Source of the DNA: Escherichia coli
GTDB lineage: Bacteria > Pseudomonadota > Gammaproteobacteria > Enterobacterales > Enterobacteriaceae
Direction: 5' to 3' (one strand)
Assembly (NCBI RefSeq): GCF_003334405.1
Contig: NZ_QOWM01000012.1
Length of the DNA stretch: 64,000 nucleotides
Shown: positions 1-64,000 of the stretch, in pieces
Layout: each line of letters starts with the position of its first letter
How positions within the stretch are numbered: the first letter of the stretch is position 1
Program-made: the position numbers and the translations under genes
The notes under the pieces: generated by a model
Told to the model about the DNA's origin: nothing
Database searches by the model: none
The model's input: the letters and a program-made list of their open reading frames with translations, nothing else

Positions 1-121
1 AATCGTGAAACTGGCGCATCAACTGCTGATGCAGTGCCGGAAGGCGTCGCCAGCGTTGCTTGTCGAGGGCTTCATTCATCGCCTCGACCAGTGCGAAAAG
101 TTGCCTGCGTTGTTTTTCCAT
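1..121 (-). CDS. N-terminal part of the gene following lafC in the lafB-lafC operon (candidate LafD/FliT-like export chaperone); runs off the window edge
   Basis: ATG at 121 on the minus strand reads MEKQRRQLFALVEAMNEALDKQRWRRLPALHQQLMRQFHD..., 5 bp after the lafC stop; position matches the lateral flagellar lafA-B-C-D order; assignment by position only. Confidence 0.3.
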   Translation of the reverse strand, partial: MEKQRRQLFALVEAMNEALDKQRWRRLPALHQQLMRQFHD

Positions 122-125
122 CGTC

Positions 126-518
126 TTAACCCAGCTTGCCCGAAAGCCCTTCCCAGCCTTCGCGCAGGTTGCTTAAGATCAGCATCACTTCATCGATTTT
201 CTCTGCCGATAATTCGCCGCTGGCCTCATACAATCGGTAAACGCAGTGGTCATAGAGTCGCGAAAGGTTGACCACCAGCTCACCGCCGGTTTCAAACTCC
301 AGCGAACTGGTAAGCGCATTGAGAATGTCGATGCATTTATTGATGCTCTGGGCTTTCTTCTCGAAACGCCGCCCTTCAATATGGCTTTTGGCGCGTTCCA
401 GCTCGTCCATCAGGCCAGAAAACAGCACCAGCACCAGTTCCAGAGGCGATGCCGCCGCAGTACGCGCCGCGAGATCGATCTCTTTATATTGTGAATAGCC
501 GTCCTGTACTTGGTACAT
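126..518 (-). CDS. lafC: Flagellar export chaperone FliS-like (lateral system)
   Basis: 130-aa ORF, FliS-like size and helical sequence, directly downstream of the FliD-like gene. Confidence 0.8.
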   Translation of the reverse strand: MYQVQDGYSQYKEIDLAARTAAASPLELVLVLFSGLMDELERAKSHIEGRRFEKKAQSINKCIDILNALTSSLEFETGGELVVNLSRLYDHCVYRLYEASGELSAEKIDEVMLILSNLREGWEGLSGKLG

Positions 519-540
519 CTTTAGGGATATTCCTTCTGAG

Positions 541-1857
541 TTACGCGAATGCCGCCATGCTGGCTTTCATGGTGTACACCTCGACCAGCGTGTTGGTGTA
601 CTCCTCGAGATAACGGTCGTAGTTGGCGTTATAGGTATCGGTAAGCTGATCGCCTTCGTCCTGAATTTTGCTCATCTGATCGTCAATGTTCTGCTGGCGC
701 AGGGTGATGATGCCGTTGCTGGAGTCCGTGTAGGTGTTAATCAGGTCGTCCATCTGCGCCACCATGCTGTTGTCGCCAACGAAAATAGAGGTCAGACCGT
801 CAGGATTTTTCGCCATTTCGTCGTTGAACTGGTCGGAGTCAATCTGTAAGTGGCCGTGAGAATCAAGCGTGATGCCATAGTCAACAATCGACACGCCGTT
901 GTAGTTGGCATGGGCGATGTCATCGAGCTGGTTCGCCAGTGAATTGAGTCCGGCGTCGCCTGCAAATACCCCGGCGCTGGTACTGTCATCACCATGAGTA
1001 GTCAGTGAATCAACCGTATCAATCAAGGTGTTATAGGCATCGACAAAGGTCTGTACTTTCTCCTGACTGGCGCTGGAATCTTCGCTGATGTTAAAGGTAG
1101 TGAGATCGCTGTCAGAATCGCTGACTTCGGTGAAAGTCATGGTGACGCCGGGGATCACATCATCAAATGTATTGCTGCTGTTGGTGATCTCAGGCCCTGT
1201 GGCGCTACCGAGATGAATAATCGCGTCCTGAGCGGAGGAAACATCCGTGGCAACGGGCGCGCTGGCGCTATCGTTGCTGGCATCATGCCCCGTTACGCTC
1301 ACCGAAAACGCGCTCTGCGCCCCGGTGCTATCCGAGGTGAGCATAATCGTGGTGGTGCCGTCGGTTTTTACCAGCGCAGCCGACACGCCCGGATTGTCAT
1401 CGGAGTCGTTAATCGCATTCACCAGTTCACTGGCGTCGATAAAACCGTCGCCGTCACCGTTCTGATCCGCCGCCGCCAGATCAATATCCATGGTGCTGTC
1501 GCCCATGGTCATTTCGAACGTCCCCGTCGCAGAAAAGGTGTCATCACCCATACTGAACGTGGTCTGCTGCCCCTGCGCCAGTTGTTCAACGAAAAACGAG
1601 TAGCTTCCCGCCTGCGCCTGCGAGTTAGCGGAAACGGTCGCCGAGTCATTATTGCTGGTGGCAGCGAAGGTCACCGGGCCGTCGGTATCGCTGTTTAGCG
1701 CATCCACGGCGCTCTGGAAATCGCTCAACGCCGAGCTGAGCGAGTCCAGGCCGCTGCTTTCGGCATCCAGCTCCGTTTGCTTCTCCTGCAAGTTTGCCGC
1801 CTGAGTGGCGACATCTGCATAAGCGATTTCTTGCGCAATGGTTCTTGGGTTGATCAT
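541..1857 (-). CDS. lafB: Flagellar filament cap / hook-associated protein 2 (FliD-like)
   Basis: 438-aa ORF with FliD-like conserved N and C termini and a Ser/Thr/Asp-rich centre; sits between flagellin and the FliS-like gene. Confidence 0.8.
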   Translation of the reverse strand: MINPRTIAQEIAYADVATQAANLQEKQTELDAESSGLDSLSSALSDFQSAVDALNSDTDGPVTFAATSNNDSATVSANSQAQAGSYSFFVEQLAQGQQTTFSMGDDTFSATGTFEMTMGDSTMDIDLAAADQNGDGDGFIDASELVNAINDSDDNPGVSAALVKTDGTTTIMLTSDSTGAQSAFSVSVTGHDASNDSASAPVATDVSSAQDAIIHLGSATGPEITNSSNTFDDVIPGVTMTFTEVSDSDSDLTTFNISEDSSASQEKVQTFVDAYNTLIDTVDSLTTHGDDSTSAGVFAGDAGLNSLANQLDDIAHANYNGVSIVDYGITLDSHGHLQIDSDQFNDEMAKNPDGLTSIFVGDNSMVAQMDDLINTYTDSSNGIITLRQQNIDDQMSKIQDEGDQLTDTYNANYDRYLEEYTNTLVEVYTMKASMAAFA

Positions 1858-1888
1858 TGATGACTCCGGATAACGATGTCAGGTTATT

Positions 1889-1904
1889 GGCAAAAGGCGT
1901 GCCA
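1889..1904 (-). promoter_or_regulatory. sigma54 (-24/-12) promoter upstream of lafB
   Basis: Minus strand reads TGGCACG-cctt-TTGCC (plus-strand ttggcaaaaggcgtgccaa), matching the TGGCACG-N4-TTGCW consensus, about 30 bp upstream of the lafB ATG. Confidence 0.6.
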
Positions 1905-2040
1905 ATAATTTTTATGTGAATAATCAATAGATTGAAAAATGGGCGGAAAGGCCATTTCCGGTCTGGTGGAAATACGCCTGCCGCAGAAAGAACAACACCG
2001 CCCGCAGGCGGTGTTGAGACTGATGACAAACGCAACACTG

Positions 2041-2140
2041 CCTGATGCGCTGCGCTTATCAGGCCTACAAGGTTTCTGCAATATATTGAATTTGCAATAT
2101 TTTGTAGGCCGGATAAGGCGTTCACGCCGCATCCGGCAAG
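2041..2140. repeat. REP/BIME element pair between lafB and lafA
   Basis: cctgatgcgctgcgcttatcaggcctac ... gtaggccggataaggcgttcacgccgcatccggca, the palindromic REP consensus. Confidence 0.8.
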
Positions 2141-2147
2141 TCCGCCA

Positions 2148-3062
2148 TTACTGCAGCAGGCTGGAAACCATGCTGGACATGCTGTTGGACTGTTTCAGCA
2201 TGGTGATGCCGGTCTGCATCAGCACCTGCTGTTTGGTCATATTGGACGCTTCCGTAGCGTAGTCGGTATCCATGATGTTACCGATAGCAACTTCGGTGTT
2301 GTCCTGCATACTGGTCAGGTTATTAGCCGTGTCGTTCAGACGGTTGATAGACGCACCCAGCTTGGACTGGATCTGCGAAACATCATCCATCGCGGTAGAA
2401 ATGCTGGTGATCATCTGGTTAGCCGAGCCAGACGCAGTCAGTTCAGTACCGCCAGAAACGCCTGCGGTGCCTGTGGTGTCTGCCTGATCCGCACTGAAGG
2501 AGTTGCTGATAGCAGAAAGGTCAGTCACCAGCGTGTTCAGTTGGCTAGAGATGTTCACGGTCATGGTGTCGGAAGATTCCGCGCCCACCTGGAAAGTTAC
2601 CGCGCTCTGGAACAGGCCGTCAGTACCGGTGTTGCTGGTGCCGGAAACACCGAACAGGTTGGTGCCGCCGTAGGTGGTGTTTTGCAGCATGTCAGACATC
2701 TGCTGGCCCAGTTCGTCGTATTCGTCCTGCATCGCCTGCAGATCGTCGTCGCTGTAGGTGCCGTTCGCTGCCTGAGTTGACAGGTCTTTCATACGACCCA
2801 GCACGTCAGACATTTCGTCGAACATGCTGTCGGCGGTTTGCAGCATCGCGGTGGCATCATTGATGTTGCTCAGCGCAACATCCATACCGCTGGACTGTGC
2901 TGTCAGACGGTTAGCAATTTGTTTGCCTGCGGCGTCATCGGCAGAAGAGTTAATCCGGTTACCTGTCGCCAGGCGTTCCATAGATGTAGACAGAGAAGAG
3001 CTGCTTTTGCTGATTGCATTAACGGCGGCCATTGAGGCGTTATTGGTGTTAATAGATAACAT
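2148..3062 (-). CDS. lafA: Lateral-type flagellin (short flagellin without large D2/D3 domains)
   Basis: Starts MLSINTNNASMAAVN... at ATG 3062 behind an AAGGAG RBS; conserved flagellin N and C termini (..QVLMQTGITMLKQSNSMSSMVSSLLQ); the track ORF start at 3128 is an upstream in-frame extension. Confidence 0.9.
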   Translation of the reverse strand: MLSINTNNASMAAVNAISKSSSSLSTSMERLATGNRINSSADDAAGKQIANRLTAQSSGMDVALSNINDATAMLQTADSMFDEMSDVLGRMKDLSTQAANGTYSDDDLQAMQDEYDELGQQMSDMLQNTTYGGTNLFGVSGTSNTGTDGLFQSAVTFQVGAESSDTMTVNISSQLNTLVTDLSAISNSFSADQADTTGTAGVSGGTELTASGSANQMITSISTAMDDVSQIQSKLGASINRLNDTANNLTSMQDNTEVAIGNIMDTDYATEASNMTKQQVLMQTGITMLKQSNSMSSMVSSLLQ

Positions 3063-3107
3063 GATACTGCTCCTTGGGATTAATCGTTTTCGTTTCGATA
3101 CCCTGTA

Positions 3108-3133
3108 AAAACGACACCTCGGGAGCAAACTTA
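3108..3133 (-). promoter_or_regulatory. Candidate sigma28-like (class III) promoter for lafA
   Basis: Minus strand TAAGTTT-N11-GTCGTTTT versus the FliA consensus TAAAGTTT-N11-GCCGATAA: good -35, partial -10 (4/8). Confidence 0.3.
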
Positions 3134-3496
3134 AAACCGCCGTTAAAAAAATTTCACTGCGGTTTATCTGATGCCACTTTTAGCTAAAAAAAGCAGAGTT
3201 TAAATTCAGATAAAAAGATTATTAGCAATATCTGCCACATGGCCAGGTATCAAAATATGTCTTTATCAAACGCTTGATATAGTTAAGATTACCATCAATT
3301 AACGCGTTTTCTTCTCAATGTACTGATGCCAAAATTTACATTGCGTTGCAAATAGTACACATTTGGCTATTGTACCTGTCCTGTCATTTCGTTACATTTC
3401 CACGCCATATAGTGATTAAGAATAATCCTATTACCATAAAATATTAATTATCACGCAGAAAAATCATCTTCTCAGGGACGTATAAGACTGTGCTTT

Positions 3497-4390
3497 ATGC
3501 AAAGCACTATCAGGAAACATTTATCCCTTGCTAAGGTAAACTCAACTATGAGTATTATTATCAACAACTGGCGGATGGACCCGTCGCTTAATGCCTTAAT
3601 ACATTGCGAAACGGGTGAAACACGTCGTCTCGGCGAATACCATTTTATTTTGCTGGAAACATTAGCAAAAAATGCCGATGTGGTTTTATCGCGATCTTAT
3701 TTATGTGCCGAAGTATGGAAGAACCGCATTGTCGGCGGTAACAGCCTGCCGACGGCGATACATGCATTACGCGTTGCTATCGACGATGATGGCAAACAAC
3801 AGAACATTATTAAAACCATCCCGAAAAAAGGTTACCTGTGCAATAAAGAGTATGTGTCTTTGCCGGAGTCATCGCCTGCGGAAGCGCTGATTATTACCAA
3901 CCAGGTACAGGAAACTGTGCCAGGAGAGATATCTTCGACAACCCTGCCTGTGCCTGTTAGAAAAAAACATAAAGGACTGATGGGGTTAGCGTTGACCGCG
4001 GCTGTTATATTTATTGGCTCGACCGTGGGGTATTCACACTTGAAAAGTACACCTGACGCCCCGCAACTGGTAAAAGAGTCAATTAACAGCCCAAGAATAA
4101 AAATATTTCACCTTAGTTCTGGAAAAGAAAATAATTCCGCACCGTTACTGTCACAAACCCTCGCACCAGGAAAAGACAAACTCGATAATTTATTGTCAGC
4201 GCATAATATGACAATGACAACCTATTATAAATATGTTCGTAACCGACTGGAGAGTGATATTGTTCTGCGCAACCAGTGCAACGGTAGCTGGCAATTAACC
4301 TTTAATGTGGATGAGTGGCAGAATAGCGATATTAATAGCGCGATGTATCAGAATTTAGAGAAGTTGTTAAATACTGTGCAGAAGTGCTGA
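3497..4390 (+). CDS. lafZ: ToxR/CadC-like membrane-anchored transcriptional regulator (OmpR-type winged helix, one TM segment, periplasmic domain)
   Basis: N-terminal region resembles an OmpR/PhoB-type DNA-binding domain (..TIPKKGY); hydrophobic segment GLMGLALTAAVIFIGSTVGY; divergent from lafA; the true start may be the internal Met at 3548. Confidence 0.55.
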   Translation: MQSTIRKHLSLAKVNSTMSIIINNWRMDPSLNALIHCETGETRRLGEYHFILLETLAKNADVVLSRSYLCAEVWKNRIVGGNSLPTAIHALRVAIDDDGKQQNIIKTIPKKGYLCNKEYVSLPESSPAEALIITNQVQETVPGEISSTTLPVPVRKKHKGLMGLALTAAVIFIGSTVGYSHLKSTPDAPQLVKESINSPRIKIFHLSSGKENNSAPLLSQTLAPGKDKLDNLLSAHNMTMTTYYKYVRNRLESDIVLRNQCNGSWQLTFNVDEWQNSDINSAMYQNLEKLLNTVQKC

Positions 4391-4448
4391 TGAGTGCCAA
4401 TATATGCCGGATGCGACGCTAAACGCGTCTTATCCGGCCTACCGATAA

Positions 4449-5426
4449 TTATCCCAATAAACTCCTCACCGTCTGGCTGGAAATTCGCGCCTGACCATTC
4501 ACCGCCTGCAATAACACCTGATAGTTATGATTCGCGCTATCCAACACGCCGCCGAGATTTTCCGACGCCTGCACGGCGTTTTCCGTTTGCGGGAAGCGGG
4601 ACATGCCGTCGATCAACTGGCGGGCTTTTTCCTGCTGCACCGCCATTTGCGCGCGCTGCTGATTAATGTTTTCTAACATCTGGGAAATCCCTGCCCCGCC
4701 CTGTTGCAGGCTTTGCGCTAAACGCTCGGCCTGCGACGGTTCGGCAAAGGTTTTTAGCGGCATAAACGCCGACTTATCACCATCGGTGCGCACGCTTAAG
4801 GTGCTTTCAATGTTGGGCCACTGCTTTTCGGTGGTGGAGAAGCTGATGCCGTCCGCTTGCTGATGCAGTTGCACACCCACGCGGCGCAGGGCGTTGGTCA
4901 GCCGCGTCTGATACTGCGCGGCGCTGTCATCCTCAGACAGCATCACCGCCGAAAGCTGAGTCTGCCGCCCGTCAGAGACGCTGAACATGCGCGTTCCCGG
5001 CGTGGGGTTGTGTACGAGATTCGCCAGATCCGGCGAGTGAAAAGTCACCCGCGCCTCGCCCTGCAACACTGGCTGCAACTGGCGGTCTACCGCACCGCCG
5101 GAAAGCGCGGTGCGTTTGTCCAGCATCTGCATCAGCGCCGTACTCTGCGCCTGCCCGCCCTTACGCTGGCTGTGACGATAATCGAGCAACTGCTGCTCCA
5201 GTTGCCCGAGGTAGTGATCCGCCTGCTGCAACGTGGTGAGCTGGTCGTTAAGCTGCACGCTGTAACGCTGCGGGCGAGTGGTAATCAGCGGCGAGGCCGG
5301 ATATTCACTCGCCGTCGCCGGGAGTTTTTGCCGCACCGCCTGAGTGGGCGCAACGGTTGACGACGATACCGCAGCGCTATGCGCGCTGCCGGTGGCGAGT
5401 GACGAAGAAGTAAGTCCGACCTGCAT
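4449..5426 (-). CDS. lafW: Flag-2 protein of uncertain function (LafW-like, possible hook-associated/axial protein)
   Basis: 325-aa ORF directly downstream of lfgL; Gln/Ser-rich with a flagellar axial-protein-like C terminus; naming by position in the cluster. Confidence 0.45.
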   Translation of the reverse strand: MQVGLTSSSLATGSAHSAAVSSSTVAPTQAVRQKLPATASEYPASPLITTRPQRYSVQLNDQLTTLQQADHYLGQLEQQLLDYRHSQRKGGQAQSTALMQMLDKRTALSGGAVDRQLQPVLQGEARVTFHSPDLANLVHNPTPGTRMFSVSDGRQTQLSAVMLSEDDSAAQYQTRLTNALRRVGVQLHQQADGISFSTTEKQWPNIESTLSVRTDGDKSAFMPLKTFAEPSQAERLAQSLQQGGAGISQMLENINQQRAQMAVQQEKARQLIDGMSRFPQTENAVQASENLGGVLDSANHNYQVLLQAVNGQARISSQTVRSLLG

Positions 5427-5442
5427 ACGGTTCCTGAAAGAG

Positions 5443-6372
5443 TTAGAGAACGCTGAACAAATTCAACTCACTCACTTTCGAGTAAGTCTTGAGAGTAGCT
5501 TCCATTGCCACTTCCAGTCCGGTAAAGGTGATCGACGCCGGGCCGTAATCGAGATCCTGTAAAGAACCAATCAACTCATCATTAGAGGTAGAAATATCGG
5601 TCTGCGCATCGCTCAGCATCGACATGGTGTTCTGCGTCTCGCCAAGCGACGCAATTGAGGCGTTGAGATCGTCCGAAGCGGTATCCACCACATCAACGGC
5701 GTTCTGAATATCGCTCTGCACCTGCGGATCTGCCGGGTCAACGTTGGGGGCTTGCAACTCCTGAGAGAGCGAATTGAGCGTGTTGAGCACATCTAAATTG
5801 CTACCGAAGAAATCGCTCGCCGCCACGTTGGTATCCACTTCCACGCCGTTCGAAACGGTGGTCTGGCGGTGGTCGCTGTTGCCCTGATAGCTGTAGCTAT
5901 CGGTCACGCCGTCGCCGTCATCGTCCACCGCCACAATCGGCGGCTGATCGTTGATAGTGCCGCCAAACACGTAGTGCCCGTCTTCGTCCTGATAGTTCAG
6001 CGCCGCGACCATTGATTCGGTGAGCGACTCAATATCCTGCCCGAGACTTGCGAGCGAATCGGCGGTATTGGTGCCGTTCGCTGCTTCCAGCAGGTCGTCA
6101 CGCACCGCCAGCAGGCTGTTGTTGACGCCATCGAGAATTGATTCCTGCTGGCTTAACCCCGCCGACGCGGAGTCGATATTGCTCTGATACTGCTCAATCG
6201 CCGACTGCTGGCGGTTTAACTGGGTAATGCGCGTGGCGGCGATCGGGTCATCGGACGGCTGCAAAATCTGCTTGCCGGTTGCCATCTGCTCGACCACATG
6301 CGCCAGATCGCCGGAGAGATCATTAAAACTTTGCGTCATCGAGACGTAGGTTTGTTGGGTGGTTACTCGCAT
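5443..6372 (-). CDS. lfgL: Flagellar hook-associated protein 3 (FlgL-like)
   Basis: FlgL/flagellin-like N terminus (MRVTTQQTYVSMTQSFNDL...) and position after the FlgK-like gene; the track ORF start at 6396 is an in-frame extension. Confidence 0.8.
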   Translation of the reverse strand: MRVTTQQTYVSMTQSFNDLSGDLAHVVEQMATGKQILQPSDDPIAATRITQLNRQQSAIEQYQSNIDSASAGLSQQESILDGVNNSLLAVRDDLLEAANGTNTADSLASLGQDIESLTESMVAALNYQDEDGHYVFGGTINDQPPIVAVDDDGDGVTDSYSYQGNSDHRQTTVSNGVEVDTNVAASDFFGSNLDVLNTLNSLSQELQAPNVDPADPQVQSDIQNAVDVVDTASDDLNASIASLGETQNTMSMLSDAQTDISTSNDELIGSLQDLDYGPASITFTGLEVAMEATLKTYSKVSELNLFSVL

Positions 6373-6386
6373 TTTCGCGCTCCCGC

Positions 6387-7763
6387 TTAGCTGCACATTT
6401 CCAGCACCGAATCGAAAATCTCGGCCCCGGCGGAAATGACTTTCAGATTGGCTTCATAAATTTGTTGATAGGTGATCAGGTTAACCGCCTCTTCGTCCAT
6501 GCTGACGCCGCTGACGCTGCTCTGCTGGTTTTGCGCTGCGGAATAGACATTGGACGCGGCATCGACTTCCGTCTGGTTTTGCTGGCTGTAAATGCCGATA
6601 TTGCTGATGATTGACGAGCACGCCTGCCCGACCGTCACACTGCCAAGATTGGCAATTTCCAGCGGTTCGGTGGAGATGTTGATCAGCGCCTGCAGGTTGT
6701 CGCTGTTACCGCTTTCGTCCGGCGAACTGGAAAACGCCAGCTCATCGGCGGTGATATCCGGGTTAACGGTCAGTGGGCCATCGGCATTGCTGGCGTCATA
6801 AATAAACAGCGGCTCGCCGGGGTTACCGTTGAGATCGTAGCCCTGCGCCAGCTGGTTGTTGACCGCATCGGCAAACTGCGAGGCCATGCTGTTGATGGTG
6901 TCGGTCAACGGCGTCAGCACATCGTTTTGATAATCAAACAGTGCGCCTAATGAACCTCCAGTGTCGGTGGTCATCGTCGAGGTGGTGCCAGCGAAGGTCA
7001 GCGACATGGTCGGCGTGCCGTCGGCGTTGGTTTCCAGCGCGATGGTCGAGCTTTGTTGCCCGCTCACCAGCGGCTGACCGTTTTTCAGGGTGACGTTGTA
7101 GTTGCCCTGGTCGTCGATATTGACCTGCACTTCCATCATCCCGCTCAGTTCTTCCACCATCTGATCGCGGGCGTCGTACAGCGCAGAGGCGTTATCACCG
7201 TTGGCTTCGGCCTGAGCAATTTGCTGGTTATAGCTGGCGATACCGCTGGTGAGCGTGTTGATTTGCGACACCATCGCCTGCTGCTGGCTGATGATTTCCG
7301 TGCTTTGCGAGTCGACGTAATCGAGCGTGTTATCAATACGCAACGACAGCGCCCCGGCTTCGCTGATCACCTGCTCGCGCAGGGCGGAATCATCGGGGCT
7401 GGTGGTCGCTTCGTTAAGGGCGGCGAAGAAGTTATCGAAGCCGCCGCTCAGGCTGCTGTTATCGTCGCTTAGTACCGCTTCCAGTTGGCTGAGATACCCC
7501 TGCTGGGTGCTGTAATAGCCGTAATCGCTGGCGGCATACCACACCTGATTCACCTGATACTGGTTGGAGACGCGGCGAATGCTGTCCACCTGTACGCCGT
7601 TACCGGCGCTGTTCGGCGAACCGCCGCTGGCACCGATGGTGCTGATCTCCGCCACCTGGCGAGTGTAGCCAGTGATCATGGCGTTAGCGGTGTTTTGCGC
7701 CGTGACGTTCAGCTCCACCTGCGCGGTTGATGCGCCGCTGTAGCCGATGTTAATCATGTCCAT
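6387..7763 (-). CDS. lfgK: Flagellar hook-associated protein 1 (FlgK-like)
   Basis: 458-aa ORF with FlgK-like N terminus (MDMINIGYSGASTAQVELNVTAQNTANA) and C terminus. Confidence 0.85.
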   Translation of the reverse strand: MDMINIGYSGASTAQVELNVTAQNTANAMITGYTRQVAEISTIGASGGSPNSAGNGVQVDSIRRVSNQYQVNQVWYAASDYGYYSTQQGYLSQLEAVLSDDNSSLSGGFDNFFAALNEATTSPDDSALREQVISEAGALSLRIDNTLDYVDSQSTEIISQQQAMVSQINTLTSGIASYNQQIAQAEANGDNASALYDARDQMVEELSGMMEVQVNIDDQGNYNVTLKNGQPLVSGQQSSTIALETNADGTPTMSLTFAGTTSTMTTDTGGSLGALFDYQNDVLTPLTDTINSMASQFADAVNNQLAQGYDLNGNPGEPLFIYDASNADGPLTVNPDITADELAFSSSPDESGNSDNLQALINISTEPLEIANLGSVTVGQACSSIISNIGIYSQQNQTEVDAASNVYSAAQNQQSSVSGVSMDEEAVNLITYQQIYEANLKVISAGAEIFDSVLEMCS

Positions 7764-7834
7764 GTTGGATCCTTACCGGTAAATCGTGCCGGTTAAAAGC
7801 GGCGTGAAGATGGGGATTCTTAAATTCCGTAAAC

Positions 7835-8060
<226 letters not shown>

Positions 8061-8066
8061 GGAGCC

Positions 8067-8366
8067 TCACCTATGCTTCGGCGACAACTGCTTCACAATC
8101 ATCGCCGCAATCCCAATCCCGTGCTGCTGCGCCAGGGTGTTACACAACTCATCGTCATAAAATCCCTGCATCATGCGCACCGAATCGCTGTTAAATGGGT
8201 TATCTTTCGAATCAAACAACTCGTTGGTTTTACGCATCTCTTTCAGCATGTTGCGTAAAAAAATCGCCTCAAACTGTTCGGCGGCCTGCCTGATATCATT
8301 GGCCTGAACCTTCGGCCCCATTAACGCATCGCTGCCGTCAATCCCGCCGCTGCCGTTAACTTTCAT
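8067..8366 (-). CDS. lfgJ: FlgJ-like rod-assembly protein, rod-binding domain only (no muramidase domain)
   Basis: 99-aa ORF resembling the FlgJ N-terminal rod-binding domain (..AAEQFEAIFLRNMLKEMRKT..); stop overlaps the lfgI start. Confidence 0.7.
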   Translation of the reverse strand: MKVNGSGGIDGSDALMGPKVQANDIRQAAEQFEAIFLRNMLKEMRKTNELFDSKDNPFNSDSVRMMQGFYDDELCNTLAQQHGIGIAAMIVKQLSPKHR

Positions 8367-9481
8367 CAGATCACCTCCAGGTCGGCATCCAGCGCGCCCG
8401 CTTCATGCAGCGCCTGCAAAATTGACATAATGTCATCCGGCGTCGCACCTAAACTGTTCAACGCATTGACCAGCGTTTTCAGGCTGCTCGACTCCGGCAA
8501 ACTCACCACGCCCGGACGGGCATGATTCACCGCGATATTGCTCTGCGGCGTTACCGCTGTGCGCCCGCCCGCAAAGGCATTCGGCTGGCTGACGTTGCTG
8601 GTTTCGTTAATCGAAACGGTCAAACTGCCGTGCGACACCGCCGCCGCGTGCAGCGCAACGCCATCGCCCATCACCACCGTGCCGGTACGCGAGTTAAACA
8701 CCACGCGAGCGCGGATTTTCTCTGCCTGCACCTGCACATCGTCCAGTTGCGACATAAACGCCACCCGCGCACCGGGGCTGGTAGGCGCACGCACGGTAAC
8801 GTTGGTGGAACTCTGTGCGGTGGCAATGCCACCAAACGAGGCGTTAATCGCCGCCGCAATGTTGTTAGCGTCTTTAAACGACGGACGTTTCAGGTTGAGG
8901 GTGATAGTGTCGCCCATCTGAAAATCGCTGGGGATCTCGCGCTCCACCGTTGCGCCGTTAGGAATTAACCCGGCGGTTGGAGTATTAACCGTTACGCTGG
9001 AGCCACTAGCCCCGGTGGCGTTCATCCCGCCGACCACCACGCTGCCCTGCGCCAGGGCATACACTTCACCATCTGCGCCGTGCAACTGCGTCAACAGCAA
9101 GGTGCCGCCGCGAATACTTTTCGCATCGCCAATCGACGAGACGGTGACATCAATGGTCTGCCCGCGCGAGTACATCGGCGGCAACGTGGCGCTCACCGCC
9201 ACTGCGGCGACGTTTTTCACCTTCGGGTCGATTTTATTCGGCAACTGCACGCCAAACTGGCGCAGCATATTGGTGATGGTCTGGTTGGTGAATTTGACCT
9301 GGTTTTTATCACCGGTACCGTCGAGGCCGACCACCAGGCTGTAGCCGACCAGTTGGTTTTCACGCACGCCCTGTACGTTAACCAGTGACTCCAGCGATTG
9401 CGCCAGCACCACGCCGGGTAGCGCCAGGCTTACGGCTACGACCACTGTTTTTATCCAGTTTTGCATTGCACTCTCCGGCAT
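8366..9481 (-). CDS. lfgI: Flagellar P-ring protein (FlgI-like)
   Basis: 371-aa ORF with signal peptide and FlgI-like sequence throughout. Confidence 0.9.
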
Positions 9482-10146
9482 TAAATCGGGAACAGAGGAT
9501 GGTTAAACAACCGCGTCAGCCAGCCTGCGGCATTGGCGTCGCTTAACGCGCCACGTCCGGCATAGGAGATACGGGCGTCGGCGATCCGCTGGGAGGAAAC
9601 CGAGTTGTCGTTCTGGATGTCGTCGGCGCGCACCAGGCCGCTTAAGCGGATGTACTCATCGCCCTGGTTGAGGGTGAGCCATTTCTCGCCGCGAATTTCC
9701 AGGATGCCGTTGGGCTGCACCGCATGGACGGAAACGGTGATCTCCCCGCGCAGGCTGTTCTGCTGCTGGGAAGTGGCGCTGCCGTCAAAGTCGCGGTTGG
9801 CGTCGATAGAGCCGGAAAGCTTATCTTTAGTGTGACCAAAAATGGTCGGTGCGCCGATATCGACGGTGTTGCTTTTGCCGAAGTTGGTTTTCGCCTGTTT
9901 GCTCGACTGGGTGGATTCTTCGAGGATCACCGTCAGGATATCGCCCACGCGATAAGCCCGCCGATCGGCGGTCAGCGACCAGTTGTAGCCAGTTTCAAAT
10001 ACACCGCCAGCACGCCCGTCTGCCGGAGGCGGTGCTTCGGTTTTCGGTGGCGCAAAGTATGCGTCGTCTTTTTTGACCAGAATGGCCTGCGATTCACACC
10101 CGCTAAGCAGGGGAAGCAGTGCCACCAGCCAGAGATAATTTTTCAC
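9481..10146 (-). CDS. lfgH: Flagellar L-ring lipoprotein (FlgH-like)
   Basis: 221-aa ORF with lipoprotein signal (LLSGC) and FlgH-like sequence. Confidence 0.9.
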
Positions 10147-10189
10147 GTTCTGCCTGTTTTAAATACAGTGAGTTATGTGCTCTTGTAGG

Positions 10190-10340
10190 TCGGATAAGAC
10201 GCGTCAGCGTCGCATCCGACAACAAGCGTGTGCACATTGCCCGATGCGCGTGTGGACGGTTTATAAACGGTTAATCAACCAAACTATGTGCACCGTCCAC
10301 TCGCTTATCGTGCCTACAAGGGCGTCAGCGTCGCATCCGA
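10190..10340. repeat. REP-like palindromic elements between lfgH and lfgG
   Basis: gtaggtcggataagacgcgtcagcgtcgcatccgac ... gcctacaagggcgtcagcgtcgcatccgac. Confidence 0.6.
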
Positions 10341-10349
10341 CATTTCGCC

Positions 10350-11135
10350 TTACAGCGTCTGGCTGATGTACTGCAACATATCGTCCGCCGCCGACACCAT
10401 TTTGGCGTTCATCTCGTACGCGCGTTGCACCGTAATCATCGCCACCATTTCGTTGACGATATCCACGTTCGAGCCTTCCAGTGCGTTGTCCTGCAAAGTG
10501 CCAAGCCCATCTTCGCCCGGCACACCTTCTGTCGGCTGACCGCTGGCGGCGGTTTCCAGATACAGGTTGTCGCCCTCGGCGGAAAGCCCCGCCGGGTTGG
10601 CGAAGTTAACCAGCGTCAGTTGCCCTAACTCGGTCGCGTCGCTGTCGCCGGGTAAGATCGCCGTCACTGTGCCATCCTCACCAAACGCGACGTTGGTGGC
10701 CCCTGCCGGAACGTCGATTTCCGGCTGCAACGGCAAGCCCTGCGAGTTGGTCAGCACGCCGTCGGCGTTCACCTGCAAGTTGCCATCGCGGATATAGGCG
10801 ATATCGCCGTTAGCCTTTTGCACCTGCAAAAATCCCTGCCCCATAATGGCGACATTCATCGCGTTGTCGGTGGTTTCGACGTTGCCTTCGGTGAAGGTTT
10901 TCTGGGTACCGACAATGCGCACGCCGCTACCGAATTGCAGCCCGGTCGGCATGATGTTGTTCTGGTCGAGCATCGCGCCCGGCGCTTCCTGGGTCTGGTA
11001 GAACAGATCCTGAAACATCACCCGGTCGCGCTTGAAGCCGGTGGTATTAACGTTGGCGATGTTGTTGGCAATCGCGCTCATTTCAGCATCCTGCGCCGAG
11101 AGGCCGGTTTTGCTGATCCATAATGCTGCGTTCAT
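10350..11135 (-). CDS. lfgG: Flagellar distal rod protein (FlgG-like)
   Basis: 261-aa ORF with FlgG-like N terminus (..WISKTGLSAQDAEMSAIANNIANVNTTGFK) and C terminus. Confidence 0.9.
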   Translation of the reverse strand: MNAALWISKTGLSAQDAEMSAIANNIANVNTTGFKRDRVMFQDLFYQTQEAPGAMLDQNNIMPTGLQFGSGVRIVGTQKTFTEGNVETTDNAMNVAIMGQGFLQVQKANGDIAYIRDGNLQVNADGVLTNSQGLPLQPEIDVPAGATNVAFGEDGTVTAILPGDSDATELGQLTLVNFANPAGLSAEGDNLYLETAASGQPTEGVPGEDGLGTLQDNALEGSNVDIVNEMVAMITVQRAYEMNAKMVSAADDMLQYISQTL

Positions 11136-11164
11136 GGTGGTAAATTCCGTGTTATTTTTGGGCC

Positions 11165-11212
11165 GCGGTTGCCGGATGCGGCGTGAACGCCTTATCCGGC
11201 CTACGATGTGCG
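11165..11212. repeat. REP element between lfgG and lfgF
   Basis: gccggatgcggcgtgaacgccttatccggcctac. Confidence 0.8.
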
Positions 11213-11213
11213 G

Positions 11214-11951
11214 TTACGAGCCGCGCAATAAGCGGTTGCCCGCGTCGCTGATATCTTCGGCGGTTTTCATCATCTTGATCTGCGCTTCGAACTGGCGGTT
11301 CATGGCGATGGACGACATCATTTCGCTCACCGCCGAGACGTTGCTGCCCTCGAGAAAACCGCCGCTGACTTTGATATTTTCATCGCGCTGGGCCGGAACG
11401 CCGTCCGCCGTTATCAACATCCCTTCAGGATTTTTCGCCAGGTTAGCGACCGGGATATCCACCAGCTTCAGGCGGTCGATATCCATCGTCGCGGTCACGT
11501 CGCCGTCATCGGGCGTCACCGACAGCGTGCCGTCGCTGCCAAACGAAGCAATGGCATTCGGCGGCAGAATGATCGGGCCGTTATCCCCCAGCACCAGATT
11601 GCCGTCGATGGCCAGTTGCCCCTGGTCGTCCTGCTGAATGTTGCCGTTGCGGGTATACACTTCGTTGCCGTTTTTATCCTGCACCGCAATGTAACCCGCG
11701 CCCTGAATCGCCACGTCCAGCGGGCGTTCGGTTTTCTCCGCTACACCCGTGCTGTCGTTCACGCCGCTGGCCCCTTCCTGCGCCATATAGCGCGTGTCGA
11801 AGCCGCCGCCTTTCACCTTGTCGTTGGTTGCCATTGCCATATCGGCGCGAAAACCGTTGGTGTTGACGTTCGCCAGGTTGTTGGCGCTAATCTGCTGCTC
11901 GTACAGGGTCTGAGAAGCACCGCTCAGGGCGGTATAAATCAGGCGGTCCAT
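11214..11951 (-). CDS. lfgF: Flagellar proximal rod protein (FlgF-like)
   Basis: 245-aa ORF with rod-protein N-terminal motif (..ANNLANVNTNGFR). Confidence 0.9.
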   Translation of the reverse strand: MDRLIYTALSGASQTLYEQQISANNLANVNTNGFRADMAMATNDKVKGGGFDTRYMAQEGASGVNDSTGVAEKTERPLDVAIQGAGYIAVQDKNGNEVYTRNGNIQQDDQGQLAIDGNLVLGDNGPIILPPNAIASFGSDGTLSVTPDDGDVTATMDIDRLKLVDIPVANLAKNPEGMLITADGVPAQRDENIKVSGGFLEGSNVSAVSEMMSSIAMNRQFEAQIKMMKTAEDISDAGNRLLRGS

Positions 11952-13153
11952 TACATTGCCTGGAACAGCGCGTCATCGAGCTGCGTGCTGGTAGCGATAA
12001 CTTTGGTGTTGGCCTGATAGTTACGCTGGGCGGTCATCAGGTTGACCAGTTCGCTGGTGATATCGACGTTAGAGCTTTCGAGCACGCCGGACGACAGCGT
12101 ACCGCAGGTACCGGAGCCGGGAACGCCAATCAGCGGGGTACCGGATTCCCCGGTTTGTACCCACGCGGTGCCGCTTACCGCTTCGAGTCCGTTTTCATTC
12201 GGGAAAGTCGCCAGCACCACCTGGCCCTGCAACATGCGCTCGCCGTTGCTGTAGGTAGCGTAAACTTTGCCATCGTCATCGACCTGCACACCGTTCTGAG
12301 TCGCGGAAGCGTAGCCGTTGGCGGCGTTGGTGGTGACCGAGAAGTCCGAGCCGTATTGCGTACAGGTCGAGTAATCGACGGTTAAGTCGATGGGTGCGGC
12401 GGCGTCGGTTTGAAATTCAATGGTCTGCGGCGTGGTTGGCGAGGTCAGCTTCCCGGTGTTCGGGTCGAAGGTTAACGTCGTCGCCGGAACACCAGTCTGC
12501 TGCTGACCGTCGAAGGTGTACTGCACTTCCCAGGTGTTATCGCTGGTTTTGGTGAAGTACTGGCATACCGAATGTTCGTTGCCTAATGAGTCATATACCG
12601 TGGTGGTGTAGCTGTCGGTGTACGAGCTGCTGTTGGTCGCATCAAACGGTACGGTTGTACGGTCGATAGCATCGTCGCTGGCATCGAAGTTGGCGGTAAA
12701 AGTCAGGCTGCTGCTGGCCTGCGCCGGGATATTGCCGGTTTTGATCTGGATATCGGTGACCGTACCGGTTTGCAGAGTGCCAGTGTCATCGACCGGATAG
12801 CCCTGCAAATAAGCGCCCGAGGCGTTGACGATATAGCCGTTTTTGTCGGTTTCAAACGATCCGGCGCGGGTGTAGGAAATGTTGCCCGCGCTGTCGCAGG
12901 TAACAAAAAAGCCGTCGTCGTTAATCGCCAGATCCAGCGCGTTACCGGTGGAGACCAGCGAACCGCCGCGCGAAATGCTCTGCGCCGTACCCGCCACGCT
13001 GACGCCCATCGCCTGACTTCCGGCATACATAGCTGAAAACTGAGTGGTCATCGACTTATAGCCCACCGTTCCGGCGTTGGCGATGTTGTTACTGATCCCG
13101 TCCAGTTGTTCGTTAACGGCATTCAGCCCCGTCGCGGCAATTTCATAACTCAT
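11951..13153 (-). CDS. lfgE: Flagellar hook protein (FlgE-like)
   Basis: 400-aa ORF with FlgE-like termini. Confidence 0.9.
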   Translation of the reverse strand: MSYEIAATGLNAVNEQLDGISNNIANAGTVGYKSMTTQFSAMYAGSQAMGVSVAGTAQSISRGGSLVSTGNALDLAINDDGFFVTCDSAGNISYTRAGSFETDKNGYIVNASGAYLQGYPVDDTGTLQTGTVTDIQIKTGNIPAQASSSLTFTANFDASDDAIDRTTVPFDATNSSSYTDSYTTTVYDSLGNEHSVCQYFTKTSDNTWEVQYTFDGQQQTGVPATTLTFDPNTGKLTSPTTPQTIEFQTDAAAPIDLTVDYSTCTQYGSDFSVTTNAANGYASATQNGVQVDDDGKVYATYSNGERMLQGQVVLATFPNENGLEAVSGTAWVQTGESGTPLIGVPGSGTCGTLSSGVLESSNVDITSELVNLMTAQRNYQANTKVIATSTQLDDALFQAM

Positions 13154-13199
13154 TGTGTCTTCCTGTTAATTCAAATTTTGACAGCGTGCCCGTTGTTTT

Positions 13200-13290
13200 G
13201 CCGGATGCGGCGTGAACACCTTATCCGGCCTACAAAACAATGCAGTTTCATGTAGGCCTGATAAGCGAAGCGCATCAGGCAATTTGGCAC
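13200..13290. repeat. REP element pair between lfgE and lfgD
   Basis: ccggatgcggcgtgaacaccttatccggcctac ... gtaggcctgataagcgaagcgcatcaggc. Confidence 0.8.
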
Positions 13291-13296
13291 CGGACA

Positions 13297-14010
13297 TCAC
13301 GCCACATCACTGTCGGCATCGGGTACGCCAAACTGGCTAATCATGGTGAACGGCACTTCGCCCACGCCTGCAACGTTGAGCACCGGAGAGCTGCCGTCGA
13401 GCGGGATGCGCACATCTTCTACTTCGCCGGAGACTTCAATCGGCACCTCTTCTTCGCCGGTGTTGGTCACCACCGAAACGTCGTAATCGCCCGGCGGGAT
13501 GCCGTAATCGGCGGGATCCACCGAGAAATCCACCTGGCCTGGCCCGACGGACGAACTACCTTGCGGGATCAGCGAGACGGTGTAGTCATCGCCTGCGGCA
13601 TCGGTAAAGTGGAGATCGGCGGTGGTACAGGCGTCGTCCAGCGTGGCGCGACCGTTAATGGTCTGGTCGCTGACCTGCAAGGCGGTGGTCTGCACCATAA
13701 TGTCGTCGCCCACCAGGTTGCCGAGCGCCATCACCTGAATGTTGCTCATCAGCACCGCGTTGGTGTTGGCCTGCACGCTCATCTCTTCCATCATCGCCAC
13801 CTGCGCCATCGACGAAAGCTGGTCGATATATTCGGTGGCGTCGGTTGGGTCGGTCGGGTCCTGGTTTTGGATCTCGGCGACAAACAGCGTCAGGAAGGTA
13901 TCGACGGGCGAGCTATCGCTGCTGCTTGTCGTGTCGCTGGCCGCCACATTATTGCTTTCCGCCGTGGCGGTCGGCTGCGGCGATTGCGCATTCAGCGCCA
14001 GGGTATTCAT
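13297..14010 (-). CDS. lfgD: Flagellar hook capping/assembly protein (FlgD-like)
   Basis: 237-aa ORF with FlgD-like N-terminal region, between FlgC and FlgE homologues. Confidence 0.85.
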   Translation of the reverse strand: MNTLALNAQSPQPTATAESNNVAASDTTSSSDSSPVDTFLTLFVAEIQNQDPTDPTDATEYIDQLSSMAQVAMMEEMSVQANTNAVLMSNIQVMALGNLVGDDIMVQTTALQVSDQTINGRATLDDACTTADLHFTDAAGDDYTVSLIPQGSSSVGPGQVDFSVDPADYGIPPGDYDVSVVTNTGEEEVPIEVSGEVEDVRIPLDGSSPVLNVAGVGEVPFTMISQFGVPDADSDVA

Positions 14011-14441
14011 CAGGCTTCTCCCAGTTTCAGCAAACTTTGCTGCATACTTTTCACGTTGTTGAGCACATCGACATTGGTTTCGAAATCGCGCGAAGCCGAC
14101 ATCATGTCCGCCATCTGTTCCACCACGTTGACGTCGGGATACCAGACATCCCCGTTAGCATCCGCCAGAGGTGAATGCGGTTCATAGCGTTTCACCGCCC
14201 CGCCGGTTTGCAGCACGTCCTGCACCTGCACGCTGGCAGCGTCAATGGCATGACGATGTGTACCCGCCAGCAAGCTGTGGTGATACACCGCCGCAAACAC
14301 CGGGCTGCGCGCTTTATACGCCTGCGCCTCGCTACCGGCAGGCGCCTCGGCGTTCGCCAGGTTACTGGCGACGGTATTCAGGCGAATGGTCTGTGCCGTC
14401 ATCGCCGAGCCGGAAATCTGATAGATATCAGTAAATGACAT
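14010..14441 (-). CDS. lfgC: Flagellar proximal rod protein (FlgC-like)
   Basis: 143-aa ORF, MSFTDIYQISGSAMTAQTIRLNTVASNLANA.., FlgC-like; reading frame intact. Confidence 0.9.
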   Translation of the reverse strand: MSFTDIYQISGSAMTAQTIRLNTVASNLANAEAPAGSEAQAYKARSPVFAAVYHHSLLAGTHRHAIDAASVQVQDVLQTGGAVKRYEPHSPLADANGDVWYPDVNVVEQMADMMSASRDFETNVDVLNNVKSMQQSLLKLGEA

Positions 14442-14443
14442 GC

Positions 14444-14779
14444 TTATTTCCCTTCAATGGCCTCTCTGATGCCGCTGATTTGCAGATTCAGAAAGGTCAG
14501 ACTGCTTTGATAATCCATACTATTTTGTGAAAACCGCGCCTGTTCGCTGTTCAGCTCCACGGTGTTGCCATCTTCCGACGGCTGCATCGGCACGCGGTAC
14601 TGGACATCCACCGCCGCGTTATTTGCCCGTTGCATCTCCCTGGCAAAATCAATATCTTTAGCCTTGAAATTTGGCGTATCGACGTTCGCCAGATTCGCAG
14701 TCAGTAGCTCGGTCCTCTCAAGACGTAACTTCACTGCCTGCGGATGTACTCCCAATGCCTGTTGAAAACTGATCCCCAT
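14444..14779 (-). CDS. lfgB: Flagellar proximal rod protein (FlgB-like)
   Basis: FlgB-like sequence from MGISFQQAL.. (ATG 14779, RBS AGGAGT); the track ORF start at 14809 would place the sigma54 transcription start inside the CDS. Confidence 0.85.
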   Translation of the reverse strand: MGISFQQALGVHPQAVKLRLERTELLTANLANVDTPNFKAKDIDFAREMQRANNAAVDVQYRVPMQPSEDGNTVELNSEQARFSQNSMDYQSSLTFLNLQISGIREAIEGK

Positions 14780-14816
14780 TTCCTGCGTCACTCCTGCTTC
14801 AATCCGCATACGCTAA

Positions 14817-14832
14817 GCAATCGCCGTGCCAT
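14817..14832 (-). promoter_or_regulatory. sigma54 (-24/-12) promoter of the lfgB rod/hook operon
   Basis: Minus strand reads TGGCACG-gcga-TTGCT (plus-strand agcaatcgccgtgcca), an exact match to TGGCACG-N4-TTGCW, about 35 bp upstream of the lfgB ATG and followed by an AGGAGT RBS. Confidence 0.7.
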
Positions 14833-14860
14833 TTTTTAAGTGACTGATGAGAAAGGGTTT

Positions 14861-15598
14861 ATGAGTTTTCAATTTTGCAGGCGGAAGTTTTATTTCCTCC
14901 TGGCGCTGGCCTTACCGGGCTACGCCGCCGTCCACCCCGTGCAGCACAGCGCGCGGGAACAAGTCAACGCCCAGGTGCTGAATGCCGCGAGCCAAAAAAT
15001 TGAATCGCTGGCGCAACAGCGGCAGTGGCATGACTATCACTACACCTTTAAGGTCTACATTCCCTCGCAGATTGCGACCGCCGCGCCCTGTGCGACTACA
15101 CCCGGCGTTACGCTCACTTCGCCTGCGGAAATCGCCCTCAACCGGATGAACTTCACCGTCAGTTGCCCGCAAAGCTGGCAGATGAACGTGGCGGTGCGCC
15201 CGGATGTGCTGGTGCCGGTGGTGATGACAAAGTCACTGGTTGCCCGCGATACGCCGCTCACGGCAAATGATGTGGAGTTGAAGCCCTACAACGTCAGCGC
15301 CCAGCGCAGGGAGGTGTTGATGGAACTCGATGACGCGATTGGTTTCAGCAGTAAACACGCGCTGCAACCAGGCAGGCCAATCACCAAAGAAGAGCTGGTG
15401 TCTCCGGTGCTGGTCGGGCGCGATCAGCCGGTGATGATTGTTTACCAGAGCGCGGGGATCACCGCCTCGATGCCCGGCGTGGCGCTGAAAAATGGTCGCA
15501 AAGGCGAGATGGTGAAAGTGCGTAACGCCAGCAGCCAGCGGGTCATCAGCGCGATGGTGGCGGAAAGCGGCGTGGTGACAACGGTAAGCGCGGAGTAA
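14861..15598 (+). CDS. lfgA: Flagellar P-ring assembly chaperone (FlgA-like)
   Basis: Signal-peptide-bearing ORF divergent from lfgB; ATG 14861 has a better RBS than the GTG at 14840; the C-terminal region resembles FlgA. Confidence 0.7.
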   Translation: MSFQFCRRKFYFLLALALPGYAAVHPVQHSAREQVNAQVLNAASQKIESLAQQRQWHDYHYTFKVYIPSQIATAAPCATTPGVTLTSPAEIALNRMNFTVSCPQSWQMNVAVRPDVLVPVVMTKSLVARDTPLTANDVELKPYNVSAQRREVLMELDDAIGFSSKHALQPGRPITKEELVSPVLVGRDQPVMIVYQSAGITASMPGVALKNGRKGEMVKVRNASSQRVISAMVAESGVVTTVSAE

Positions 15599-15612
15599 TT
15601 TGCGCTGGCGAT

Positions 15613-15641
15613 TAAAGTTTTGCCGCCTGTTAACCGCTTTA
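15613..15641 (+). promoter_or_regulatory. Candidate sigma28-like promoter for lfgM-lfgN
   Basis: Exact -35 TAAAGTTT at 15613-15620, then a partial -10 (ACCGCTTT, spacer 12) versus GCCGATAA; 38 bp upstream of the lfgM ATG. Confidence 0.35.
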
Positions 15642-15678
15642 CCGGAGTAACCCACCCAAATACCGAGACGAGGTTGCG

Positions 15679-15957
15679 ATGAAAATCACCCCGACTATGC
15701 CAGGCAATCGCCCAACAACCACAACGGCAGGCTCCAGCCAGCCGCGCAAAACCACGGCGACCACCACCACGACGCTGAGCGCCGACGACATTACTCAGGC
15801 GGGATTGCAGTCTGCCCAGCAAACGCTGAACGACCAGCAAGAGAGCGATATCGACAGCAACAAAGTGGCGCAAGTGCAGGCGATGCTGGCGTCCGGCAGC
15901 CCGCAAGTGGACACTGAACAGTTAGCCAGCGACATGCTGAGTTTTTTCCAGAACTAA
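15679..15957 (+). CDS. lfgM: Anti-sigma-28 factor (FlgM-like)
   Basis: 92-aa ORF with Thr-rich N terminus and FlgM-like C-terminal helix region; position before the FlgN-like gene. Confidence 0.7.
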   Translation: MKITPTMPGNRPTTTTAGSSQPRKTTATTTTTLSADDITQAGLQSAQQTLNDQQESDIDSNKVAQVQAMLASGSPQVDTEQLASDMLSFFQN

Positions 15958-15969
15958 GAGGCCGATGAA

Positions 15970-16398
15970 GTGAGTATCCGGTTACAACAGGTGAAGGCGT
16001 TGTTGCAGGGAATTCGTGACGACGACGCGCTGTATGATTCCCTGCGCGAACGTCTCCAGCGCCAGCGGATCTGCATGATTCGCCGCGCCAGCGAGGAGTT
16101 GCTGGCGGTAAACGATGAGATTACGCATCACTATGAGCAGTTACACAGCCATAGCCATCAGCGGCATAGCCTGCTGAAAATGCTCGGTGTTAGCGTAAAT
16201 CGTGACGGTCTGGCGCAGGTGTTTGCCTGGCTTCCGGCGGTACAAAAAGCGGCAGCACAACAATTGTGGCAACACCTTGAGCAAAAAGCGGAACGCTGCA
16301 AAGCCTACAACGATAAAAACGGCGAGTTGTTGATTCGCCAGTATGAATTTATTCAGTCGTTTTTAGGCAGCGAAGCAGATTTTCTGTATCAGGAATAA
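15970..16398 (+). CDS. lfgN: Flagellar export chaperone (FlgN-like)
   Basis: 142-aa helical ORF, GTG start, directly downstream of the FlgM-like gene. Confidence 0.65.
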   Translation: MSIRLQQVKALLQGIRDDDALYDSLRERLQRQRICMIRRASEELLAVNDEITHHYEQLHSHSHQRHSLLKMLGVSVNRDGLAQVFAWLPAVQKAAAQQLWQHLEQKAERCKAYNDKNGELLIRQYEFIQSFLGSEADFLYQE

Positions 16399-16525
16399 CG
16401 ACAATACCTTCCCCCATCGCGGAAACGGATTTTCCGCCTGATTGCCAATCCCTTGTTTTTGACTACAAAAAATCCCGGCACGCTTATTGCACATCCTGCA
16501 CAGCATTAAAGACTGGAAGCCACCT

Positions 16526-17455
16526 ATGAGTTTTATTGAATGTTACGAACCGGAATACGTGCGCAATTTTATGACGCAATACCCCGGTTCGCCTTTATAC
16601 GTCCGCAAGGTGTGGAAAAACGAGATTCGCCTGAGCCTGATGCTGACAGAGCCAGAAAGCTGCGAAGCGATGCTCAACGATGTCAGGGCCTTTGATTTAC
16701 AGCTCACCTACCGTCCTGTGGAAGAAAATGCCGCAGAGCTTTCCGCGCGCGATGCGATAGTAAACCAGGTGATTTTGAGTACCCTCACGCTCCGTGATTT
16801 AACACCAGAACTGTCATTGTATGCCGTCGGTATCCTGCTCTCCCGCGCCAGTAAAATGCCGGGCAGAGACGGAGATATTCTTGCCCGTTTGACGACGCTG
16901 CCGCAGGCGCTGGCCGATCATGCGAAAAAAGGCATCCTACAGGCACAGTTCGCCCAGCTGCCGCCCGTGCCACAGCTGGTGCGTCACCTGGCCACGTTAC
17001 TCGGGAGTTTTACGTTTGACTGGTCGATTTTGCCGGAAAGCCCGCGCAAAACTTCGCTGCCGTTGCAGATGCCTTTGCTGACGCTGCATGACGCTAACAG
17101 CGAAGCCCTGTTACAACAGCAGCTTCAGACGCAGTGGCAAACCACCTGGCAACAGCATTTTGCCACCGCGCCCTGGATGATGCGTAACTGGCTGATTTAC
17201 CGCGTTTACCACGATGTGATTGGGCAGACTGACGGGGCGGATTATTTCCCGCTGGTGTGCGATTTTTATCTCCTCCGCACGTTAATCAGTTTATGGACGC
17301 TGGATGGTTCTTCGCTGCGGCAGGAGGATATTTTCGCCCTCTTTGCCATGTTTGAACGCTGGCGAGCCAGTGAAAATGCGCTGTTGGTTCGCCAGCAAAT
17401 TCAGTCGTTATGTGCCGCCGACCCGCTGCTTTCAGCGTTTTCGCTGCTAACGTGA
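16526..17455 (+). CDS. Hypothetical protein in the flagellar modification island
   Basis: 309-aa ORF from MSFIECYEPEYVRNF.. (RBS GGAAG); Gln/Leu-rich, no family recognised by eye; codirectional with lfgN and the glycosyltransferase gene. Confidence 0.5.
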   Translation: MSFIECYEPEYVRNFMTQYPGSPLYVRKVWKNEIRLSLMLTEPESCEAMLNDVRAFDLQLTYRPVEENAAELSARDAIVNQVILSTLTLRDLTPELSLYAVGILLSRASKMPGRDGDILARLTTLPQALADHAKKGILQAQFAQLPPVPQLVRHLATLLGSFTFDWSILPESPRKTSLPLQMPLLTLHDANSEALLQQQLQTQWQTTWQQHFATAPWMMRNWLIYRVYHDVIGQTDGADYFPLVCDFYLLRTLISLWTLDGSSLRQEDIFALFAMFERWRASENALLVRQQIQSLCAADPLLSAFSLLT

Positions 17456-17457
17456 GT

Positions 17458-17600
17458 CGCTCTGTGCGCGCTTTGCCCCTCACCCTAACCCTCTCCCCAA
17501 AGGGGCGAGGGGACCGATCGAGCACAGTGTTAAAATCGGCGCTGATTTTCTCCCTCTCCCTGTGGGAGAGGGTTGGGGTGAGGGCATCAGCGCGCACATT
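17458..17600. repeat. GC-rich imperfect inverted repeat, boxC-like intergenic element
   Basis: gcccctcaccctaaccctctccccaaaggggcgagggg ... ctctccctctccctgtgggagagggttggggtgagggc; the family assignment is from memory. Confidence 0.4.
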
Positions 17601-17633
17601 CATCACATTCACCCATTAACTCACCCAAACACC

Positions 17634-20078
17634 ATGCCAACACCAACCATCATCAAAACACTCAACACCCACCGCGAAAAACCGTTTGTCAGCGTCGTCA
17701 CGCCAACCTGGAACCGCGGCGCATTCCTGCCGTACCTGCTCTATATGTACCGCTATCAGGATTACCCGGCAGACCGCCGCGAACTCATCATCCTCGACGA
17801 TTCCCCACAAAGCCATCAACACATCATCGACCGCCTGACCAATGGCACGCCGGAAGCCTTTAACATCCGCTACATCCATCACCCGGAAAAACTGCCGCTG
17901 GGCAAAAAACGCAACATGCTCAACGAACTGGCGCGCGGCGAATACATCCTCTGCATGGACGATGACGACTACTACCCGGCAGATAAAATCTCTTACACCA
18001 TCGCCATGATGCAAAAACACCGGGCGCTCATCTCCGGCTCCGATCAGATCCCCATCTGGTACAGCCACATCAACCGCATCTTTCAAAGCCGCAGCTTTGG
18101 CCCGCATAACATCCTCAACGGCACCTTTTGCTATCACCGTAACTACCTGAAAAAGCACCGTTACGACGATGATTGCAATTTAGGCGAAGAGAAACGTTTC
18201 ACCGACAATTTCAGCGTAAACCCGCTGCAACTGCCCGGCGAGCGCACGATTCTGTGTATCTCGCATAGTCAAAACACCTTTGATAAAGATTTTATTCTCG
18301 GGGCCAGCACGCCAGTAAACGCGGCGCTTACGGATATCGTCCGCGATCCGCTGCTGCGCAATGCTTATCTGAGTCTGCATAACGCCACTCATCACCAGGC
18401 GATCAACCATCAGGCGATCGATCAGATCGTTCTGCTGAATCTGGATAAACGCCCGGATCGCTTACAACAGATCCGTGAAGAACTGGCATTGCTGCATATT
18501 CCACCTGAGAAGATCACCCGCCTTGCCGCCAGTGAAGATGAAAACGGTCAACGGGGCCGCCGTCAGTCGCACTTACAGGCGCTGCGCCTGGCGCAACAGC
18601 ACGGCTGGCAAAACTACCTGCTGCTGGAAGATGACGCGGTTATTCTCAAGCAGGAGAAACATATTCAGGTACTGAACACGCTGCTGGCGAGCCTGGCGAA
18701 AATTCCCTGGCAGGTGATGATCCTCGGTGGCGAAATTTCGCAGGGAACGATGCTAAAAAGTTTGCCGGGGCTGGTGCACGCGCGGGACTGCCGCAAAGTG
18801 TGCGCGTATCTGGTGAACAGCCGCTACTACCCGCAACTGGCGCAGCAGATGAGCAACGATGAGCACTCGCTGGAAGCCTGCTGGCAGCCGCTGCTACGCG
18901 CCGACAAATGGCTGGCCTGTTACCCGAGCCTTTGCTACCAGCGACCGGGTTTTAGTGATATCGAGAAAAAAACGACTGATAATATTGCTCACTATTTCAA
19001 TAAGTTACCCGTAGCCACCAAGCCATCTACATTACCCATCGCCGATACCATCGGCTTTTTTATGGAAACCTCATTCCACTACACGCTGTACCGCCCAATC
19101 ATCACCGCTCTACAGGCGCAGGGGCAGAGCTGCACACTAGTGATCAATGACCGCGTGTTTAAACCGTTTCTTGATGAGATGCTGGAAACACTGAAAAACA
19201 TCGACGATCCGCAGCTTAAAGGTATGCGTCTGTCAGAAATGCAGACACATGGTCAGCGGGTGAAATGCCTGGTCAGCCCCTACCACACGCCTGCGCTCAA
19301 TGGCCTGGCGGCGGTGAACATCCGCGCTATGTACGGCTTAGCCAAAGAGACGTGGAACCACGCCGACTGGAATCGTTTTTACCAAAGCATTTTGTGTTAT
19401 AGCCACTACAGTCAGCAGGCGCTGGCGCATTTCGGCAGCGCAAAAGTGGTCGGCAACCCGCGCTTCGACGCCTGGCATAACGGCACGTTCGATCGCGCGT
19501 TGCCGGAAAACATCCAATCAGATTACCGTAAACCTACGGTGCTCTATGCCCCAACGTTTAGCGCATTAAGCTCCCTGCCCCACTGGGCTGAAAAATTGGG
19601 CCGCTTGAGCGGTGATGTGAACCTGATTTGCAAACTGCACCATGGCACCTGCTCACGCCCGGAAGAAGCAGCATCGCTGGCCCTGGTGCGCAGGCATTTA
19701 AAACAGCGCACCGACTCCGCCCGCCACACGCTGGCGCTGCTGGCAAAAGCCGATTACGTGCTGACCGATAACAGCGGGTTTATTTTCGATGCTATCCACG
19801 TTGATAAGCGGGTGATCCTGCTCGACTTTCCGGGCATGAATGATTTGCTCGACGGTGAGAAAAGTTATTCCACGGCAGAGAGCGCCGACCAGCGAATCCG
19901 CGAAATATTGCCGGTTGCTCATGATGTTGCAGAACTGCGTTATTTGTTGTCAGAGGCGTTTGACTGGGGGTCGGTGCAGGCGCGGCTTACGGAGATTCGC
20001 CATCACTATTGCGATGCGTTTATGGATGGCAAGGCGGGAGAACGGGCGGCGATTGTGATTGTGGAGGCGCTGGGGTAA
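17634..20078 (+). CDS. Three-module putative glycosyltransferase: GT2-like N terminus, GT25-like middle, TagF-like CDP-glycerol glycerophosphotransferase C terminus
   Basis: N terminus VSVVTPTWNRGAFLP..ILDDSP..CMDDDDYY (GT2 DxD); middle IVLLNLDKRPDRLQQIREEL.. (GT25-like); C terminus PTVLYAPTFS.. and YVLTDNSGFIFDAIHVDKRVILLDFP (TagB/TagF-like); start taken at ATG 17634 because the track start lies in the repeat. Confidence 0.7.
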   Translation: MPTPTIIKTLNTHREKPFVSVVTPTWNRGAFLPYLLYMYRYQDYPADRRELIILDDSPQSHQHIIDRLTNGTPEAFNIRYIHHPEKLPLGKKRNMLNELARGEYILCMDDDDYYPADKISYTIAMMQKHRALISGSDQIPIWYSHINRIFQSRSFGPHNILNGTFCYHRNYLKKHRYDDDCNLGEEKRFTDNFSVNPLQLPGERTILCISHSQNTFDKDFILGASTPVNAALTDIVRDPLLRNAYLSLHNATHHQAINHQAIDQIVLLNLDKRPDRLQQIREELALLHIPPEKITRLAASEDENGQRGRRQSHLQALRLAQQHGWQNYLLLEDDAVILKQEKHIQVLNTLLASLAKIPWQVMILGGEISQGTMLKSLPGLVHARDCRKVCAYLVNSRYYPQLAQQMSNDEHSLEACWQPLLRADKWLACYPSLCYQRPGFSDIEKKTTDNIAHYFNKLPVATKPSTLPIADTIGFFMETSFHYTLYRPIITALQAQGQSCTLVINDRVFKPFLDEMLETLKNIDDPQLKGMRLSEMQTHGQRVKCLVSPYHTPALNGLAAVNIRAMYGLAKETWNHADWNRFYQSILCYSHYSQQALAHFGSAKVVGNPRFDAWHNGTFDRALPENIQSDYRKPTVLYAPTFSALSSLPHWAEKLGRLSGDVNLICKLHHGTCSRPEEAASLALVRRHLKQRTDSARHTLALLAKADYVLTDNSGFIFDAIHVDKRVILLDFPGMNDLLDGEKSYSTAESADQRIREILPVAHDVAELRYLLSEAFDWGSVQARLTEIRHHYCDAFMDGKAGERAAIVIVEALG

Positions 20079-20084
20079 ACCGCG

Positions 20085-20172
<88 letters not shown>

Positions 20173-20195
20173 AAATACATCTCTGTTTTAGTACT

Positions 20196-20591
20196 TTATA
20201 AAAGCCCTCTAATCACCTCAATAATCCCCGTCGTCGACACCGACGGCGTGCGGGGGAAATAGACCACCTCACAAATATACGCAAAGCTGTCAAACTTCCC
20301 TGCCCAGTCATCCCCCATCACTAAAATATCCGCACTGTACCCGCGCAAATACTCCGCTTTTTGCTCCAGCGACTCTTCCAGAAATACGCCATCCACGCAC
20401 GCCAGCCCGGCGATGATCGCCATGCGGTCATCCTGATGGTAAACCGGTGCCCTGCCCTTTTTGGCGATGTTCAGGGCGTCGGACGATACGCCGACCAGCA
20501 GCCGCTCGCCCAATGCGCGGGCGCGTTGTAAAAGGCGCAGATGACCGACATGAAACACATCGAAGGTGCCGAAGGTGATGACCGTTTTCAT
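20196..20591 (-). CDS. Cytidylyltransferase of the TagD family (glycerol-3-phosphate cytidylyltransferase-like)
   Basis: MKTVITFGTFDVFHVGHLRLLQRARALG.. has the (H/T)xGH nucleotidyltransferase motif; about 131 aa; ATG 20591 lies 3 bp after the lfiJ stop; the track ORF start at 20729 is an extension. Confidence 0.75.
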   Translation of the reverse strand: MKTVITFGTFDVFHVGHLRLLQRARALGERLLVGVSSDALNIAKKGRAPVYHQDDRMAIIAGLACVDGVFLEESLEQKAEYLRGYSADILVMGDDWAGKFDSFAYICEVVYFPRTPSVSTTGIIEVIRGLL

Positions 20592-20593
20592 GG

Positions 20594-21028
20594 CTACTCC
20601 GCTAATTTGTGCCGCAGCCAGCACTGCACGGCGATGTCGTCCACCGCTTTTTGCGCTTTCGCCGTGGCGCTTTCTTGTTGCTCGCGGCGTTTGTCGTCCA
20701 GCGTCAGGGCGACTACTTTCTCTTCGCACGCCGCCGCCGTGAGGTTTTTCTGCATTCGCGTGGCTTTGATATTGGCCAGCGTTTTTTCCTGCTCCTGCCA
20801 GGCGATTACCTTGCGCAGGGTGCCTTTGTAGCCGCTGACGTTTTTCAGCGATTCCACCGACACCGCCGCACCCGCAGATGTTTTCTCGACAAGGTAGCCT
20901 AACGCCTTGATATTGTTGTCATAACCCGCGCAAATCTGTTTTTGCTTTGCCAGCTCGACGGTTTTGTCTTTGACCGATTTATCCCGCAGGCGCTGCAACT
21001 GCGCCAGGGTGTCGATGATTTGTCGCAT
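20594..21028 (-). CDS. lfiJ: Flagellar export protein FliJ-like
   Basis: Helical ~145-aa ORF (MRQIIDTLAQLQRLRDKSVKD..) directly after the FliI-like gene. Confidence 0.7.
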   Translation of the reverse strand: MRQIIDTLAQLQRLRDKSVKDKTVELAKQKQICAGYDNNIKALGYLVEKTSAGAAVSVESLKNVSGYKGTLRKVIAWQEQEKTLANIKATRMQKNLTAAACEEKVVALTLDDKRREQQESATAKAQKAVDDIAVQCWLRHKLAE

Positions 21029-21030
21029 AG

Positions 21031-22368
21031 TTACTGTTCTGCCTTTTTGGCACAAGGAAAGAGGATTTGCAGGCGGCTTTGCACCAGTTCGAGGGAGGCG
21101 GGTTCGCGCATCTCCTGGCGCAAAAATCGCTCAATGGCCGGAAACATTTTCACCGCTTTGTCGACGCTGGCGTCGGCACCTGCCACATAGCCGCCGAGCG
21201 GGATCAGAGGTTTGATCTCCATATAGGCGGCATAGTTTTGCTTTAACGCGCGGGCGGATTGCTGATGTTCCAGGCTGGTGACCTGGTTCATGCAGCGGCT
21301 GATCGACTGGCCGATATCAATGGCCGGATAGTGCCCCGCTTCCGCCAGTTTGCGGGTTAATACGATATGCCCGTCCAGCACCGCGCGCGCGCAGTCGACA
21401 ATCGGATCTTGCTGGTCGTCACCTTCCGCCAGCACGGTGTAGATGGCGGTCATCGATCCCGCGCTTTCGCTGTTGCCTGCGCTTTCGACCAGTTTGGGGA
21501 TCATGCCGAATGCCGATGGCGGATAACCTTTGGTGGCGGGCGGTTCGCCGAGCGAGAGGGCGATTTCCCGCTGCGCCATCGCGTAGCGGGTCAGGGAATC
21601 CACCAGCAGTAAGACGTGATGCCCGCGGTCGCGAAACCAGGCGGCGATGGAGTGGCACAGTTCGGTGGCTTTCAGACGCATCAGCGGCGATTCATCGGCA
21701 GGCGCGACGACGACGATAGACTTTGCCAGCCCGTCCGCGCCCAGCGAGTGGTCGATAAACTCTTTCACTTCGCGCCCGCGTTCCCCAATCAGCCCAACCA
21801 CCACGATATCGGCTTTGGTCTGGCGGGTGATCATCCCCAGCAGCACGCTTTTCCCGACGCCGCTGCCTGCCATTAGTCCGACGCGCTGGCCTTTGCCGAT
21901 GGTCAGCAGGCCGTTGATCGCTTTCACGCCCACGTCCAGCGGTTCGTCTACCGAACGACGAGTTAAGGGATTAACCGAGGGCGGCAACGGCGGCAGAAGG
22001 TCGTTGCCGTTCAGGCGGCCTTTGCCATCCAGCGGTTCGCCGAGGCCATTCACCACGCGGCCTAACCAGCTTTCGCCTATCAGGATGTCGTGGGCTTTTT
22101 CTTCCGGGAAGACGCGTGCGCCTGCCATCAGGCCGACCGGCTGTTTAAACGGCATTAAATAGGTGATGTCGCGATTAAAGCCCACGGCCTGCGCGTCGAT
22201 CAGCGTGTGATTGGCACTTTCGATGCGGCACAGCTGCCCGGTCATTAGCGGGCAGCCGACACTCTCCAGCAGGATGCCGTTAAGGCGCACCAGCCGCCCG
22301 GCGACGCGGGCCAGCGGGATCGACTCCAGCGAGCGCAGGGCGTTATCGAACGCAGAAAAATCACTCAC
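21031..22368 (-). CDS. lfiI: Flagellum-specific ATPase (FliI-like)
   Basis: 445-aa ORF with Walker A GSGVGKS and F1/FliI-type ATPase sequence. Confidence 0.9.
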   Translation of the reverse strand: MSDFSAFDNALRSLESIPLARVAGRLVRLNGILLESVGCPLMTGQLCRIESANHTLIDAQAVGFNRDITYLMPFKQPVGLMAGARVFPEEKAHDILIGESWLGRVVNGLGEPLDGKGRLNGNDLLPPLPPSVNPLTRRSVDEPLDVGVKAINGLLTIGKGQRVGLMAGSGVGKSVLLGMITRQTKADIVVVGLIGERGREVKEFIDHSLGADGLAKSIVVVAPADESPLMRLKATELCHSIAAWFRDRGHHVLLLVDSLTRYAMAQREIALSLGEPPATKGYPPSAFGMIPKLVESAGNSESAGSMTAIYTVLAEGDDQQDPIVDCARAVLDGHIVLTRKLAEAGHYPAIDIGQSISRCMNQVTSLEHQQSARALKQNYAAYMEIKPLIPLGGYVAGADASVDKAVKMFPAIERFLRQEMREPASLELVQSRLQILFPCAKKAEQ

Positions 22369-23071
22369 CCTGCGACTCCGGCGTGAGTGTTTCTTTCAGC
22401 GCGGTCATGCATTGTTCAAGGCGATGCTCGCAGCCGATATCCAGTTCGGATTTGTCGGTGATCACCCGGCATTCGCCCGGTGGCAGATCCGGCGAAGGCG
22501 TCAGCCCCCATTCGCTGACCTTTTCCGGCACCGCGTCGCGCAGGCGGTTAAACTCTTCCGTACTCAGCATCACTTGCAGGGTTTCCGGCATCGCCGGGAA
22601 GGCCGCCAGCGCCTCTTCCACCAGCGCCAGCAACTGCGTCGGTTGCAGCGCCAGTTCGCAGCGGATCACCTGCCGCGTCACCTTTTCCACCAGTTGCAGC
22701 AAATCTTCCCGCTGTTTACGTTCGATATGGGCGAGAAAGTCGTTCACTTTACCGGTGATGGCTTCCAGCGGCTGCGCCGCCTCAACAAACTGTTTGCGCC
22801 CTTCCTGCTGCCCGGCGAGACTGCCTTCGGTGTAGCCCTGGCGTCGCCCCTCGGCAAAACCTTGCTGATGACCTTCGCTAAAGCCCTGCTCCTGACCTTC
22901 GGTCATTCCCTGAGCAAAACCTTTTTGCAGCCCTTCCTGAAAACCGTCCATCAACTGGCGCTGGTAATCGGCGGCGCTAATGCTGGCGGTGAGCGGTTCT
23001 CCGGTCACCGCACGCTGGCGCGGCGGGAAGCGGTGCAGGCGATAGCGCCCGCGCAGTGTTTCAATGGTCAT
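22361..23071 (-). CDS. lfiH: Flagellar assembly protein FliH-like
   Basis: 236-aa ORF between the FliG-like and FliI-like genes; overlaps lfiI by 8 bp. Confidence 0.75.
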   Translation of the reverse strand: MTIETLRGRYRLHRFPPRQRAVTGEPLTASISAADYQRQLMDGFQEGLQKGFAQGMTEGQEQGFSEGHQQGFAEGRRQGYTEGSLAGQQEGRKQFVEAAQPLEAITGKVNDFLAHIERKQREDLLQLVEKVTRQVIRCELALQPTQLLALVEEALAAFPAMPETLQVMLSTEEFNRLRDAVPEKVSEWGLTPSPDLPPGECRVITDKSELDIGCEHRLEQCMTALKETLTPESQGE

Positions 23072-23074
23072 GGG

Positions 23075-24085
23075 TTACTCCGCCGTCTGTTCCGCAAAGA
23101 GCTGTAGCTGAATTTCGCCCGCCTCTTCCAGTTCACGGGCGATGCCCATGATTTCGCGGCGGATCTGTTCGATACGGCTGACCGGCACCGGCCCCAGGCG
23201 CGCGGTGATCGCTTCCAGTTGTTGCACCTGACGTTTTGGCATTACCGCGTAAATCGAGCGCCGCAACAGGGCTTCGGTGCCTTTCAGCGCCACCGCCCAG
23301 TCTTCCATCGGCACTTCGTCGAGCAGACGTCGACGTACCTCTTCGTTCTGGCGGCTGAGGATAAAGAAGTCGTACATCTCATCCTGGAGCTGCTCCAGCA
23401 CCTCTTCGTCGCGCTCGCGCATCTGGTCGAGGATCACCTGCTGGTTACCCTGGAAGCGGTTGACGATATCCGCCGCCTGTTTGATGCCTTTCACCTTCGA
23501 GCCATGTTCAGAGAGCACCGACAGGCCGCGTTCGATCAGCCTGTCCAGTTCATCCACCACGTCGCGGTTAACGTCGTTGAGTTTCGCCACCCGATAGAGA
23601 ATTTCGTTTTGCACCGATTCATTGAGATACGAGAGCACCGCCGCCGAGATTTCCGGCGTCAGAAACGCGAGGAACACCGCCTGTAATTGCAAATGCTCTT
23701 CGGAGATCAGCATCGCCAGCTGGCGTGGTTCCACCCATTGCAGGCGCGCCATCCGCGAGCGGATCTCATCGCCGTAGATGCCGTTGATCACGCTGCTGGC
23801 GATCTCGGTGCCGAGGGCTTTGTTGAGAATACCCTGCAACATGGATCGCGATGCGCCGTTGATCCCGCTCTGTTCGCGGAACTCATCAAAGAAGTTATTG
23901 ATCACTTTGCGCGCCATGCTGGTTTTGACGCCGGAAAGCCGCGCCATGTTTTCGCTCAGGCGCACTACTTCTTCGCGGCTGAGTTTTTGCATCACCGTCG
24001 CCGCCGCCTCTTCGCCCAGACACAGCAGCAGGATCGCCGCCTGTTCCAGGTAGCTGTTGCTCTTATTTGTTGTCAATTCGCTCAT
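23075..24085 (-). CDS. lfiG: Flagellar motor switch protein FliG-like
   Basis: 336-aa ORF with FliG-like middle and C-terminal domains. Confidence 0.85.
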   Translation of the reverse strand: MSELTTNKSNSYLEQAAILLLCLGEEAAATVMQKLSREEVVRLSENMARLSGVKTSMARKVINNFFDEFREQSGINGASRSMLQGILNKALGTEIASSVINGIYGDEIRSRMARLQWVEPRQLAMLISEEHLQLQAVFLAFLTPEISAAVLSYLNESVQNEILYRVAKLNDVNRDVVDELDRLIERGLSVLSEHGSKVKGIKQAADIVNRFQGNQQVILDQMRERDEEVLEQLQDEMYDFFILSRQNEEVRRRLLDEVPMEDWAVALKGTEALLRRSIYAVMPKRQVQQLEAITARLGPVPVSRIEQIRREIMGIARELEEAGEIQLQLFAEQTAE

Positions 24086-25709
24086 TGCTGGTGATCCATT
24101 GTCTGAGAACTTCGGCTACGCGATCGGTGTCGCTCATGGCCAGTTTTTGCAGGAACTCGAGTTTCACTTCGAGGCCGGAACTCTGCGAAGGCAGGCTGTC
24201 ATCGCCGGGCAGCGACGGCAGATCGACGTTTTTGCGCTCCTCTTCCGGCATAGCGATCCACGGTTCGCTGACAGCTTCCGGTTCTGGTGTGATAACCGGC
24301 GCACGCACCGCCGTCAGGCGTTTCATTACCGGGCGCACCACAAAGAACAGCAACAACAGCGCCAGCAGGCCGCAGCCAATCAGCCGCACCCAGGCCAGCA
24401 CGCTGTCATCTTTCCACAGCGGGATCACCGGTTCGACCGGGACCACCTGCGGGACAAAGTTAAGCAGTGAAAGCGTCAGGTTATCTCCACGTTGCGCGTC
24501 GATCCCGGCGGCATTGTTCAGCAACGCGGTAAGCTGCGTGGTCTGTTCCGGCTTCCAGTTTTTCAGCGCCGGGGCGTTTTGATTGAGCACCACCGCCACG
24601 TTGAGGCGTTTCACCGCAAAGCCGGGATGCTGAATATGCTGGACGCTGCGGTCGTAAGAGTAATCGCGCTTGCTTTCGCTGTGTTTGGATAACGCTTCCG
24701 GCGAGCGATTTTCTTCCGTGCCGTTGGTCATCTGATTCGCCGCAACCGGCGGACGGTTGCTGAGAGAGCCGGGCACACCCATCGCCACCTGATTGGTGTC
24801 GCTGTCCAGCACGCTCTCTTCGCGGTTTATTTTCGGCGCGTCTCCGTAGTGTTCCTGAGTTTCGTCGATGGTGCTGAGGTCGAGATCCGGCATCACGCTG
24901 ACACGGTAATTCCCGCTGCCGACCAGCGAATCCAGCACGTTCGCCACGCTGGCGCGGGTTTTGTCCTGAATGTCTTTGAGGATCTGATCGCGTTTACGGG
25001 TAGCGGCAGAGACCGCCTCGCCCGCGCCAATGCCGTCGGTTAGCAGATTTCCCGCCTGATCGACGACGCTGACTTTGCTGGCCTGCAGCCCCGGAATACT
25101 GCCGGAAACCAGATGCACGATGGCGTTCACCTGGTCCATATTCAGCTTCGCGCCGTAGTGCAGACGCACCACCACCGAGGCGCTGTTTTGCGGCTCATCG
25201 CTGACCACAAACGAGCTTTCTTCGTTGAGCGCCAGATGCACCCGCGCGCTCTCCACCGCGTCCAGCGACATAATGCTCTGCGCCAGCTCCCCTTCGAGGC
25301 TGCGTTTATAGCGCACGTTCTGCACGAACTGGCTGCTGCCGAGCACTTCGTCTTTGTCCATCAGCTCGTAGCCGCTGGGCAATATCGCCTGCACGCCTTT
25401 CGCGGCAAGGGTCATACGCGTTTTCGACAGTTCATCTTCCGGCACCAGAATCTGCCCGCTCTGCGGGTCGATGCGGTAGCTGAGCTTTTCGCCGTCCAGC
25501 ACCGTGACAATCTGCGACACGGGCAGATTTTCCTGGCGTCCGTAGAGCGAAACGTAGCCGCGATTACCGGTCCACAGCACGCTGACGATAATCGCCGTCG
25601 CCGCCACGGCAAGCCCCACTCCCGCCATCAACGCCCAGCGTTTGTTATCTACGAGACGCAGTCGAAACGCCGGAAACGCCTGGGTTAACTTCTTTATTTG
25701 TGCATTCAT
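24063..25709 (-). CDS. lfiF: Flagellar MS-ring protein FliF-like
   Basis: 548-aa ORF with N- and C-terminal TM segments and FliF/YscJ-like sequence. Confidence 0.85.
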   Translation of the reverse strand: MNAQIKKLTQAFPAFRLRLVDNKRWALMAGVGLAVAATAIIVSVLWTGNRGYVSLYGRQENLPVSQIVTVLDGEKLSYRIDPQSGQILVPEDELSKTRMTLAAKGVQAILPSGYELMDKDEVLGSSQFVQNVRYKRSLEGELAQSIMSLDAVESARVHLALNEESSFVVSDEPQNSASVVVRLHYGAKLNMDQVNAIVHLVSGSIPGLQASKVSVVDQAGNLLTDGIGAGEAVSAATRKRDQILKDIQDKTRASVANVLDSLVGSGNYRVSVMPDLDLSTIDETQEHYGDAPKINREESVLDSDTNQVAMGVPGSLSNRPPVAANQMTNGTEENRSPEALSKHSESKRDYSYDRSVQHIQHPGFAVKRLNVAVVLNQNAPALKNWKPEQTTQLTALLNNAAGIDAQRGDNLTLSLLNFVPQVVPVEPVIPLWKDDSVLAWVRLIGCGLLALLLLFFVVRPVMKRLTAVRAPVITPEPEAVSEPWIAMPEEERKNVDLPSLPGDDSLPSQSSGLEVKLEFLQKLAMSDTDRVAEVLRQWITSNERIDNK

Positions 25710-25713
25710 AGGG

Positions 25714-26055
25714 TTAGATCGACATACTCATCAGGTCGTTAAACCCGGTGGCGATTTTATTGCGCACCTGCACCAGCGCGGAGAAAGAGAGCGACGCCTG
25801 CTGGCTGGCGATCATCGCACCTGCCAGGTCATCACTTTTGCCCGTGTCGACAGCCGTTTGCTGCTGCTCCGCCACCTGCTGGAACTGATCAACATGACCA
25901 AGCGCGCCGTACATAATGCGGTTAAACGACACGTCCGGGTCTGTGGAACTGAAGGTCATGGCGGGTAGCACCGGCGCCTGGGCGTTGGCCTGCATCCGCT
26001 GCACGTCCTGCATGATTTGCGCCTGCATGGTGCTGTTGATTGTGGTAATGCTCAT
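25714..26055 (-). CDS. lfiE: Flagellar hook-basal body protein FliE-like
   Basis: 113-aa ORF with a FliE-like C terminus; begins 14 bp after the lafK stop. Confidence 0.8.
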   Translation of the reverse strand: MSITTINSTMQAQIMQDVQRMQANAQAPVLPAMTFSSTDPDVSFNRIMYGALGHVDQFQQVAEQQQTAVDTGKSDDLAGAMIASQQASLSFSALVQVRNKIATGFNDLMSMSI

Positions 26056-26069
26056 TTTTAACTTCCGGG

Positions 26070-27056
26070 TCAGGAGAAAACTTCGATACCTTGCTTGCGC
26101 ATGGAGGCCAGTCGATAGCGCAGTGCGCGCGGGGTAATGCCTAACAGGTCGGCGATTTTGCTGCGGTTGCCCTGATATTTACGCATCAGGTCAGCGATAT
26201 ATTGATACTGGGCGCTTCGTCCGTGCTGGCCCAAATCGCTGGTTTCGGCAATGTGGACGGCGGGCTGAACAGGCCATTGCAGTTCGCTGCGGTCGGCAAC
26301 GTCCGTTTCCGGCAGGCCTAAGGCATCCGGGTAAATCACGCCGTCGCGATTTAAAATCATTCCCCGCTGAATGGCGTTCTCCAGCTGGCGCACGTTGCCG
26401 GGCCAGCGGTAATTGAGCAGCGCCCGGCGGGTAGATTCTGAAAGGGTGATATTTTTCACCAGCACCGTGGAGTACTTTTTTATAAATGACTCTGCCAGCG
26501 GAATAATATCGTTCAGACGTTCACGCAGTGGCGGCATGGTAATAGGAATAACCGCCAGACGATAATAGAGATCTTCACGAAAACGCCCGGCAGCCACTTC
26601 CTGTTCAAGGTTTTTATTGGTGCAGGCAATCAGGCGAAAATTGAGTTTAATTTGTCGGTTGCTGCCTAATCGCTCAACCTGTTGCTCCTGCAATACGCGT
26701 AATATTTTGGCCTGTAGCGCCAGCGGCATATCGCCAATTTCATCGAGTAATAAGGTGCCGTTATTCGCTAGTTCCATTTTTCCTGGCACACTGGCAATTG
26801 CGCCGGTAAATGCGCCTTTGTCGTAGCCAAATAATGTAGCTTCCAGCATGTTTTCCGGGATCGCTGCACAGTTCACGCCGATATAGGGCGCGTTATCATT
26901 TTCACCAAAGGCTACGGTGTGAATATATTTCGCCACGCATTCTTTGCCCGCGCCGGTTTCGCCCTGAATGAGCACCGGCACGTTAAATGCGGCGACACGC
27001 TTTGCCAGAGTAAAAGCGTTAATGCTGGAAGCGGCAGTTGCAATAAGTTCAGACAT
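26070..27056 (-). CDS. lafK: sigma54-dependent transcriptional activator without a receiver domain (AAA+ domain plus C-terminal HTH)
   Basis: Walker A GETGAGKE, GAFTGA motif (YDKGAFTGA), Walker B LLLDEIGDM, C-terminal HTH; the protein begins directly at the AAA+ domain (328 aa). Confidence 0.85.
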   Translation of the reverse strand: MSELIATAASSINAFTLAKRVAAFNVPVLIQGETGAGKECVAKYIHTVAFGENDNAPYIGVNCAAIPENMLEATLFGYDKGAFTGAIASVPGKMELANNGTLLLDEIGDMPLALQAKILRVLQEQQVERLGSNRQIKLNFRLIACTNKNLEQEVAAGRFREDLYYRLAVIPITMPPLRERLNDIIPLAESFIKKYSTVLVKNITLSESTRRALLNYRWPGNVRQLENAIQRGMILNRDGVIYPDALGLPETDVADRSELQWPVQPAVHIAETSDLGQHGRSAQYQYIADLMRKYQGNRSKIADLLGITPRALRYRLASMRKQGIEVFS

Positions 27057-27177
27057 AGGGTGAACGATATCAGTAGCGACAGAAAACAGGATATTGTGAA
27101 GCGTATCACCGGCGGGATTAACAAGTTCGAATTAAACGATAATAAAAATATTATTTTATGGTAAACAATGAGTTATC

Positions 27178-27275
<98 letters not shown>

Positions 27276-27442
27276 GTGTTATGACGATGCCTGATATCTA
27301 GCCCTTTAATAATTTAATTATTTTTTCATCCTATTAATAATTTGCCCCTTTCACTCCCCCTCTATTTAATACCTCACCTTGTGTCACTGCCGGATTTGCG
27401 TGCACAAAATCGCCCATACCATTACAGCAGAGAAAGTAAGCC

Positions 27443-28294
27443 ATGCTGAAGTACAGTAAAACGCCAGGCATCTTTAAATTAGAAGGTAATCGGCTCGGAC
27501 GCCCCTACCATCACCTGCCGACCCTGTTTACGGGGAATTTTGACGTGATTGATTCGCATCTGGGCAGCTACTTTCTCAAAAAGCATCGCAGCAATATCAC
27601 CTTAAAAAAGATTGGCTGCGAAATGGATATTATTAATAAAAACGCTGAACTAATGATTTCCCAGGTCGGGCATCTGGCGTTTGATATTGATCGCTCCTTG
27701 CTGTTAATGCTGCTGGGCAATTTTTATGGTCTGGAGTCGTCTCTTGAAGAGGCGAAAGCGCATAACGGCCTGCCGACCAAAACCGAAACACGATTAAAGA
27801 ACCGACTCGCGCTGGATATCTGCACGCTGATATTTAATCTGCAAACCTCCGGTATTGCGCTGAAATTAAAGCTGGACAGCAGCACGGTGATTACCCACTG
27901 GGCGTATCAATTAACCTTTACCCTTGCGGGCGATGAAGAGAGCTGTTTTCGTATTTTGCTCGACGACGCCCACACCGATTTTATTTTAAATCTGATCCGC
28001 CACAGCGAGCACAGTAAACCGCAGCAGGTGGCGAAATCCGTCAATAAACCGGCCCTGATTAAAGAGATCATCCGCTCCCTGCCGCTGACCCTGAACGTCA
28101 AAATCGCCGAGCTATCGATGAATGTCGCGGATCTCACGCAGATAAAAGCCGGGGATATTTTACCCATCTCGCTGGGAGAAACGTTCCCGGTGGCGATTGG
28201 GCAATCTGAATTATTTAGCGCCCTGATTGTGGAAGACAAAGACAAACTGTTTTTGTCGGAGCTGGCGGGCAAAAATGAGAATAGCCATGAGTAA
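27443..28294 (+). CDS. lfiM: Flagellar motor switch protein FliM-like (no N-terminal CheY-binding motif)
   Basis: 283-aa ORF ahead of the FliN-like gene with a SpoA-like C-terminal segment (GDILPISLGETFPVAIGQSELFSALIV); no LSQxEIDxLL motif at the N terminus. Confidence 0.6.
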   Translation: MLKYSKTPGIFKLEGNRLGRPYHHLPTLFTGNFDVIDSHLGSYFLKKHRSNITLKKIGCEMDIINKNAELMISQVGHLAFDIDRSLLLMLLGNFYGLESSLEEAKAHNGLPTKTETRLKNRLALDICTLIFNLQTSGIALKLKLDSSTVITHWAYQLTFTLAGDEESCFRILLDDAHTDFILNLIRHSEHSKPQQVAKSVNKPALIKEIIRSLPLTLNVKIAELSMNVADLTQIKAGDILPISLGETFPVAIGQSELFSALIVEDKDKLFLSELAGKNENSHE

Positions 28295-28658
28295 GCAAGA
28301 AGATATTTTAGCCGGGGATTTTGGCCTCACCGATGAAGTTGCGCCTGTCGCAAAATCCGCCGACGCTGAAACGCTGGTCACCCGCCTGGAAGACCGTTTT
28401 TCCGACTCGATGACGCTGCTAAAACGCATTCCGGTGACCTTAACGCTGGAAGTGTCGTCGGTGGAGATCATGTTAGCCGACCTCCTTAACATCGACGACG
28501 ACACGGTGATTGAGCTGGATAAACTCGCCGGGGAGCCGCTGGATATTAAAGTGAACAATATCCTGCTGGGCAAAGCGGAAGTGGTGGTGGTCAACGAGAA
28601 GTACGGCCTGCGCGTGCTGGAATTTAACACCCGCGATATCAACGACCTGGCACCATGA
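28287..28658 (+). CDS. lfiN: Flagellar motor switch protein FliN-like
   Basis: SpoA domain (..IELDKLAGEPLDIKVNNILLGKAEVVVVNEKYGLRVLEF); start taken at ATG 28287. Confidence 0.8.
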   Translation: MSKQEDILAGDFGLTDEVAPVAKSADAETLVTRLEDRFSDSMTLLKRIPVTLTLEVSSVEIMLADLLNIDDDTVIELDKLAGEPLDIKVNNILLGKAEVVVVNEKYGLRVLEFNTRDINDLAP

Positions 28659-29407
28659 AACGCCGCACTCAACTGACGCTGGGCCTTGGGCTGCTGGCGC
28701 TTGCGCCGCTGGCAATCGCCCAGGGCGGCGATATTGCGCTGCTTAACGTGGTCACCCACGGCAACACTCAGGAGTACAGCGTCAAAATTCAGGTACTGAT
28801 TCTGATGACCCTCGTCGGTTTGCTGCCGACGATGGCGCTGATGATGACCTGCTTTGCGCGCTTTATTATCGTGCTGTCGCTGCTGCGCCAGGCGCTAGGG
28901 CTGCAACAAACGCCGCCAAACCGCATTCTGATTGGCATTGCGCTCTCCCTCACCATGCTGGTGATGCGCCCCATCTGGCTCAATATTTACGACCACGCAG
29001 TAGTGCCGTTCGAAAACGATCAGATTACCCTGACCGATGCGTTAAGCACCGCCGCGACGCCACTCAAACGCTTTATGCTGGCGCAGACCGACAAAAAAGC
29101 GATGGCGCAAATCATGACCATCGGAGGCGCGAAGGGCAATGCCGCCGACCAGGATCTCTCTATCGTGGTGCCCGCCTATGTGTTGAGCGAGCTGAAAACC
29201 GCTTTCCAGATTGGCTTTATGATTTACATCCCGTTTCTGGTTATCGACCTGATTGTCGCAAGCGTACTGATGGCGATGGGGATGATGATGCTGTCGCCGC
29301 TGATTGTTTCGCTGCCCTTTAAGCTGATGCTGTTTGTGCTGATCGACGGCTGGTCGCTGACCATCGGCACGCTCACCACCAGCATTCGCGGGCTGGGGCT
29401 GGGCTGA
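28655..29407 (+). CDS. lfiP: Flagellar export apparatus protein FliP-like
   Basis: 250-aa multi-TM ORF with FliP-like motifs (..FQIGFMIYIPFLVIDL..). Confidence 0.9.
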   Translation: MKRRTQLTLGLGLLALAPLAIAQGGDIALLNVVTHGNTQEYSVKIQVLILMTLVGLLPTMALMMTCFARFIIVLSLLRQALGLQQTPPNRILIGIALSLTMLVMRPIWLNIYDHAVVPFENDQITLTDALSTAATPLKRFMLAQTDKKAMAQIMTIGGAKGNAADQDLSIVVPAYVLSELKTAFQIGFMIYIPFLVIDLIVASVLMAMGMMMLSPLIVSLPFKLMLFVLIDGWSLTIGTLTTSIRGLGLG

Positions 29408-29409
29408 TT

Positions 29410-29682
29410 ATGTTGACCGTAGACGTTGCCGCCGACATTGTCGCCAGCGGCATAAAAGTAGTGATTTTGCTGGTTTCGGTACTGGTGGTGCCGAGTTTGC
29501 TGGTCGGCCTGCTGGTGAGCGTGTTCCAGGCGGTAACGCAGATTAACGAACAGACCCTGAGCTTTTTGCCGAGGCTGATTGTCACGCTGGTGGTGCTGGG
29601 CGTGTGCGGCAAATGGATGATTATCCAGTTGCATGATCTCTGCATTCACCTGTTTACCCAGGCCGCCCTGCTGGTGCATTAA
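29410..29682 (+). CDS. lfiQ: Flagellar export apparatus protein FliQ-like
   Basis: 90-aa two-TM ORF, FliQ-like. Confidence 0.9.
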   Translation: MLTVDVAADIVASGIKVVILLVSVLVVPSLLVGLLVSVFQAVTQINEQTLSFLPRLIVTLVVLGVCGKWMIIQLHDLCIHLFTQAALLVH

Positions 29683-29683
29683 G

Positions 29684-30466
29684 ATGCGCACAAGCGACGT
29701 TACGCAACTGATGGATCTGGCGCTGGGGCTGTGGTTTCCCTTTGTGCGCATTATGGCGTTTCTGCGCTATGTGCCAGTGCTGGATAACAGCGCCCTGACC
29801 GTGCGCGTGCGGATTATTTTGTCGCTGGCGCTGGCAATCATCATCACGCCGTTAATTCCGCATCCCATTCCCCACGACCTGCTTTCACTCAACAGCCTGA
29901 TCCTGACGGTGGAGCAAATTTTATGGGGCATGTTATTCGGGCTGATGTTTCAGTTTTTGTTTCTGGCGCTACAGCTGGCCGGGCAAATTCTCTCGTTCAA
30001 TATGGGGATGAGCATGGCGGTGATGAACGACCCGAGCAGTGGCGCATCGACCACCGTGCTGGCGGAGCTCATCAACGTCTACGCGATCCTGCTGTTTTTT
30101 GCCATGGACGGGCATCTGCTGCTGGTGAGTGTGCTGTATAAGGGCTTTACCTACTGGCCGATTGGCAACGCGCTGCATCCGCAAACCCTGCGCACCATCG
30201 CGCTGGCCTTTAGCTGGGTGCTGGCGTCCGCATCGCTGCTGGCGCTGCCAACCACTTTTATCATGCTGATTGTGCAGGGCTGCTTTGGCCTGCTCAACCG
30301 CATTGCGCCGCCGCTGAACCTTTTTTCACTCGGTTTTCCCATCAACATGCTGGCGGGGCTGGTCTGCTTTGCCACCCTGCTCTACAACCTGCCGGATCAC
30401 TATCTGCATCTGGCGAATTTTGTGTTGCAGCAACTCGACGCGCTGAAAGGTCACTATGGCGGATAG
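29684..30466 (+). CDS. lfiR: Flagellar export apparatus protein FliR-like
   Basis: Multi-TM ORF; start taken at ATG 29684 just after the lfiQ stop. Confidence 0.85.
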   Translation: MRTSDVTQLMDLALGLWFPFVRIMAFLRYVPVLDNSALTVRVRIILSLALAIIITPLIPHPIPHDLLSLNSLILTVEQILWGMLFGLMFQFLFLALQLAGQILSFNMGMSMAVMNDPSSGASTTVLAELINVYAILLFFAMDGHLLLVSVLYKGFTYWPIGNALHPQTLRTIALAFSWVLASASLLALPTTFIMLIVQGCFGLLNRIAPPLNLFSLGFPINMLAGLVCFATLLYNLPDHYLHLANFVLQQLDALKGHYGG

Positions 30467-31595
30467 CAGCAGCGAAGAAAAAACAGAAAAACCCTCGGCG
30501 CAAAAGCTGCGTAAAGCGCGTGAAGAGGGGCAACTGCCGCGCTCGAAGGATATGGGGCTGGCGGCGAGCCTGTTTGCGGCGTTTGTGGTGATCTCCAGCA
30601 GCTTCCCGTGGTATGCCGATTTTGTGCGCGAGAGTTTTATCAGCGTGCATCAGTACGCGCAGGAGATTAATAACCCGGAGGTGATCGGCCAGTTTCTGCG
30701 CCATCACCTGTTAATACTCGGCAAGTTTATTCTCACCTTGCTGCCGATGCCCGCTGCCGCGCTACTCTCTTCGCTGGTGCCCGGCGGCTGGCTGTTTCTG
30801 CCGAAAAAAATCCTCCCGGATTTCAGCAAAATCAGCCCGTTAAAAGGCATTGGGCGGCTGTTTTCCAGTGAACATCTGGCGGAAACGGGAAAGATGACGG
30901 TGAAGTCGGTGGTGGTGCTGGTGATGCTGTGGGTAAGCCTGCGCAATAACTTTGCCGCCTTTCTCGGCCTGCAGGCGCTACCGTTCAAACTGGCGATGAA
31001 TGAGGGTTTATCGCTCTACGCCTGCGTGATGCGCAACTTTGTCATCCTGTTTATCTTCTTTGCGTTAATCGACGTGCCGCTGGCGAAAGCCCTGTTTACC
31101 AAAGGGCTGAAGATGACCAAACAGGAGCTGAAAGAAGAGTATAAAAACCAGGAAGGCAAGCCGGAAGTGAAGGCGCGCGTGCGGCGTCTGCAACGGCAGT
31201 TGGCGATGGGGCAAATTCGCAAAGTGGTGCCGAAAGCCAACGTGGTGATCACCAACCCGACCCACTACGCCGTGGCGTTGCAGTATGACTCGTCGCGCGC
31301 CGCCGCGCCGTTTGTGGTGGCGAAAGGCACCGATGAAATCGCCCTCTATATTCGCCAGGTCGCCGCTGAGAATCAGGTGGAAGTGGTCGAGTTCCCGCGA
31401 CTGGCGCGCTCGGTTTACTACACCACCCAGGTGAACCAGCAAATTCCGTTTCAGCTTTACCGGGCCATCGCCCACGTTCTGACCTACGTCCTGCAAATGA
31501 AACACTGGCGCGAGGGTGCACAGCCGCGCCCGGCCCTGAACAGACATATTTCCATTCCCAAAGAGGTGCTTAAACTGGATGGCGAAAACAACTAA
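30456..31595 (+). CDS. lfhB: Flagellar export apparatus protein FlhB-like
   Basis: 379-aa ORF with the NPTH autocleavage motif (VVITNPTHYAVAL). Confidence 0.9.
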   Translation: MADSSSEEKTEKPSAQKLRKAREEGQLPRSKDMGLAASLFAAFVVISSSFPWYADFVRESFISVHQYAQEINNPEVIGQFLRHHLLILGKFILTLLPMPAAALLSSLVPGGWLFLPKKILPDFSKISPLKGIGRLFSSEHLAETGKMTVKSVVVLVMLWVSLRNNFAAFLGLQALPFKLAMNEGLSLYACVMRNFVILFIFFALIDVPLAKALFTKGLKMTKQELKEEYKNQEGKPEVKARVRRLQRQLAMGQIRKVVPKANVVITNPTHYAVALQYDSSRAAAPFVVAKGTDEIALYIRQVAAENQVEVVEFPRLARSVYYTTQVNQQIPFQLYRAIAHVLTYVLQMKHWREGAQPRPALNRHISIPKEVLKLDGENN

Positions 31596-33672
31596 ATCGT
31601 TCCTCGCGCTGCTGCGCGGCGGCAATCTCGGCGTGCCGCTGGTGATCCTGTGTATTCTGGCGATGGTTATTTTGCCGCTGCCGCCTGCGCTGCTGGATAT
31701 TCTGTTCACCTTCAACATTGTGCTGGCGGTGATGGTGCTGCTGGTGGCGGTGTCGGCGAAACGACCGCTGGAATTCAGCCTGTTCCCGACCATTTTGCTG
31801 ATCACCACCTTAATGCGCCTGACGCTTAACGTTGCTTCTACGCGCGTGGTGCTGCTGCACGGGCATCTCGGCGCGGGCGCGGCGGGTAAGGTGATTGAGT
31901 CGTTTGGTCAGGTGGTGATCGGCGGCAACTTTGTCGTCGGCTTCGTGGTGTTTATCATCCTGATGATCATCAACTTTATTGTCGTCACCAAAGGGGCCGA
32001 GCGTATTTCCGAGGTTTCTGCCCGCTTTACCTTAGACGCGATGCCCGGCAAACAGATGGCGATTGACGCCGATCTTAACGCCGGATTGATCAACCAGGCG
32101 CAGGCGCAAACCCGGCGTAAAGATGTTGCCAGCGAGGCCGATTTCTACGGCGCGATGGACGGGGCATCGAAGTTTGTGCGCGGGGACGCCATCGCCGGGA
32201 TGATGATTCTGGCGATCAACCTGATCGGCGGCGTCTGTATCGGGATCTTCAAATACAACCTGAGCGCCGATGCTGCCTTCCAGCAGTATGTGCTGATGAC
32301 CATCGGCGACGGCCTGGTGGCGCAGATCCCTTCCCTGCTGCTCTCCACCGCGGCGGCGATTATCGTCACCCGCGTCAGCGACAACGGCGATATCGCCCAT
32401 GACGTGCGTAACCAGCTGCTGGCAAGCCCGTCGGTGCTCTACACCGCCACCGGGATTATGTTCGTGCTGGCGGTGGTACCGGGAATGCCGCACCTGCCGT
32501 TTTTGCTGTTCAGCGCCCTGCTTGGTTTTACCGGCTGGCGGATGAGCAAACAGCCGCTGGCGGCGGAGGCGGAAGAGAAAAGCCTCGAAACGCTGACCCG
32601 CACCATCACCGAAACCAGCGAGCAGCAGGTCAGTTGGGAAACCATTCCGCTGATCGAGCCTATCAGTTTAAGCCTCGGTTACAAACTGGTGGCGCTGGTG
32701 GACAAAGCACAGGGTAACCCGCTCACCCAGCGGATTCGCGGCGTGCGGCAGGTGATTTCTGACGGCAACGGCGTGCTGCTGCCGGAGATCCGCATTCGGG
32801 AAAACTTCCGCCTTAAGCCCAGTCAGTACGCCATTTTCATCAACGGCATAAAGGCTGATGAAGCGGATATTCCGGCGGATAAACTGATGGCCCTGCCCTC
32901 CAGCGAAACCTACGGCGAGATTGACGGCGTGCAGGGGAACGACCCGGCGTACGGGATGCCGGTCACCTGGATCCAGGCGGCGCAGAAAGCGAAGGCGCTG
33001 AATATGGGGTATCAGGTGATCGACAGCGCCAGCGTGATCGCTACCCATGTAAATAAGATTGTGCGCAGCTATATTCCTGATTTGTTTAACTATGATGATA
33101 TTACGCAGTTGCATAACCGTTTATCGTCGACGGCACCGCGTCTGGCGGAAGATTTGAGCGCGGCGCTCAATTACAGCCAGTTGCTGAAAGTGTACCGGGC
33201 GCTGCTGACCGAAGGCGTTTCCCTGCGCGATATCGTCACCATCGCCACCGTGCTGGTCGCCAGTAGCACGGTGACGAAAGATCATATTCTGCTGGCGGCC
33301 GATGTGCGCCTGGCATTGCGGCGCAGCATTACCCATCCGTTCGTTCGCAAGCAGGAGCTGACGGTGTATACGCTGAATAATGAGCTGGAAAATCTGCTGA
33401 CCAACGTGGTGAATCAGGCGCAACAGGGCGGGAAAGTGATGCTCGACAGCGTGCCGGTCGATCCGAATATGCTCAACCAGTTCCAGAGTACGATGCCACA
33501 GGTGAAAGAGCAGATGAAAGCGGCGGGGAAAGACCCGGTGCTGCTGGTGCCACCGCAGCTGCGCCCTTTGCTGGCGCGTTATGCAAGGTTGTTTGCGCCG
33601 GGGCTGCATGTGCTGTCGTATAACGAAGTGCCGGATGAGCTGGAGTTGAAGATTATGGGGGCGTTGATGTAA
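31579..33672 (+). CDS. lfhA: Flagellar export apparatus protein FlhA-like (full length)
   Basis: 697-aa ORF with the FlhA TM region and cytoplasmic domain; no frameshift. Confidence 0.9.
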   Translation: MAKTTKSFLALLRGGNLGVPLVILCILAMVILPLPPALLDILFTFNIVLAVMVLLVAVSAKRPLEFSLFPTILLITTLMRLTLNVASTRVVLLHGHLGAGAAGKVIESFGQVVIGGNFVVGFVVFIILMIINFIVVTKGAERISEVSARFTLDAMPGKQMAIDADLNAGLINQAQAQTRRKDVASEADFYGAMDGASKFVRGDAIAGMMILAINLIGGVCIGIFKYNLSADAAFQQYVLMTIGDGLVAQIPSLLLSTAAAIIVTRVSDNGDIAHDVRNQLLASPSVLYTATGIMFVLAVVPGMPHLPFLLFSALLGFTGWRMSKQPLAAEAEEKSLETLTRTITETSEQQVSWETIPLIEPISLSLGYKLVALVDKAQGNPLTQRIRGVRQVISDGNGVLLPEIRIRENFRLKPSQYAIFINGIKADEADIPADKLMALPSSETYGEIDGVQGNDPAYGMPVTWIQAAQKAKALNMGYQVIDSASVIATHVNKIVRSYIPDLFNYDDITQLHNRLSSTAPRLAEDLSAALNYSQLLKVYRALLTEGVSLRDIVTIATVLVASSTVTKDHILLAADVRLALRRSITHPFVRKQELTVYTLNNELENLLTNVVNQAQQGGKVMLDSVPVDPNMLNQFQSTMPQVKEQMKAAGKDPVLLVPPQLRPLLARYARLFAPGLHVLSYNEVPDELELKIMGALM

Positions 33673-33691
33673 GTATCCAGCATTGGTGCAC

Positions 33692-33900
33692 AACTGCCGG
33701 ATGCGGCGTGAACGCCTTATCCGTCCTACCGTTCAGGCACAAGTTTGTAGGCATGATAAGACGCGCCAGCGTCGCATCAGGCATCTGCGCATAACTGCCG
33801 GATGCGGCATAAACGCCTTATCCGGCCTACCGATCCGGCACAAGTTTGTAGGCATGATAAGACGCGCTAGCGTCGCATCAGGCATCTGCGCACAATTATG
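33692..33900. repeat. REP/BIME cluster adjacent to rayT
   Basis: Four REP units: gccggatgcggcgtgaacgccttatccgtcctac, gtaggcatgataagacgcgccagcgtcgcatcaggc, and a second similar pair. Confidence 0.85.
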
Positions 33901-34393
33901 AAATGATACGCTCCCCGGCACTAAAATCCGTTACGTCCCCCGCCCAATCGATGGGATATAACCCTCGCGCGACATCGCGATGGAACGTTGAGAATGGCCA
34001 ATCACTCACTTGCTTTACCCAACCATGCTTTACTGGATTTATATAAATATAATCAACATGATGCCTATAATCTTTGGTATTGCGGATGGCGTGCTCCCAA
34101 AAACGTGGTTGCCAGATATTTTTCAATCCACAAGCATGGGTAAATTGCTTTTTAATTTCCCGCCAGCGCGAGGAAAAATCATCATCGCCTTCAGGTAATG
34201 TCCAGATACAGTGCATATGCTCTGGCAAAACGACCCAGGCGTTGATTTCAAAAGGCCTGTCTCGCTTAACTTTAATAATGGCGTGACGGAGCATCTGGTA
34301 CTGGGTGGTCAAAAGTTGGCTTCGACGATTTCGTAAATTCACCGTGAAAAACCATGTTCCCCCCTTGATGTAATAACGACGATATTCAGACAT
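33896..34393 (-). CDS. rayT: REP-associated tyrosine transposase (IS200/IS605-like TnpA_REP)
   Basis: 165-aa ORF with an HuH motif (..LPEHMHCIW..) and catalytic-Tyr region, flanked by REP clusters. Confidence 0.8.
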   Translation of the reverse strand: MSEYRRYYIKGGTWFFTVNLRNRRSQLLTTQYQMLRHAIIKVKRDRPFEINAWVVLPEHMHCIWTLPEGDDDFSSRWREIKKQFTHACGLKNIWQPRFWEHAIRNTKDYRHHVDYIYINPVKHGWVKQVSDWPFSTFHRDVARGLYPIDWAGDVTDFSAGERIIS

Positions 34394-34479
34394 GGCGACT
34401 CCTTTTTCTCAACGGTAAGAAGAAAAGGAAAGGTTGGCAATGAGGTTGTTTTATATCGGGAAAGCGGCTCGCAAATATT

Positions 34480-34572
34480 CGCGGGCTCGTAGGCATGATA
34501 AGACGCGCCAGCGTCGCATCAGGCACCTGCGTACAACTGCCGGATGCGGCGTAAACGCCTTATCCGTCCTAC
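34480..34572. repeat. REP element pair
   Basis: gtaggcatgataagacgcgccagcgtcgcatcaggc ... gccggatgcggcgtaaacgccttatccgtcctac. Confidence 0.8.
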
Positions 34573-35318
34573 AAAATCGTCTCTTCCGTCAAAATCCTGC
34601 GCGCGCCCAAAAAATGGTCCTGCCAGAAAGGTTCGGCTAATCGGCTTATCCGAATGGTTTCGCCGGTACGTGGCGACTCGATAAATTGCCCATCGCCCAA
34701 ATACACGCCCATATGATCGGCTATCTCGCGGCTGTGGATATGGAAAAACAGCAAATCTCCCCGGCGCAGGTCGTTGTTCGCCACAATCGTTGCCCGGCGA
34801 TAGTGGTACATCTCATTGGCCGTGCGCGGGAGCTTAGCCTCAAGGATCTTGTTGTAGGCATAAAAAACCAACCCGCTACAGTCAAAGCCTTTATCAGGCC
34901 GCGTACCGCCCCAGACGTAAGGCTTGCCAAGCTGCTGCTCCAGGCGGTGAATCGCCACTTCGGTAATGTTATGCAGATGGTCGCTGCTTAAAAAGTGGTT
35001 GTTTTCCGCCAGCGCCTGCCAGCGTCTGTCACTCGCCTTGAGCGGAGCAGGAAACCATTCTGGATGCTGTTTTATCTGCTCCCGGTTGTGCTGGCGTAGC
35101 GCCCTTTTGCTTTCGGCATTGCCTTCCACAATATAGCTGGCCTGCTTTTTCAGATGAGTTTGGTACTGTTTTAATAAACGCGCACGGTTTTGCATCCGCT
35201 GGCGGGCGGCGTAGCTGAAAGAGATATGTGATGTGGTGGCGCTGGCAAATGAAGAAAACGGCAAACAAATCAACAGTAATCCCGACAATACAAAGGATGG
35301 AATCGACGGCAAGGACAT
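34569..35318 (-). CDS. yafL: NlpC/P60-family peptidoglycan endopeptidase lipoprotein
   Basis: NlpC/P60 catalytic region (..FDCSGLVFYAY.. Cys; ..DHMGVYLG.. His); start taken at the internal Met preceding the signal peptide. Confidence 0.8.
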   Translation of the reverse strand: MSLPSIPSFVLSGLLLICLPFSSFASATTSHISFSYAARQRMQNRARLLKQYQTHLKKQASYIVEGNAESKRALRQHNREQIKQHPEWFPAPLKASDRRWQALAENNHFLSSDHLHNITEVAIHRLEQQLGKPYVWGGTRPDKGFDCSGLVFYAYNKILEAKLPRTANEMYHYRRATIVANNDLRRGDLLFFHIHSREIADHMGVYLGDGQFIESPRTGETIRISRLAEPFWQDHFLGARRILTEETIL

Positions 35319-35495
35319 ACTCAATAATGGCTGGTCATGCTTTAATGTTGCAGTGTATCCCGGATCGTTTCTGAACAAACTTAATAAACCATTATTATAA
35401 AATTAACATATATATTTCAGTTAATTATGTAAAAACATCCGTTTATTAAATTACTCATGGATTGTCGCTGTTGCTCATTTGAGCTACAATTCAAG

Positions 35496-35511
35496 CTGAA
35501 TAAATATACAG
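35496..35511 (+). promoter_or_regulatory. LexA (SOS) box upstream of dinJ
   Basis: CTGAATAAATATACAG matches CTG-N10-CAG, 17 bp upstream of the dinJ ATG. Confidence 0.5.
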
Positions 35512-35527
35512 CACAGGAGATACCCCA

Positions 35528-35788
35528 ATGGCTGCTAACGCGTTTGTTCGCGCCCGAATCGATGAAGATCTGAAGAATCAGGCAGCGGACGTACTGGCCG
35601 GGATGGGGCTGACCATCTCTGACCTGGTTCGCATAACCCTCACAAAGGTCGCGCGTGAAAAGGCATTGCCGTTTGATTTACGCGAGCCTAATCAATTAAC
35701 CATTCAATCAATCAAAAACAGCGAAGCTGGCATTGATGTTCATAAGGCCAAAGACGCCGATGATTTATTTGATAAATTAGGAATTTAA
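35528..35788 (+). CDS. dinJ: Antitoxin of the RelB/DinJ family
   Basis: 86-aa ORF, MAANAFVRARIDEDLKNQAADVLAGMGLTISDLVRITL.. Confidence 0.9.
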   Translation: MAANAFVRARIDEDLKNQAADVLAGMGLTISDLVRITLTKVAREKALPFDLREPNQLTIQSIKNSEAGIDVHKAKDADDLFDKLGI

Positions 35789-35790
35789 AT

Positions 35791-36069
35791 ATGATTCAAA
35801 GGGATATTGAATACTCGGGACAATATTCAAAGGATGTAAAACTTGCACAAAAGCGTCATAAGGATATGAATAAATTGAAATATCTTATGACGCTTCTTAT
35901 CAATAATACTTTACCGCTTCCAGCTGTTTATAAAGACCACCCGCTGCAAGGTTCATGGAAAGGTTATCGCGATGCTCATGTCGAACCGGACTGGATCCTG
36001 ATTTACAAACTTACCGATAAACTTTTACGATTTGAGAGAACTGGAACTCACGCGGCGCTCTTTGGGTAA
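35791..36069 (+). CDS. yafQ: Toxin of the RelE/YafQ family (mRNA interferase)
   Basis: 92-aa ORF 3 bp downstream of dinJ with a RelE-like C terminus. Confidence 0.9.
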   Translation: MIQRDIEYSGQYSKDVKLAQKRHKDMNKLKYLMTLLINNTLPLPAVYKDHPLQGSWKGYRDAHVEPDWILIYKLTDKLLRFERTGTHAALFG

Positions 36070-36224
36070 AGCCCGCTTCCGATGAAATTTGTAAACCCTG
36101 CGCCGACAGGCTTGCGTAAAACTCTTTTGGTGATAATGTGAGCCTTCCAAATCCAGACTATTCCGATTTGGGATCCATTTTGCCGTCCTGGCGTGTGTAA
36201 CCGTTTTATCAAGGAATAAGCAGT

Positions 36225-36965
36225 ATGCGTAAAATCGCATTAATTCTTGCGATGTTGTTGATCCCGTGCGTTTCATTTGCCGGTTTGCTGGGCAGCAGTA
36301 GCTCTACCACGCCTGTGAGCAAAGAGTATAAGCAGCAGTTGATGGGATCCCCTGTCTACATCCAGATCTTCAAGGAAGAACGTACGCTCGATCTCTACGT
36401 CAAAATGGGCGAGCAATATCAACTGCTCGACAGCTATAAAATCTGTAAATATTCCGGCGGCTTAGGGCCAAAACAGCGTCAGGGCGATTTCAAAAGCCCG
36501 GAAGGGTTTTATAGCGTCCAGCGTAATCAGTTAAAACCAGACAGCCGTTACTACAAAGCGATTAATATTGGTTTCCCCAATGCCTATGACCGTGCGCATG
36601 GTTATGAAGGGAAATACCTGATGATCCACGGCGATTGTGTTTCCATCGGCTGCTACGCAATGACCAATCAGGGTATTGATGAGATATTCCAGTTCGTTAC
36701 TGGTGCGCTGGTGTTTGGTCAGCCGAGCGTGCAAGTGAGTATTTACCCGTTCCGCATGACCGACGCCAATATGAAGCGCCATAAATATTCCAACTTTAAG
36801 GACTTCTGGGAGCAACTGAAGCCGGGTTACGACTACTTTGAGCAAACCCGTAAGCCACCAACCGTTTCTGTGGTCAATGGTCGTTACGTGGTCAGCAAGC
36901 CGTTAAGCCACGAAGTTGTGCAGCCACAACTGGCATCAAACTACACGCTCCCCGAGGCAAAATAA
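36225..36965 (+). CDS. yafK: YkuD-fold L,D-transpeptidase-like periplasmic protein
   Basis: Signal peptide and YkuD catalytic motif (..[17 protein letters not shown]..). Confidence 0.85.
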
Positions 36966-37703
36966 GCGCCATTCGCCTGGCATAATCTTTTGCCAGGTTT
37001 CATTGCCCGTCAGCGGCTGTGTTGCAATCACCGTGACCACATCATTCGGTGTGGTCTGCGAGCTGAAGTCGATTTCCACATCCTGATCCAGCAACGTTGC
37101 CACGCCAAACGGCGCGCGGCGGGTGATCCAGTGTAAATTAGTCGAGCAATACGCCATTACATAGCGCCCGTCCGAAAGCAGCATGTTGAAAACGCCCTTC
37201 TGCCGCAGTTCATCCGCCAGTGAGGCGATATATTTAAATACCGCCGCCATGTTGCCCGGTGTGCGCGGGTAACGCTGCGTTAATTTATGCAGGAGCCAGC
37301 AGAAGGCTTTTTCGCTGTCGGTTTCGCCTACCGGGCGGAAGTTGCCGGTTTCCAGTGATTTGTAGCCCGTCAGTTGTCCGTTATGGGCATAAGTCCAGTT
37401 ACGCCCCCATAACTCGCGGGTAAATGGGTGAGTATTTTCCAGCGCCACCTCGCCCCGATTAGCCTGGCGAATATGAGCCACCACCGAACAGGATTTTATC
37501 GGGTAGTCCTGGACAAGTTTGGCGATGGGGGAATTAAAGCTGGGTTGTGGATCTTTAAATGTGCGACAGCCTTTACCTTCGTAAAAGGTAATGCCCCAGC
37601 CATCTTTATGTGGCCCGGTTCCACCACCACGCTGTACAAGCCCGGTGAAACTAAAGCAGATATCGGTAGGGACGTTGGCGCTCATCCCGAGCAATTCGCA
37701 CAT
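36936..37703 (-). CDS. yafJ: Class II glutamine amidotransferase-like protein
   Basis: Begins MCELLGMS.. with the N-terminal nucleophile Cys2; 255 aa. Confidence 0.85.
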
Positions 37704-37769
37704 GGGTAACCTCCACAACAGCGGGAGCGCATGGCCCCCGGCGAAGATTGATTTAAGAATTTTCAGGTC

Positions 37770-37912
37770 GGATGCGGCGTGAACGCATTATTCGGCCTAC
37801 GGTTCGCGTACAGATTTGTAGGCATGATAAGACGCGTCAGCGTCGCATCAGGCATCAGCGCACAAATGCCGGATGCGGCGTAAACGTCTTATCCGGCCTA
37901 CGCCAGACTTAC
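37770..37912. repeat. REP/BIME cluster between yafJ and gmhA
   Basis: Three REP units (gtcggatgcggcgtgaacgc.., gtaggcatgataagacgcgtcagcgtcgcatcaggc, gccggatgcggcgtaaacgtcttatccggcctac). Confidence 0.8.
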
Positions 37913-38487
37913 TTAACCATCTCTTTTTCAATCAACTGGATCAGGATATGGATCACTTTAATGTGAATCTCCTGAATGCGGTCGGCATAACCAAAGTGCG
38001 GTACGCGAATTTCGATATCCGCCGTGCCAGCCATTTTGCCGCCGTCTTTACCGGTCAGGGTGATCACTTTCATTCCCTTCTCACGCGCCGCTGCGATCGC
38101 TTTGATCACGTTTGCAGAGTTACCGGAGGTGGAGATCCCCAGCAGTACATCGCCTTCGCGACCTACCGCTTCAACGTAGCGGGAGAAAATATCATTGAAA
38201 CCGAAATCATTACCGACGCAGGAAATATGACTAACGTCAGAAATAGCAATCGCCGGGTAGCCCGGACGGTTTTCACGGTAGCGACCGGTCAACTCTTCGG
38301 CAAAGTGCATAGCGTCGCAATGGGAACCGCCGTTGCCGCAGGAAAGCACTTTGCCACCGGCTTTAAAGCTGTCTGCTAACAGGACCGCCGCGCGCTGAAT
38401 GGCGTGAATATTGGCGTCATCTTTTAAAAAGTTAGCCAGCGTTTCCGCCGCTTCGTTCAGTTCGTTACGAATAAGATCCTGGTACAT
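37909..38487 (-). CDS. gmhA: Phosphoheptose isomerase (sedoheptulose-7-phosphate isomerase)
   Basis: SIS domain; 192-aa product from [17 protein letters not shown].. Confidence 0.9.
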
Positions 38488-38688
38488 GAGGATATCCTTC
38501 AGCATAAATGTAATAGACAAAATGCAGTGTACCGGATACCGCCAAAAGCGAGAAGTACGGGCAGGTGCTATGACCAGGACTTTTTGACCTGAAGTGCGGA
38601 TAAAAACAGCAACAATGTGAGCTTTGTTGTAATTATATTGTAAACATATTGCTAAATGTTTTTACATCCACTACAACCATATCATCAC

Positions 38689-38705
38689 AAGTGGTCAGAC
38701 CTCCT
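38689..38705 (+). promoter_or_regulatory. FadR operator-like site in the fadE leader
   Basis: AAGTGGTCAGACCTCCT resembles the FadR consensus AACTGGTCNGACCTGTT, just upstream of the fadE start. Confidence 0.45.
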
Positions 38706-38726
38706 ACAAGTAAGGGGCTTTTCGTT

Positions 38727-41171
38727 ATGATGATTTTGAGTATTCTCGCTACGGTTGTCCTGCTCGGCGCGTTGTTCTATCACCGCGTGAGCTTATTTAT
38801 CAGCAGTCTGATTTTGCTCGCCTGGACAGCCGCCCTCGGCGTTGCTGGTCTGTGGTCGGCGTGGGTACTGGTGCCTCTGGCCATTATCCTCGTGCCATTT
38901 AACTTTGCGCCTATGCGTAAGTCGATGATTTCCGCGCCGGTATTTCGCGGTTTCCGTAAGGTGATGCCGCCGATGTCGCGCACTGAGAAAGAAGCGATTG
39001 ATGCGGGCACCACCTGGTGGGAGGGCGACTTGTTCCAGGGCAAGCCGGACTGGAAAAAGCTGCATAACTATCCGCAGCCGCGTCTGACCGCCGAAGAGCA
39101 AGCGTTTCTCGACGGCCCGGTAGAAGAAGCCTGCCGGATGGCGAATGATTTCCAGATCACCCATGAGCTGGCGGATCTGCCGCCGGAGTTGTGGGCGTAC
39201 CTTAAAGAGCATCGTTTCTTCGCGATGATCATCAAAAAAGAGTACGGCGGGCTGGAGTTCTCGGCTTATGCCCAGTCTCGCGTGCTGCAAAAACTCTCCG
39301 GCGTGAGCGGGATCCTGGCGATTACCGTCGGCGTGCCAAACTCATTAGGCCCGGGCGAACTGTTGCAACATTACGGCACTGACGAGCAGAAAGATCACTA
39401 TCTGCCGCGTCTGGCGCGTGGTCAGGAGATCCCCTGCTTTGCACTGACCAGCCCGGAAGCGGGTTCCGATGCGGGCGCGATTCCGGACACCGGGATTGTC
39501 TGCATGGGCGAATGGCAGGGCCAGCAGGTGCTGGGGATGCGTCTGACCTGGAACAAACGCTACATTACGCTGGCACCGATTGCGACCGTGCTTGGGCTGG
39601 CGTTTAAACTCTCCGACCCGGAAAAATTACTCGGCGGTGCAGAAGATTTAGGCATTACCTGTGCGCTGATCCCAACCACCACGCCGGGCGTGGAAATTGG
39701 TCGTCGCCACTTCCCGCTGAACGTACCGTTCCAGAACGGACCGACGCGCGGTAAAGATGTCTTCGTGCCGATCGATTACATCATCGGCGGGCCGAAAATG
39801 GCCGGGCAAGGCTGGCGGATGCTGGTGGAGTGCCTCTCGGTAGGCCGCGGCATCACCCTGCCTTCCAACTCAACCGGCGGCGTGAAATCGGTAGCGCTGG
39901 CAACCGGCGCGTATGCTCACATTCGCCGTCAGTTCAAAATCTCTATTGGTAAGATGGAAGGGATTGAAGAGCCGCTGGCGCGTATTGCCGGTAATGCCTA
40001 CGTGATGGATGCTGCGGCATCGCTGATTACCTACGGCATTATGCTCGGCGAAAAACCTGCCGTGCTGTCGGCTATCGTTAAGTATCACTGTACCCACCGC
40101 GGGCAGCAGTCGATTATTGATGCGATGGATATTACCGGCGGTAAAGGCATTATGCTCGGGCAAAGCAACTTCCTGGCGCGTGCTTACCAGGGCGCACCGA
40201 TTGCCATCACCGTTGAAGGGGCTAACATTCTGACCCGCAGCATGATGATCTTCGGACAAGGAGCGATTCGTTGCCATCCGTACGTGCTGGAAGAGATGGA
40301 AGCGGCGAAGAACAATGACGTCAACGCGTTCGATAAACTGTTGTTCAAACATATCGGTCACGTCGGTAGCAACAAAGTTCGCAGCTTCTGGCTGGGCCTG
40401 ACGCGCGGTTTAACCAGCAGCACGCCAACCGGCGATGCCACTAAACGCTACTATCAGCACCTGAACCGCCTGAGCGCCAACCTCGCCCTGCTTTCTGATG
40501 TCTCGATGGCAGTGCTGGGCGGCAGCCTGAAACGTCGCGAGCGCATCTCGGCCCGTCTGGGGGATATTTTAAGCCAGCTCTACCTCGCCTCTGCCGTGCT
40601 GAAGCGTTATGACGACGAAGGCCGTAATGAAGCCGACCTGCCGCTGGTGCACTGGGGCGTACAAGATGCGCTGTATCAGGCTGAACAGGCGATGGATGAT
40701 TTACTGCAAAACTTCCCGAACCGCGTGGTTGCCGGGCTGCTGAATGTGGTGATCTTCCCGACCGGACGTCATTATCTGGCACCTTCTGACAAGCTGGATC
40801 ATAAAGTGGCGAAGATTTTACAAGTGCCGAACGCCACCCGTTCCCGCATTGGTCGCGGTCAGTACCTGACGCCGAGCGAGCATAATCCGGTTGGCTTGCT
40901 GGAAGAGGCGCTGGTGGATGTGATTGCCGCCGACCCAATTCATCAGCGGATCTGTAAAGAGCTGGGTAAAAACCTGCCGTTTACCCGTCTGGATGAACTG
41001 GCGCACAACGCGCTGGTGAAGGGGCTGATTGATAAAGATGAAGCCGCTATTCTGGTGAAAGCTGAAGAAAGCCGTCTGCGCAGTATTAACGTTGATGACT
41101 TTGATCCGGAAGAGCTGGCGACGAAGCCGGTAAAGTTGCCGGAGAAAGTGCGGAAAGTTGAAGCCGCGTAA
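38727..41171 (+). CDS. fadE: Acyl-CoA dehydrogenase
   Basis: 814-aa product from [14 protein letters not shown].. with acyl-CoA dehydrogenase domains. Confidence 0.9.
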
Positions 41172-41177
41172 ATGAAT

Positions 41178-41204
41178 AACGGAGCCGAAAGGCTCCGTTT
41201 CTTT
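41178..41204 (+). terminator. Rho-independent terminator after fadE
   Basis: ggagccgaaaggctcc hairpin followed by gtttcttt. Confidence 0.6.
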
Positions 41205-41213
41205 ATCCGCTAA

Positions 41214-41687
41214 TTATTTAAAATTAAAGCCATCCGGATGGTTTTCCAGGCTGCCGGTCAACGCCGCGAACAACACCGTTTTACCATCAATCGAAAGCGC
41301 ATCGTTCACATTCAGCCAGGTGAGTTTCTCTTGCGACGTTTTCTCATCAATAGTCGAGAACAGCCCCGTCATCTGATTAGATTTCTCGGACCACATCACA
41401 GCGATACGTTGCGAGCCACAGTCATGCGGTTTGCACGCGCTCATCACCTGATACGTCTCATCTCCCAACGTTACGGTTTGTGCGGGAGTATAAGTACCGC
41501 CTTTCATCACCCAGGCAGGCAGCTTATGCCCTTGTACCATCTGATTAAATGCAGCTTTGGTGGTTTCGCCCTTTGCAAGGCTGCTAATGGTTAAATCATC
41601 CTGCGCCATTGCACTGGTGGCGATGACCAGAGCGGCGACTGTCGTTATTGCCTTAAACATCATTCCTCCCGAGCTTATCCTGCCCAT
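41214..41687 (-). CDS. ivy: Inhibitor of vertebrate (C-type) lysozyme
   Basis: 157-aa signal-peptide ORF with the conserved CKPHDC motif. Confidence 0.85.
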   Translation of the reverse strand: MGRISSGGMMFKAITTVAALVIATSAMAQDDLTISSLAKGETTKAAFNQMVQGHKLPAWVMKGGTYTPAQTVTLGDETYQVMSACKPHDCGSQRIAVMWSEKSNQMTGLFSTIDEKTSQEKLTWLNVNDALSIDGKTVLFAALTGSLENHPDGFNFK

Positions 41688-41840
41688 GTTATTAACCTCC
41701 TAAAGCCTGGCGATAACACGATAATTTGCAAATCAGATATTTCCAATATCAGCATTTGTTATCAATTTATTCTGCGCTAAGGCAACTGCCTGATAAGGTG
41801 TTAAAGTTATAAAACCCTTCGCATAAAGGAGTTGTACACC

Positions 41841-42611
41841 GTGCCTGGTTTGAAGATTACGCTTTTGCAGCAACCACTGGTGTGGATGGATGGTCCTGCC
41901 AACCTGCGTCATTTTGATCGTCAACTGGAAGGTATTACCGGGCGCGATGTGATCGTTCTACCGGAGATGTTTACCAGCGGCTTTGCCATGGAAGCGGCAG
42001 CTTCGTCGCTAGCACAAGATGACGTAGTGAACTGGATGACAGCTAAGGCGCAGCAGTGCAATGCGCTGATTGCAGGCAGTGTTGCATTACAAACGGAGTC
42101 TGGTTCGGTTAACCGCTTTTTGCTGGTTGAGCCGGGCGGCACGGTACATTTTTATGATAAGCGTCATCTGTTCCGCATGGCAGATGAGCATCTACATTAT
42201 AAAGCGGGCAATGCGCGAGTGATTGTGGAATGGCGCGGCTGGCGTATTTTGCCGCTGGTGTGCTACGACTTACGTTTTCCTGTGTGGTCGCGCAATCTCA
42301 ACGATTATGACCTCGCCCTGTACGTCGCCAACTGGCCTGCTCCGCGCTCTCTGCACTGGCAGGCATTGCTGACGGCCCGCGCGATTGAGAATCAGGCGTA
42401 TGTGGCGGGATGCAATCGCGTCGGCAGCGATGGCAACGGCTGCCATTATCGCGGTGACAGCCGGGTGATTAATCCGCAAGGAGAGATTATCGCTACTGCC
42501 GACGCGCATCAGGCAACGCGCATTGATGCGGAGCTGTCGATGGCAGCATTGCGGGAATATAGAGAAAAGTTTCCGGCATGGCAGGATGCGGATGAGTTTA
42601 GGTTGTGGTGA
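41841..42611 (+). CDS. yafV: Nitrilase-superfamily omega-amidase
   Basis: CN-hydrolase fold (catalytic Cys in ..LPLVCYDLRFP..); GTG start at 41841. Confidence 0.85.
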   Translation: MPGLKITLLQQPLVWMDGPANLRHFDRQLEGITGRDVIVLPEMFTSGFAMEAAASSLAQDDVVNWMTAKAQQCNALIAGSVALQTESGSVNRFLLVEPGGTVHFYDKRHLFRMADEHLHYKAGNARVIVEWRGWRILPLVCYDLRFPVWSRNLNDYDLALYVANWPAPRSLHWQALLTARAIENQAYVAGCNRVGSDGNGCHYRGDSRVINPQGEIIATADAHQATRIDAELSMAALREYREKFPAWQDADEFRLW

Positions 42612-42651
42612 GTGGGGGTTGTGTTTAAGGACGGGGAGAGTCGGGGTATTA

Positions 42652-43788
42652 CTACGAAAGCCCGCTCCCCGCAAGGACTGACGCCAGGTAGTTTCTGTCC
42701 ATGGCTGCTTTTCGCATCTTACGTCTTAACCCTGCCTTGAATACCTTCTCATTCGTCAAAATATTAATAGCAATGTGCCGTATCCCTGAAAATAATTCTG
42801 CTGCGTTTCCTCTTCTTATTTTGTAGTCGTCTTCATTCATTACCACGTCCAGACGCCTGTGCAGCTTATTCTCCACGTGCCAGTGGTTTCGGATTGCTGT
42901 GGCGAACTTCTCTGCGGTTAAATCAGCAGAACTGATATAATATCTGACCGTCATTTCTGGCTCTTTCTTTTGTTCTGCTATTATTGACCGAAAGGAGACT
43001 GCCACGCATAATTTCTTCAGCCCTTTCCATTCAAACGTGAAATCAATAAGTTCATCAGGGACATCGCAAACAATATGAAGACGGATTTCTTCTCTGCCGT
43101 GACTCTTTTCACTCATTGCGTAACTGTCATGCGCTGGATTATTTAATTCTTTCAGCGGAAATTTTTCCTCAAAGGCTTTATTTAGCCGCCCCTGGTTTCC
43201 TTTTACCGCGAATAAATAATCACCTCCCTGTTTTTGTATCTTCTCTGCAATATCTTTCTGGCAACCCATCGCATCAGTTGTGATGATTTTTCCTTTAATA
43301 TCCAGCATGTTAAGAAGTTCTGGGATAGCTGTAATCTCATTAGATTTCTCATCCGTCCTGATCTGTCCGATGACCAGACTGTGCATTGTTGAGAACGCAC
43401 TAATGACATGAATCGCTCCCTTGCGGCGACTCTTGTCATAAGAATGCCGGAGTGTTTTTCCATCAATTGCGATGACGTCTTTATCATCTGAAGTATGGCA
43501 ATCTCGCATCCAGTTAATAAAGCACTCGTGAAATTTTGAAGGACTGATACAGGATACAACTCTGGCGATGGTATCGTGAACAGGAATACCATTTTCAAAA
43601 TCACCATATTGTTTTAAAAAATCGAGATGTGTTTCCCCAAAATCCTCTATATCTTCCCAGCCTTCTGCACCAGAAATAACGGCACAAATAGTCAACAGTA
43701 GAATATCCGATAATTTATGTTCCACTTTCCAGGCTTGTCTGTAATCGGGGATAATAGAAATATGTTCCATCAATTTTTTAAGTTCCAT
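42652..43788 (-). CDS. ISAs1-family (H-repeat-associated) transposase
   Basis: 378-aa ORF, apparently intact, with an H-repeat/ISAs1-type transposase sequence; the element ends were not mapped. Confidence 0.8.
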
Positions 43789-44218
43789 TTTGTTCTCCTT
43801 AATTATGTAAGGAGTATTTGATCATGTATAAGCAATAAAAAACAGCTTCAGGTAATGAGGAATATCTCAATTTTTAAACATAAAATGCGAATTATTTAGT
43901 ACAAAAAATCAGCGTTACGTGATCTTTCCCTGCCCCTGCGCTCACTACCATGGCTCTTTACCACAGCAGCCGGGGTTGTTTGGGACCGACTTCCGACAGC
44001 AGATCCCGGTGGGCCTGCCACCATCTCTTCACAAGCTTATGCTTATTACATGCAAAACGTCCCGTTTTGCATCTTTGTGCCTACGGCACACCGGTGATCT
44101 TTCCCTGATGAGGGATATATTAACTATTGAACATTAGCGCGAATTATTTAGTGCAAAAAATCAGCATCACGTGATGCTTTTCCTGCTATTAATAACCTCC
44201 TCTATTTAACTATATTTT

Positions 44219-44611
44219 TCATTGATGCAATTCGTAGATTTGAAGAAGTTCAACTGCCACATTTTTATTTTTACTATCGCAATTTTTATACCATACCCAT
44301 GCTTCCGTATTTTTTACTTTTTTTAAATCATCCATAATAAAATCCCCACCAAAAACAGTAAAATACAATGTTTCCTCATTAAAAATAAAACTCACTGCCC
44401 CCCCCTCTTTTATTTTAATTTCCGCTTCATTTGTGTTCAAATCAACTTTTTTAATTACTCCATGTAAGTTGGGTTTTGATAGTTTTTCTACGCCACCATC
44501 AGGAGCGGGTAATATACATCGTTTAAGAACTTTAGCATTTGCACATCCAATAACCCAAATTAGAATGCACACTCCCATGTTAATCGCATTAACGTGTCTT
44601 AAAACGTTCAT
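44219..44611 (-). CDS. Candidate immunity lipoprotein for the adjacent Rhs C-terminal toxin
   Basis: Small AT-rich ORF immediately downstream of and overlapping the Rhs tip; internal Met gives the signal-peptide/lipobox-like start [15 protein letters not shown]. Confidence 0.4.
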
Positions 44612-46017
44612 ATCTAATTCTCTCTCCAGGATGCGAATACATCCAACTTGTCACTTTCTTACACAACTCATCTACATCTTCATTCTGTGCACGGGTACAT
44701 CCCATAGTTGGTTTCCAGCCTTGTCGAGGAGCATAAGGATCGCGCAACGATGATCCCCCACCATGTAGCCATCTTGCTCTAGTATCTGTAGTATAGATCT
44801 TCGTTGTGCCATATGCTGCCGATATTCCTGATTCATTTGTCTCACAACCAACGACTTCACCTGTATATGGATCACCAGCACCACGTTGAGAACGACGATC
44901 AATTCTATTGCTACTATCAAAAGTCATTGAATCACCTGTTTCAGGATCATAATAAATAGTCACTCCTCCAGTCATATCAGTAAGAACAAGAGGAGTTTCA
45001 GCACCTGCCCGGTCTGGAGCGGGAGGCCCATATACACTTATAACTCGTTCTAACCCCAGTGGATCAGTGTAACGTATTGGTACCAGTGGATACGTGTATA
45101 GATTTATTCCCCCCTTCAACCCTATCGGATCCTGGGTGATATACCGCCCCTGCAACGGATCGTAGTACCGGTGACGGTTGTAATACAGTCCCGACTCCTC
45201 ATCATACTGCTGCCCCGGCAGACGGAGTGACTGTTGAAGGTGCTGCGCACTGGTTTCGCCCAGCAGGTTTCCCCATTCGTCATACTCCCCGCACCACGCC
45301 GTTTCCCCTTCCGGGCTGATAAGCGCCTGCGGCAGTCCCCGGTGGTCACAGTGGTAAAGATGAAGTTTCCTCTCCGGGATGTATTCCGCCTCCATCTGCG
45401 CGGCCATCTGTTCCGCCGTCAGCCCGCACTGCGCAAGCCATGCCTCACTCTCCGCACTCACCGCTCCCGCGCGCAGTTCCCGCTCCAGCCTCCCCAGCAT
45501 CACCGCCAGCTCCGCCGGGAGCGTCACACCCGTGTCCTCCTGCAACACCTCCGCCAGGCTCCGGTGCCGCGCCTTCGCCTGTTCGCCATTCTCTGTTTCG
45601 ATTCTGATGAGCGGCGTGAAGCTCCCCGGCTGGTATACCGTCTGGATACGCGTGGTGCCGGTCTGTACCGTCGTCAGCCTGTCACCGTCCCACCCGTACC
45701 ATGTCACCTCCGGTTTACGCGACAGCGACATCCACCCCGTCAGGTCACGCTCCCGCCGCCATACCCGTTTTCCCGTCCGGCGGCCCAGCGGGTCATAGAG
45801 GTACCGGCTCTCCACCTGTGGTTCGCCGTGCTGTATCCGCGTGTAGAACACCAGGCGGTGCTGGCTGTCGTAGTGGTAGTGGTGGGTCCGCTCGTCGTGC
45901 ATCCGTATCACCCCTTCCGGGATGCGGTCCGTCTTCTCCGCCAGCCTGCCGTATTCATCGTGGCGGTAGACATAGTGCGCATCTTCCGCGATGCGGTTAC
46001 CCGGCGTTTTCCCCGAT
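44589..46017 (-). pseudogene. Orphan Rhs C-terminal fragment: distal core, DPxGL boundary and variable C-terminal toxin domain
   Basis: ..[31 protein letters not shown] followed by a ~150-aa divergent tip; no N-terminal Rhs core; the frame stays open upstream of the track start to about 46017. Confidence 0.7.
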
Positions 46018-48511
46018 GCTGGTTGAGTGGCTTAAAGAGGGCTGGCTGCTGGCGTCGGCTGAGATGCAGCACAGCGAACTGCGCGGCGGCGTGTTGCTGC
46101 TGGCCCTGCTGCATTCGCCGCTGCGTTATATACCGCCTGCTGCCGCCCGGCTGTTGACCGGCATTAACCGTGACCGTCTGCAACAGGACTTTGTGCAGTG
46201 GACACAGGAGTCGGCGGAATCAGTCGTGCCGGATGCAGACGGTAAAGGCGCAGGCACAATGACGGACGCCTCTGACACCCTGCTTGCCCGCTATGCCAAA
46301 AACATGACCGCAGACGCCCGTAACGGCAGGCTTGACCCGGTACTGTGCCGCGACCACGAAATCGACCTGATGATCGACATTCTCTGCCGCCGCCGTAAAA
46401 ACAACCCGGTGGTGGTGGGCGAAGCGGGCGTGGGCAAAAGCGCACTGATTGAAGGGCTGGCGCTGCGCATCGTGGCAGGCCAGGTGCCGGACAAGCTGAA
46501 AAACACCGATATCATGACCCTTGACTTGGGCGCATTGCAGGCCGGGGCGTCGGTGAAGGGTGAATTCGAAAAACGTTTCAAAGGGCTGATGGCGGAGGTC
46601 ATTTCCTCCCCGGTGCCGGTCATTCTGTTTATCGACGAAGCACATACCCTGATTGGCGCGGGCAACCAGCAGGGCGGGCTGGATATCTCCAACCTGCTCA
46701 AACCGGCGCTGGCGCGCGGCGAGCTGAAAACCATCGCCGCCACCACCTGGAGCGAGTACAAAAAATACTTCGAAAAAGATGCCGCCCTGTCGCGCCGCTT
46801 CCAGTTGGTGAAGGTCAGCGAACCCAACGCTGCCGAAGCCACCATTATTCTGCGCGGTCTGTCGGCGGTCTATGAACAGTCTCACGGCGTGCTGATTGAT
46901 GATGACGCCTTGCAGGCCGCTGCGACATTAAGCGAGCGTTATCTCTCCGGGCGTCAGTTACCGGACAAAGCGATTGATGTGCTGGATACCGCCTGCGCCC
47001 GTGTGGCCATCAACCTGTCGTCGCCGCCGAAGCAAATCTCGGCGCTGACCACTCTGAGCCACCAGCAGGAGGCGGAAATTCGCCAGCTTGAGCGCGAGCT
47101 TCGCATCGGACTGCGTACCGACACATCACGGATGACAGAGGTGCTGGTGCAGTATGATGAAACGCTGACGGCGCTGGATGAACTGGAAGCGGCCTGGCAC
47201 CAGCAGCAGACGCTGGTCCGGGAGATTATCGCGCTGCGCCAGCAGTTACTGGGCGTGGCAGAGGACGATGCGGCGCCGTTGCCGGACGCAGATACCGTGG
47301 AGGATACGCAGCCAGAGTCAGAGTCAGAACAGGATAATACCGGTGCCGTACCGGCTGATGAGGCCGACAGAGAACAACCGGAAGAGACCGCTGAAACAGT
47401 TTCCCCGGTACAGCGGCTGGCCCAGCTCACTGCCGAACTGGACGCCCTGCATAACGACCGGTTGCTGGTCTCCCCGCACGTCGATAAAAAACAGATTGCG
47501 GCGGTGATTGCCGAATGGACCGGCGTGCCGCTCAACCGCCTGTCGCAGAATGAAATGTCGGTCATCACCGACCTGACGAAATGGCTGGGTGACACCATCA
47601 AAGGCCAGGACCTGGCGATTGCCAGCCTGCATAAGCATCTACTGACCGCACGCGCCGACCTGCGTCGTCCGGGACGCCCGCTCGGTGCGTTCCTGCTGGC
47701 TGGCCCCAGCGGTGTGGGTAAAACCGAAACCGTCCTGCAACTGGCAGAGCTGCTCTACGGCGGTCGCCAGTACCTGACCACCATCAATATGTCCGAATTC
47801 CAGGAGAAACACACCGTCTCGCGGCTGATTGGTTCGCCTCCGGGCTACGTTGGCTACGGTGAAGGCGGCGTACTGACCGAAGCGATTCGTCAGAAACCCT
47901 ACTCGGTAGTACTGCTCGATGAAGTGGAAAAAGCGCACCCGGATGTGCTCAACCTGTTCTACCAGGCGTTCGATAAGGGCGAAATGGCAGACGGTGAAGG
48001 CCGCCTGATTGACTGCAAAAATATCGTCTTCTTCCTGACGTCCAACCTCGGCTACCAGGTAATAGTCGAGCATGCCGATGACCCGGAAACCATGCAGGAA
48101 GTACTGTATCCGGTGCTGGCCGACTTCTTCAAACCTGCCCTGCTGGCGCGTATGGAAGTGGTGCCGTATCTGCCGCTGTCGAAAGAGACGCTCGCCACCA
48201 TTATCGCCGGAAAACTGGCCCGTCTGGATAACGTGCTGCGCAGTCGCTTTGGTGCAGAAGTGGTCATTGAACCGGAAGTGACGGACGAAATCATGAGCCG
48301 CGTCACCCGCGCGGAAAACGGCGCGAGGATGCTGGAATCGGTCATCGATGGCGACATGCTACCGCCGCTCTCGCTGCTGCTGTTGCAGAAAATGGCGGCT
48401 AACACGGCGATTGCCCGGATTCGGTTGTCGGCAGTGGACGGCGCATTTACGGCAGACGTGGAAGATGCTCAGAACGACGAGTCCGTCACAAAGGATGAAA
48501 CGGTTTTATGA
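46017..48511 (+). pseudogene. clpV: 5'-truncated ClpV/TssH (type VI secretion AAA+ ATPase)
   Basis: Two AAA+ modules (GEAGVGKS.. and GPSGVGKT..) preceded by only part of the N domain; the first ~100 codons of the track ORF are antisense to the Rhs fragment. Confidence 0.7.
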
Positions 48512-49170
48512 GCAGGTTGCGCGTTTTCCGGCAGACAGGATGGTTTATCGCGGGCCTGATGACGGGCTTACCCGCCACTGCCGCGCCCGCAGAAGCATCG
48601 TCAATGGCCGGTGTGGCGGTCGCCGTCGCCACCACGACCCCGCCGGATGCGACAGCCACGTTACAGGCCATACAGTCCTGTCGGCGGGAGTCCGCGGCGC
48701 TGGAGCGGCTTGACTGCTATGACCGCCTGCTGGCACCGCTGTCCCCGTCAGGGTTTGACGGGGCGCTGGTCAAAGCCGGTTTTGTGGGCGAGGCCTGGAC
48801 CCGCGCCACAGAGCAGGAAAAACGCCGCGAGGGCAACACCACAGAACTGCTGGTGACGCAGGTGCCGGGGGAGCGCCCGACGGTGGTGATAACCACCCCG
48901 GCTATCGGTCATGTTCCGCCACGCCCGGTGCTGATGTTCAGTTGCGTGGACAATATCACCCGGATGCAGGTGGCGCTGATGCACCCTCTGGATGTCCATG
49001 ATATCGCCGTCACTCTGAATGCCGACAACCGGGCATTGCGCAGCCACTGGTTTGTGCGCGAGAACGGCACCCTGCTGGAGTCCAGCCGGGGGTTATCCGG
49101 GATTGATGAAATTAAGCAACTGTTCGGCGCAAAAACGCTGACGGTGGATACCAGGGACGACGTATCGGGC
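48508..49170 (+). CDS. VasI-like T6SS-associated periplasmic protein; 3' end appears fused to the tssM fragment
   Basis: Signal peptide and a ..AALERLDCYDRLL.. motif; start overlaps the clpV stop (ATGA); the reading frame switches into tssM-homologous sequence near 49170. Confidence 0.4.
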
Positions 49171-49175
49171 CTTAT

Positions 49176-51074
49176 GTGGAACAGACCTATCTGCAACTGC
49201 TGGAGCAACGTTACCTGCCCTCGCTGTTTAACGGGCTGGTCAAAGCGATGAACGCCGCGCCGCCGGAGAGTGAAGAAAAACTCGCGGTGCTGCGCGTAAT
49301 GCGAATGCTGGAGGACAAAAGCGGACGTAACAATGAGGTGGTGAAGCAGTATATGGCAAAACGCTGGAGCGAAAAATTCCACGGCCAGCGCGATATCCAG
49401 GCACAACTGATGTCCCATCTTGACTACGCGCTGGCTCATACTGACTGGCATGCAGAGCGTCAGGCGGGCGACGGTGACGCCATCAGCCGCTGGACGCCAT
49501 ATGACAAGCCCGTGGTATCAGCACAGAAAGAACTGAGCAAACTGCCTGTCTACCAGCGGGTTTACCAGAGCCTGAAAACGCGGGCGCTGGGCGTTCTTCC
49601 TGCCGACCTCAATCTGCGTGACCAGGTAGGGCCAACCTTTGACCAGGTGTTTACATCTGCCGATGACAACAAACTGGTTGTTCCACAGTTTCTTACCCGT
49701 TACGGCCTGCAAAGCTATTTTGTAAAACAGCGCGATGAACTGGTTGAACTGACGGCGATGGATTCCTGGGTACTTAACCTTACCCGCAGCGTGAAATACA
49801 GTGACGCCGACCGCGCGGAAATCCAGCGCCAGTTGACCGAGCAGTATATCAGCGACTACACCGCCACCTGGCGGGCCGGGATGGACAATCTGAATATCCG
49901 CAATTTTGAGTCCATCGGACAACTGACCGGGGCGCTGGAGCAGGTTATCAGCGGCGACCAGCCTTTGCAGCGGGCGCTGACCGTCCTGCGTGACAACACA
50001 CAGCCAGGCGTCTTTTCTGAAAAACTCTCTGCCAAAGAACGGGAGGAAGCCCTGGCAGAGCCGGATTACCAGTTACTCACCCGCCTCGGGCATGAATTCG
50101 CCCCGGAAAACAGTACCCTGGCAGTACAGAAAGACAAAGAAAGCACGATGCAGGCCGTGTATCAGCAACTCACCGAGTTGCACCGCTACCTGCTGGCAAT
50201 CCAGAACGCGCCTGTACCAGGGAAATCGGCGCTGAAAGCCGTGCAGTTACGGCTTGATCAGAACAGCAGCGATCCGATATTCGCCACCCGCCAGATGGCA
50301 AAAACGCTGCCTGCTCCGCTCAACCGCTGGGTTGGCAGACTGACTGACCAGGCCTGGCATGTGGTGATGGTGGAGGCTGTTCATTATATGGAAGTGGACT
50401 GGCGCGACAGCGTGGTGAAACCGTTTAACGAGCAACTGGCAAATAACTATCCGTTTAATCCGCGTTCTGCACAGGATGCCTCACTGGATGCCTTCGAACG
50501 CTTCTTTAAACCGGATGGCATACTGGATACCTTCTACCAGCAGAACCTGAAGCTGTTTATCGATAATGACCTGAGTCTGGAGGATGGCGATAACAACGTC
50601 ATTATTCGCGAAGATATTATTGCGCAACTGGAAACTGCGCAGAAAATCCGTGACATCTTCTTCAGCAAACAGAACGGTCTGGGAACATCCTTTGCCGTGG
50701 AAACGGTATCGCTTTCAGGCAATAAACGCCGCAGTGTACTGAACCTTGACGGTCAGTTAGTCGATTACAGCCAGGGCCGTAACTATACCGCCCATCTGGT
50801 CTGGCCTAACAACATGCGCGAAGGCAACGAAAGTAAGCTGACGCTCATCGGCACCAGCGGCAACGCGCCGCGCAGTATCAGCTTCAGCGGGCCGTGGGCG
50901 CAGTTCCGCCTGTTCGGGGCCGGACAACTGACCGGAGTACAGGATGGCAACTTTACCGTGCGCTTTAGCGTGGACGGTGGCGCGATGACCTACCGTGTGC
51001 ATACCGACACGGAAGATAACCCGTTCAGCGGTGGGTTGTTCAGCCAGTTTGGTCTGTCAGACACACTGTACTGA
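49176..51074 (+). pseudogene. tssM: TssM (IcmF-like) C-terminal fragment; N-terminal TM/NTPase portion missing
   Basis: About 630 aa resembling the middle and C-terminal TssM regions; too short for a full TssM (>1100 aa). Confidence 0.6.
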
Positions 51075-51084
51075 GGAGGCAGGG

Positions 51085-52437
51085 ATGAATAGTAACGTAC
51101 TGACACAAACTATCGTTACCGGCAGTGACCCGCGCGGGCTGCCGGAATTCAGCGCCATCCGCGAGGAAATAAACAAAGCCAGCCACCCGTCACAGCCTGA
51201 GCTGAACTGGAAACTGGTGGAGTCGCTGGCGCTGGCGATTTTTAAAGCCAACGGTGTGGATTTACACACCGCCACCTACTATACGCTTGCCCGGACACGG
51301 ACACAGGGACTGGCGGGATTCTGCGAAGGTGCGGAACTGCTGGCGGCAATGGTAAGCCACGACTGGGATAAGTTCTGGCCGCAGGGCGGCCCGGCGCGTA
51401 CTGAAATGCTGGACTGGTTTAACTCCCGAACCGGCAATATTCTGCGTCAGCAAATCTCCTTTGCGGAATCCGACCTACCACTGATCTACCGCACAGAGCG
51501 GGCATTGCAGCTTATCTGCGATAAGCTCCAGCAGGTGGAACTGAAGCGCGTTCCGCGCGTGGAGAATCTGCTCTATTTTATGCAGAACACGCGTAAACGG
51601 CTTGAACCCCAGCTGAAGAGTAACACTGAGAACGCCGCACAGACCACGGTCAGAACGCTGATTTATGCCCCGGAAACACAGGCATCTTCCACACCAGAAG
51701 CGGTAGTGCCTCCCCTGCCCGGCCTGCCTGAGATGAAAGTGGAAGTGCGCAGTCTGACAGAGAATCCCCCACAGGCCAGTGTGATAAAGCAAGGCAGTAC
51801 GGTAAGAGGGTTTATCGCAGGGATCGCCTGTTCAGTGGCTGTCGCCTCAGCATTGTGGTGGTGGCAGGTCTATCCGGTGCAGCAGCAACTGTTACAGGTT
51901 AACGACACCGCTCAGGGCGCAGCAACGGTGTGGATGGCCTCACCTGAACTCGAAAACTATGAGCGCAGGCTGCAACAACTTCTTGATACCTCCCCGGTAC
52001 AGCCGCTGGAAACCGGGATGCAGATGATGCGTGTTGCCGACAGTCGCTGGCCGGAAAGCCTGCAACAGCAACAGGCCTCGACACAATGGAATGAGGCACT
52101 CAAAACCCGCGCACAGAGTAGCCCGCAGTTGCGTGGCTGGTTGCAGACCCGCCAGGACTTACATGCTTTTGCAGATCTAGTGATGCAGCGCGAGAAAGAG
52201 GGACTAACCCTTTCCTATATCAAAAATGTCATCTGGCAGGCGGAGCGGGGACTGGGGCAGGAAACACCCGTTGAGTCTCTGTTGACGCAGTACCATGATG
52301 CCCGTGCGCAGAAGCAGAATACAGATGCGCTGGAAAAACAAATTAATGAGCGACTCGAAGGTGTGTTAAGCCGCTGGCTGCTGCTGAAGAATAACGTCAT
52401 GCCAGAGGCGGCAACCGGTACCACGGCCGAAAAATAA
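51085..52437 (+). CDS. ImpA-N-domain T6SS protein with a central TM segment (VasL-like, TssA-related)
   Basis: N-terminal ImpA-like region (..GSDPRGLPEF..LNWKLVESLALAIF..), TM segment GFIAGIACSVAVASALWWW; ATG 51085 with GAGGAGG RBS. Confidence 0.6.
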   Translation: MNSNVLTQTIVTGSDPRGLPEFSAIREEINKASHPSQPELNWKLVESLALAIFKANGVDLHTATYYTLARTRTQGLAGFCEGAELLAAMVSHDWDKFWPQGGPARTEMLDWFNSRTGNILRQQISFAESDLPLIYRTERALQLICDKLQQVELKRVPRVENLLYFMQNTRKRLEPQLKSNTENAAQTTVRTLIYAPETQASSTPEAVVPPLPGLPEMKVEVRSLTENPPQASVIKQGSTVRGFIAGIACSVAVASALWWWQVYPVQQQLLQVNDTAQGAATVWMASPELENYERRLQQLLDTSPVQPLETGMQMMRVADSRWPESLQQQQASTQWNEALKTRAQSSPQLRGWLQTRQDLHAFADLVMQREKEGLTLSYIKNVIWQAERGLGQETPVESLLTQYHDARAQKQNTDALEKQINERLEGVLSRWLLLKNNVMPEAATGTTAEK

Positions 52438-52460
52438 TTATTTAATTAAAGGAGATTATC

Positions 52461-52943
52461 ATGGCAAATATAAGTTATTTATCTTTGAGTGGAGAGACAC
52501 AAGGGCTAATTTCAGCAGGTTGCTCAACGCTTGATTCTGTCGGAAACAAAGCGCAGCCAGAACATAAAGATCAGATCATGGTTTATGCGTTAATGCATTC
52601 CATCTCAAGAAGTCAAAATGTCAATCATCATGAATTAATTATCACCAAACCGGTTGATAAATCCTCACCATTGCTGGCAAAAGCACTTAGTGACAATGAA
52701 AAAATGGCAATATGTGAATTTATACTCTACCGAACCAGTAAAGCGGGTATTTACCAGCCTTATTATAAAATAAATCTGTCAAAAGCCCGAATATCAAGTA
52801 TTGATTTTGTCACACCGCATGCTGTCCTGGAAAAAGAACTGGAACCACAGGAGAGAATTGCCTTTATTTATGAAGATATTTCCTGGGAGCATACGTTAGC
52901 CGGTACGAATGCAATGAGTAAATGGCAGGATCGTGTACAGTAA
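52461..52943 (+). CDS. hcp: Hcp (TssD) type VI secretion tube protein
   Basis: 160-aa ORF with the Hcp-like core ..ITKPVDKSSPLLAKALSDNEKMAICEFILYR.. Confidence 0.8.
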   Translation: MANISYLSLSGETQGLISAGCSTLDSVGNKAQPEHKDQIMVYALMHSISRSQNVNHHELIITKPVDKSSPLLAKALSDNEKMAICEFILYRTSKAGIYQPYYKINLSKARISSIDFVTPHAVLEKELEPQERIAFIYEDISWEHTLAGTNAMSKWQDRVQ

Positions 52944-52986
52944 CTTACTGTAATAACATAATAAATTACTATTGCGGAGAGATAAA

Positions 52987-53901
52987 ATGGCTGGTTTAAG
53001 GAATAACAACAACACACAGAATGCACAGTGGGCTGATTATGTGGGTGACATTCTTCGGGGGGCTCAGCCGATAAACCAGCTAGTACCTCAGCACCCTTAT
53101 CTTAACGACGTCCCACTCATTGATGAGTTAAGGCATCAGAACACTCATCATGTTATTCCCTTGACACTTGATGTTGCAAAAAAAATACTCAGCCCAATAA
53201 CATCATTTGATTACATTCATTTTATCACTACACATCCTTCAGGTATAAAAGATACACTCGCCTGGTTAGTTAACGCGGGTAAATTAATGACTGAGTTTGA
53301 TGACAATGGGAAAATTATATTTAACCTTAATGCCTTAAAGTATACAAAAGCAAGTTACTTTGAAATACTTGGAGAGAAATATATAAAAATCACAACATCC
53401 AGCCCCTGGCTTTTAGAAAAGCTCGGTAAATATATTTTCTCTTCACGAGCGCCTCAAGTTCTGGAACTCGCTATTGGCTGGCGAGGAGCTTTATCTGAAT
53501 CAATAAAAGGAGTTAAGTTCTGTATCTGGTTTTCAGTAGCCTGGAGAACCATAGAATTTATTATGAGTTCAGAGCGAGATCTGGTTAATTTTCTTGGCGA
53601 TTTTTCAATGGATGTGGCCAAAGCAGTTATAGCCGGTGGTGTTGCAACCGCTATTGGAAGTCTGGCTTCTTTTGCCTGTGTTAGCTTTGGCTTTCCAGTA
53701 ATTCTTGTCGGAGGAGCAATTTTACTGACAGGGATAGTGTGTACAGTTGTTTTAAATGAAATCGATGCTCAATGCCATTTATCAGAAAAATTAAAATATG
53801 CAATTAGAGATGGACTAAAACGGCAACAGGAACTTGATAAATGGAAAAGGGAAAACATGACTCCATTTATGTATGTTCTTAACACTCCACCCGTGATATG
53901 A
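52987..53901 (+). CDS. Hcp-linked putative membrane-active toxin with a C-terminal glycine-zipper hydrophobic domain
   Basis: AT-rich ORF directly after hcp; C terminus GGVATAIGSLASFACVSFGFPVILVGGAILLTGIVCTVVL; no family recognised by eye. Confidence 0.4.
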   Translation: MAGLRNNNNTQNAQWADYVGDILRGAQPINQLVPQHPYLNDVPLIDELRHQNTHHVIPLTLDVAKKILSPITSFDYIHFITTHPSGIKDTLAWLVNAGKLMTEFDDNGKIIFNLNALKYTKASYFEILGEKYIKITTSSPWLLEKLGKYIFSSRAPQVLELAIGWRGALSESIKGVKFCIWFSVAWRTIEFIMSSERDLVNFLGDFSMDVAKAVIAGGVATAIGSLASFACVSFGFPVILVGGAILLTGIVCTVVLNEIDAQCHLSEKLKYAIRDGLKRQQELDKWKRENMTPFMYVLNTPPVI

Positions 53902-53910
53902 GGATTAACC

Positions 53911-54390
53911 ATGCGTTTACATGTTAAATTAAAAGAGTTTCTTTCGATGTTTTTTATGGCCATATTATTTTTCCCTGCATTCAATGCTTCTTTGTTTTTT
54001 ACCGGAGTTAAACCTCTATATTCAATAATAAAATGCTCCACGGAAATATTTTATGATTGGAGAATGTTGATTCTGTGCTTCGGTTTCATGTCGTTTTCCT
54101 TTTTAAATATTCATGTAATTTTACTTACGATAATAAAATCATTCTTAATCAAAAAAACGAAGGTAGTCAATTTCGCCACAGACATAACAATACAGCTAAC
54201 TCTTATATTTTTACTAATAGCTATCGTAATAGCACCTTTAATAGCTCCTTTTGTCACAGGATATGTCAATACTAATTATCACCCCTGCGGTAATAATACG
54301 GGAATTTTCCCAGGAGCAATCTATATTAAAAATGGCATGAAATGTAATAATGGATATATTTCTCGCAAGGAAGATTCAGCAGTTAAATAA
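53911..54390 (+). CDS. Small multi-TM inner-membrane protein (YkfM-like by size and position); candidate immunity protein
   Basis: 159-aa AT-rich ORF with three or four hydrophobic segments, 10 bp downstream of the putative toxin gene. Confidence 0.45.
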   Translation: MRLHVKLKEFLSMFFMAILFFPAFNASLFFTGVKPLYSIIKCSTEIFYDWRMLILCFGFMSFSFLNIHVILLTIIKSFLIKKTKVVNFATDITIQLTLIFLLIAIVIAPLIAPFVTGYVNTNYHPCGNNTGIFPGAIYIKNGMKCNNGYISRKEDSAVK

Positions 54391-54526
54391 TTAAATATTC
54401 TAAAACAAACAGTTTTTAACTCCGGATTCCATGTCCTTTCTTGCACTGTCTTTGTCAAGAAAAATTTCTTATGCAAAGAATTTTGTATTATTGCCGCCAG
54501 AAATTCCTGGCGGCAGATATAATTTA

Positions 54527-55312
54527 TTATTGATAGCGGTTAACCAAATCTTTTACCATCGCTTTATAGGTCTTTTGCTTAAGTTGCATGATTTGCTGCT
54601 CTGTCATATCAGTCGTACTGGCTTCATTCTTGTCGGGCAATGGTGGAAGCACTTTATATTCATAATTCACCGGCGACCAGGTAGCCCACTCACCTGTTGC
54701 CACATCCACCAGCGTGAAACGTACCAGGTAGCGCAGGGAGATAGCGTCAGTGAGTTTGTCATTTTTATAGTCGGACCATACTGTTGATTTCAGCGCAGAG
54801 TCATATTTTCCTGTCTGCAACATATCCTGGTAAACAATAATCGCTTTCTGATGTCCTTTTGCAGCCACAAAACGCAGTGCCTGCATCCAGTTCATATTCT
54901 CAGCACTGGCAACATCCTCGTTCTCATTTTTATCTTTGTTTTTGTTACAAGTCAGAGGCTTTTGCCTGTCCGGGATACCAGAGAATGTGGAAACAGTATA
55001 ATATTTTCGCATCTCCTCCTGCATAATGGTTTCCGGTGCGCGGTTGCCGGATTGAACAAGTATTACAGGAGAATTAAGGGGAACGCGGAACTCATCTCCA
55101 TCAAGCGCAGCTTGAATATCCTCTTCGGATACGGCCAGAGTGGTTTCATTACCGAATAAATCTTTGTCTGTCAGTTGCTGGGGAGTGTTTTTATTAATAT
55201 TACTTTGTGTGACTTGAGCTTTTTTCTTCTTTTCATCAATAGAAGATTCAGAGGCACATCCTGCAAGCAGCGAGAATAACACACATATGCAACAAAGCTT
55301 TTTTGAATTCAT
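54527..55312 (-). CDS. yafT: Lipoprotein YafT-like
   Basis: 261-aa ORF with lipoprotein signal (LLAGCAS), next to aspV. Confidence 0.75.
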
Positions 55313-55579
55313 AATTGGACACTCCCTCGCCTGTCATAATGATTAGAATATTTAGCATTGATAACGGACTCTAATTATATACCTCACTTAAATAATAACA
55401 AACAAAATCAATTTGAAATATACATTCATTTAATCAATATAAATTTATTCTCTAGAAATATATTTAAGCTGAATGGTTCGATATCATTATTGAATTTTAA
55501 TGAATGAGACAACAAGCGAGAATCACGCACCTACGCCAGAGTAAAATCATTGAACAGAGAAATGGTGGAATTCAAATAC

Positions 55580-55610
55580 AAAAAAACCGCAAAATTAAAA
55601 ATCTTGCGGC
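55580..55610 (-). terminator. Rho-independent terminator downstream of aspV
   Basis: Minus strand ccgcaagatttttaattttgcgg followed by a T run. Confidence 0.5.
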
Positions 55611-55639
55611 TCTCTGAACTCATTTTCATGAGTGAATAG

Positions 55640-55716
55640 TGGCGGAACGGACGGGACTCGAACCCGCGACCCCCTGCGTGACAGGCAGGTATTCTAACCG
55701 ACTGAACTACCGCTCC
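55640..55716 (-). tRNA. aspV: tRNA-Asp (anticodon GUC)
   Basis: Reverse complement is GGAGCGGTAGTTCAGTCGGTTAGAATACCTGCCTGTCACGCAGGGGGTCGCGGGTTCGAGTCCCGTCCGTTCCGCCA. Confidence 0.95.
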
Positions 55717-55848
55717 GCGTTGTGTTCCGTTGGGAACGAGGCGAATATTACGGATTGCCTCGACCTTCGTCAACGGTTTTTCTCATCTTTTGAATCGTTT
55801 GCTGCAAAAATCGCCCAAGTCGCTATTTTTAGCGCCTTTCACAGGTAT

Positions 55849-56580
55849 TTATGCTCGCCAGAGGCAACTTCCGCCTTTCTTCTGCACCAGATCGAGACGG
55901 GCTTCATGAGCTGCAATCTCTTCATCTGTCGCAAAAACAACGCGTAACTTACTTGCCTGACGTACAATGCGCTGAATTGTTGCTTCACCTTGTTGCTGTT
56001 GTGTCTCTCCTTCCATCGCAAAAGCCATCGACGTTTGACCACCGGTCATCGCCAGATAAACTTCCGCAAGGATCTGGGCATCGAGTAATGCCCCGTGCAG
56101 CGTTCGTTTACTGTTATCTATTTCGTAGCGAGCACATAACGCATCGAGGCTGTTGCGCTTACCGGGAAACATTTTCCTCGCCACCGCAAGGCTATCGGTG
56201 ACCTTACAGAAAGTATTGGTCTTCGGAATATCGCGCTTAAGCAACGAAAACTCGTAGTCCATAAAGCCGATATCGAACGCTGCGTTATGGATCACCAACT
56301 CCGCGCCGCGAATATAGTCCATGAACTCATCGGCTACTTCGGCAAACGTGGGCTTATCGAGCAAAAATTCATCGGCAATACCATGTACGCCAAAGGCTTC
56401 CGGATCCACCAGCCGATCGGGTTTGAGATAAACATGGAAGTTATTGCCCGTCAGGCGACGGTTCACCACTTCAACGGCACCAATCTCAATGATCTTGTGG
56501 CCTTCATAGTGCGCACCAATCTGGTTCATACCGGTGGTTTCGGTATCGAGAACGATCTGGCGTGTAATTGCAGTGCTCAT
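55849..56580 (-). CDS. dnaQ: DNA polymerase III epsilon subunit (3'-5' proofreading exonuclease)
   Basis: 243-aa product [19 protein letters not shown].. with DEDDh exonuclease motifs. Confidence 0.9.
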
Positions 56581-56644
56581 AGCGGTCATTTATGTCAGAC
56601 TTGTCGTTTTACAGTTCGATTCAATTACAGGAAGTCTACCAGAG

Positions 56645-57112
56645 ATGCTTAAACAGGTAGAAATTTTCACCGATGGTTCGTGTCTGGGCAATCCAGGACC
56701 TGGGGGTTACGGCGCTATTTTACGCTATCGCGGACGCGAGAAAACCTTTAGCGCTGGCTACACCCGCACCACCAACAACCGTATGGAGTTGATGGCCGCT
56801 ATTGTCGCGCTGGAGGCGTTAAAAGAACATTGCGAAGTCATTTTGAGTACCGACAGCCAGTATGTCCGCCAGGGTATCACCCAGTGGATCCATAACTGGA
56901 AAAAACGTGGCTGGAAAACCGCAGACAAAAAACCAGTAAAAAATGTCGATCTCTGGCAACGTCTTGATGCTGCATTGGGGCAGCATCAAATCAAATGGGA
57001 ATGGGTTAAAGGCCATGCCGGACACCCGGAAAACGAACGCTGTGATGAACTGGCTCGTGCCGCGGCGATGAATCCCACACTGGAAGATACAGGCTACCAA
57101 GTTGAAGTTTAA
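56645..57112 (+). CDS. rnhA: Ribonuclease HI
   Basis: 155-aa product [26 protein letters not shown]..; divergent from dnaQ. Confidence 0.9.
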
Positions 57113-57831
57113 GCCTGTGGTTTACGACATTGCCGGGTGGCTCCAACCGCCTGGCGAATTCGTGGCTTGTTTTTACTCTGTTTCATCGGATTTAGCGTTA
57201 AAGGAATAGTCCGTTTCCGGGCAACAATAAGTTGTAAGCAACCAAGCGCAGGAATATGCGCATTCAATAGTTTTCCTCCGTGTTTGTTCCACGGGAGAAC
57301 GTGGAAACGGCTGGCGTGTAGCACTTCAAAATTCAACAAAGAGAGCCAGTCCAGCTGCCGCATCAGAGTAAACATCCGGCTGTTATAGGGCGAGGTTTTG
57401 CGCAATACCGGCACAAGTTTGCGTAATCCCATAAAACTGATGGGATTGAAGCCACTAATGACCAGCCAGCCATCATCAATCAATACCCGATCGGCTTCAC
57501 GCAATAAACGATGCGGATCGGTGCACCACGGCAATGTATGTGCCAGTAGACAAACATCAACGGATTTATCGGCAAAAGGAAGATGAAGTGGGTCCGCCTG
57601 TACCTGGACGGGCATTCCTTGCGCAGAAACATTCACTTGATGAGAAACCGCGCACGCTTCGCAATTGATTTCTGCGCTTAAATTGCCAATCTTAAGCAGA
57701 TGAAAACCATACATTTTAGTGAACCACGGGTTGAGCTGGCGCTCCAGCGCCTTGCGATAAAGCTTTCCCCAGGGCAAATCGCCCCAGCAATCAGGAGCCA
57801 CGACAGTTTGAGGGACTCTTGCCGGTTTCAT
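57109..57831 (-). CDS. yafS: SAM-dependent methyltransferase-like protein
   Basis: 240-aa product from [16 protein letters not shown].. Confidence 0.8.
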
Positions 57832-57861
57832 CACAACCTTCCGTTTCACACTGAGAGGTAA

Positions 57862-58620
<759 letters not shown>

Positions 58621-58691
58621 TAAAACTTTCTTGTCATCGGCTCCGTTCGCCGTTATGATCGGTCGTCTTTTAAGCAACTATTGACACACAC

Positions 58692-60050
58692 ATGAAGGCA
58701 AAAGCGATATTACTCGCCTCTGTCCTGCTCGTGGGTTGCCAGAGTACCGGCAACGTTCAACAGCACGCACAGAGCCTTTCTGCAGCTGGTCAAGGGGAAG
58801 CAGCAAAGTTTACAAGTCAGGCACGATGGATGGACGATGGGACGTCTATCGCGCCAGATGGTGACTTGTGGGCTTTCATTGGCGACGAGCTAAAGATGGG
58901 AATTCCGGAAAATGACCGGATTCGCGAACAGAAACAGAAATATTTACGCAATAAGAGCTATCTCCACGATGTAACTTTACGGGCAGAGCCGTATATGTAC
59001 TGGATAGCAGGGCAAGTTAAAAAACGTAACATGCCTATGGAACTGGTACTACTACCCATAGTGGAGAGCGCTTTTGATCCTCACGCAACGTCTGGCGCCA
59101 ATGCCGCAGGCATCTGGCAGATCATTCCGAGCACGGGGCGCAATTATGGTTTGAAACAGACCCGCAATTATGACGCGCGTCGCGATGTTGTTGCTTCAAC
59201 AACTGCCGCGCTGAATATGATGCAGCGTCTGAACAAAATGTTTGACGGCGACTGGCTTCTGACCGTAGCGGCTTATAACAGCGGCGAAGGTCGGGTCATG
59301 AAGGCAATTAAAACGAACAAAGCGCGTGGGAAATCCACGGACTTCTGGTCGTTACCGTTGCCGCAGGAAACGAAGCAGTACGTGCCTAAAATGCTGGCAT
59401 TGAGTGATATTCTCAAAAACAGCAAGCGTTATGGCGTACGTCTGCCAACGACCGATGAAAGCCGTGCTCTGGCGCGTGTGCACCTGAGCAGCCCGGTTGA
59501 AATGGCGAAGGTAGCAGATATGGCGGGGATTTCCGTCAGCAAGCTGAAGACATTCAACGCTGGCGTAAAAGGCTCCACGCTGGGCGCAAGTGGCCCGCAG
59601 TACGTGATGGTGCCAAAGAAGCATGCAGATCAACTGCGTGAATCTCTGGCTTCAGGCGAAATTGCTGCTGTACAGTCGACGCTGGTTGCCGACAATACGC
59701 CGCTTAACAGCCGTGTTTACACCGTACGCTCTGGCGACACGCTTTCAAGTATCGCTTCACGTCTCGGCGTAAGCACCAAAGATTTGCAGCAGTGGAACAA
59801 ACTGCGCGGATCTAAGCTGAAGCCAGGCCAAAGTTTGACGATTGGTGCAGGCAGTAGCGCACAGCGACTGGCAAACAACAGCGATAGCATTACGTATCGT
59901 GTGCGCAAAGGCGATTCGCTTTCAAGCATTGCTAAACGCCACGGCGTGAACATCAAAGATGTGATGCGCTGGAACAGCGACACTGCGAATCTGCAACCAG
60001 GCGATAAGCTGACGTTGTTTGTGAAAAACAACAACATGCCAGATTCCTGA
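58692..60050 (+). CDS. mltD: Membrane-bound lytic murein transglycosylase D (LysM-containing)
   Basis: Lipoprotein signal (LLVGCQS), SLT domain, C-terminal LysM repeats (YTVRSGDTLSSIASRLGV.. and YRVRKGDSLSSIAKRHGV..). Confidence 0.9.
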   Translation: MKAKAILLASVLLVGCQSTGNVQQHAQSLSAAGQGEAAKFTSQARWMDDGTSIAPDGDLWAFIGDELKMGIPENDRIREQKQKYLRNKSYLHDVTLRAEPYMYWIAGQVKKRNMPMELVLLPIVESAFDPHATSGANAAGIWQIIPSTGRNYGLKQTRNYDARRDVVASTTAALNMMQRLNKMFDGDWLLTVAAYNSGEGRVMKAIKTNKARGKSTDFWSLPLPQETKQYVPKMLALSDILKNSKRYGVRLPTTDESRALARVHLSSPVEMAKVADMAGISVSKLKTFNAGVKGSTLGASGPQYVMVPKKHADQLRESLASGEIAAVQSTLVADNTPLNSRVYTVRSGDTLSSIASRLGVSTKDLQQWNKLRGSKLKPGQSLTIGAGSSAQRLANNSDSITYRVRKGDSLSSIAKRHGVNIKDVMRWNSDTANLQPGDKLTLFVKNNNMPDS

Positions 60051-60066
60051 CAAACCAGATAATAAA

Positions 60067-60096
60067 AAGGCACCGATTCCCCCGGTGCCTTTTTTA
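60067..60096 (+). terminator. Rho-independent terminator after mltD (convergent with yafE)
   Basis: ggcaccgattcccccggtgcc hairpin followed by tttttt. Confidence 0.6.
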
Positions 60097-60097
60097 T

Positions 60098-60721
60098 TTA
60101 TGCCGCTTTATGTGCATCTACCATGATGATATCACTGGTGAAAAAGCCATCATTCTGCAAGGCAAAATACGTTCTCACCTCTGTCGATGCGCTCTGTTGG
60201 TAAATGCGAATAGCGTCTACTAACGCTTCTGGCGTACGCATTCTCGCGACCCATGAAGAAAATTCCAGCGGTAACTTATCTGTAATTAAATTATCAACTA
60301 TCAGATTGGCTTCATTGATTAACGTCAACCACTCACCGCTGGCGTAGTTTCGTACGTGAGAGGTATCGCGTAATGCTTCTACCGTCTGTAACCAGATGTC
60401 GCGCACTGGGTGACCCGGAGACATTACGTCCATCACAATCAGCCTACCGCCAGGTTTCAATATCCTATTCACTTCTCGCAGTGCTGCACCAACATCATGC
60501 CAGTGATGGGCAGAATAACGGCTGATAACAATATCAAATGCGTTATCGGCAAATGGCAGACTTTCGGCATATCCCTGGCGGGTGGTGATATTTTTCAGTT
60601 GCCGGGCTTCGGCAGCTTGTGCCACGACATCCAGCATGTGGGCAGATAAGTCATACGCCACCACCGCGCTCACGTTTTGCGCAGCGCCAAACGTTGGTCT
60701 GCCCTGTGGCAGACCTGACAT
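60098..60721 (-). CDS. yafE: SAM-dependent methyltransferase
   Basis: 207-aa ORF with methyltransferase motif I (..ILKPGGRLIVMDV..). Confidence 0.8.
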   Translation of the reverse strand: MSGLPQGRPTFGAAQNVSAVVAYDLSAHMLDVVAQAAEARQLKNITTRQGYAESLPFADNAFDIVISRYSAHHWHDVGAALREVNRILKPGGRLIVMDVMSPGHPVRDIWLQTVEALRDTSHVRNYASGEWLTLINEANLIVDNLITDKLPLEFSSWVARMRTPEALVDAIRIYQQSASTEVRTYFALQNDGFFTSDIIMVDAHKAA

Positions 60722-60724
60722 ACC

Positions 60725-61576
<852 letters not shown>

Positions 61577-61765
61577 CTACTGTTATAGGGATTTTAGCTC
61601 ACTCTTTCAACGAGCAATTGTATATTGTTATGTAAGCAAGTGCTTACACCGGTCAGAATTTTGCTCATTATGGAGAACATTAAATCGCATGACATATCAC
61701 GCATCCTGATGGTTTAATGACAAATAAATTCAAAATATCTCTTCTATTTTGCAACAGGAGCAAAA

Positions 61766-62680
61766 ATGAAAGCCACGTCGGAAGAACTCGCCATTTTTGT
61801 TTCGGTCGTCGAAAGCGGCAGCTTTAGCCGGGCAGCGGAACAATTAGGGCAAGCAAACTCAGCGGTAAGCCGGGCGGTGAAAAAGCTGGAGATGAAACTT
61901 GGCGTTAGCCTGCTTAATCGGACCACGCGACAACTTAGCCTGACGGAAGAAGGCGAGCGTTATTTTCGTCGCGTACAGTCAATTTTGCAGGAGATGGCAG
62001 CGGCAGAATCAGAAATTATGGAGACGCGTAATACACCGCGTGGACTGTTACGGATCGATGCCGCAACTCCAGTGGTGCTGCACTTTCTGATGCCGTTAAT
62101 TAAGCCTTTCCGTGAACGCTATCCGGAAGTCACTTTGTCGCTAGTCTCCTCCGAAACGATTATTAATTTGATCGAAAGAAAAGTGGATGTCGCGATACGC
62201 GCTGGTACGTTAACGGATTCCAGCTTACGTGCCAGGCCGTTATTTAACAGTTATCGAAAAATTATCGCCTCCCCCGATTATATTTCCCGCTACGGGAAGC
62301 CAGAAACGATCGACGATTTAAAGCAACATATTTGCCTGGGATTCACTGAACCCGCTTCCCTCAATACCTGGCCGATAGCCCGTAGCGATGGACAATTACA
62401 TGAGGTGAAGTACGGTTTGTCATCCAATAGTGGGGAAACACTGAAACAGCTTTGCCTGAGTGGCAACGGGATTGCGTGTTTGTCCGACTACATGATCGAC
62501 AAAGAAATCGCTCGCGGAGAATTGGTGGAGTTAATGGCAGATAAAGTGTTGCCAGTGGAAATGCCATTCAGTGCCGTCTATTACAGCGACCGTGCGGTAA
62601 GTACGCGCATCCGGGCTTTTATCGATTTCCTTAGCGAGCATGTAAAAACAGCTCCCGGAGGAGCTGTCAGAGAGGCTTAA
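61766..62680 (+). CDS. yafC: LysR-family transcriptional regulator
   Basis: N-terminal LysR HTH (..[32 protein letters not shown]..) and substrate-binding domain. Confidence 0.8.
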
Positions 62681-63480
62681 TCCCATTCAGGAGCCAGACC
62701 TTCCGGGCTAACCAGGCGGTCGTTGCAATCCAGTGCGGCGATCGCTTTTTTATCTTCGGCATCAAGCTGTAAATTTTGTGCCTTAAGATTACTTTCCAGG
62801 TTTTTACGTTTAGTAGAAGAAGGAATTACTGAGTAACCTTCCCCCATAGCCCACGCCAGAATCACTTGTGCCGGAGTCGCATTGTGTTTAGCTGCGATAC
62901 GAGCAATAACCTCATCTTTCAGGGCCTTACCATACGCCAGCGTCATATAGGAAGTAATATGGATGCCGTGCTGTTTAGCCCAGGCAACCACTTTACGGTT
63001 TTGCAGATAAGGAGAGAGTTCAATCTGGTTAGTAGCGATGTTTTCAGCACCAACAGCAGCAATCGCTTTTTCCATCAACGGGATCGTGAAGTTGGAAATA
63101 CCGATCTCACGCGTCAGCCCTTGTTTTTTGGCTTCCAGCAGCGCCTGCATAAACTCTTCAACAGAGACTTCATCGTTTGGTGACGGCCAGTGGATTAGCG
63201 TCAGATCAACATAATCGGTACGCAATTTTTGCAGGCTCTCTTTCAGACTTGGGATCAATTTGTCTTTGCTGAGATTTTCAATCCAGATTTTAGTGGTGAT
63301 GTAGAGTTCATGACGTGGCACGCCACTTTCTGCAATCGCCTGACCTACTGCGGCTTCGTTATCATAGATTTGTGCGGTATCAATTGCGCGATAACCAAGT
63401 TCAAGCGCCGTTATCACAGATGAAATAACAACGTCGTCTTTCAGACGGAAAGTACCTAAACCAAATGCAGGGATAGCCAT
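62677..63480 (-). CDS. dkgB: Aldo-keto reductase (2,5-diketo-D-gluconate reductase B-like)
   Basis: 267-aa ORF with aldo-keto reductase motifs (..[11 protein letters not shown].., ..LIHWP..). Confidence 0.85.
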
Positions 63481-63602
63481 AATATGCCTCTTTTAATGCT
63501 ATTTTCGTTAACTGAGGTGATTATGGGCTTCAGACTGTTGAGGAAAAAGAGCGTAAAATGCAGAGGATTTTTGCGATTCTGGCAATAATAGATATACAGA
63601 CG

Positions 63603-63634
63603 AAAAAAAACCTCGAGCGTTAACTCGAGGCTTC
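63603..63634 (-). terminator. Rho-independent terminator downstream of aspU / the rrn operon
   Basis: Minus strand cctcgagttaacgctcgagg followed by tttttttt. Confidence 0.6.
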
Positions 63635-63642
63635 TTAATAAG

Positions 63643-63719
63643 TGGCGGAACGGACGGGACTCGAACCCGCGACCCCCTGCGTGACAGGCAGGTATTCTAA
63701 CCGACTGAACTACCGCTCC
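63643..63719 (-). tRNA. aspU: tRNA-Asp (anticodon GUC), distal gene of an rrn operon
   Basis: Identical 77-nt tRNA-Asp sequence as at 55640-55716, 52 bp downstream of the 5S rRNA. Confidence 0.95.
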
Positions 63720-63771
63720 ACCGAATTCTTTTACAACCACCGGTTTTATGACCGGCTTACTGCTTAATTTG

Positions 63772-63891
63772 ATGCCTGGCAGTTCCCTACTCTCGCATGG
63801 GGAGACCCCACACTACCATCGGCGCTACGGCGTTTCACTTCTGAGTTCGGCATGGGGTCAGGTGGGACCACCGCGCTACGGCCGCCAGGCA
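63772..63891 (-). rRNA. rrfH: 5S ribosomal RNA
   Basis: Reverse complement reads TGCCTGGCGGCCGTAGCGCGGTGGTCCCACCTGACCCCATGCCGAACTCAGAAGTGAAACGCCGTAGCGCCGATGGTAGTGTGGGGTCTCCCCATGCGAGAGTAGGGAACTGCCAGGCAT (120 nt). Confidence 0.95.
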
Positions 63892-63983
63892 AATTCTGTT
63901 TTATCAGACCGCTTCTGCGTTCTGATTTAATCTGTATCAGGCTGAAAATCTTCTCTCATCCGCCAAAACAGCTTCGGCGTTGT

Positions 63984-64000
63984 AAGGTTAAGCCTCACGG
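63984..64000 (-). rRNA. rrlH: 3' terminus of 23S rRNA (partial, continues beyond the window)
   Basis: Reverse complement of aaggttaagcctcacgg is CCGTGAGGCTTAACCTT, the 23S 3' end, at the expected spacing from the 5S gene. Confidence 0.6.

Follow-up and report, generated by a model that had tools for sequence, protein, structure and literature searches.

An inverted pair of BoxC (PIT/TMECO) repeats between lafV and a glycosyltransferase gene in the Flag-2 locus of Escherichia coli

Among the G+C-rich repeats found between the genes of Escherichia coli there is one that has successively been named BoxC, PIT element and TMECO (Bergler 1992; Hoyne et al. 2000; Holder et al. 2015, PMC4666352). The family comprises about 20–30 intergenic copies per E. 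coli genome, with 23 in strain MG1655, and its core follows the consensus CCCTCNCCC-N3-6-GGGNGAGGG-N3-GGGNGAGGG (PMC4666352). Five MG1655 loci hold two units as an inverted pair, and in each of them one unit is of type A, with TTA as its second loop, and the other of type B, with CCG (PMC4666352). The G-rich strand of a unit forms an intrastrand purine-motif triplex in vitro; no stable TMECO triplex was found in vivo (PMC4666352). PIT elements showed neither promoter nor terminator activity and had no effect on RNA polymerase, as far as the work of Hoyne and Maher 2002 is summarised in PMC4666352.

Like BoxC, the REP/BIME (PU) elements are short G+C-rich repeats between genes, imperfect palindromes that are often arranged as inverted pairs, but they reach hundreds of copies per genome, whereas BoxC has about 20. 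REP/BIME elements are transcribed within operons, and their hairpins can stabilise the upstream mRNA. The ERIC/IRU and Correia (NEMIS) elements are similar to the site described below in their length of about 100–160 bp, their long terminal inverted repeats and their location in transcribed spacers; the hairpins of Correia elements are substrates of RNase III. We know of no dedicated transposase (RAYT) or binding protein for BoxC. In PMC2267715, BoxC is kept apart from PU-BIME as a family of its own.

The window, i.e., the whole 64-kb stretch of E. coli DNA analysed here, contains such a palindrome within the Flag-2 (lateral flagella) locus. The 4.5 kb around it match many complete E. coli chromosomes at 99.9%. 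The RefSeq gene order is flgH to flgB (minus strand), then flgA, flgM, flgN, a hypothetical protein and a glycosyltransferase (GT) on the plus strand, then a cytidylyltransferase, fliJ, fliI, fliH, fliG, fliF and fliE (minus strand) and a sigma-54 activator. The palindrome lies in variable region 1 of Flag-2, which extends between lfiJ and lfgN and encodes flagellin-modifying enzymes, of which LafV and the GT2 have both been described (PMC6993521). The protein encoded upstream of the palindrome, named "hypothetical protein" in some RefSeq genomes and "lysine-N-methylase" in others, is LafV-like, a homologue of the flagellin lysine methylase, and scores 42.6 bits against the NCBIfam model NF038110, under the cut-off of 85. 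The N-terminal domain of the GT gave weak matches to WcaA, TuaG and similar models, far below the NCBIfam cut-offs. The repeat pair occupies a 178-bp spacer between these two genes and is intergenic, falling between the lafV stop (17455) and the GT ATG (17634), and the open reading frames that cross it are spurious. The features of the site are collected in Table 1.

Table 1. Features of the lafV-GT spacer and its neighbourhood (positions in the 64-kb window)
Feature	Position	Strand	Remarks
Sigma-54-like promoter motif CGGCAC-N5-TTGCA	16476..16491	+	35 nt upstream of lafV; one consensus mismatch
LafV / FliB-like lysine N-methylase gene, 309 aa	16526..17455	+	RefSeq CDS
Whole 136-bp imperfect palindrome	17463..17598		Inverted BoxC unit pair; from arms, RNA and DNA folds
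Type A BoxC unit with flanks	17463..17527	-	GTGCTCGATCGGTC, TMECO core, CAAAGCGCGCACA (minus-strand reading)
TMECO core, type A with one mismatch	17476..17511	-	CCCTCGCCCCTTTGGGGAGAGGGTTAGGGTGAGGGG; fits consensus
Linker, 10 nt, TGTTAAAATC	17528..17537		Read from sequence and unit-flank comparison
Type B-like BoxC unit with flanks	17538..17598	+	GGCGCTGATTTTCT, core, CATCAGCGCGCACA
TMECO core, type B-like, TTG for CCG in second loop	17552..17585	+	CCCTCTCCCTGTGGGAGAGGGTTGGGGTGAGGGC; fits consensus
Spurious N-terminal extension of the GT reading frame, VGEGWGEGISAHIHHIHPLTHPNT	17562..17633	+	Repeat and leader translated
CA-rich GT leader	17599..17633	+	Without Shine-Dalgarno; unpaired in minimum-energy fold
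GT2-type glycosyltransferase gene, 814 aa	17634..20078	+	RefSeq CDS WP_001143108.1; true start

The sigma-54-like motif upstream of lafV, in the form GGCAC-N5-TTGC, is kept at the same position in 10 orthologous loci, including those of distant genera. The same form has only four exact hits in the window, and another of these copies lies just upstream of the flgB operon. A scan of the interval between the palindrome and the GT ATG for sigma-70-, sigma-28- and sigma-54-like sites found none, and a promoter belonging to the GT gene itself was rejected on that ground. Judging from the motif and its conservation, it is likely to be the start of a lafV-GT transcript containing the BoxC pair, and the two genes probably form a sigma-54 operon that encloses it. 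The original prediction had regarded the palindrome as standing between an upstream flgMN transcript and the modification genes, which misreads the context: its neighbours on both sides, lafV and GT, are modification genes, and the sigma-54-like promoter stands upstream of lafV. The palindrome is therefore no divider between flgMN and the modification genes.

The palindrome is made up of two BoxC (PIT/TMECO) repeats in inverted orientation, members of a family already known to occur in many copies between E. coli genes. The consensus pattern, which recovers the 10 published cores in the sequences retrieved for the five K-12 pair loci, gave exactly two matches in the 64-kb window, at 17477-17511 on the minus strand and at 17552-17584 on the plus strand. 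The left core, CCCTCGCCCCTTTGGGGAGAGGGTTAGGGTGAGGGG (17477-17511 plus the terminal G), is identical to MG1655 TMECO numbers 7, 11 and 15. Its sequence, type A with one mismatch, is among the four TMECO types that were measured by CD, NMR and melting (PMC4666352). The right core, CCCTCTCCCTGTGGGAGAGGGTTGGGGTGAGGG(C) at 17552-17584, has the first loop (TGT) and the length (34 nt) of type B, and it matches the K-12 type B copy at hrpB-mrcB in both the core and the 3' flank CATCAGCGCGCAC, with the exception of the second loop. This loop is TTG here, unlike the CCG of canonical type B, and it reads TCG or CCG in sister alleles. As in all five K-12 pairs, a type A and a type B unit thus stand on opposite strands, the right loop being derived.

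Each unit consists of a C-rich block, a loop and two G-rich blocks, with about 13 nt of conserved flank per side. Some 13–15 nt on either side of the cores are common to K-12 copies, e.g., GTGCTCGATCGGTC before type A cores, and the flanks of the type A unit are shared with the K-12 type A copies at hrpB-mrcB, gcvP-ygfF and alx-sstT. The G-rich ends of both units point outward, and the pair therefore forms an imperfect palindrome. Among the five K-12 pairs, only that at lldD-trmL has the G-rich ends outward as well, and the pair described here has additional perfect terminal repeats of 10 bp as a further difference from the described family.

The element had been called "boxC-like" from the sequence, and the name was well chosen, as both halves fit the published consensus exactly and this very copy is present in Table S8 of Holder et al. 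2015. The entries in question, rows 119 and 120 from strain ATCC 8739 (NC_010468, 3694841-3694806 and 3694882-3694915), are identical in sequence to the two cores. ATCC 8739 is 100% identical to the window over the palindrome, and the BoxC pair was thus already catalogued at this locus. None of the 5426 complete E. coli genomes lacked a match to the palindrome; the number of matching places per genome had a median of 20 and reached 34 at most. Among the papers of the library searched, nothing relevant on TMECO, PIT or BoxC repeats was found after 2015. The REP consensus was sought in the palindrome and is absent, the sequences being unrelated. There is likewise no sequence similarity to ERIC/IRU or Correia elements, from which the BoxC pair also differs in being a composite of two units without a target-site duplication.

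An inverted repeat of about 140 bp had been proposed for 17458-17633. The repeat is real, but slightly narrower: its arms, of 35 nt apiece, lie at 17463-17497 and 17564-17598, are 86% complementary and stand 66 nt apart, which delimits a palindrome of 136 bp. The arm motif GGGAGAGGGTTGGGGTGAGGG, with at most three mismatches, has two sites in the 64-kb window, both inside the palindrome, against 0.01 expected from shuffled sequences. Compared with its own reverse complement, the palindrome differs at 56 positions, all of them between positions 11 and 126, and its termini are perfect inverted repeats of 10 bp (TGTGCGCGCT / AGCGCGCACA).

Hairpin potential is strong on either strand. The RNA folding that had been suggested as a check bore out the expected stable hairpin, with -93.1 kcal/mol for the plus strand against -56 +/- 4.3 for shuffled sequences (z = -8.7; 0 of 200 shuffles as good). 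The minus-strand RNA folds at -89.3 kcal/mol (shuffle mean -64.6; z = -5.6) and the single-stranded DNA at -48.1 kcal/mol (shuffle mean -23.5; z = -8.7). A search of 16400-18600 against Rfam 15 with a permissive threshold gave nothing above the gathering threshold and returned only sub-threshold models of plant and animal microRNA precursors, the best score being 34.4 bits against a threshold of 90. Membership in a curated RNA family was ruled out, and the sub-threshold matches reflect a generic long hairpin.

The location of a G+C-rich stem-loop directly after a stop codon is reminiscent of an intrinsic terminator. However, such terminators have a stem of 5–15 bp followed by a U-tract, whereas the stem of the palindrome measures about 60 bp, and a T-run after it was sought and not found, the sequence there being TTCATCACATTC. 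The terminator scan did not report the large hairpin, its sole call being a weak internal stem of 7 bp at 17525-17544. A canonical intrinsic terminator was rejected for want of a T-run after the large stem. Positions 17599-17640 are unpaired in the minimum-energy RNA fold, and the start-codon region of the GT gene is therefore not occluded by the hairpin. The motif CTCACCCAAAC within the GT leader (17620-17630) is complementary to the G-rich arm at 10 of 11 positions. Attenuation or insulation of the modification genes from the flgMN transcript, as originally proposed, is not supported, given the missing T-run, the negative published assays on PIT elements and the variability of the site among strains described below.

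The beginning of the GT gene was considered together with the repeat, as the mechanically predicted reading frame 17562-20078 (838 aa) opens at GTG 17562, a codon shared by the first loop and the first G block of the right-hand BoxC unit, while ATG 17634 lies 36 nt beyond the palindrome. If the GTG were used, the repeat would encode an N-terminal extension of the GT. The frame is open from that codon, but the GTG is buried in a stem of the -93 kcal/mol hairpin and lacks a preceding Shine-Dalgarno sequence. RefSeq places the start at the equivalent of 17634 in every other allele and in all genomes inspected. In the repeat-free E. coli allele of strain AR_0055, an in-frame TAA precedes the homologous ATG by 9 nt, so that repeat-free alleles have no extension. 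The GT orthologues of Citrobacter, Phytobacter, Leminorella and others begin at a corresponding ATG, 10–17 codons before the conserved block IVKTLDTGREKPFVSVVTPTWNR. Translation from GTG 17562 can be practically discounted. RefSeq, the repeat-free allele and the orthologues all agree with the earlier suggestion that 17562 is a false start and ATG 17634 the true one; the 838-aa call is wrong, and the protein should be annotated as 814 aa from 17634.

The structure of the site is unstable, both between strains and between sister species. At least 80% of the 4.5-kb stretch from flgM to the GT gene is held by 1278 complete E. coli genomes. By approximate counts, about 739 of these 1278 cover at least 80% of 17250-17850, and most of the others belong to a class with 67% coverage that is typified by AR_0055. 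In AR_0055, the spacer measures 46 bp and has no repeat. Only one unit, of type A and on the plus strand (A+), is present in the 112-bp spacer of WP4-S18, and also in E. whittamii and Escherichia sp. MOD1-EC7003; the 106-bp spacer of XJ6.1 has the same single unit minus one G block. The arrangement of the window, type A on the minus strand followed by type B on the plus strand (A- then B+, 178-bp spacer), is found in SCU-172 and Escherichia sp. E1V33. The opposite order, B- then A+, occurs in N96, where the spacer measures 189 bp, and in Pseudocitrobacter vendiensis. In 33F4, both units lack one G block (159-bp spacer). In M8, the centre is deleted, and a perfect hairpin remains in a 114-bp spacer, with a 23-bp stem at its core and a predicted energy of -73.6 kcal/mol. 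One Pseudocitrobacter assembly has three units. Hairpin energies predicted for the alleles run from -12 to -93 kcal/mol. Both the deletions and the collapse to a hairpin agree with the "palindrome effect" and with the local variability described for these loci (PMC4666352).

Smaller differences were observed as well. SCU-172 differs from the window at 7 of 136 positions, and some of these differences break pairs. In the right-hand unit, the second loop reads CCG, TCG or TTG in different alleles, and the pairing with the left arm is better at each step. Selection for an improved hairpin, instead of homogenisation of the two arms, could be the cause of this series.

In strain QA-1986 630, the order of the units is B- then A+, and the 136 bp are the exact reverse complement of those in the window (136/136), while the flanking sequences match the window at 99.7% and 100%. 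Since all 56 differences between the two strands fall between positions 11 and 126, the breakpoints of this flip lie within the terminal 10-bp repeats. The exact flip was found in this complete genome only, and because a single genome shows it, an assembly error is possible. Synthetic flips of the K-12 pairs at lldD-trmL and hrpB-mrcB had no near-identical match in the 5426 genomes, the best matches of 84.5% and 93.4% being presumed alleles in the native orientation. Inversion as a general and frequent habit of BoxC pairs was rejected, as the flips of these two pairs had no counterpart.

The allele series could also be read in terms of miniature mobile elements that insert, excise and re-insert, so that the number and orientation of the units would result from transposition and not from rearrangement of resident copies. 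The family is indeed dispersed and multi-copy, the pair ends in the perfect repeats TGTGCGCGCT and AGCGCGCACA, one, two or three units in either orientation occupy the same orthologous site in sister species, and in QA-1986 630 the 136 bp are flipped precisely between unchanged flanks. However, no target-site duplication was found in the flanks (GTCGCTC / TTCATCA), and inverted alleles are missing from the 5426 genomes at the two other pair loci tried. Of the features of a MITE, the pair has terminal inverted repeats (perfect over 10 bp, 86% over 35 nt) but lacks a target-site duplication. Because the repeat-free spacer of AR_0055 is unrelated in sequence, there is no clean pair of filled and empty sites by which insertion boundaries could be defined. 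Moreover, the family has no known transposase and no association with transposons, phages or plasmids, and nearly all E. coli copies stand at conserved loci, 62 in 56 strains (PMC4666352). Transposition of the units is, consequently, a quite improbable source of the variation.

The spacers of other genera bear on whether a hairpin has a function at this position. At orthologous loci with 52–71% protein identity, BoxC units were sought in the spacer and none were found; these spacers have a short G+C-rich stem-loop and a T-run instead. That of Citrobacter werkmanii has GACCGGGTGAATGCCCGGTC followed by CTTTTTC and that of Phytobacter massiliensis has GCCGGGCCGCAACCCGGC followed by TTTTTTT, and both score as terminator-like. 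As the orthologous spacers carry such stem-loops, the BoxC pair appears to stand in the place of an ancestral terminator-like hairpin. Some hairpin is present in every version of the spacer, i.e., in the repeat-containing alleles, in the repeat-free E. coli allele and in the Citrobacter orthologues, and a stem-loop could perhaps be required here. The terminator-like hairpins of Citrobacter and Phytobacter leave room for some hairpin function at the spacer.

On these grounds, the BoxC pair may be regarded as a working RNA element of the lafV-GT mRNA that has replaced the ancestral stem-loop, acting by a partial stop or pause of transcription, by protecting the 3' end of lafV from exonucleases or by RNase III cleavage that uncouples the cistrons. 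The RNA hairpin is very stable, a small hairpin exists even in the repeat-free E. coli allele, the terminator-like stem-loops with a T-run are found in the C. werkmanii and P. massiliensis spacers, and the changes in the second loop better the pairing of the arms. The pair would also be transcribed, as it lies within a probable sigma-54 operon. For REP/BIME and the Correia elements of Neisseria, it is well established that the transcribed repeat influences mRNA stability or RNase III processing. Nevertheless, no U-tract follows the stem, and closely related strains have zero, one, two or truncated units or an inverted pair. A tuned function is hard to reconcile with hairpin energies that vary from -12 to -93 kcal/mol among the alleles. 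The assays of PIT elements for terminator and promoter activity were negative, in so far as they are summarised in PMC4666352. We consider a working RNA element unlikely.

The whole of the evidence is best explained by an inverted BoxC pair that is a member of its family and a structure-prone passenger without a dedicated role, and we estimate the probability of this reading at about 0.85. The pair would be transcribed within the sigma-54-driven lafV-GT mRNA and would form a long hairpin there, with the start-codon region remaining accessible. By analogy with the rest of the family, it probably has no dedicated regulatory role, with at most a modest candidate effect on the stability or processing of the mRNA. 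Its chief consequence would be local rearrangement, namely deletions from one G block to another, inversion and the collapse into a perfect hairpin, probably caused by a hairpin or non-B DNA that arises during replication.

A more far-reaching proposal is that the BoxC pair has replaced an ancestral terminator or attenuator in the sigma-54-driven lafV-GT operon, that its allele state sets the amount of transcription or of stable mRNA reaching the GT gene, and that the pair rearranges, including by the 136-bp flip, through hairpin-driven template switching. This is highly improbable in our estimation. If it were true, strains would differ heritably in the glycosylation of the lateral flagellin according to the allele state (absent, single, pair, inverted pair or collapsed). 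With its allele series and the terminator-like hairpins of other genera, the site is in any case a convenient test bed for a possible effect of BoxC pairs on the expression of a downstream gene.

With the structure-prone passenger as the preferred reading, the conspicuous palindrome of the lafV-GT spacer is a catalogued repeat and not a locus-specific regulator, and the finding has small weight beyond annotation. The series of alleles at this one site offers a compact illustration of the published claim that such repeats mark unstable spots of the genome.

The lafV-glycosyltransferase spacer of other genera carries a short G+C-rich stem-loop followed by a T-run, with a terminator-like score (Table), and the BoxC unit was absent from these spacers. 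The BoxC repeat of this E. coli lineage stands where other genera have the terminator-like hairpin. BoxC units do occur at the same spacer site in three loci labelled Pseudocitrobacter (L009, L014 and L019) and in a metagenome-assembled genome labelled 'Citrobacter sp.' (L010), all of which encode a glycosyltransferase that shares 92-95% identity with the one from E. coli, whereas true Citrobacter orthologues reach about 70% identity at most. The shared site together with this difference in identity suggests either that the Flag-2 region was recently transferred horizontally or that the assemblies are mislabelled.

Coordinates of the hairpins and promoter-like motifs in the window and in the comparison loci (L)
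Feature	Location	Strand	Remark
Collapsed spacer, E. coli M8	L045 460-573		deletion of the centre has left a perfect hairpin, -73.6 kcal/mol, whose core is a 23-bp stem
Terminator-like stem-loop	L015 2414-2440		Citrobacter werkmanii
Terminator-like stem-loop	L029 2434-2458		Phytobacter massiliensis
Similar hairpins	L016-L018, L020-L022, L024, L027, L028, L030, L031
Sigma-54-like motif GGCAC-N5-TTGC	window 16476-16491	+	35 nt upstream of lafV
Sigma-54-like motif GGCAC-N5-TTGC	window ~14830	-	immediately upstream of the flgB operon
Sigma-28-like motif TAAAGTTT-N12-ACCGCTTT	window 15613-15640	+	upstream of flgM (15679); 4/16 mismatches, a threshold at which matches are frequent (83 on the window plus strand)

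Several E. coli alleles differ in the repeat itself. Strains M8, 33F4 and XJ6.1 (L045, L044 and L046, respectively) carry derived versions of this spacer; the BoxC units of 33F4 and XJ6.1 have lost one 12-nt G block, which is the pattern expected from slippage between the two direct G-block repeats. In the type B unit, the second loop (window 17573-17575) runs from CCG through TCG to TTG when the window is compared with the orthologous loci L008, L010, L013 and L014, and every C-to-T step lets the loop form one more base pair with the opposite arm's TAA. Such a series is consistent with arm-to-arm homogenisation or with selection that favours a better hairpin.

In E. coli QA-1986 630 (L043, NZ_CP101920.1, positions 389-524), the 136-bp element of window 17463-17598 is present as its exact reverse complement, while the flanks on its two sides match the window at 99.7% and 100% identity. 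This exact flip was found in only one of the 5426 genomes; it may have arisen by a recent inversion or through an error in the assembly. The breakpoints of such a putative inversion must fall in the terminal 10-bp inverted repeat.

The glycosyltransferase leader (window 17599-17633) is CA-rich and lacks a Shine-Dalgarno sequence, and the same is true of the leaders of the repeat-free allele and of Citrobacter. It contains CTCACCCAAAC (window 17620-17630), a copy of part of the left arm that is complementary at 10 of 11 positions to GTTGGGGTGAG of the right arm. This copy and two motifs close to it, TTCACCC and CTTACCC, may be the remnant of an older, decayed BoxC unit.

The protein family encoded at window 16526-17455 is named 'hypothetical protein' or 'lysine-N-methylase' by RefSeq, depending on the genome, and the product scored 42.6 bits against the FliB model NF038110, under the cut-off of 85. 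The sigma-54-like motif upstream of lafV is kept in ten orthologous loci. This conservation, along with the positions of the two sigma-54-like motifs, suggests that lafV and the glycosyltransferase gene form one sigma-54 (LafK-dependent) operon, apart from flgMN.

Follow-up and report, generated by a model that had tools for sequence, protein, structure and literature searches.

In Vibrio parahaemolyticus, LafK activates the class 2 lateral flagellar genes, fliA_L among them, and the fliM_L operon is LafK-independent (PMC4481668, PMC3930126). The Flag-2 system of E. coli has the published gene order lfhAB-lfiRQPNM / lafK-lfiEFGHIJ and was found in about 15% of the screened Enterobacterales, its function and regulation being still largely uncharacterised; in some E. 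coli strains it is reported as non-functional or of unknown function, strain 042 being one of the non-functional cases (PMC6993521). Francke et al. (2011) listed LafK, together with PspF and HrpR/S, among the activators without a signal-recognition domain ("type Ic"), and also described R. sphaeroides FleT as lacking the sensor and DNA-binding domains and H. pylori FlgR as lacking the DNA-binding domain (PMC3162934). That E. coli LafK has no sensor domain is real, as shown below, and is already recorded in that work.

The DNA analysed here (a stretch of 64 kb, hereafter the window) corresponds to the Flag-2 locus for lateral flagella of E. coli. The gene labelled by PGAP as "sigma-54 interaction domain-containing protein" occupies the published lafK position, directly 5' of the fliE_L-fliJ_L genes and divergent from fliM_L, and the same gene order is found in Pantoea, Paramixta, Hafnia, Atlantibacter and Pragia, and also at a Vibrio locus (L006). 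The name LafK given to it in a preliminary description of this DNA was thus appropriate, and its product is the sigma54-dependent activator for the lateral (Flag-2) flagella in E. coli. The coordinates of its domains and of the other features discussed are collected in Table 1.

The preliminary description had the reading frame opening directly at the AAA+ domain and ending in an HTH, with no room for a receiver (REC) or another sensory domain. Pfam agrees with this on every point: the Sigma54_activat match covers model positions 3-167 of 168, and N-terminal to it there are five residues and nothing more. Neither Response_reg nor any other N-terminal domain was detected in the 328 aa by the Pfam search and, since residue 6 already corresponds to position 3 of the AAA+ model, a fold model could not alter the receiver-less verdict. 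In an alignment with NtrC and FlrC-like N-termini the LafK start falls after the linker, and neither this alignment nor Pfam revealed a phosphorylatable receiver of the NtrC/FlrC type. With its PF00158 match and the full motif set (GETGAGKE, found approximately where it had been placed, GAFTGA, LLLDEIG, FREDLYYRL and WPGNVRQLEN, the sensor II motif, which sits in the lid domain) LafK belongs to the bacterial enhancer-binding proteins by its AAA+ domain. Walker A, GAFTGA, Walker B, FRxDLxYRL and WPGNVR are invariant in an alignment of 15 diverse Enterobacterales LafK sequences, in which the genera are 59-84% identical, and LGITPRALRYRLA in the HTH is nearly so.

Table 1. Coordinates of lafK, its upstream region, lafZ and the predicted promoter elements in the window.
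Feature	Position	Strand	Details
lafK CDS	26070..27056	-	ATG start, 328 aa + stop; ORF list, Pfam, PGAP
AAA+ sigma54-interaction domain	26541..27041	-	residues 6-172; Pfam PF00158 Sigma54_activat, E 8.6e-64
Walker A GETGAGKE	26940-26963	-	residues 32-39, within AAA+ domain
GAFTGA loop	26799-26816	-	residues 81-86, within AAA+ domain
Walker B DE		-	residues 105-106, AAA+ domain
AAA+ lid AAA_lid_14	26319..26525	-	residues 178-246; Pfam PF25601, E 1.1e-19
C-terminal Fis-type HTH (HTH_8)	26106..26207	-	residues 284-317; Pfam PF02954, E 2.3e-8
In-frame TAA stop	27132..27134	-	25 sense codons 5' of lafK ATG; translation
AT-rich block 5' of lafK	27104..27157	-	kept in E. coli and Citrobacter; alignment
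BIME	27185..27259	.	REP palindromes 27185-27214 and 27229-27259; inverted repeats
lafZ	3497..4390	+	297 aa, OmpR/ToxR/CadC-type winged-helix domain; Trans_reg_C residues 42-114, E 4e-13
sigma54 promoter-like TGGCACGGCGATTGCT	14816..14831	-	12/12 specified bases; 37 nt 5' of lfgB start codon
Candidate LafK site GGAAATAAAACTTCCGCC	14880..14897	-	48 nt 5' of lfgB sigma54 site
sigma54 promoter-like TGGCACGCCTTTTGCC	1889..1904	-	11/12; 5' of lafB (fliD homologue, 541-1857)
Candidate LafK site GGAAATGGCCTTTCCGCC	1942..1959	-	perfect palindrome CGGAAA-N5-TTTCCG; 37 nt 5' of lafB sigma54 site
sigma54 promoter-like CGGCACGCTTATTGCA	16476..16491	+	11/12; 5' of FliB-like flagellin methylase and glycosyltransferase genes (variable region 1)
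Candidate LafK site GGAAACGGATTTTCCGCC	16421..16438	+	perfect palindrome; 37 nt 5' of 16476 sigma54 site

An upstream in-frame start adding a receiver, or a REC fold in the first 30 residues, had been named as the findings that would overturn this picture; neither was found. None of the sense codons between the TAA and the lafK ATG is ATG, GTG or TTG, and the stop shuts the frame, which makes an N-terminal extension of LafK impossible. The idea that the region upstream is REP sequence holds only farther out, where there is a two-unit BIME; the first ca. 128 nt (27057-27184) are AT-rich and non-REP. The BIME lies in the divergent lafK-lfiM intergenic region (386 nt) and its REPs are true ones: with a 1.8-kb query, every one of the 5426 E. 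coli genomes gave matches, the median being 25 places. In the alignment, E. coli has the BIME at this site and Citrobacter does not. The AT-rich block that both keep is a candidate lafK promoter or operator; a consensus scan places a sigma70-like -10 hexamer (AATAAT) at 27150-27155 and a -35-like TGGATA extending to 27179. No conserved block was found in the lafK upstream regions of seven genera beyond this E. coli/Citrobacter pair, and no sigma54 promoter for lafK or lfiM (no match of 8/12 or better in E. coli, 9/12 at most in six other genera); in all genera compared, the region is unusually long and AT-rich. A tblastn search of the window and the intergenic region for remnants of a receiver or of MotY, with MotY_L and the N-terminal part of Vibrio LafK as queries, gave nothing significant, and no frame of the 386 nt, nor the rest of the window, has receiver-like coding potential.

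In its layout LafK is like PspF and the HrpR/HrpS pair of Pseudomonas syringae, which have the same AAA+ domain and C-terminal HTH, no N-terminal regulatory domain and a similar length; as in the type Ic proteins, the regulatory domain is missing and the HTH is kept. The PspF/HrpS-like organization proposed beforehand is borne out by an end-to-end alignment, with LafK residues 3-315 colinear with positions 7-319 of the 329 in the PspF profile. LafK was nevertheless rejected as a PspF orthologue, its scores being far below the curated cutoffs (models TIGR02974 and PRK11608 of NCBIfam; 236.4 bits vs. 443.55 and 204.6 vs. 529) and, judged by its sequence, it is an analogue of PspF and not an orthologue. 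In sequence it resembles FlrC, NifA and NtrC1 more than PspF, its targets are flagellar and, unlike for PspF and HrpS, no PspA- or HrpV-like partner gene was seen in the cluster. The closest solved structures are the AAA+ domains of FlrC and FleQ, that of FlrC (4qhs) being the closest (E 3.7e-75). FlrC/FleR and FleQ/FlrA are likewise flagellar regulators and likewise adjoin fliE-fliF. However, FlrC and FleR each work with a cognate kinase and a canonical receiver that can be phosphorylated, E. coli LafK having neither, whereas the N-terminal domain of FleQ and FlrA is of the FleQ type and both proteins are responsive to FleN and c-di-GMP; E. coli LafK lacks such a domain too. FleT and FlgR are flagellar sigma54 activators minus an accessory domain as well, but LafK differs in keeping its HTH. 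Several short activators adjacent to fliF (L021, L029 from Zhongshania, L033 and L044) are also domain-reduced and share 44-48% identity with LafK.

The short form is general across the Enterobacterales. Receiver-less LafK proteins of 324-348 aa are found in Citrobacter, Leminorella, Atlantibacter, Hafnia, Pantoea, Budvicia and Pragia, and altogether this architecture occurs in at least 10 genera; enteric LafK is a receiver-less subgroup of the LafK family. Compared with C. werkmanii, lafK has a dN/dS of 0.049 (dN 0.11 and dS 2.29, the latter saturated) and this value, with the conserved short form, indicates a gene under strong purifying selection and not a decayed one. Some apparently longer proteins were discarded. 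Reading the sequences of P0053, P0068, P0110 and P0080 (462-521 aa), which look like REC+LafK, showed them to be chimeric metagenome assemblies in which the N-terminal half of NtrC or TyrR is joined to the C-terminal half of LafK at FREDLYYRL/PPLRER, and P0009 and P0011 are frameshift-caused fusions to FliE or FliG.

Outside the enteric bacteria, the best loci with a recognisable FliE were those of V. mexicanus (L005) and V. bivalvicida (L006), with 50% identity to LafK and 57-58% between their FliE and LfiE. In the same Vibrio, the locus of the polar FlrC (L011) has 46% identity to LafK; the nearest non-enteric relatives are lateral LafK and not polar FlrC/FlrA. As in E. coli, the lafK of Vibrio-type lateral systems lies directly 5' of fliE_L-fliJ_L, with the fliM_L operon running divergently. 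Identity between the two proteins is 49-50% over the AAA+, lid and HTH regions and, according to the literature, the Vibrio protein likewise serves as the sigma54 activator of class 2 lateral genes. The difference lies in front of the AAA+ domain, where the Vibrio protein has a receiver-like domain of ca. 120 aa whereas E. coli LafK begins at the end of the linker, and motY_L precedes lafK in Vibrio where E. coli has the AT-rich spacer and the BIME. In V. bivalvicida (446 aa, in the context fliMNPQ / motY_L-lafK-fliEFGH) the N-terminus gives a weak Response_reg match (E 1.5e-4) and the acidic pocket or the acceptor Asp is replaced in the alignment; in the other closest flagellar relatives the protein is extended N-terminally by 122-127 aa. 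The nearest non-enteric LafK, from the lateral clusters of Vibrio and Shewanella, carry a degenerate receiver (about 120 aa) that is probably non-phosphorylatable, and no such domain could be found in E. coli LafK by Pfam, in the frame or by the remnant search. As the non-enteric proteins have this degenerate receiver, the short enteric LafK is most simply seen as a derived loss.

The three best sigma54 promoter matches in the window all precede Flag-2 operons and none is in the lafK-lfiM intergenic region. Upstream of each of them there is a palindrome that was first spotted by eye and afterwards tested by pattern search; an automatic search for k-mers shared 5' of the three promoters found none. 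The pattern GGAAA-N6-TTCCGCC has three exact copies in the 64 kb, and six with at most one mismatch against 0.43 expected by chance, each exact copy being 37-48 nt 5' of one of the three promoter matches. The copies of lafB and at 16421 are in non-coding DNA and that of lfgB occupies some of the first codons of lfgA, the divergent gene. In front of lfgB, TGGCAY-N5-TTGC is invariant in 7 genera and so is GGAA-N7-TTCC, located 51-53 nt from the promoter; palindrome, promoter and an IHF-like site between them are kept in the 7 genera with fixed spacing. We propose CGGAAA-N5-TTTCCG as a candidate upstream activating sequence to which LafK would bind, which would make the three promoters LafK-dependent. 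Since the lfgB palindrome overlaps the first lfgA codons ([RG]-K-x-x-F), its conservation could be partly at the level of the protein. The sigma28 consensus had 36 matches (16 expected), none of them with two or fewer mismatches 5' of a flagellar gene start.

Taken together, LafK is the dedicated sigma54 activator of Flag-2, a natural protein made of AAA+ and HTH without a regulatory domain, and we consider it likely that it works along the following lines. Enteric LafK would have arisen by loss of the pseudo-receiver together with motY_L, the gene preceding lafK in Vibrio. Having no inhibitory or activating domain, it should be active whenever made, assembling and hydrolysing ATP as PspF and HrpR/S do; the PspF/HrpS-like reading in the preliminary description is reasonable, its constitutive activity being a prediction. 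A LafK dimer or oligomer would bind CGGAAA-N5-TTTCCG, centred about 72-83 nt 5' of the start sites, and with IHF-assisted looping could open the sigma54 promoters of lfgB-L, lafB-U and the flagellin-modification genes. The lafB-U operon includes the sigma28 gene lafS in the published gene order.

The decision to make lateral flagella would then be taken mainly through lafK expression, from its long upstream region. Control at the level of lafK transcription, one of the two options put forward earlier, is consistent with the sequence: in seven genera that region is long and AT-rich and has no sigma54 promoter. Candidate regulators at this point are LafZ and silencing of the H-NS type. LafZ, which has a weak CadC match, has been described as a transmembrane regulator (PMC6993521) and, speculatively, it might be the cluster-specific upstream input to lafK transcription. 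A more detailed scenario is possible, but we hold it with considerable reserve: a "delta-receiver" LafK, whose pseudo-receiver was dropped along with motY_L in the ancestor of the Enterobacterales cluster, would have had its input moved to lafK transcription, perhaps to LafZ, and would act from an undescribed operator, CGGAAA-N5-TTTCCG, which precedes the three sigma54 promoters by ca. 50 nt, an IHF site lying in the interval. Parts of this scenario may already be published.

The most serious competing explanation accepts the missing receiver and denies the constitutive activity, the LafK ATPase being restrained post-translationally, be it by a partner that works like the anti-activators PspA on PspF, HrpV on HrpS or FleN on FleQ, or by a small ligand such as c-di-GMP bound to the AAA+ domain, the case of FleQ/FlrA. 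Some AAA+ activators are indeed controlled via the ATPase domain, FleQ by c-di-GMP and FleN and PspF by PspA, so the absence of a sensor domain is no proof against control of this kind. The nearest analogues by architecture in the grouping cited at the outset, PspF and HrpS, each have a regulator acting in trans, and the closeness of the FlrC and FleQ AAA+ structures points the same way. In V. parahaemolyticus, moreover, the repression of surface-regulon genes by LafV, a degenerate EAL protein, depends on LafK (PMC9303241). However, the Flag-2 genes that were annotated or scanned include no recognisable PspA-, HrpV-, FleN/FlhG-like, EAL or PilZ gene. Besides, LFRS, the c-di-GMP-contact motif of FleQ, would precede residue 1 of LafK, and the R-N pair that follows Walker A is K-Y in LafK. 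The lafK upstream region, with the same character in all genera, argues for transcriptional control instead, and we regard a restrained ATPase as unlikely, if worth keeping in mind. The lafW gene and other uncharacterised Flag-2 genes are possible LafK partners.

It could also be thought that the short gene is an N-terminally truncated, decaying remnant of the Vibrio-type lafK and no longer an activator, as Vibrio LafK is ca. 120 aa longer, about three quarters of the complete E. coli genomes have lost the Flag-2 region by deletion (it is carried by 1277 of 5426) and it bears inactivating mutations in some strains (strain 1303 has a frameshift in fliH, and 042 was mentioned above). The Flag-2 circuit may be silent in many E. 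coli strains. Nevertheless, the dN/dS of lafK contradicts decay, the ATPase and sigma54-contact motifs are invariant across the genera, the short architecture recurs throughout the family members listed above with sigma54 promoters and palindromes kept in 7 genera, and lfiH is intact in this window, all of which leaves a remnant very improbable. Even less credit can be given to a mis-assigned start, i.e., to a longer protein with an upstream receiver hidden by a frameshift or an assembly error. A BLAST alignment with Vibrio LafK does reach 11 codons 5' of the ATG (to 27089), but this stretch (ILFSVATDIVHPM vs. LLSRVEAVGKPM) is a weak, non-significant match (E 0.055 in a 471-nt database). The closed frame refutes this option, hundreds of E. 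coli genomes are annotated with the same product of 328 aa, and the few REC+LafK proteins are the chimeras described above; we give it practically no weight.

The receiver-less activator is of modest importance in itself, but it narrows the search for the Flag-2 on-switch to the lafK promoter region and possibly LafZ, and the predicted operator and three sigma54 promoters offer concrete reporter designs for Flag-2 activation. The comparison with Vibrio is a small, clean case of an activator family shedding a receiver that was already without phospho-acceptor chemistry. To the published record of a sensor-less LafK, the present analysis adds the degenerate receiver of its non-enteric relatives as context.

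The sequence around lafK matches many E. coli chromosomes at 99.9% identity and is carried by 1277 of the 5426 complete genomes. In the annotation of strain 1303 a complete second flagellar set surrounds lafK (flgN-M-A, flgB-L, fliE-J, fliM-R, flhB and flhA) and adjoins rayT, yafL and dinJ-yafQ; the locus is Flag-2, originally described in E. coli 042. Our ORF is lafK because of its place in the published order, lfhAB-lfiRQPNM-lafK-lfiEFGHIJ (PMC6993521). The fliH homologue lfiH (22361-23071, minus strand) is an intact 236-aa ORF here and the annotation of its counterpart in strain 1303 (L001 16673-17372) gives a frameshift and an internal stop, so the integrity of Flag-2 differs among strains.

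The preliminary description had placed lafK at 26070-27056 (minus strand), and the ORF list gives the same position, with an ATG start and 328 aa. Its account of the product (AAA+ from the outset, GETGAGKE, GAFTGA and a C-terminal HTH) is borne out by Pfam and by the motif positions, and the Pfam search of LafK returned no domain besides AAA+, lid and HTH, that is, no N-terminal REC. We also looked for an upstream in-frame start. The frame continues for 25 sense codons, with no ATG, GTG or TTG among them, to a TAA at 27132-27134, and since this stop closes the frame before any start codon the product cannot be longer. The upstream region had been described as a REP element, which is right farther out, where a two-unit BIME is found, and wrong for the adjoining 27057-27184, which is AT-rich and non-REP. 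That the BIME units are genuine REPs follows from a 1.8-kb query that includes them, which matches all of the 5426 complete E. coli genomes and does so at a median of 25 places. The BIME, an insertion specific to E. coli, lies directly upstream of the AT-rich block 27104-27157.

Features of LafK and of the Flag-2 locus (nucleotide positions in the window unless residues are stated)
Feature	Position	Strand	Details
Sigma54-interaction AAA+ domain	LafK residues 6-172		Pfam, E 8.6e-64, model positions 3-167 of 168
AAA+ lid	LafK residues 178-246		Pfam
Fis-type HTH	LafK residues 284-317		Pfam
Walker A GETGAGKE	LafK residues 32-39
GAFTGA	LafK residues 81-86
BIME, two REP units	27185-27214 and 27229-27259
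lafZ	3497-4390	+	297 aa; OmpR/ToxR/CadC-type winged helix, Trans_reg_C residues 42-114
Sigma54 promoter-like site	14816-14831		before lfgB; consensus scan
Sigma54 promoter-like site	1889-1904		before lafB (FliD homologue); consensus scan
Sigma54 promoter-like site	16476-16491		before FliB-like flagellin methylase and glycosyltransferase; consensus scan
Palindrome CGGAAA-N5-TTTCCG(CC)	1942-1959, 14880-14897, 16421-16438		37-48 nt upstream of the three sigma54 sites

The gene lafK and its role were reportedly given already in the 2005 description of Flag-2. That LafK is receiver-less is right and was known before; a survey of sigma54 activators published in 2011 groups it with PspF and HrpR/S as having no signal-recognition domain (PMC3162934). 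What we add is evidence that the short enteric LafK is a selected form, derived by losing a degenerate receiver that Vibrio retains, together with a predicted LafK regulon and operator conserved across seven genera, and a lafK that itself has no sigma54 promoter. Parts of this may already be published. These points are useful leads for switching Flag-2 on and will be no surprise to the specialist.

Like PspF and HrpR/S, E. coli LafK consists of AAA+ and HTH without a regulatory domain, and by this architecture it probably works as they do. Its alignment with the PspF model is end to end, yet scores far under the orthologue cutoffs, and its sequence is nearer to FlrC (4qhs, E 3.7e-75), NifA, NtrC1 and FleQ than to PspF; by position and closest relatives it belongs to the LafK family. 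Constitutive activity had been predicted for it. LafK may be truly constitutive, or its AAA+ domain may be held back by a partner protein or a ligand; no genes of the PspA, HrpV, FleN, EAL or PilZ types were seen among the annotated or scanned genes of the Flag-2 cluster.

The short form is widespread in the Enterobacterales. A search of 5.8 billion proteins found receiver-less LafK of 324-348 aa also in Citrobacter, Leminorella, Pseudescherichia, Atlantibacter, Scandinavium, Siccibacter, Budvicia, Pantoea, Hafnia, Pragia and Regiella. In an alignment of 15 sequences (59-84% identity to E. coli) the ATPase and sigma54-contact motifs are all invariant and the N-terminal leaders have just 0-20 residues. 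lfiM is divergent from lafK-lfiE...J in five contexts (Pantoea, Paramixta, Hafnia, Atlantibacter and Pragia). That lafK might be a truncated remnant is ruled out by the dN/dS of 0.049 (dS 2.29, dN 0.11) between E. coli and Citrobacter werkmanii, and the gene is therefore kept by selection. A few longer database entries with an apparent receiver (proteins P0053, P0068, P0110 and P0080, "REC+LafK" or "ACT/PAS+LafK") were discarded as chimeric metagenome assemblies, in which the N-terminal half of E. coli NtrC or TyrR is joined to the C-terminal half of LafK at conserved AAA+ motifs. Surveys of domain architecture could be led astray by entries of this kind.

For the origin of this form, the upstream frame extension was measured in 80 relatives, one genome per species. 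The closest non-enteric ones beside recognisable lateral fliE/fliF (V. mexicanus, V. bivalvicida and a gammaproteobacterial MAG; 49-50% identity) have a frame 122-127 residues longer upstream than the LafK match. In V. bivalvicida lafK is a 446-aa ORF, preceded by motY_L and followed by fliEFGH, with fliQPNM divergent, and its product gives a weak full-length Response_reg match (residues 9-115, E 1.5e-4, Pfam). Alignment with NtrC reveals that the acidic pocket and/or the acceptor Asp have been lost from the receivers of lateral LafK and are kept in polar FlrC-type proteins, and that E. coli LafK starts at the exact end of the linker. Vibrio LafK has a pseudo-receiver whereas E. coli LafK does not, and no remnant of a receiver or of MotY_L was detectable in the window. 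On the simplest reading, the LafK that came down to the Enterobacterales cluster had a receiver already reduced to a pseudo-receiver, which was later lost wholly. Of the best 150 cluster representatives (from 1.84 billion proteins), most have a domain at the N-terminus and some 13 are short, at 312-368 aa; short activators also adjoin fliF at loci L021, L029, L033 and L044, and receiver-less forms are therefore a recurrent minority among LafK relatives. Apart from LafK, sigma54 activators of 329-364 aa without a receiver are found in unrelated lineages (L021, L029 from Zhongshania, L033, L044 and L072 from Sphingomonas).

Scanning the window with the sigma54 promoter consensus (12 specified bases) gave three best matches (12, 11 and 11 of 12), all directly upstream of Flag-2 operons. 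There was no match in the lafK-lfiM intergenic region, which fits a fliM_L operon reported to be LafK-independent in V. parahaemolyticus (PMC3930126). The motif GGAAA-N6-TTCCGCC, the search pattern for the palindrome, has three exact copies in 64 kb, all at these promoters, and with up to one mismatch there are 6 matches versus 0.43 expected by chance. A fourth copy, CGGAACGTCGATTTCCG (10705-10723), with one mismatch, lies within the lfgG coding sequence with no sigma54 site close by and is possibly a chance match. In the lfgB upstream regions of E. coli and six more genera (L082, L088-L092), neither GGAA-N7-TTCC nor TGGCAY-N5-TTGC varies, and in each of the seven the two stand 51-53 nt from one another, with an IHF-like TCAA-N4-TTA between palindrome and promoter in six (ca. 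14835-14850 in the window). The first codons of lfgA, which is divergent, overlap the lfgB palindrome, whose offset from the lfgA start differs (nt 23 or 41) and whose offset from the promoter is constant. Both remaining E. coli copies lie in non-coding DNA. The predicted binding site, IHF site and sigma54 promoter form a classical layout, and the palindrome is a good candidate for the operator of LafK, to which we infer its assignment. By the published gene order the lafB operon runs on beyond the window to lafS (sigma28); the predicted circuit therefore agrees with the V. parahaemolyticus model, in which LafK switches on class 2 genes including fliA_L (PMC4481668). Pantoea sp. has a perfect extended palindrome, GGCGGAAACTTAAATTCCGCC (L082 19979-19999), between lfgA and lfgM with no strong sigma54 site adjoining, and the E. 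coli lfgA-lfgM gap has no equivalent.

In each of the seven genera examined a long, AT-rich region (386-641 nt; GC 0.27-0.38 outside E. coli) precedes lafK itself, and no convincing sigma54 site was found in any of them. The block 27104-27157 is conserved between E. coli and Citrobacter and holds a sigma70-like -10 hexamer. LafZ, described as a transmembrane regulator (PMC6993521), is a putative membrane regulator specific to the cluster and an obvious candidate for the sensory input that LafK is without.

Upstream of the flagellin gene lafA, ca. 45 nt from the start, TTAAGTTT-N11-GTCGTTTT (3108-3134, minus strand) resembles a sigma28 (FliA-type) promoter, as expected of a class 3 gene, and is a poor match to the enteric consensus. 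Further REP/BIME elements (7958-7974, 20141-20157, 34550-34566, 37879-37895 and ca. 1990-2120) are intergenic, inside or beside the Flag-2 locus, one of these gaps being that which separates lafA from the candidate operator of lafB. By mapping onto strain 1303, rayT, the gene of a REP-associated transposase, directly adjoins the locus (ca. 33896-34393, minus strand).

Follow-up and report, generated by a model that had tools for sequence, protein, structure and literature searches.

The product of lfiM, a gene of the Flag-2 (lateral-type) flagellar locus of Escherichia coli, retains the ordered core of the motor switch protein FliM and lacks FliM residues 1 to ~25, that is, the peptide that docks CheY-P together with most of the tether. 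We think it probable that LfiM is the C-ring FliM of Flag-2 and that the motor it serves does not capture CheY-P, is most likely unidirectional and is largely insulated from switching, as the lack of both capture peptide and tether would imply. The gene lies at positions 27443..28294 (+ strand) of the window, the 64-kb stretch of E. coli chromosome analysed here, and its reading as a 283-aa lateral-type FliM draws on the ORF, hhalign, AlphaFold, Foldseek and dN/dS analyses described below. The name LfiM is said to agree with the nomenclature used by Ren et al. 2005 for E. coli Flag-2, and lfiM has reportedly been so named since then.

The missing N-terminus represents a precise loss of the docking peptide and tether and not a mis-called start. 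The ORF is intact, running from the ATG at 27443 to the TAA at 28292-28294, and its product begins with MLKYSKTPGIFKLEGN, as the earlier note had read it. A longer N-terminus is impossible because an in-frame TAA lies two codons 5' of the ATG. No docking-like peptide was found in any frame of the 386-bp intergenic region 5' of lfiM, and scanning all six frames of the 64-kb window returned zero matches both to LSQxEIDxLL and to the loosened pattern [LIVM][ST][QDE]xE[IV][DE]xL[LIVMF]. A very loose docking pattern gave only two irrelevant matches, located within lfiN and, on the minus strand, at 36681-36704; as a positive control, a similarly loosened expression detected the motif in four of four canonical FliMs. 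The upstream TAA, together with the motif-free upstream frames and window, rules out a mis-called start or a frameshift hiding a longer N-terminus. The claim of the earlier note that LfiM is short and devoid of LSQxEIDxLL is thus confirmed by a 283-aa ORF with a fixed start and an empty six-frame scan. The 386-bp intergenic region also contains REP-type palindromes. A search for sigma-54 promoters found no match at three or fewer mismatches in 27057-27442, 5' of lfiM, and the rest of its output was noise, with 275 matches where 342 were expected.

The window covers a chromosomal region in which the Flag-2 locus adjoins rayT, yafL and dinJ. The minus strand carries fliJ-I-H-G-F-E and a lafK-like gene for a sigma-54 activator; the plus strand then continues with lfiM-lfiN-fliP-Q-R-flhB-flhA, so that lfiM stands directly 5' of fliN in a flagellar export/basal-body operon. 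The lafK-like gene (26070..27056, minus strand, divergent from lfiM) encodes 328 aa with AAA+ and HTH domains only, its NCBIfam matches covering just these parts of the sigma-54 activator models, and sits where the lateral cluster of Vibrio encodes its 443-aa activator. The start of lfiN (28287..28658, + strand) overlaps the lfiM stop by 8 nt. Its 123-aa product, the FliN partner, is conventional (TIGR02480 fliN, 83.5 bits against a cutoff of 84.05) and keeps the hydrophobic-patch region EVVVVNEKYG. The 336-aa FliG partner, encoded by lfiG (23075..24085, minus strand; TIGR00207 fliG, 202 bits against a cutoff of 226.7), is far less diverged than LfiM. The export-gate genes lfiP-lfiQ-lfiR-lfhB-lfhA follow at 28655..33672 (+ strand) according to the RefSeq annotation of a matching strain, in an order identical to that of the Vibrio lateral cluster. 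This comparison annotation comes from a genome 100% identical to the window over the 6 kb tested (window 26000-32000). In it, all core flagellar genes of the window are annotated as intact, a lysine-N-methylase pseudogene lies inside the Flag-2 cluster, and neither a PilZ nor an EAL gene is annotated in that cluster.

The annotation of the matching genome shows no che gene across the equivalent 64 kb, in line with the statement of the earlier note that none is visible in the cluster; the left end of Flag-2 (the lafE/F/S/T/U equivalents), which lies outside the window, is also che-free in the same annotation. As an argument about switching, however, this absence carries no weight. Since 16.8 kb of the Vibrio lateral cluster (V. 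alginolyticus group) likewise contain no che genes, their absence from the E. coli cluster is uninformative.

LfiM is barely recognisable as a FliM by sequence, which explains why RefSeq labels it merely 'FliM/FliN family flagellar motor switch protein'. The canonical model TIGR01397 scores 27.8 bits against a cutoff of 219.6 and matches residues 163-262 only, so that the threshold for canonical FliM is missed; the Pfam FliM family PF02154 does not match LfiM, and the only Pfam domain found is FliMN_C (PF01052, residues 210-269, E=1.1e-6). A phmmer search of the PDB with LfiM matched no FliM, and a word-indexed homologue search reached only Enterobacterales. Single-sequence searches being nearly blind, recognition of the relationship needed a profile search, an alignment of 101 family sequences, hhalign and a structure model. 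The profile search, run over 1.84 billion representative proteins, recovered just 207 relatives, nearly all of 267-300 aa, and canonical FliMs with LSQxEIDALL appeared only at the weak end of its list. With the 101-sequence family alignment, hhalign aligned LfiM 5-271 with residues 30-315 of Salmonella FliM, the reference sequence being taken from PDB 8umd_C (probability 96.5%, E=9e-10). The AlphaFold model built from the same alignment has a mean pLDDT of 88.8, climbing from 64-74 to 91 across residues 1-30. Its best Foldseek matches were full-length Salmonella FliM chains from C-ring cryo-EM structures (8wo5/8umx/8umd, E ~1e-10), followed by the FliM middle domains 2hp7, 4gc8, 5x0z and 4qrm (TM(target) 0.60-0.65, probability 1.00). 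AlphaFold, Foldseek and hhalign agree on the presence of the CheC-like middle-domain fold. The C-terminal SpoA (FliN-like) domain, encoded at 28070..28249 (+ strand), is present by PF01052 and by structural matches to the SpoA domains of FliN, HrcQb and SpaO. Identity to the structural matches and to canonical FliM is 12-15%. Profile alignment and modelled structure thus identify LfiM as a genuine, very divergent two-domain FliM homologue (middle + SpoA).

Comparison with canonical FliM (Flag-1 of E. coli/Salmonella; TIGR01397, PF02154 and PF01052) delimits what is shared and what has been lost. Both proteins have the same two domains in the same order, a common TxTE segment ('THTEQR' in FliM, 'TKTETR' in LfiM), a common GDxLP segment in the SpoA domain and a paired fliN gene. 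LfiM differs from canonical FliM, to which it is only 12-15% identical, in lacking residues 1-~25 and ~87-96 and in having YGLE for GGDG. In the hhalign alignment, LfiM residue 5 stands opposite FliM residue 30. The CheY-P docking peptide corresponds to FliM 1-16 (PMC11087270) and falls within the missing part, and the family segment 'LDPxxLGRPxH' lies opposite FliM 'YDPNTQRR' (Y38-D39-P40...R44-R45), where the middle domain begins. The internal FliM segment ~87-96 is an alignment gap throughout the lateral family and includes R94, reported to be key to CheY binding on the middle domain (PMC11087270). The GGXG motif is absent as well: by hhalign and MAFFT, F-Y-G-L-E (lfiM codons 94-98, 27722..27736, + strand) stands at the FliG-binding position of FliM 'FGGDG', 'LFGGDG' being opposite LfiM 'FYGLES', and the lateral family keeps only Y95-G96 (at least 90%). 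In LfiG, EHLQ replaces EHPQ and MYDF replaces MFxF, so that both faces of the FliG-FliM interface have diverged. Judged on sequence, LfiM lacks three defining features of canonical FliM, namely the docking peptide, GGXG and scores above the HMM cutoffs. The earlier note, correct about the missing peptide, therefore understated the extent of divergence, which also includes the 12-15% identity, the replaced GGXG and the missing internal segment.

The absence of the docking peptide is a trait of the whole lateral-type family and not an oddity of lfiM. The motif was found in none of 60 full-length Enterobacterales LfiMs, 110 Vibrionaceae proteins and 89 other representatives, and in all four canonical controls. 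An LG(R/K)P-type segment is present in all 259 of these lateral proteins, at a median position of ~23. The alignment of LfiM with canonical and lateral FliMs, proposed in the earlier note as a check, accordingly revealed no CheY-binding motif in LfiM. Conservation across the 101 aligned family sequences peaks at LGRPxH: L18 and G19 (LfiM numbering) never vary, and R20, P21 and H23 each reach at least 90%; in lfiM the stretch reads L-G-R-P-Y-H, codons 18-23 (27494..27511, + strand). Lateral-type FliMs can be described as proteins of ~265-300 aa that start 10-25 residues before LG(R/K)PxH, and LfiM, with 283 aa, LGRPYH at 18-23, no EIDAL and lateral-cluster synteny, conforms to this description. 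Other members come from Rouxiella, Lelliottia, Pantoea, Photobacterium and Pseudomonas/Ectopseudomonas, from the beta-proteobacteria Iodobacter and Paludibacterium, and from V. alginolyticus, V. parahaemolyticus and V. harveyi. A search aimed at the lateral FliMs of Shewanella, Aeromonas and Pseudoalteromonas returned matches from Vibrionaceae only, and the tie to those three systems is consequently drawn from the literature.

The FliM2 protein of Shewanella putrefaciens, studied by Bubendorfer et al. 2014 and Schuhmacher et al. 2015, reportedly lacks the N-terminal EIDAL/CheY-binding motif. The secondary, lateral system of strain CN-32 to which FliM2 belongs is unidirectional and insensitive to chemotaxis (PMC12016497, PMC8042155), and it is through the literature that we liken it to LfiM; S. 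putrefaciens lateral motors show no response to the chemotaxis system and turn counter-clockwise only (PMC12016497). In Pseudoalteromonas sp. SM9913, the sole che genes are in the polar cluster and CheY binds the polar FliMp and not the lateral FliM in a two-hybrid assay, which is the behaviour predicted for LfiM (PMC10304486). Compared by description, the SM9913 lateral cluster differs from E. coli Flag-2 in having the PilZ protein FilZ. Unidirectional rotation has been reported for both Shewanella and Vibrio lateral motors. More generally, Ferreira et al. stated that gamma-proteobacterial lateral C-rings 'lost chemotactic ability' and placed their FliM and FliG on long branches (PMC8042155).

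A comparison at the level of sequence and gene order is provided by the lateral FliM of V. parahaemolyticus/V. alginolyticus (FliM_L/LafFliM, VPA1540 family), which occupies the orthologous slot in a cluster where fliM-fliN-fliPQR-flhBA is divergent from lafK-fliE..J. Like LfiM it is short (272 against 283 aa), lacks EIDAL, carries LG(K/R)PxH near residue 20 and is recognised by Pfam through SpoA only, although the two proteins are just ~18-20% identical. The clusters differ in that in Vibrio motY_L separates lafK from fliM and LafK is 443 aa long, whereas E. coli has no motY at this place and no N-terminal part of LafK. The Vibrio lateral system is functional and reportedly modulated by CheY, whereas the behaviour of E. 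coli Flag-2 is a prediction. Kojima et al. 2007 reportedly found the V. alginolyticus lateral motor to be slowed by the single CheY, a caveat that the earlier note overlooked. Since a motor whose FliM has no docking peptide is thus reported to be under CheY control, absence of the peptide is no proof of insulation; it weighs against docking and reversal of the canonical kind but leaves room for other CheY influences.

The following scheme probably accounts for these observations. The core of LfiM would consist of a CheC-like middle domain placed under LfiG and a SpoA domain pairing with LfiN, and would support C-ring assembly, docking of the export apparatus and torque transmission. Starting ~25 residues 'late', the protein would offer neither an LSQxEIDxLL capture peptide nor a flexible tether. 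Without high-affinity capture, CheY-P from the Flag-1 chemotaxis pathway would not be concentrated at Flag-2 motors; the host presumably carries Flag-1 fliM and cheY, an assumption drawn from E. coli biology in general and from the identical strains, which are H-typed (O6:H16). Flag-2 motors would then most likely be unidirectional and largely insulated, like the lateral motors reported from Shewanella and Pseudoalteromonas, with at most a weak, tether-independent modulation of speed such as that reported for V. alginolyticus. For E. coli itself we infer that LfiM assembles a C-ring with LfiG and LfiN and that the resulting motor is unidirectional and insensitive to CheY-P.

Could the short N-terminus simply be a sign of degradation? 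It is highly improbable that lfiM is the decaying remnant of a silent cluster, even though LafA flagellin and Flag-2 motility were undetected in the ST131 strain EC958 under laboratory conditions (PMC4637896), some reviews call the Flag-2 cluster non-functional, the cluster includes the lysine-N-methylase pseudogene and one strain has an IS1 in its lfiM/lfiN region. The gene is single-copy in 1283 of 5426 complete E. coli genomes (~24%), with 95-100% identity, and is under strong purifying selection: pairwise dN/dS is 0.02-0.075 among five alleles, all of them intact, with synonymous differences of up to 18-20%. (Search matches in all 5426 genomes stem from the REP element, not from lfiM.) Moreover, the length (281-289 aa) and the N-terminus of LfiM are conserved across Enterobacterales, the same short architecture is found in the functional lateral systems of Vibrio, the fold is modelled with high confidence and the core flagellar genes of the window are annotated as intact. 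The selection and family data effectively refute a pseudogene or relic. It is scarcely conceivable that LfiM is instead another SpoA-domain protein, either an injectisome SctQ or a FliY/CheC-type phosphatase. Such an identity might be suggested by the fact that Pfam sees only the SpoA domain, by weak NCBIfam matches to YscQ/SctQ (19.5 and 15.7 bits) and by the occurrence of CheX, CheC and FliY among the lower Foldseek matches. These matches, however, are weaker than those to full-length FliM, and the hhalign alignment extends from FliM 30 to 315. The SctQ scores fall below their cutoffs (NF005956, 19.5 against 230 bits; TIGR02551, 15.7 against 100.8) in a context that is flagellar, the CheC-type site [D/S]xxxExxN(x22)P is absent from LfiM, which does not contain even an ExxN, and lfiM fills the fliM slot of a complete flagellar cluster with its own fliN. 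Fold, alignment and synteny thus rule out both SctQ and CheC/FliY.

Two further possibilities concern the input to the motor. CheY-P might slow or brake a unidirectional Flag-2 motor in a tether-independent manner, through low-affinity surfaces of LfiN or of the LfiM middle domain. We regard this as unlikely, although LfiN does retain the EVVVVNEKYG patch region. The patch of FliN is also the docking site of FliH, so that its conservation is not specific to CheY. In favour of such an effect, CheY is reported to have a secondary site at FliN V113/V114/A115 (PMC11087270), and the Vibrio lateral motor, whose FliM has no peptide, was reportedly found by Kojima et al. 2007 to be under CheY control; against it, no interaction with CheY was detected for the lateral FliM of Pseudoalteromonas in the two-hybrid assay (PMC10304486) and the segment with FliM R94 is a gap in the lateral family. 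Alternatively, LGRPxH could be the docking site of some other lateral-specific regulator, a c-di-GMP effector or a clutch, that replaces the CheY input. The segment is the most conserved of the whole family, and lateral clusters do contain genes related to c-di-GMP, such as the EAL-domain gene of Vibrio and the PilZ gene filZ of Pseudoalteromonas (PMC10304486). This is nevertheless very unlikely: LGRPxH corresponds by alignment to the conserved stretch with which the middle domain of canonical FliM opens (YDP...RR in Salmonella), and in the AlphaFold model it begins the well-ordered core, so that it is more simply read as structural; the target of FilZ is the polar motor, reached via CheW, and not the lateral FliM (PMC10304486), and the E. 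coli cluster has no PilZ or EAL gene. We therefore retain as the probable interpretation a Flag-2 motor without CheY-P capture. The suggestion of the earlier note that the lateral motor may not be switched by CheY-P, or may be coupled to chemotaxis differently, is well founded in its structural half, the peptide being gone; its functional half is plausible, with precedents both ways.

Published work already describes lateral C-rings of gamma-proteobacteria as having lost their chemotactic input, and the loss of the peptide from LfiM is a direct extension of this known lateral-motor biology that adds little conceptually. We found no literature statement of the loss for E. coli LfiM specifically; the flag-2 comparative paper of De Maayer has nothing on LfiM, CheY or chemotaxis, and its sister paper has nothing relevant. 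It is quite unlikely that lateral FliMs provide a natural setting in which CheY acts without a tether, or in which LGRPxH serves another input. If the reported CheY control of the Vibrio motor is direct, CheY-P would act on a C-ring without the peptide, presumably via FliN or the middle domain, braking and not reversing it. Were this true, E. coli Flag-2 would be a tractable system for such tether-independent action, in a host that is the best-understood chemotaxis organism.

There is also a practical consequence for annotation: lateral FliMs are recognised by no curated HMM and therefore receive just the label 'FliM/FliN family', and their short architecture led by LG(R/K)PxH would allow correct calls. 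Should some niche allow Flag-2 motors to be expressed, these would be either uncoupled from chemotaxis or modulated in speed only, and their roles may lie in surface movement and in directional persistence rather than in gradient sensing. These considerations bear on the function of a widespread locus, carried by about a quarter of complete E. coli genomes and maintained there by strong purifying selection.

The Flag-2 LafK-like sigma-54 activator, encoded divergently from lfiM on the minus strand (window 26070-27056), is a protein of 328 aa with AAA+ and HTH domains only, and its family-model matches begin at about position 120-200. In contrast, LafK of the Vibrio lateral system has 443 aa and an additional N-terminal region with a faint Response_reg match. 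On this comparison the E. coli regulator seems to lack an N-terminal input domain of any kind.

The two organisms also differ in the region between the activator gene and the gene for the switch protein. In the Vibrio lateral cluster used for synteny comparison (L004), motY_L, coding for MotY_N and OmpA domains, separates lafK from fliM (6602-7621), whereas the corresponding E. coli segment (window 27057-27442) is only a gene-free spacer bearing REP elements. These are REP/BIME-type palindromes at window 27170-27275 (gtaggccggataaggcgtttacgccgcatccggc ... gatgcctgatgcgacgctgcgcgtcttatcaggcctac), and because of them a 6-kb query matched all 5426 E. coli genomes; lfiM itself was found in 1283. 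Within the 386-bp stretch preceding lfiM, no sigma-54 consensus match comparable to the one near lfgB was present at three or fewer mismatches, so that no promoter for the lfiM operon is evident. The lfgB site is a perfect consensus, TGGCACGGCGATTGCT, in the lfgB/lfgA divergent region just upstream of lfgB (window 14816-14831, minus strand).

At its 3' end lfiM overlaps lfiN by 8 nt (window 28287-28294), the lfiN ATG being at 28287 and the lfiM stop codon at 28292-28294, which suggests translational coupling of these C-ring partners. Strain M9682-C1 of E. coli O6:H16 has its lfiM match divided into two pieces (NZ_CP024275.1, 365936-367564), under which an IS1 transposase is annotated; the lfiM/lfiN region of that strain is interrupted. 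The protein searches for LfiM relatives also returned a second group of weak matches of about 290 aa (P0151, P0159, P0188, P0192, P0195, P0200, P0215 and P0220). Both the EIDAL CheY-P docking motif and the LGRPxH segment of lateral FliM are absent from these eight proteins, which share the N-terminal pattern F(I/M)SxE(K/Q)GxxxPxYDL(S/T)G.

Elsewhere in the window, the Flag-2 variable region contains a lysine-N-methylase gene (about 16526-17455, plus strand), a pseudogene with an internal stop according to the annotation of a strain identical over the tested region, followed by a large glycosyltransferase gene (about 17634-20078) and a cytidylyltransferase-family gene. An ISAs1-family transposase gene precedes a degraded type VI secretion remnant (together about 42650-51000), in which the pseudogenes of an RHS-core protein and of tssM, the latter truncated at its N terminus, are followed by intact VasL-domain and Hcp genes.

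LfiG, the FliG partner of LfiM (window 23075-24085, minus strand), scores 202 bits against a cutoff of 226.7 and is far better conserved than LfiM. Nevertheless, its EHPQ and MFxF motifs read EHLQ and MYDF, and GGXG of LfiM reads YGLE. Judging from these motifs, the Flag-2 interface between FliG and FliM has changed on both faces, as would fit a system whose parts are not interchangeable with those of Flag-1, the canonical flagellar system of E. coli.

Follow-up and report, generated by a model that had tools for sequence, protein, structure and literature searches.

Stacked H-rpt left termini and a group II intron fragment follow an Rhs toxin/immunity module in Escherichia coli

Between an IS transposase gene and the presumed immunity gene of an Rhs module, a stretch of Escherichia coli DNA holds a gap in which similar sequences recur in direct orientation. 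An initial annotation, made from the sequence alone, suggested that these repeats may be ends of an insertion sequence (IS), scars of Rhs-associated recombination or a small structured RNA, and the question raised by the locus is which of these they are. The answer proposed here, which we hold at a probability of about 0.9, is that the repeats are three left termini of one IS, the H-rpt, left by serial events and enclosing a dead piece of the intron E.c.I9.

The window, i.e. the whole stretch of 64,000 nt that was analysed, is the yafV-aspV region of E. coli. Its minus strand carries all the relevant genes (the Rhs fragment, the presumed immunity ORF and the IS transposase), and the 431 bp under study are 100% identical to the sequence of strain C and of many other genomes. 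The features referred to below are as follows.

41832-42611, plus strand: yafV, beyond the right end of IS-c.
42642..43932, minus strand: IS-c, a complete H-rpt/ISEc1-like IS of the ISAs1 family, 1291 bp, recognised by its ends and the family profile.
42652..43788, minus strand: IS-c transposase, ISAs1 family, 378 aa, recognised by NF033564.
43933..44091, minus strand: 5′ fragment of E.c.I9, 159 nt, part of domain I, recognised by Rfam and alignment.
44092..44107, minus strand: IS-b, a 16-nt stub, CAGGGAAAGATCACCG, recognised by an exact 14-mer in common with 43919-43932.
44108..44185, minus strand: IS-a, a 78-nt stub corresponding to nt 1-78 of a diverged H-rpt left end, recognised by alignment and blastn.
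44154..44178, minus strand: hairpin of IS-a, AGCATCACGTGATGCT and then GATTTTTTG, recognised by terminator scan and folding.
44219..44611, minus strand: presumed Rhs immunity ORF, 130 aa, from the ORF list.
44589-45911, minus strand: Rhs fragment with a C-terminal extension (RHS_core positions 970-1261, E 5.7e-175).

The presumed immunity ORF (44219..44611) has no NCBIfam match, and RefSeq labels it a hypothetical protein in strains C and BL21; its stop codon lies at 44221-44219, and the first IS stub starts 33 nt downstream. The Rhs gene at this place is a 3′ fragment only (RHS_core positions 970-1261 plus the C-terminal extension; window 44589-45998). It adjoins, head-to-head, a 5′-truncated tssH/clpV on the plus strand (window 45701-51074), the match to which begins at profile position 73, ORF residue 100, and this gene is followed by vasI and by the C-terminal half only of tssM (profile positions 526-1167). 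What stands next to the Rhs module seems to be a rearranged remnant of a type VI secretion cluster. Further along, two tRNA genes with equal scores (55643-55716 and 63646-63719) and a 5S rRNA gene (63774-63889), all on the minus strand, fit the rrnH to aspV neighbourhood and would put the window near minute 5 on the E. coli map. Elsewhere in the window, Rfam matches to naRNA4 (CssrE) occur at five places (7900-7977, 27184-27260, 33750-33827, 34492-34569 and 37821-37898), one of which scores on both strands, and there is one match to ES036 (CssrF) at 2061-2103; these look like dispersed repeat copies that fit nucleoid-associated-RNA models.

The repeats and the IS ends

A repeat search within the window aligned 43887-43923 with 44139-44175 over 37 nt, ungapped and at 92% identity, and with one 1-nt indel the match between these two long copies reaches about 48 nt (42/48 identical). 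The chance expectation for a 47-mer with three or fewer mismatches was 0.00 in 100 shuffles. The third, partial copy that had been noticed between them is present as an exact 14-mer, GTGATCTTTCCCTG, found at 44094-44107 and again at 43919-43932. Self-comparison of the region therefore shows that the direct repeats of the initial annotation are real, with coordinates off by one to a few bases. Its length of about 45 bp describes the core match well but falls short of the true homology, which covers 78 nt in IS-a: beyond the first 48 nt or so, the long copies stay homologous for about 31 nt more (22/33), a score equalled by 3 of 5000 shuffles. Over the full homologous spans, 44185..44108 and 43932..43854, a global alignment has 64 identical columns out of 81. 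The view of the region as a non-coding, AT-rich gap is partly right, but the 159 nt between the repeats are G+C-rich (G+C 0.59 over the Rfam match described below) and differ from the repeats in origin.

The copy nearest the transposase gene is the first 46 nt of IS-c (43932..43887). The transposase matches NF033564 (transpos_ISAs1) over profile positions 1-314 of 314, with an E-value of 4.7e-122 and 407 bits against a cut-off of 70, and RefSeq lists it as an ISAs1 family transposase (WP_000420821.1). A search of 5426 complete E. coli genomes gave matches in 5335, with a median of 5 sites per genome; most of these matches cover window positions 43790-43932 only, halting at 43932 in unrelated flanks. 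Because the same end recurs in different flanks across genomes, this copy is the IS left terminus. In most of 8 aligned loci, similarity ahead of the transposase starts with (C/T)AGGGAAAGATCA, and typical copies finish, downstream of the transposase, in ...CGTAATCTTGCCCTG; their right end, CAGGGCAAGATTACG..., mirrors the left end of IS-c. The left inverted repeat, CAGGGAAAGATCACGTAACGC, agrees with the typical right inverted repeat, CAGGGCAAGATTACGAAAGCC, at 16/21 positions. In contrast to these typical copies, the right inverted repeat of IS-c itself (42642-42662, CGGGGTATTACTACG...), which lies 30 nt past the yafV stop, has diverged and agrees with the left repeat at 12/21; with such a right repeat, IS-c may no longer be mobilisable. 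Around IS-c no target-site duplication was seen, as is expected if older copies were lost by recombination or deletion.

Elements of the ISAs1 family, as classified in ISfinder, have terminal inverted repeats that start with CAGGG and a length of about 1.2-1.5 kb. IS-c resembles the H-rpt/ISEc1-like elements in its ISAs1-family transposase, its CAGGG ends, its imperfect inverted repeats and its 1291 bp, and it resembles the H-rpt of Rhs loci in its position downstream of an Rhs toxin/immunity module. It differs from a plain H-rpt in that solo left ends, two stubs of 78 and 16 nt, stand one behind the other upstream of the complete copy. Defective and tandem H-rpts have reportedly been described in the Rhs elements of K-12, and to our knowledge the transposition of H-rpt has never been demonstrated experimentally.

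The second long copy (44139-44187) falls in IS-a. When 44108-44200 was searched against E. coli by blastn, it retrieved other H-rpt left ends at about 80% identity, exactly over query positions 16-93, which are 44185..44108. IS-a breaks off after ...CCCTCAT, and the next base, 44107, is nt 1 of IS-b. This shorter stub begins with CAGGGAAAGATCAC at 44107, consists of nt 1-14 of the H-rpt left end plus CG, and holds the third partial copy. All three copies are thus left termini of the H-rpt/ISAs1-family IS, each beginning at its CAGGG end. At the level of sequence, the repeats match known IS terminal repeats, and of the origins first suggested it is the IS-end scar that describes them.

IS-a also contains a hairpin, located about 40 nt past the stop of the immunity gene. 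A terminator scan detected it at 44178..44163 with the tail GATTTTTTGC, the stem-loop standing directly before a U-run. The RNA folds at -14.4 kcal/mol (z -4.0), and none of 200 shuffles was equally stable; the homologous hairpin of IS-c is weak (-7.2 kcal/mol, z -1.15). It is plausible, on the basis of this predicted fold, that the hairpin and U-run end transcription from the Rhs toxin/immunity genes before the IS is reached.

The intron fragment and its homing site

Between IS-b and IS-c lies a segment that the first reading of the sequence had missed. It starts at a 5′ splice site, GTGTGCC, and the GTGTG at 44091..44087 fits the GUGYG boundary. On the minus strand, 44022..43902 matches Rfam family RF01999 (group-II-D1D4-2) over the full model, positions 1-118 of 118, and scores 81.8 bits where the gathering score is 36. 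The last RF01999 hairpin in the window comes from unrelated IS-c sequence and not from the intron; in this match the covariance model has finished its last helix with unrelated adjoining sequence. In O157, a 193-bp fragment contains the genuine last hairpin and scores 93.1 bits. A covariance-model search had been proposed as a check on a structured RNA in the repeats. The match that it gives is strong, but most of it falls outside the repeats, in the segment between them, and what it identifies is a dead intron fragment, not an RNA gene. No other Rfam family reaches its threshold in the gap: TtnuHACA28 and SNORD66, with E-values above 3 and scores far under the gathering scores, are noise.

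The fragment agrees with nt 1-159 of an intron of strain ATCC 8739 at 157/159 positions, a figure composed of 156/158 as computed and one matching base read off the alignment. It aligns from nt 1 with the 5′ end of an RmInt1-type intron of Sinorhizobium meliloti (115/152 identical), and blastn against plasmids returned Sinorhizobium and Rhizobium sequences at about 79% identity. Base for base, it is identical to E.c.I9-tr2 of BL21(DE3) (NC_012892, 242507-242665), at which locus the fragment is likewise present. E.c.I9-tr2 has been catalogued for BL21/REL606 as a 159-bp fragment "in another Rhs region" (PMC3522654, supplement). Both the fragment and the H-rpt ends are already known.

The ATCC 8739 intron is a full-length one of 1882 nt (locus L012, 3442-5323), located at the RhsE locus just upstream of an ISAs1 transposase. 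It has RF01999 and RF00029 matches (the latter at 5253-5328) and encodes a reverse transcriptase/maturase of 440 aa with 56% identity to the protein of RmInt1. In S. meliloti GR4, the RmInt1-type intron starts with GTGTGC at position 2942 of the retrieved locus and shows the same layout, with RF01999 at 3010-3131, an ORF of 419 aa at 3492-4751 and RF00029 at 4753-4827. E.c.I9 is thus like RmInt1 in its protein, in the 76% nucleotide identity of the 5′ part of domain I and in the match to RF01999. It is also like RmInt1 in ISRm2011-2 of S. meliloti in that the intron homes into an IS in sense orientation. ISRm2011-2 belongs to the IS630 family, whereas the host IS here is of the ISAs1 family and the window copy is a dead fragment.

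That copy is a fragment and not an intron. There is no RF00029 match for domain V/VI anywhere in the 64,000-nt window, and IS-c directly abuts the 159 nt, leaving no room for a reverse transcriptase/maturase ORF. Since it is without domains II-VI, the catalytic domain V and the reverse-transcriptase ORF, the fragment is predicted to be inert, unable to splice or to move. The fragment and full-length E.c.I9 have a 5′ exon in common, made up of ~15 nt from the tip of the H-rpt left end. Of the full-length intron, just 8% remains, and the exon-binding-site region is gone; the 3′ break of the fragment meets nt 1 of a complete IS instead of the 3′ exon, which would be IS nt 16 onwards.

The 5′ exon explains why an IS end stands in front of the intron. 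In ATCC 8739, the full-length intron is located between CAGGGGAAGATCACG (IS nt 1-15) and the continuing IS left end, i.e. at nt 15/16. An IS stub, (C)AGGG(A/G)AAGA..., precedes the 5′ end of the intron in 6 of 8 aligned loci, the window included, as well as in ATCC 8739, because E.c.I9 homes between H-rpt nt 15 and 16. Judged by this correspondence of sequence, IS-b is the 5′ exon of the intron. A check of EBS/IBS pairing at the homing site gave just a 5-nt Watson-Crick complement in the full-length intron (CGUGA, nt 310-314) to the last 5 exon nt, which is no more than chance predicts for a 5-mer in about 400 nt. Early papers reportedly placed E. coli introns in H-rpt. Leclercq & Cordaux (2012, PMC3522654) give "Rhs IS (= ISEc1-5)" as the target of E.c.I2 and E.c.I9, and in a full-text literature search no other relevant paper on a group II intron with H-rpt or Rhs was found. 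The targeting of a terminator-like hairpin, as by class C introns, was also considered and set aside: the intron is class D/RmInt1-like and stands upstream of the hairpin, not after it.

The other border of the fragment has a peculiarity of its own. Nucleotides 154-168 of E.c.I9 (L012 3595-3609), CAGGGGGAACGATCA, closely mimic the H-rpt terminus CAGGGAAAGATCA, and IS-c joins the intron inside this mimic, at nt 159/160 (window 43933-43938). The junction may lie there by chance, or the IS may prefer to insert at sequences that resemble its own end.

Origin of the arrangement

Comparison with other loci bears on how these pieces came together. Of 5426 genomes, 2851 have an intron fragment ahead of an H-rpt transposase gene, at several different loci, and the intron segment was found solely beside H-rpt copies, with a length that varies among loci. 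Seven other loci (at RhsE, RhsB, another toxin cluster and an O-antigen cluster) carry fragments of varying length, and further downstream of each of them stands a complete IS left end. The truncation points, by locus, are at ~97, 117, 146, 159, 193 and >350 nt, and the junction between fragment and IS is direct and precise in the window and in L002 (O157), L010 and L011. In L011 (strain 10035210-2, RhsE/pptA, 4850-5343), the 3′ end of the immunity gene, IS-a, IS-b and the intron piece are all present, the intron is cut at nt ~146, and an extra 25-nt IS left-end stub comes before the complete IS. Here the Rhs cassette was likely exchanged between Rhs loci by homologous recombination. The H-rpt of RhsE in K-12 has the IS left end and no intron piece. 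The plasmid matches pC27A-2 and pC27A-3 (L007 and L008), without Rfam match, with almost no ORFs and apparently of poor sequence quality, were left out of the comparison.

Diverged versions of the IS stub and intron 5′ fragment (~80-90% identity) occur upstream of ISAs1 transposases in a second RhsE variant with an intron fragment of >350 nt (L003, 5000-5520), at RhsB/yhhJ, where the arrangement is interrupted by IS1 (L004, near 5000), and inside an O169-type O-antigen cluster (L005, near 5000). Since such diverged versions exist, the association of the intron with the H-rpt left end must be old and not confined to Rhs loci.

In the window, the three termini are stacked head-to-tail in one orientation downstream of the Rhs toxin/immunity module, and every junction falls on nt 1 of the IS: IS-a nt 78 is followed by IS-b nt 1, and intron nt 159 by IS-c nt 1. 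Junctions placed exactly at IS termini suggest that the IS transposed in series and that the older copies were later lost. A possible order of events begins with an H-rpt copy, IS-a, which would have resided after the immunity gene. A second H-rpt, carrying E.c.I9 at nt 15/16 of its left end, would then have inserted at nt 78/79 of IS-a. Finally, the left end of the complete H-rpt, IS-c, would have come to abut the intron at nt 159/160. This could have happened through a further insertion of the IS and then recombination between the directly repeated 1.3-kb IS bodies, or through intramolecular transposition with an adjacent deletion. By either route, the older IS bodies and the intron beyond nt 159 would be lost, and the locus would retain one intact IS preceded by stubs of 78 and 16 nt, the shorter one followed by 159 nt of intron.

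The most economical history would be that H-rpt copies transposed one after another, all in one orientation, into the leader of a copy already resident, with a recombination or adjacent-deletion step probably forming part of it. Neither target-site duplications nor right-hand remnants of IS-a and IS-b survive at the locus. The truncation points that differ from one locus to another suggest that several such events took place. Two other routes were rejected. Internal deletion of an intron-bearing IS cannot put a complete left-end nt 1 after the intron, because in ATCC 8739 nt 1-15 sit upstream of the intron and no such end exists downstream. Abortive retrohoming, in which cDNA starts at the 3′ end of the intron, would leave 3′ fragments, whereas the 5′ end is what is retained here.

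It has also to be asked whether the region encodes a small, structured RNA with a regulatory role or serves as a cis-regulatory leader for the transposase. The strong match to a structured-RNA model (81.8 bits), the IS-a hairpin that folds better than its shuffles (z -4.0) and the retention of the intron fragment upstream of H-rpt transposases in 2851/5426 genomes at several loci would all agree with such a function. But the model match belongs to a known mobile intron, of which it is the 5′ portion of domain I; the fragment is 157/159 identical to the full-length element, its last hairpin is made of unrelated IS sequence, and its truncation point varies by locus, which is unexpected for an RNA under selection. 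Nor did any sRNA or other Rfam family score over threshold in the gap, and promoter-like sites numbered 4 against 2.9 expected from shuffles. Taken together, the promoter scan, the Rfam search and the locus comparison offer nothing in support of a small RNA gene as far as sequence can tell, and we consider a regulatory RNA or leader very unlikely.

Tandem duplication in place, with a period of 252 bp, or insertion of a middle segment of about 200 bp that left a long target-site duplication, would account for two similar units of ~48 nt that lie 252 bp apart in direct orientation around a foreign segment. Such an origin is extremely improbable, since the copies agree with each other at only ~88-92% of positions, whereas the foreign segment agrees with its source at 99%. 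Moreover, the homology spans 78 nt and matches IS left ends at many other loci, a third terminus stands between the two copies, and the material after each copy differs in origin. As for mechanism, ISAs1-family elements listed in ISfinder duplicate only ~8-10 bp of target, and group II intron retrohoming makes no target duplication. We give just as little credit to the repeats being Rhs-specific recombination scars, i.e. displaced core/C-terminal cassettes or "orphan" modules, as the initial annotation had allowed. The site directly follows an Rhs C-terminal toxin/immunity pair, and in strain 10035210-2 the RhsE locus beside pptA has the module too, including IS-a, IS-b and the intron piece; nevertheless, 43887-44187 has no similarity to Rhs core or C-terminal sequences, IS or intron explain every part of it, and the IS stub and intron also occur in an O-antigen cluster with no Rhs nearby (L005). 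No part of the gap derives from Rhs. Recombination between Rhs loci is likely to have been a route of spread for the whole block.

The reading of the repeats as three H-rpt left termini around a piece of E.c.I9 can be taken one step further, to the idea that H-rpt prefers its own left end as a target and that the IS-a stub has been co-opted as the terminator of the Rhs cassette, travelling with it. Self-targeting would draw on the stubs of 78 and 16 nt, the 25-nt stub in L011 and the position of IS-c at the intron mimic. Co-option would draw on the A-tract, hairpin and U-tract of IS-a and on the presence of the cassette at RhsE in L011. The combined idea is speculative, and we think it rather doubtful.

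Meaning for annotation and for H-rpt

The locus is an ordinary mobile-element scar of a kind already known. The correct annotation of the gap is two solo H-rpt left-end remnants plus the truncated intron E.c.I9-tr2, and not a candidate RNA gene; beyond this right annotation its importance is slight. The locus does record serial invasions, of an IS into an IS, of an intron into an IS end and of an IS into an intron. The exact IS termini at all junctions hint that H-rpt was once transpositionally active in the E. coli lineage. If true, self-targeting by H-rpt together with co-option of its stub would be indirect evidence of past H-rpt transposition and of its choice of target.

Follow-up and report, generated by a model that had tools for sequence, protein, structure and literature searches.

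The genes for a type VI secretion system (T6SS) in this stretch of E. coli DNA raise the question of how an apparatus was lost and why a few of its genes remain intact. The window, meaning the whole stretch of 64 kb that was analysed, contains these genes at 44.2-54.4 kb. This segment is the aspV-linked E. coli T6SS island in a decayed, apparatus-less state. The numbering of this island as T6SS-1 or T6SS-2 varies between papers.

Identity of the island and its remaining genes

The intact island of MRSN346638 (NZ_CP018115.1, 242-273 kb) was used as the reference, and 21 of its proteins were used as tblastn queries against the whole window. By blastn, the window aligns to the intact island in three collinear blocks at positions 35500-46005 (99.48% identity), 45998-49152 (99.97%), and 49149-57417 (99.96%). 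The blocks are separated by missing segments of 16,255 bp and 3,137 bp, or 19,392 bp in two blocks. The T6SS genes have 99.96-99.97% nucleotide identity to the reference, and the left flank and rhs region have 99.5%. Every retained piece has the gene order and strand of the MRSN346638 island. The site is also the same, between yafV-ISAs1 to the left and yafT-aspV-dnaQ to the right, and the flanks match many E. coli genomes at 99.5-100% identity. By location and by collinear, near-identical sequence, the locus belongs to the aspV-linked island by descent. It is very probably (about 0.85) a non-functional remnant of that chromosomal island, formed in at least two steps of loss. The features of the locus, with strand and supporting evidence, are as follows.

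42652-43788, minus: ISAs1-family (H-repeat) transposase gene, complete, the native left neighbour (annotation in relatives)
44219-44611, minus: putative Rhs immunity gene, 130 aa, intact (collinear with the WP_001101839.1 gene of JNQH497 and MRSN346638)
44589-46005, minus: rhs C-terminal fragment, codons about 940-1410 of 1410 (blastn against MRSN346638)
45701-45997, plus: spurious 5' extension of the tssH frame, 99 codons antisense to rhs (open reading frame list, translation)
45998-46005, no strand: deletion 1 junction, 16,255 bp missing relative to MRSN346638 (blastn and base-level comparison)
45998-48511, plus: 'tssH (clpV), pseudogene without codons 1-84, part of the N-domain (tblastn 85-921 at 100%)
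48508-49251, plus: vasI', codons 1-215 of 247 (to 49152), then 32 out-of-frame tssM codons and a stop
49149-49152, no strand: deletion 2 junction, 3,137 bp missing, TACC as 4 bp of microhomology (blastn and base-level comparison)
49149-51074, plus: 'tssM, codons 504-1144, periplasmic part only (tblastn; TIGR03348 positions 526-1167 of 1168)
51085-52437, plus: tagA, 450 aa, intact (WP_001087741.1 of MRSN346638, 100% identity)
52461-52943, plus: hcp2 (tssD2), 160 aa, intact (TIGR03344, 2.1e-60, full length; 100% identical to WP_001284199.1)
52987-53901, plus: gene for a Tme-family predicted membrane-disrupting effector, 304 aa, intact (100% identical to WP_000908066.1)
53911-54390, plus: ykfM, 159 aa, three hydrophobic segments, intact (the gene 3' of Tme in PMC7046647)
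54527-55312, minus: yafT, lipoprotein gene, right-hand island flank (100% identical to the reference; annotation)
55640-55716, minus: aspV, tRNA-Asp, the island anchor (ARAGORN and annotation)

The tblastn matches in the window are TssH residues 85-921 (100%), VasI 1-218, TssM 495-1144, TagA/VasL 1-450 (100%), Hcp2 (100%), the 304-aa protein (100%), YkfM, and YafT. The true homology of TssM begins at residue 504 within this longer match. Family assignments were confirmed by NCBIfam search. TssB, TssC, TssE, TssF, TssG, TagH, TssJ, TssK, TssL, TssA, and VgrG have no tblastn match in the whole window, and Hcp1 has only a weak cross-match to hcp2 (28.7% identity). The locus does not have the full set of 13 intact core genes (tssA-tssM) of a functional T6SS cluster. 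Compared with MRSN346638, 11 of the 13 are absent or truncated beyond use, hcp2 is the only intact core gene, and the promoter regions of both operons are gone.

These results agree with an earlier note, made from the DNA letters, which described the T6SS genes as fragmentary and as part of an aspV-associated island that had lost its apparatus. The alignment to an intact aspV island that it proposed has now defined the junctions. Its list of missing genes (tssB, tssC, tssK, tssL, and vgrG) is correct but too short, as tssA, tssE, tssF, tssG, tssJ, tagH, and hcp1 are also lost. It had allowed that clpV and tssM might be full-length variants, or that a complete core set had been misread; both genes are truncated, and the core genes named above as lacking a tblastn match are absent from the window.

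The loss of the clpV 5' end, also noticed earlier, corresponds to TssH codons 1-84. The remaining 'tssH keeps both AAA+ Walker A motifs, and the same sequence is flagged by PGAP as 'missing N-terminus' in JNQH497 and others. Together with the antisense extension it forms a chimeric open reading frame of 936 codons (45701-48511). The translation of the 99-codon extension is rich in P, G, A, S, and R and has no family match; the TIGR03345 match begins at residue 100 of the frame. The TssM-derived sequence is 641 codons long; the earliest start that it offers, a GTG at 49176, gives a 632-aa frame, close to the C-terminal 630 aa or so of the earlier reading. Full-length TssM has hydrophobic segments at 1-19, 36-54, and 420-438 and a Walker A motif at 113, all of which are lost in the remnant.

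Two deletion junctions and their origin

Deletion 1 joins rhs at about codon 940 to tssH codon 85. The lost segment comprises two-thirds of rhs at its 5' end, vgrG, hcp1, tssB, C, E, F, G, tagH, tssJ, K, and L, as well as the divergent promoter region and tssH codons 1-84. The rhs fragment does abut the truncated clpV, as previously proposed, but at 45998-46005 and not near 46017. At this junction, TACCCGGC is common to both parental sides, with a perfect TA followed by 5/6 matches in the two rhs alleles examined. The overlap, TA(C)CCGGC, amounts to 2-8 bp of microhomology. Base-level comparison of the parental sequences reveals neither an IS end nor rhs-rhs homology here. Thirty complete genomes share junction 1 with 100% identity over 401 bp.

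Deletion 2 joins vasI codon 215 to tssM codon 504. The 3' end of vasI, the whole of tssA, and tssM codons 1-503 (the membrane and NTPase part) are lost, and base-level comparison finds no IS end at this junction either. The vasI frame does run into tssM sequence, at 49149-49152 and not at about 49170 as first reported, and from there it continues through tssM in the +1 frame to a stop at 49251, after 32 codons. Because the junction is out of frame, no VasI-TssM fusion protein is encoded, and the fusion described in the earlier note does not hold. The chimeric vasI' is again 247 codons long by coincidence, and its NCBIfam TIGR03360 match covers profile positions 2-164 of 187.

The 3.1-kb gap between vasI and tssM could in principle be a collapsed or misjoined assembly, and none of 5,426 complete RefSeq genomes has junction 2 as a single piece. 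It is nevertheless found, exact and always with junction 1, in three NCBI drafts and in Logan read-set assemblies (L019-L023 being the loci with the exact junction), and junction 2 is for this reason considered real. The exact chimeric VasI' protein and both 84-88-bp junction sequences recur in these drafts and in assemblies of independent runs, one Logan contig is seen in eight samples, and the assemblies differ privately from one another. An artefact is thus extremely improbable.

Both deletions would have arisen by replication slippage or microhomology-mediated end joining, as judged from the junction sequences. The earlier note instead named Rhs and H-repeat elements as the likely agents of rearrangement; these would act by ISAs1/H-repeat adjacent deletion or by homologous recombination between rhs copies. 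Deletion 1 has one end in rhs, 2.2 kb from ISAs1, and the rhs fragment contains mosaic patches (one at 45221-45339) of the kind typical of rhs-rhs gene conversion. The K-12 remnant, furthermore, directly adjoins a truncated ISAs1 transposase gene, so an IS-mediated deletion is plausible in K-12. In the window, however, the ISAs1 copy is complete and occupies the same position as in the intact MRSN346638 island and in all decayed relatives. The partner of rhs is tssH, with only TA(C)CCGGC in common, and deletion 2 touches neither element. IS- or H-repeat-mediated deletion requires an IS terminus exactly at the junction, and rhs-tssH and vasI-tssM are joined directly. Homologous recombination between rhs repeats requires extended homology, and the parental sequences have 2-8 bp in common at the first junction and 4 bp at the second. 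Mediation by either element is very unlikely.

Nor is the rhs fragment inverted, as had been suggested. In intact islands, an hcp1-vgrG-rhs operon is divergent from tssB...tssM, and because rhs lies on the opposite strand there too, the orientation of the fragment is native.

Order of loss in related strains

In the first step, an illegitimate deletion of 16.3 kb joined mid-rhs to tssH codon 85, and that event is enough by itself to abolish the apparatus. Deletion 1 has been inherited by a clade from pigs, humans, birds, and the environment. In MS 124-1, junction 1 is present, tssH', vasI, tssA, and tssM are intact, and tagA is unflagged within the stretch covered. The remaining tss genes would then have drifted neutrally. 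In a second step, in one sublineage, the 3.1-kb deletion brought vasI codon 215 and tssM codon 504 together out of frame.

Other junction 1 carriers have at least four other, differing secondary lesions. JNQH497, NCTC10973, ECCTRSRTH03, BR1220, and 23CRST047 have a 5' deletion of tssA of roughly 0.44 kb. In 23CRST047, moreover, IS3 is inserted in tssH' and the immunity gene is split. UMNF18 has a tssH-vasI deletion and NCTC9038 a vasI-to-tagA deletion. L021, an isolate with both deletions of the window, has in addition a 1-bp deletion that frameshifts tagA.

In other lineages, many independent deletions run from rhs or vgrG to tssH, vasI, tssM, or tagA. Their recurrence could point to a local hotspot or to selection rather than to pure chance, with a bias that is not quantifiable since the relatives were chosen by similarity to the window.

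The decay resembles that of ST410-B/H24 E. coli (Cummins et al. 2023, Microb Genom, PMC10711316), where a 21-kb rhsG-tssM deletion, whose junction is free of mobile elements, left tssA2 and tssD2 in place. Both features of this rhs-tss deletion type of degenerate island are found here: a large deletion runs from rhs to a tss gene without a mobile element, and tssA2 (tagA) and tssD2 (hcp2) remain. In both cases the junction is also a clonal lineage marker. The comparison with ST410-B/H24 is by description, and that case differs in lineage, in breakpoints (rhsG-tssM, 21.0 kb), and in having arisen in one step. The window's rhs deletion has its other end in tssH, and in a nested lineage a further deletion took out tssA together with the 5' part of tssM. 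That E. coli can lose its T6SS through an rhs-tss deletion and keep tssA2 and tssD2 is already documented; the locus is a further example of this kind of decay, and current understanding is unchanged. What it adds is an exact history, in two steps, of the disabling of a T6SS island in a single E. coli sublineage. Both junctions (45998-46005 and 49149-49152) are usable as clonal markers, and screens for gene presence would wrongly credit such strains with tssH, tssM, tagA, and hcp.

Retained genes and a possible role of selection

The VasL-like gene, hcp, and the putative effector/immunity pair are intact, as had been observed from the letters. TagA consists of an ImpA_N domain, one hydrophobic segment (239-258), and a VasL domain (Pfam on the identical gene in L019), with a partial TssA N-terminal match in NCBIfam. 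This layout places it in the TagA class of ImpA_N proteins as defined in PMC6745524, and TagA is an accessory sheath stop-and-hold protein.

The 304-aa protein has no Pfam or NCBIfam family match. The identical WP_000908066.1 is recorded with a Tme domain at 122-277 (E=2.6e-36) in Supplementary Data 5 of Fridman et al. 2020 (PMC7046647). The protein reads ...MDVAKAVIAGGVATAIGSLASF...NEID, with a DVAK (DxxK) motif followed by hydrophobic segments at 213-261, and so has the C-terminal DxxK and subsequent Asp-flanked transmembrane helix that define the family. The arrangement of the Tme/Tmi family (PMC7046647) is likewise seen here, with DxxK before a hydrophobic helix, hcp upstream, and downstream a protein with three transmembrane segments. 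Secretion, membrane-disrupting toxicity, and neutralisation have been shown experimentally only for Tme1/Tmi1 and Tme2/Tmi2 of V. parahaemolyticus (PMC7046647), whereas the E. coli pair is known by sequence and lies in an island without an apparatus.

The downstream ykfM begins 9 bp after tme. YkfM has no Pfam (DUF1240) match of its own, is 51% identical to a Salmonella positional equivalent with a recorded PF06836 (DUF1240) match, and is weakly similar to the Rahnella equivalent (E=6e-5). It is a putative Tmi/DUF1240-like immunity protein for the Tme effector.

At the left edge, the rhs fragment matches NCBIfam RHS_core positions 970-1261 of 1261, and its frame is open over 472 codons. It has the DPxGL core end (DPLGL) followed by a toxin domain of ~153 aa, which contains HGGG...GCTR and has a weak YkuD/L,D-transpeptidase match (E=3.9e-4). 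The domain may be of the Tlde1-like (YkuD-fold) kind, whose mark is an L,D-transpeptidase His/Cys motif. The fragment is without its own start codon context or promoter. The N-terminal 939 residues, including the delivery part, are deleted, so a functional Rhs effector is impossible here. The adjacent 130-aa protein has a lipoprotein-type signal ending in VIGC and a hydrophobic N-terminus, and Pfam gives only a weak DUF4367 match. In JNQH497 and MRSN346638, the WP_001101839.1 gene overlaps the rhs stop codon, and by this position the 130-aa gene is the putative immunity gene for Rhs.

K-12 represents a later stage of loss at the same site. Its yafU-ykfM-yafT region has the same right-hand genes, ykfM and yafT being the last genes of the island, and the fragment beside ykfM corresponds to the last 118 codons of the Tme gene. 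K-12 has lost rhs, every tss gene, tagA, hcp2, and two-thirds of tme. Its orphan genes yafU and ykfM are in this way tied to a predicted Tme/Tmi toxin-immunity pair.

The earlier note proposed selective retention of cargo and immunity functions. On this reading, selection would keep tagA, hcp2, the Tme effector, and the immunity genes, either to supply another T6SS with cargo or to guard against armed kin. Several observations favour it. All non-K-12 decayed islands whose sampled locus reaches ykfM keep hcp2, tme, and ykfM, and ykfM is still present in K-12. Among 5,426 genomes, retention climbs towards the aspV edge, from tssBC (2184) to tagA-hcp2-tme (2311), hcp2 (2551), and ykfM (2998), which makes ykfM the most widely kept piece of the island, and such a gradient is also expected from selection for an immunity gene. 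Tmi/DUF1240-like proteins are an experimentally supported immunity family for Tme toxins (PMC7046647). MRSN346638 has a collinear putative Rhs immunity gene with a single substitution, at 44507, and a near-identical rhs C-terminal region, so armed kin with essentially the same toxins exist. The genes ykfM and that for the 130-aa lipoprotein would be the only retained ones with an obvious use without the apparatus, and could protect against T6SS-armed kin with the same toxins.

Several of these genes are nonetheless broken elsewhere. Independent deletions truncate tagA in NCTC9038 and ETEC6333, and it is frameshifted in L021; hcp2 is deleted in K-12; Eco_23-3571 has a frameshift in ykfM; and 23CRST047, NCTC10973, and MS 124-1 have a split Rhs immunity gene. 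The ykfM count is inflated by K-12 laboratory derivatives, and random nested deletions, given an edge position beside yafT, aspV, and dnaQ, would give the same gradient. By tblastn, only 0-1 residue separates the retained genes from those of the intact island, so the deletions are too recent for a selection test. Selective retention is not demonstrated because tagA and hcp2 have been lost in other lineages, and it appears doubtful. The same applies to the more specific suggestion that the remnant is a defensive immunity island, with ykfM and the 130-aa lipoprotein gene kept by selection because T6SS-armed gut E. coli would deliver Tme and Rhs toxins that are the same or nearly so; this tentative idea, if true, would explain why ykfM outlives all other island genes, even in K-12.

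Continued use of Hcp2 and Tme, loaded onto a second, complete T6SS elsewhere in the genome, is less likely still. In Rahnella, tme-DUF1240 sits with a convergent orphan hcp, so such modules can lie outside T6SS clusters, and hcp2, tme, and ykfM are intact in the window. Against this, tblastn finds no other T6SS gene within the 64 kb, and an Hcp protein generally serves its own cognate system. With the native promoter region upstream of tssB deleted, the genes could be expressed only from an internal promoter, and only weak consensus matches were found internally.

In the most probable reading, tagA, hcp2, tme, ykfM, the rhs fragment, and the putative immunity gene would have survived mainly through the recency of the deletions and through their position at the two edges of the island.

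Structure of the decayed island

The 36-60 kb portion of the window is a well-known chromosomal site, as shown by the ORF map, by a megablast search of 5,426 complete E. coli genomes and by how the matching records are annotated. The gene order at this site is fadE, ivy, yafV, ISAs1, an island running from rhs and its immunity gene through T6SS genes to hcp2, a 304-aa gene and ykfM, and then yafT, aspV and dnaQ. In strain MRSN346638 (NZ_CP018115.1, 242-273 kb), where the island is intact, one strand encodes the immunity gene, rhs, vgrG and hcp1. The other strand encodes tssB, a small hypothetical gene, tssC, tssE, tssF, tssG, tagH, tssJ, tssK, tssL, tssH, vasI, tssA, tssM, a VasL-domain gene (tagA), hcp2, the 304-aa gene and ykfM. 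The MRSN346638 locus and the window align by blastn as three collinear blocks with gaps; two segments are therefore gone from the window island. A second tRNA-Asp (GTC) lies at 63643-63719, and in the reference it adjoins the 5S rRNA gene of an rrn operon whose start is past the end of the window.

Blastn blocks shared with the MRSN346638 island reference, and the tRNA gene at the island site
Block 1: window 35500-46005, reference 3692-14197, 99.48% identity
Block 2: window 45998-49152, reference 30445-33599, 99.97% identity
Block 3: window 49149-57417, reference 36733-45001, 99.96% identity
tRNA-Asp (aspV): window 55640-55716

Deletion 1 is 16,255 bp long relative to the MRSN346638 island (blastn). 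It joins rhs, which is on the minus strand and of which the final 472 codons (stop included) remain, to codon 85 of tssH. The lost segment contains rhs codons 1-939, vgrG, hcp1, the intergenic promoter region between the two divergent operons, tssB, the small hypothetical gene, tssC, tssE, tssF, tssG, tagH, tssJ, tssK, tssL and tssH codons 1-84. The parental sequences overlap at this junction by TACCCGGC (45998-46005); both rhs alleles compared match perfectly at TA and then at 5 of 6 bases. The tssH frame is open backwards through the rhs antisense strand to an ATG at 45701. The resulting chimeric ORF has 936 codons, the first 99 of which are low-complexity sequence (ORF map, NCBIfam, translation).

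Deletion 2 is 3,137 bp long against the same reference. It connects the end of vasI codon 215 to codon 504 of tssM, and the parental sequences share 4 bp there (TACC, 49149-49152). The last 32 codons of vasI, the whole of tssA and tssM codons 1-503 are lost. The three hydrophobic segments of full-length TssM (1-19, 36-54 and 420-438) and its Walker A motif (at 113) all fall within the lost part, so the tssM remnant is the periplasmic portion without an anchor or export signal. The earlier note describes a VasI-TssM fusion, but the reading frame is not kept across the junction. Reading on from vasI leads into tssM at codon position 2 (+1) and meets a stop at 49251 after 32 codons, which rules out a fusion protein; the 247-codon length of the vasI ORF is restored by coincidence.

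When all 21 intact-island proteins are used as tblastn queries, TssB, TssC, TssE, TssF, TssG, TssJ, TssK, TssL, TagH, TssA and VgrG have no match anywhere in the 64 kb. The Hcp1 query gives a weak cross-match to hcp2 and nothing else. TagA, Hcp2 and the 304-aa protein are 100% identical to their intact-island counterparts, and YkfM differs by one substitution. NCBIfam upholds the family assignments, and a scan for promoter and terminator consensus sequences yields weak, non-decisive matches at best. The original description of a fragmentary T6SS locus is essentially correct, with coordinates off by no more than about 20 bp.

The inverted rhs fragment of the earlier note, and its proposal that Rhs and H-repeat elements rearranged the locus, do not hold. 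The rhs remnant is in its native orientation, since the hcp1-vgrG-rhs operon is divergent from tssB-tssM in intact islands, and an inversion is ruled out. The ISAs1 (H-repeat) element at 42652-43788 is a complete copy, found at the identical site in the MRSN346638 island. At both junctions unrelated sequences are joined directly, with microhomology of a few bases. No IS or H-repeat element is present at either one, which rules out a role for such elements in this window, and rhs homology does not explain the junctions either.

The rhs fragment contains a mosaic patch of ~120 bp (45221-45339) that has ~30 differences from other deletion 1 genomes and keeps the reading frame. The patch is a 100% match to other rhs core genes in many genomes and suggests rhs-rhs gene conversion after deletion 1. 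A second rhs patch, at the equivalent of window 45762-45828, is present in GCA_024592625.1, which carries both deletions. These signs of gene conversion are unrelated to the deletions. A SNP cluster in the ISAs1 transposase gene (43021-43711), relative to otherwise near-identical genomes, is probably the result of exchange between ISAs1 copies. MS 124-1 (locus L014, 1-7000) and NCTC9038 (locus L012, 335-6668) have an extra full-length rhs element and a second ISAs1 to the left of the remnant. Their truncated rhs carries a different C-terminal domain and immunity allele, yet junction 1 does not differ; in these carriers the 3' end of rhs was exchanged after deletion 1.

Distribution and order of the lesions

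A 401-bp junction 1 probe matches 30 complete genomes at 100% identity; their sources are pigs, humans, birds, milk, soil and seawater. The junction 2 probe, as a single piece, is found in 0 of the 5,426 complete genomes. An exact-protein look-up recovers the chimeric VasI' from three NCBI draft assemblies and from Logan assemblies of independent runs, which rules out misassembly of deletion 2. Five loci with this protein were fetched, including GCA_003334405.1, which is 100% identical to window 42508-55251. Both junctions are exact in all five, so deletion 2 is real and marks a sublineage inside the deletion 1 clade.

Among the sampled deletion 1 carriers, to which the lesion survey applies, the secondary lesions vary. 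In MS 124-1, tssH', vasI, tssA and tssM carry no additional lesion, and tagA is unflagged up to the end of the fetched locus. A deletion of roughly 0.44 kb at the 5' end of tssA is present in JNQH497, NCTC10973, ECCTRSRTH03, BR1220 and 23CRST047; in the last, an IS3 element has also inserted into tssH' and the Rhs immunity gene is split. The site of this deletion, frequent in junction 1 carriers, is spanned by deletion 2. UMNF18 has a tssH-vasI deletion and NCTC9038 a vasI-to-tagA deletion. Within the double-deletion sublineage, GCA_024592625.1 has lost 1 bp close to the start of tagA (window position 51136), and the gene is called at 406 aa rather than 450 aa. By this lesion, decay is ongoing within the sublineage. 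Varied secondary lesions after one common inactivating deletion are the pattern expected under neutral erosion.

Independent deletions with other breakpoints are present in ST540, EC6030, Eco_23-3571, Z1323PEC0013 and ETEC6333. K-12 MG1655 is a late stage of the same island loss. In this genome, what is left of the 304-aa gene is its last 118 codons, with a truncated ISAs1 transposase gene directly on one side and ykfM and then yafT on the other. We take this 118-codon fragment to be yafU; K-12 ykfM is the Tmi-like gene that goes with it. The fragment and K-12 ykfM (locus L017, 5001-5846; compare window 52987-54390), both poorly characterised genes, are thus relics of the T6SS island.

In ST410-B, a 21.0-kb rhsG-tssM deletion left tssA2 and tssD2 (hcp2), had no mobile element at its junction and served as a clonal marker (Cummins et al. 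2023, PMC10711316). The window locus is another instance of the same kind. The window island is real and ordinary, a T6SS island whose decay is recent and progressive and whose kind has been described before.

Retained genes and the question of selection

The VasL-like gene tagA has ImpA_N and VasL domains and one hydrophobic segment (NCBIfam, domain records, hydrophobicity). It belongs to the TagA class, accessory proteins that arrest the extended sheath and keep it in that state (PMC6745524). It is not known to have a role without a sheath. By NCBIfam, hcp2 encodes a full-length Hcp.

The 304-aa protein matches no Pfam or NCBIfam family, and neither resource gives a useful result for YkfM or for the 130-aa protein encoded after the rhs remnant. 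Homologues of the 304-aa protein are confined to enterobacteria. In Salmonella (locus L027, 7476-11010), the homologue lies after tagA-hcp and before two DUF1240 genes, a pair that may include an extra immunity copy. In Rahnella (locus L024, 8001-9937), it is found with a DUF1240 gene and a convergent orphan hcp, outside any T6SS cluster. The trio of hcp, tme and DUF1240 genes is conserved beyond E. coli. Tme proteins are membrane-disrupting T6SS effectors defined by a DxxK motif and then a transmembrane helix, and the Tmi immunity family comprises DUF1240 and DUF1240-like multi-TM proteins (Fridman et al. 2020, PMC7046647). Supplementary Data 5 of that study lists WP_000908066.1, which is the window's 304-aa protein, with a Tme domain at 122-277, Hcp WP_001284199.1 upstream and YkfM downstream. 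A DVAK motif and hydrophobic helices are visible in its sequence, and YkfM, with no direct Pfam match of its own, is 51% identical to a Salmonella DUF1240 protein. The putative effector/immunity pair of the earlier note is thus a predicted Tme/Tmi pair, an assignment drawn from the gene neighbourhoods of distant homologues and the literature.

On the left side of the island, what remains of rhs includes the end of the core (DPLGL) and a C-terminal domain of ~153 aa, which has a weak YkuD-like match and an HGGG...GCTR motif. The 130-aa protein has a lipoprotein signal. Together they look like a putative cell-wall-targeting toxin and its periplasmic immunity protein.

The earlier suggestion that selection keeps the retained genes is unsupported for tagA and hcp2. 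In three independent cases tagA is truncated or frameshifted, and K-12 lacks hcp2 and the greater part of tme. Selection is possible for the two immunity-type genes. There are armed kin whose toxin and immunity alleles are the same or nearly so, and ykfM is the island part kept most widely, at 2998 of 5,426 genomes with at least 80% coverage, although this count is inflated by K-12 laboratory derivatives. The corresponding counts are 2184 for tssBC, 2311 for tagA-hcp2-tme and 2551 for hcp2. However, a gradient toward the aspV edge is equally expected from random nested deletions bounded by yafT, aspV and dnaQ, and both ykfM and the Rhs immunity gene are broken in some strains. The retained genes are 0-1 residue from the intact island and carry no signal for a selection test; with just 3 substitutions in 8.3 kb, a divergence-based test is without power.

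The Flag-2 cluster

The Flag-2 (lateral flagellar) cluster is complete in the window (1-33700), from fliD and lafA through the flg and fli genes to flhA. It is 99.94-99.96% identical to the JNQH497 copy, in which no gene is flagged as a pseudogene. At 7845-8054, overlapping blastn blocks show that JNQH497 is longer by 118 bp; Tandem Repeats Finder detects no array in the window that would account for this difference near 7.9 kb. In K-12 and some relatives (CP53, MRSN346638), Flag-2 consists of lafU and flhA remnants only.
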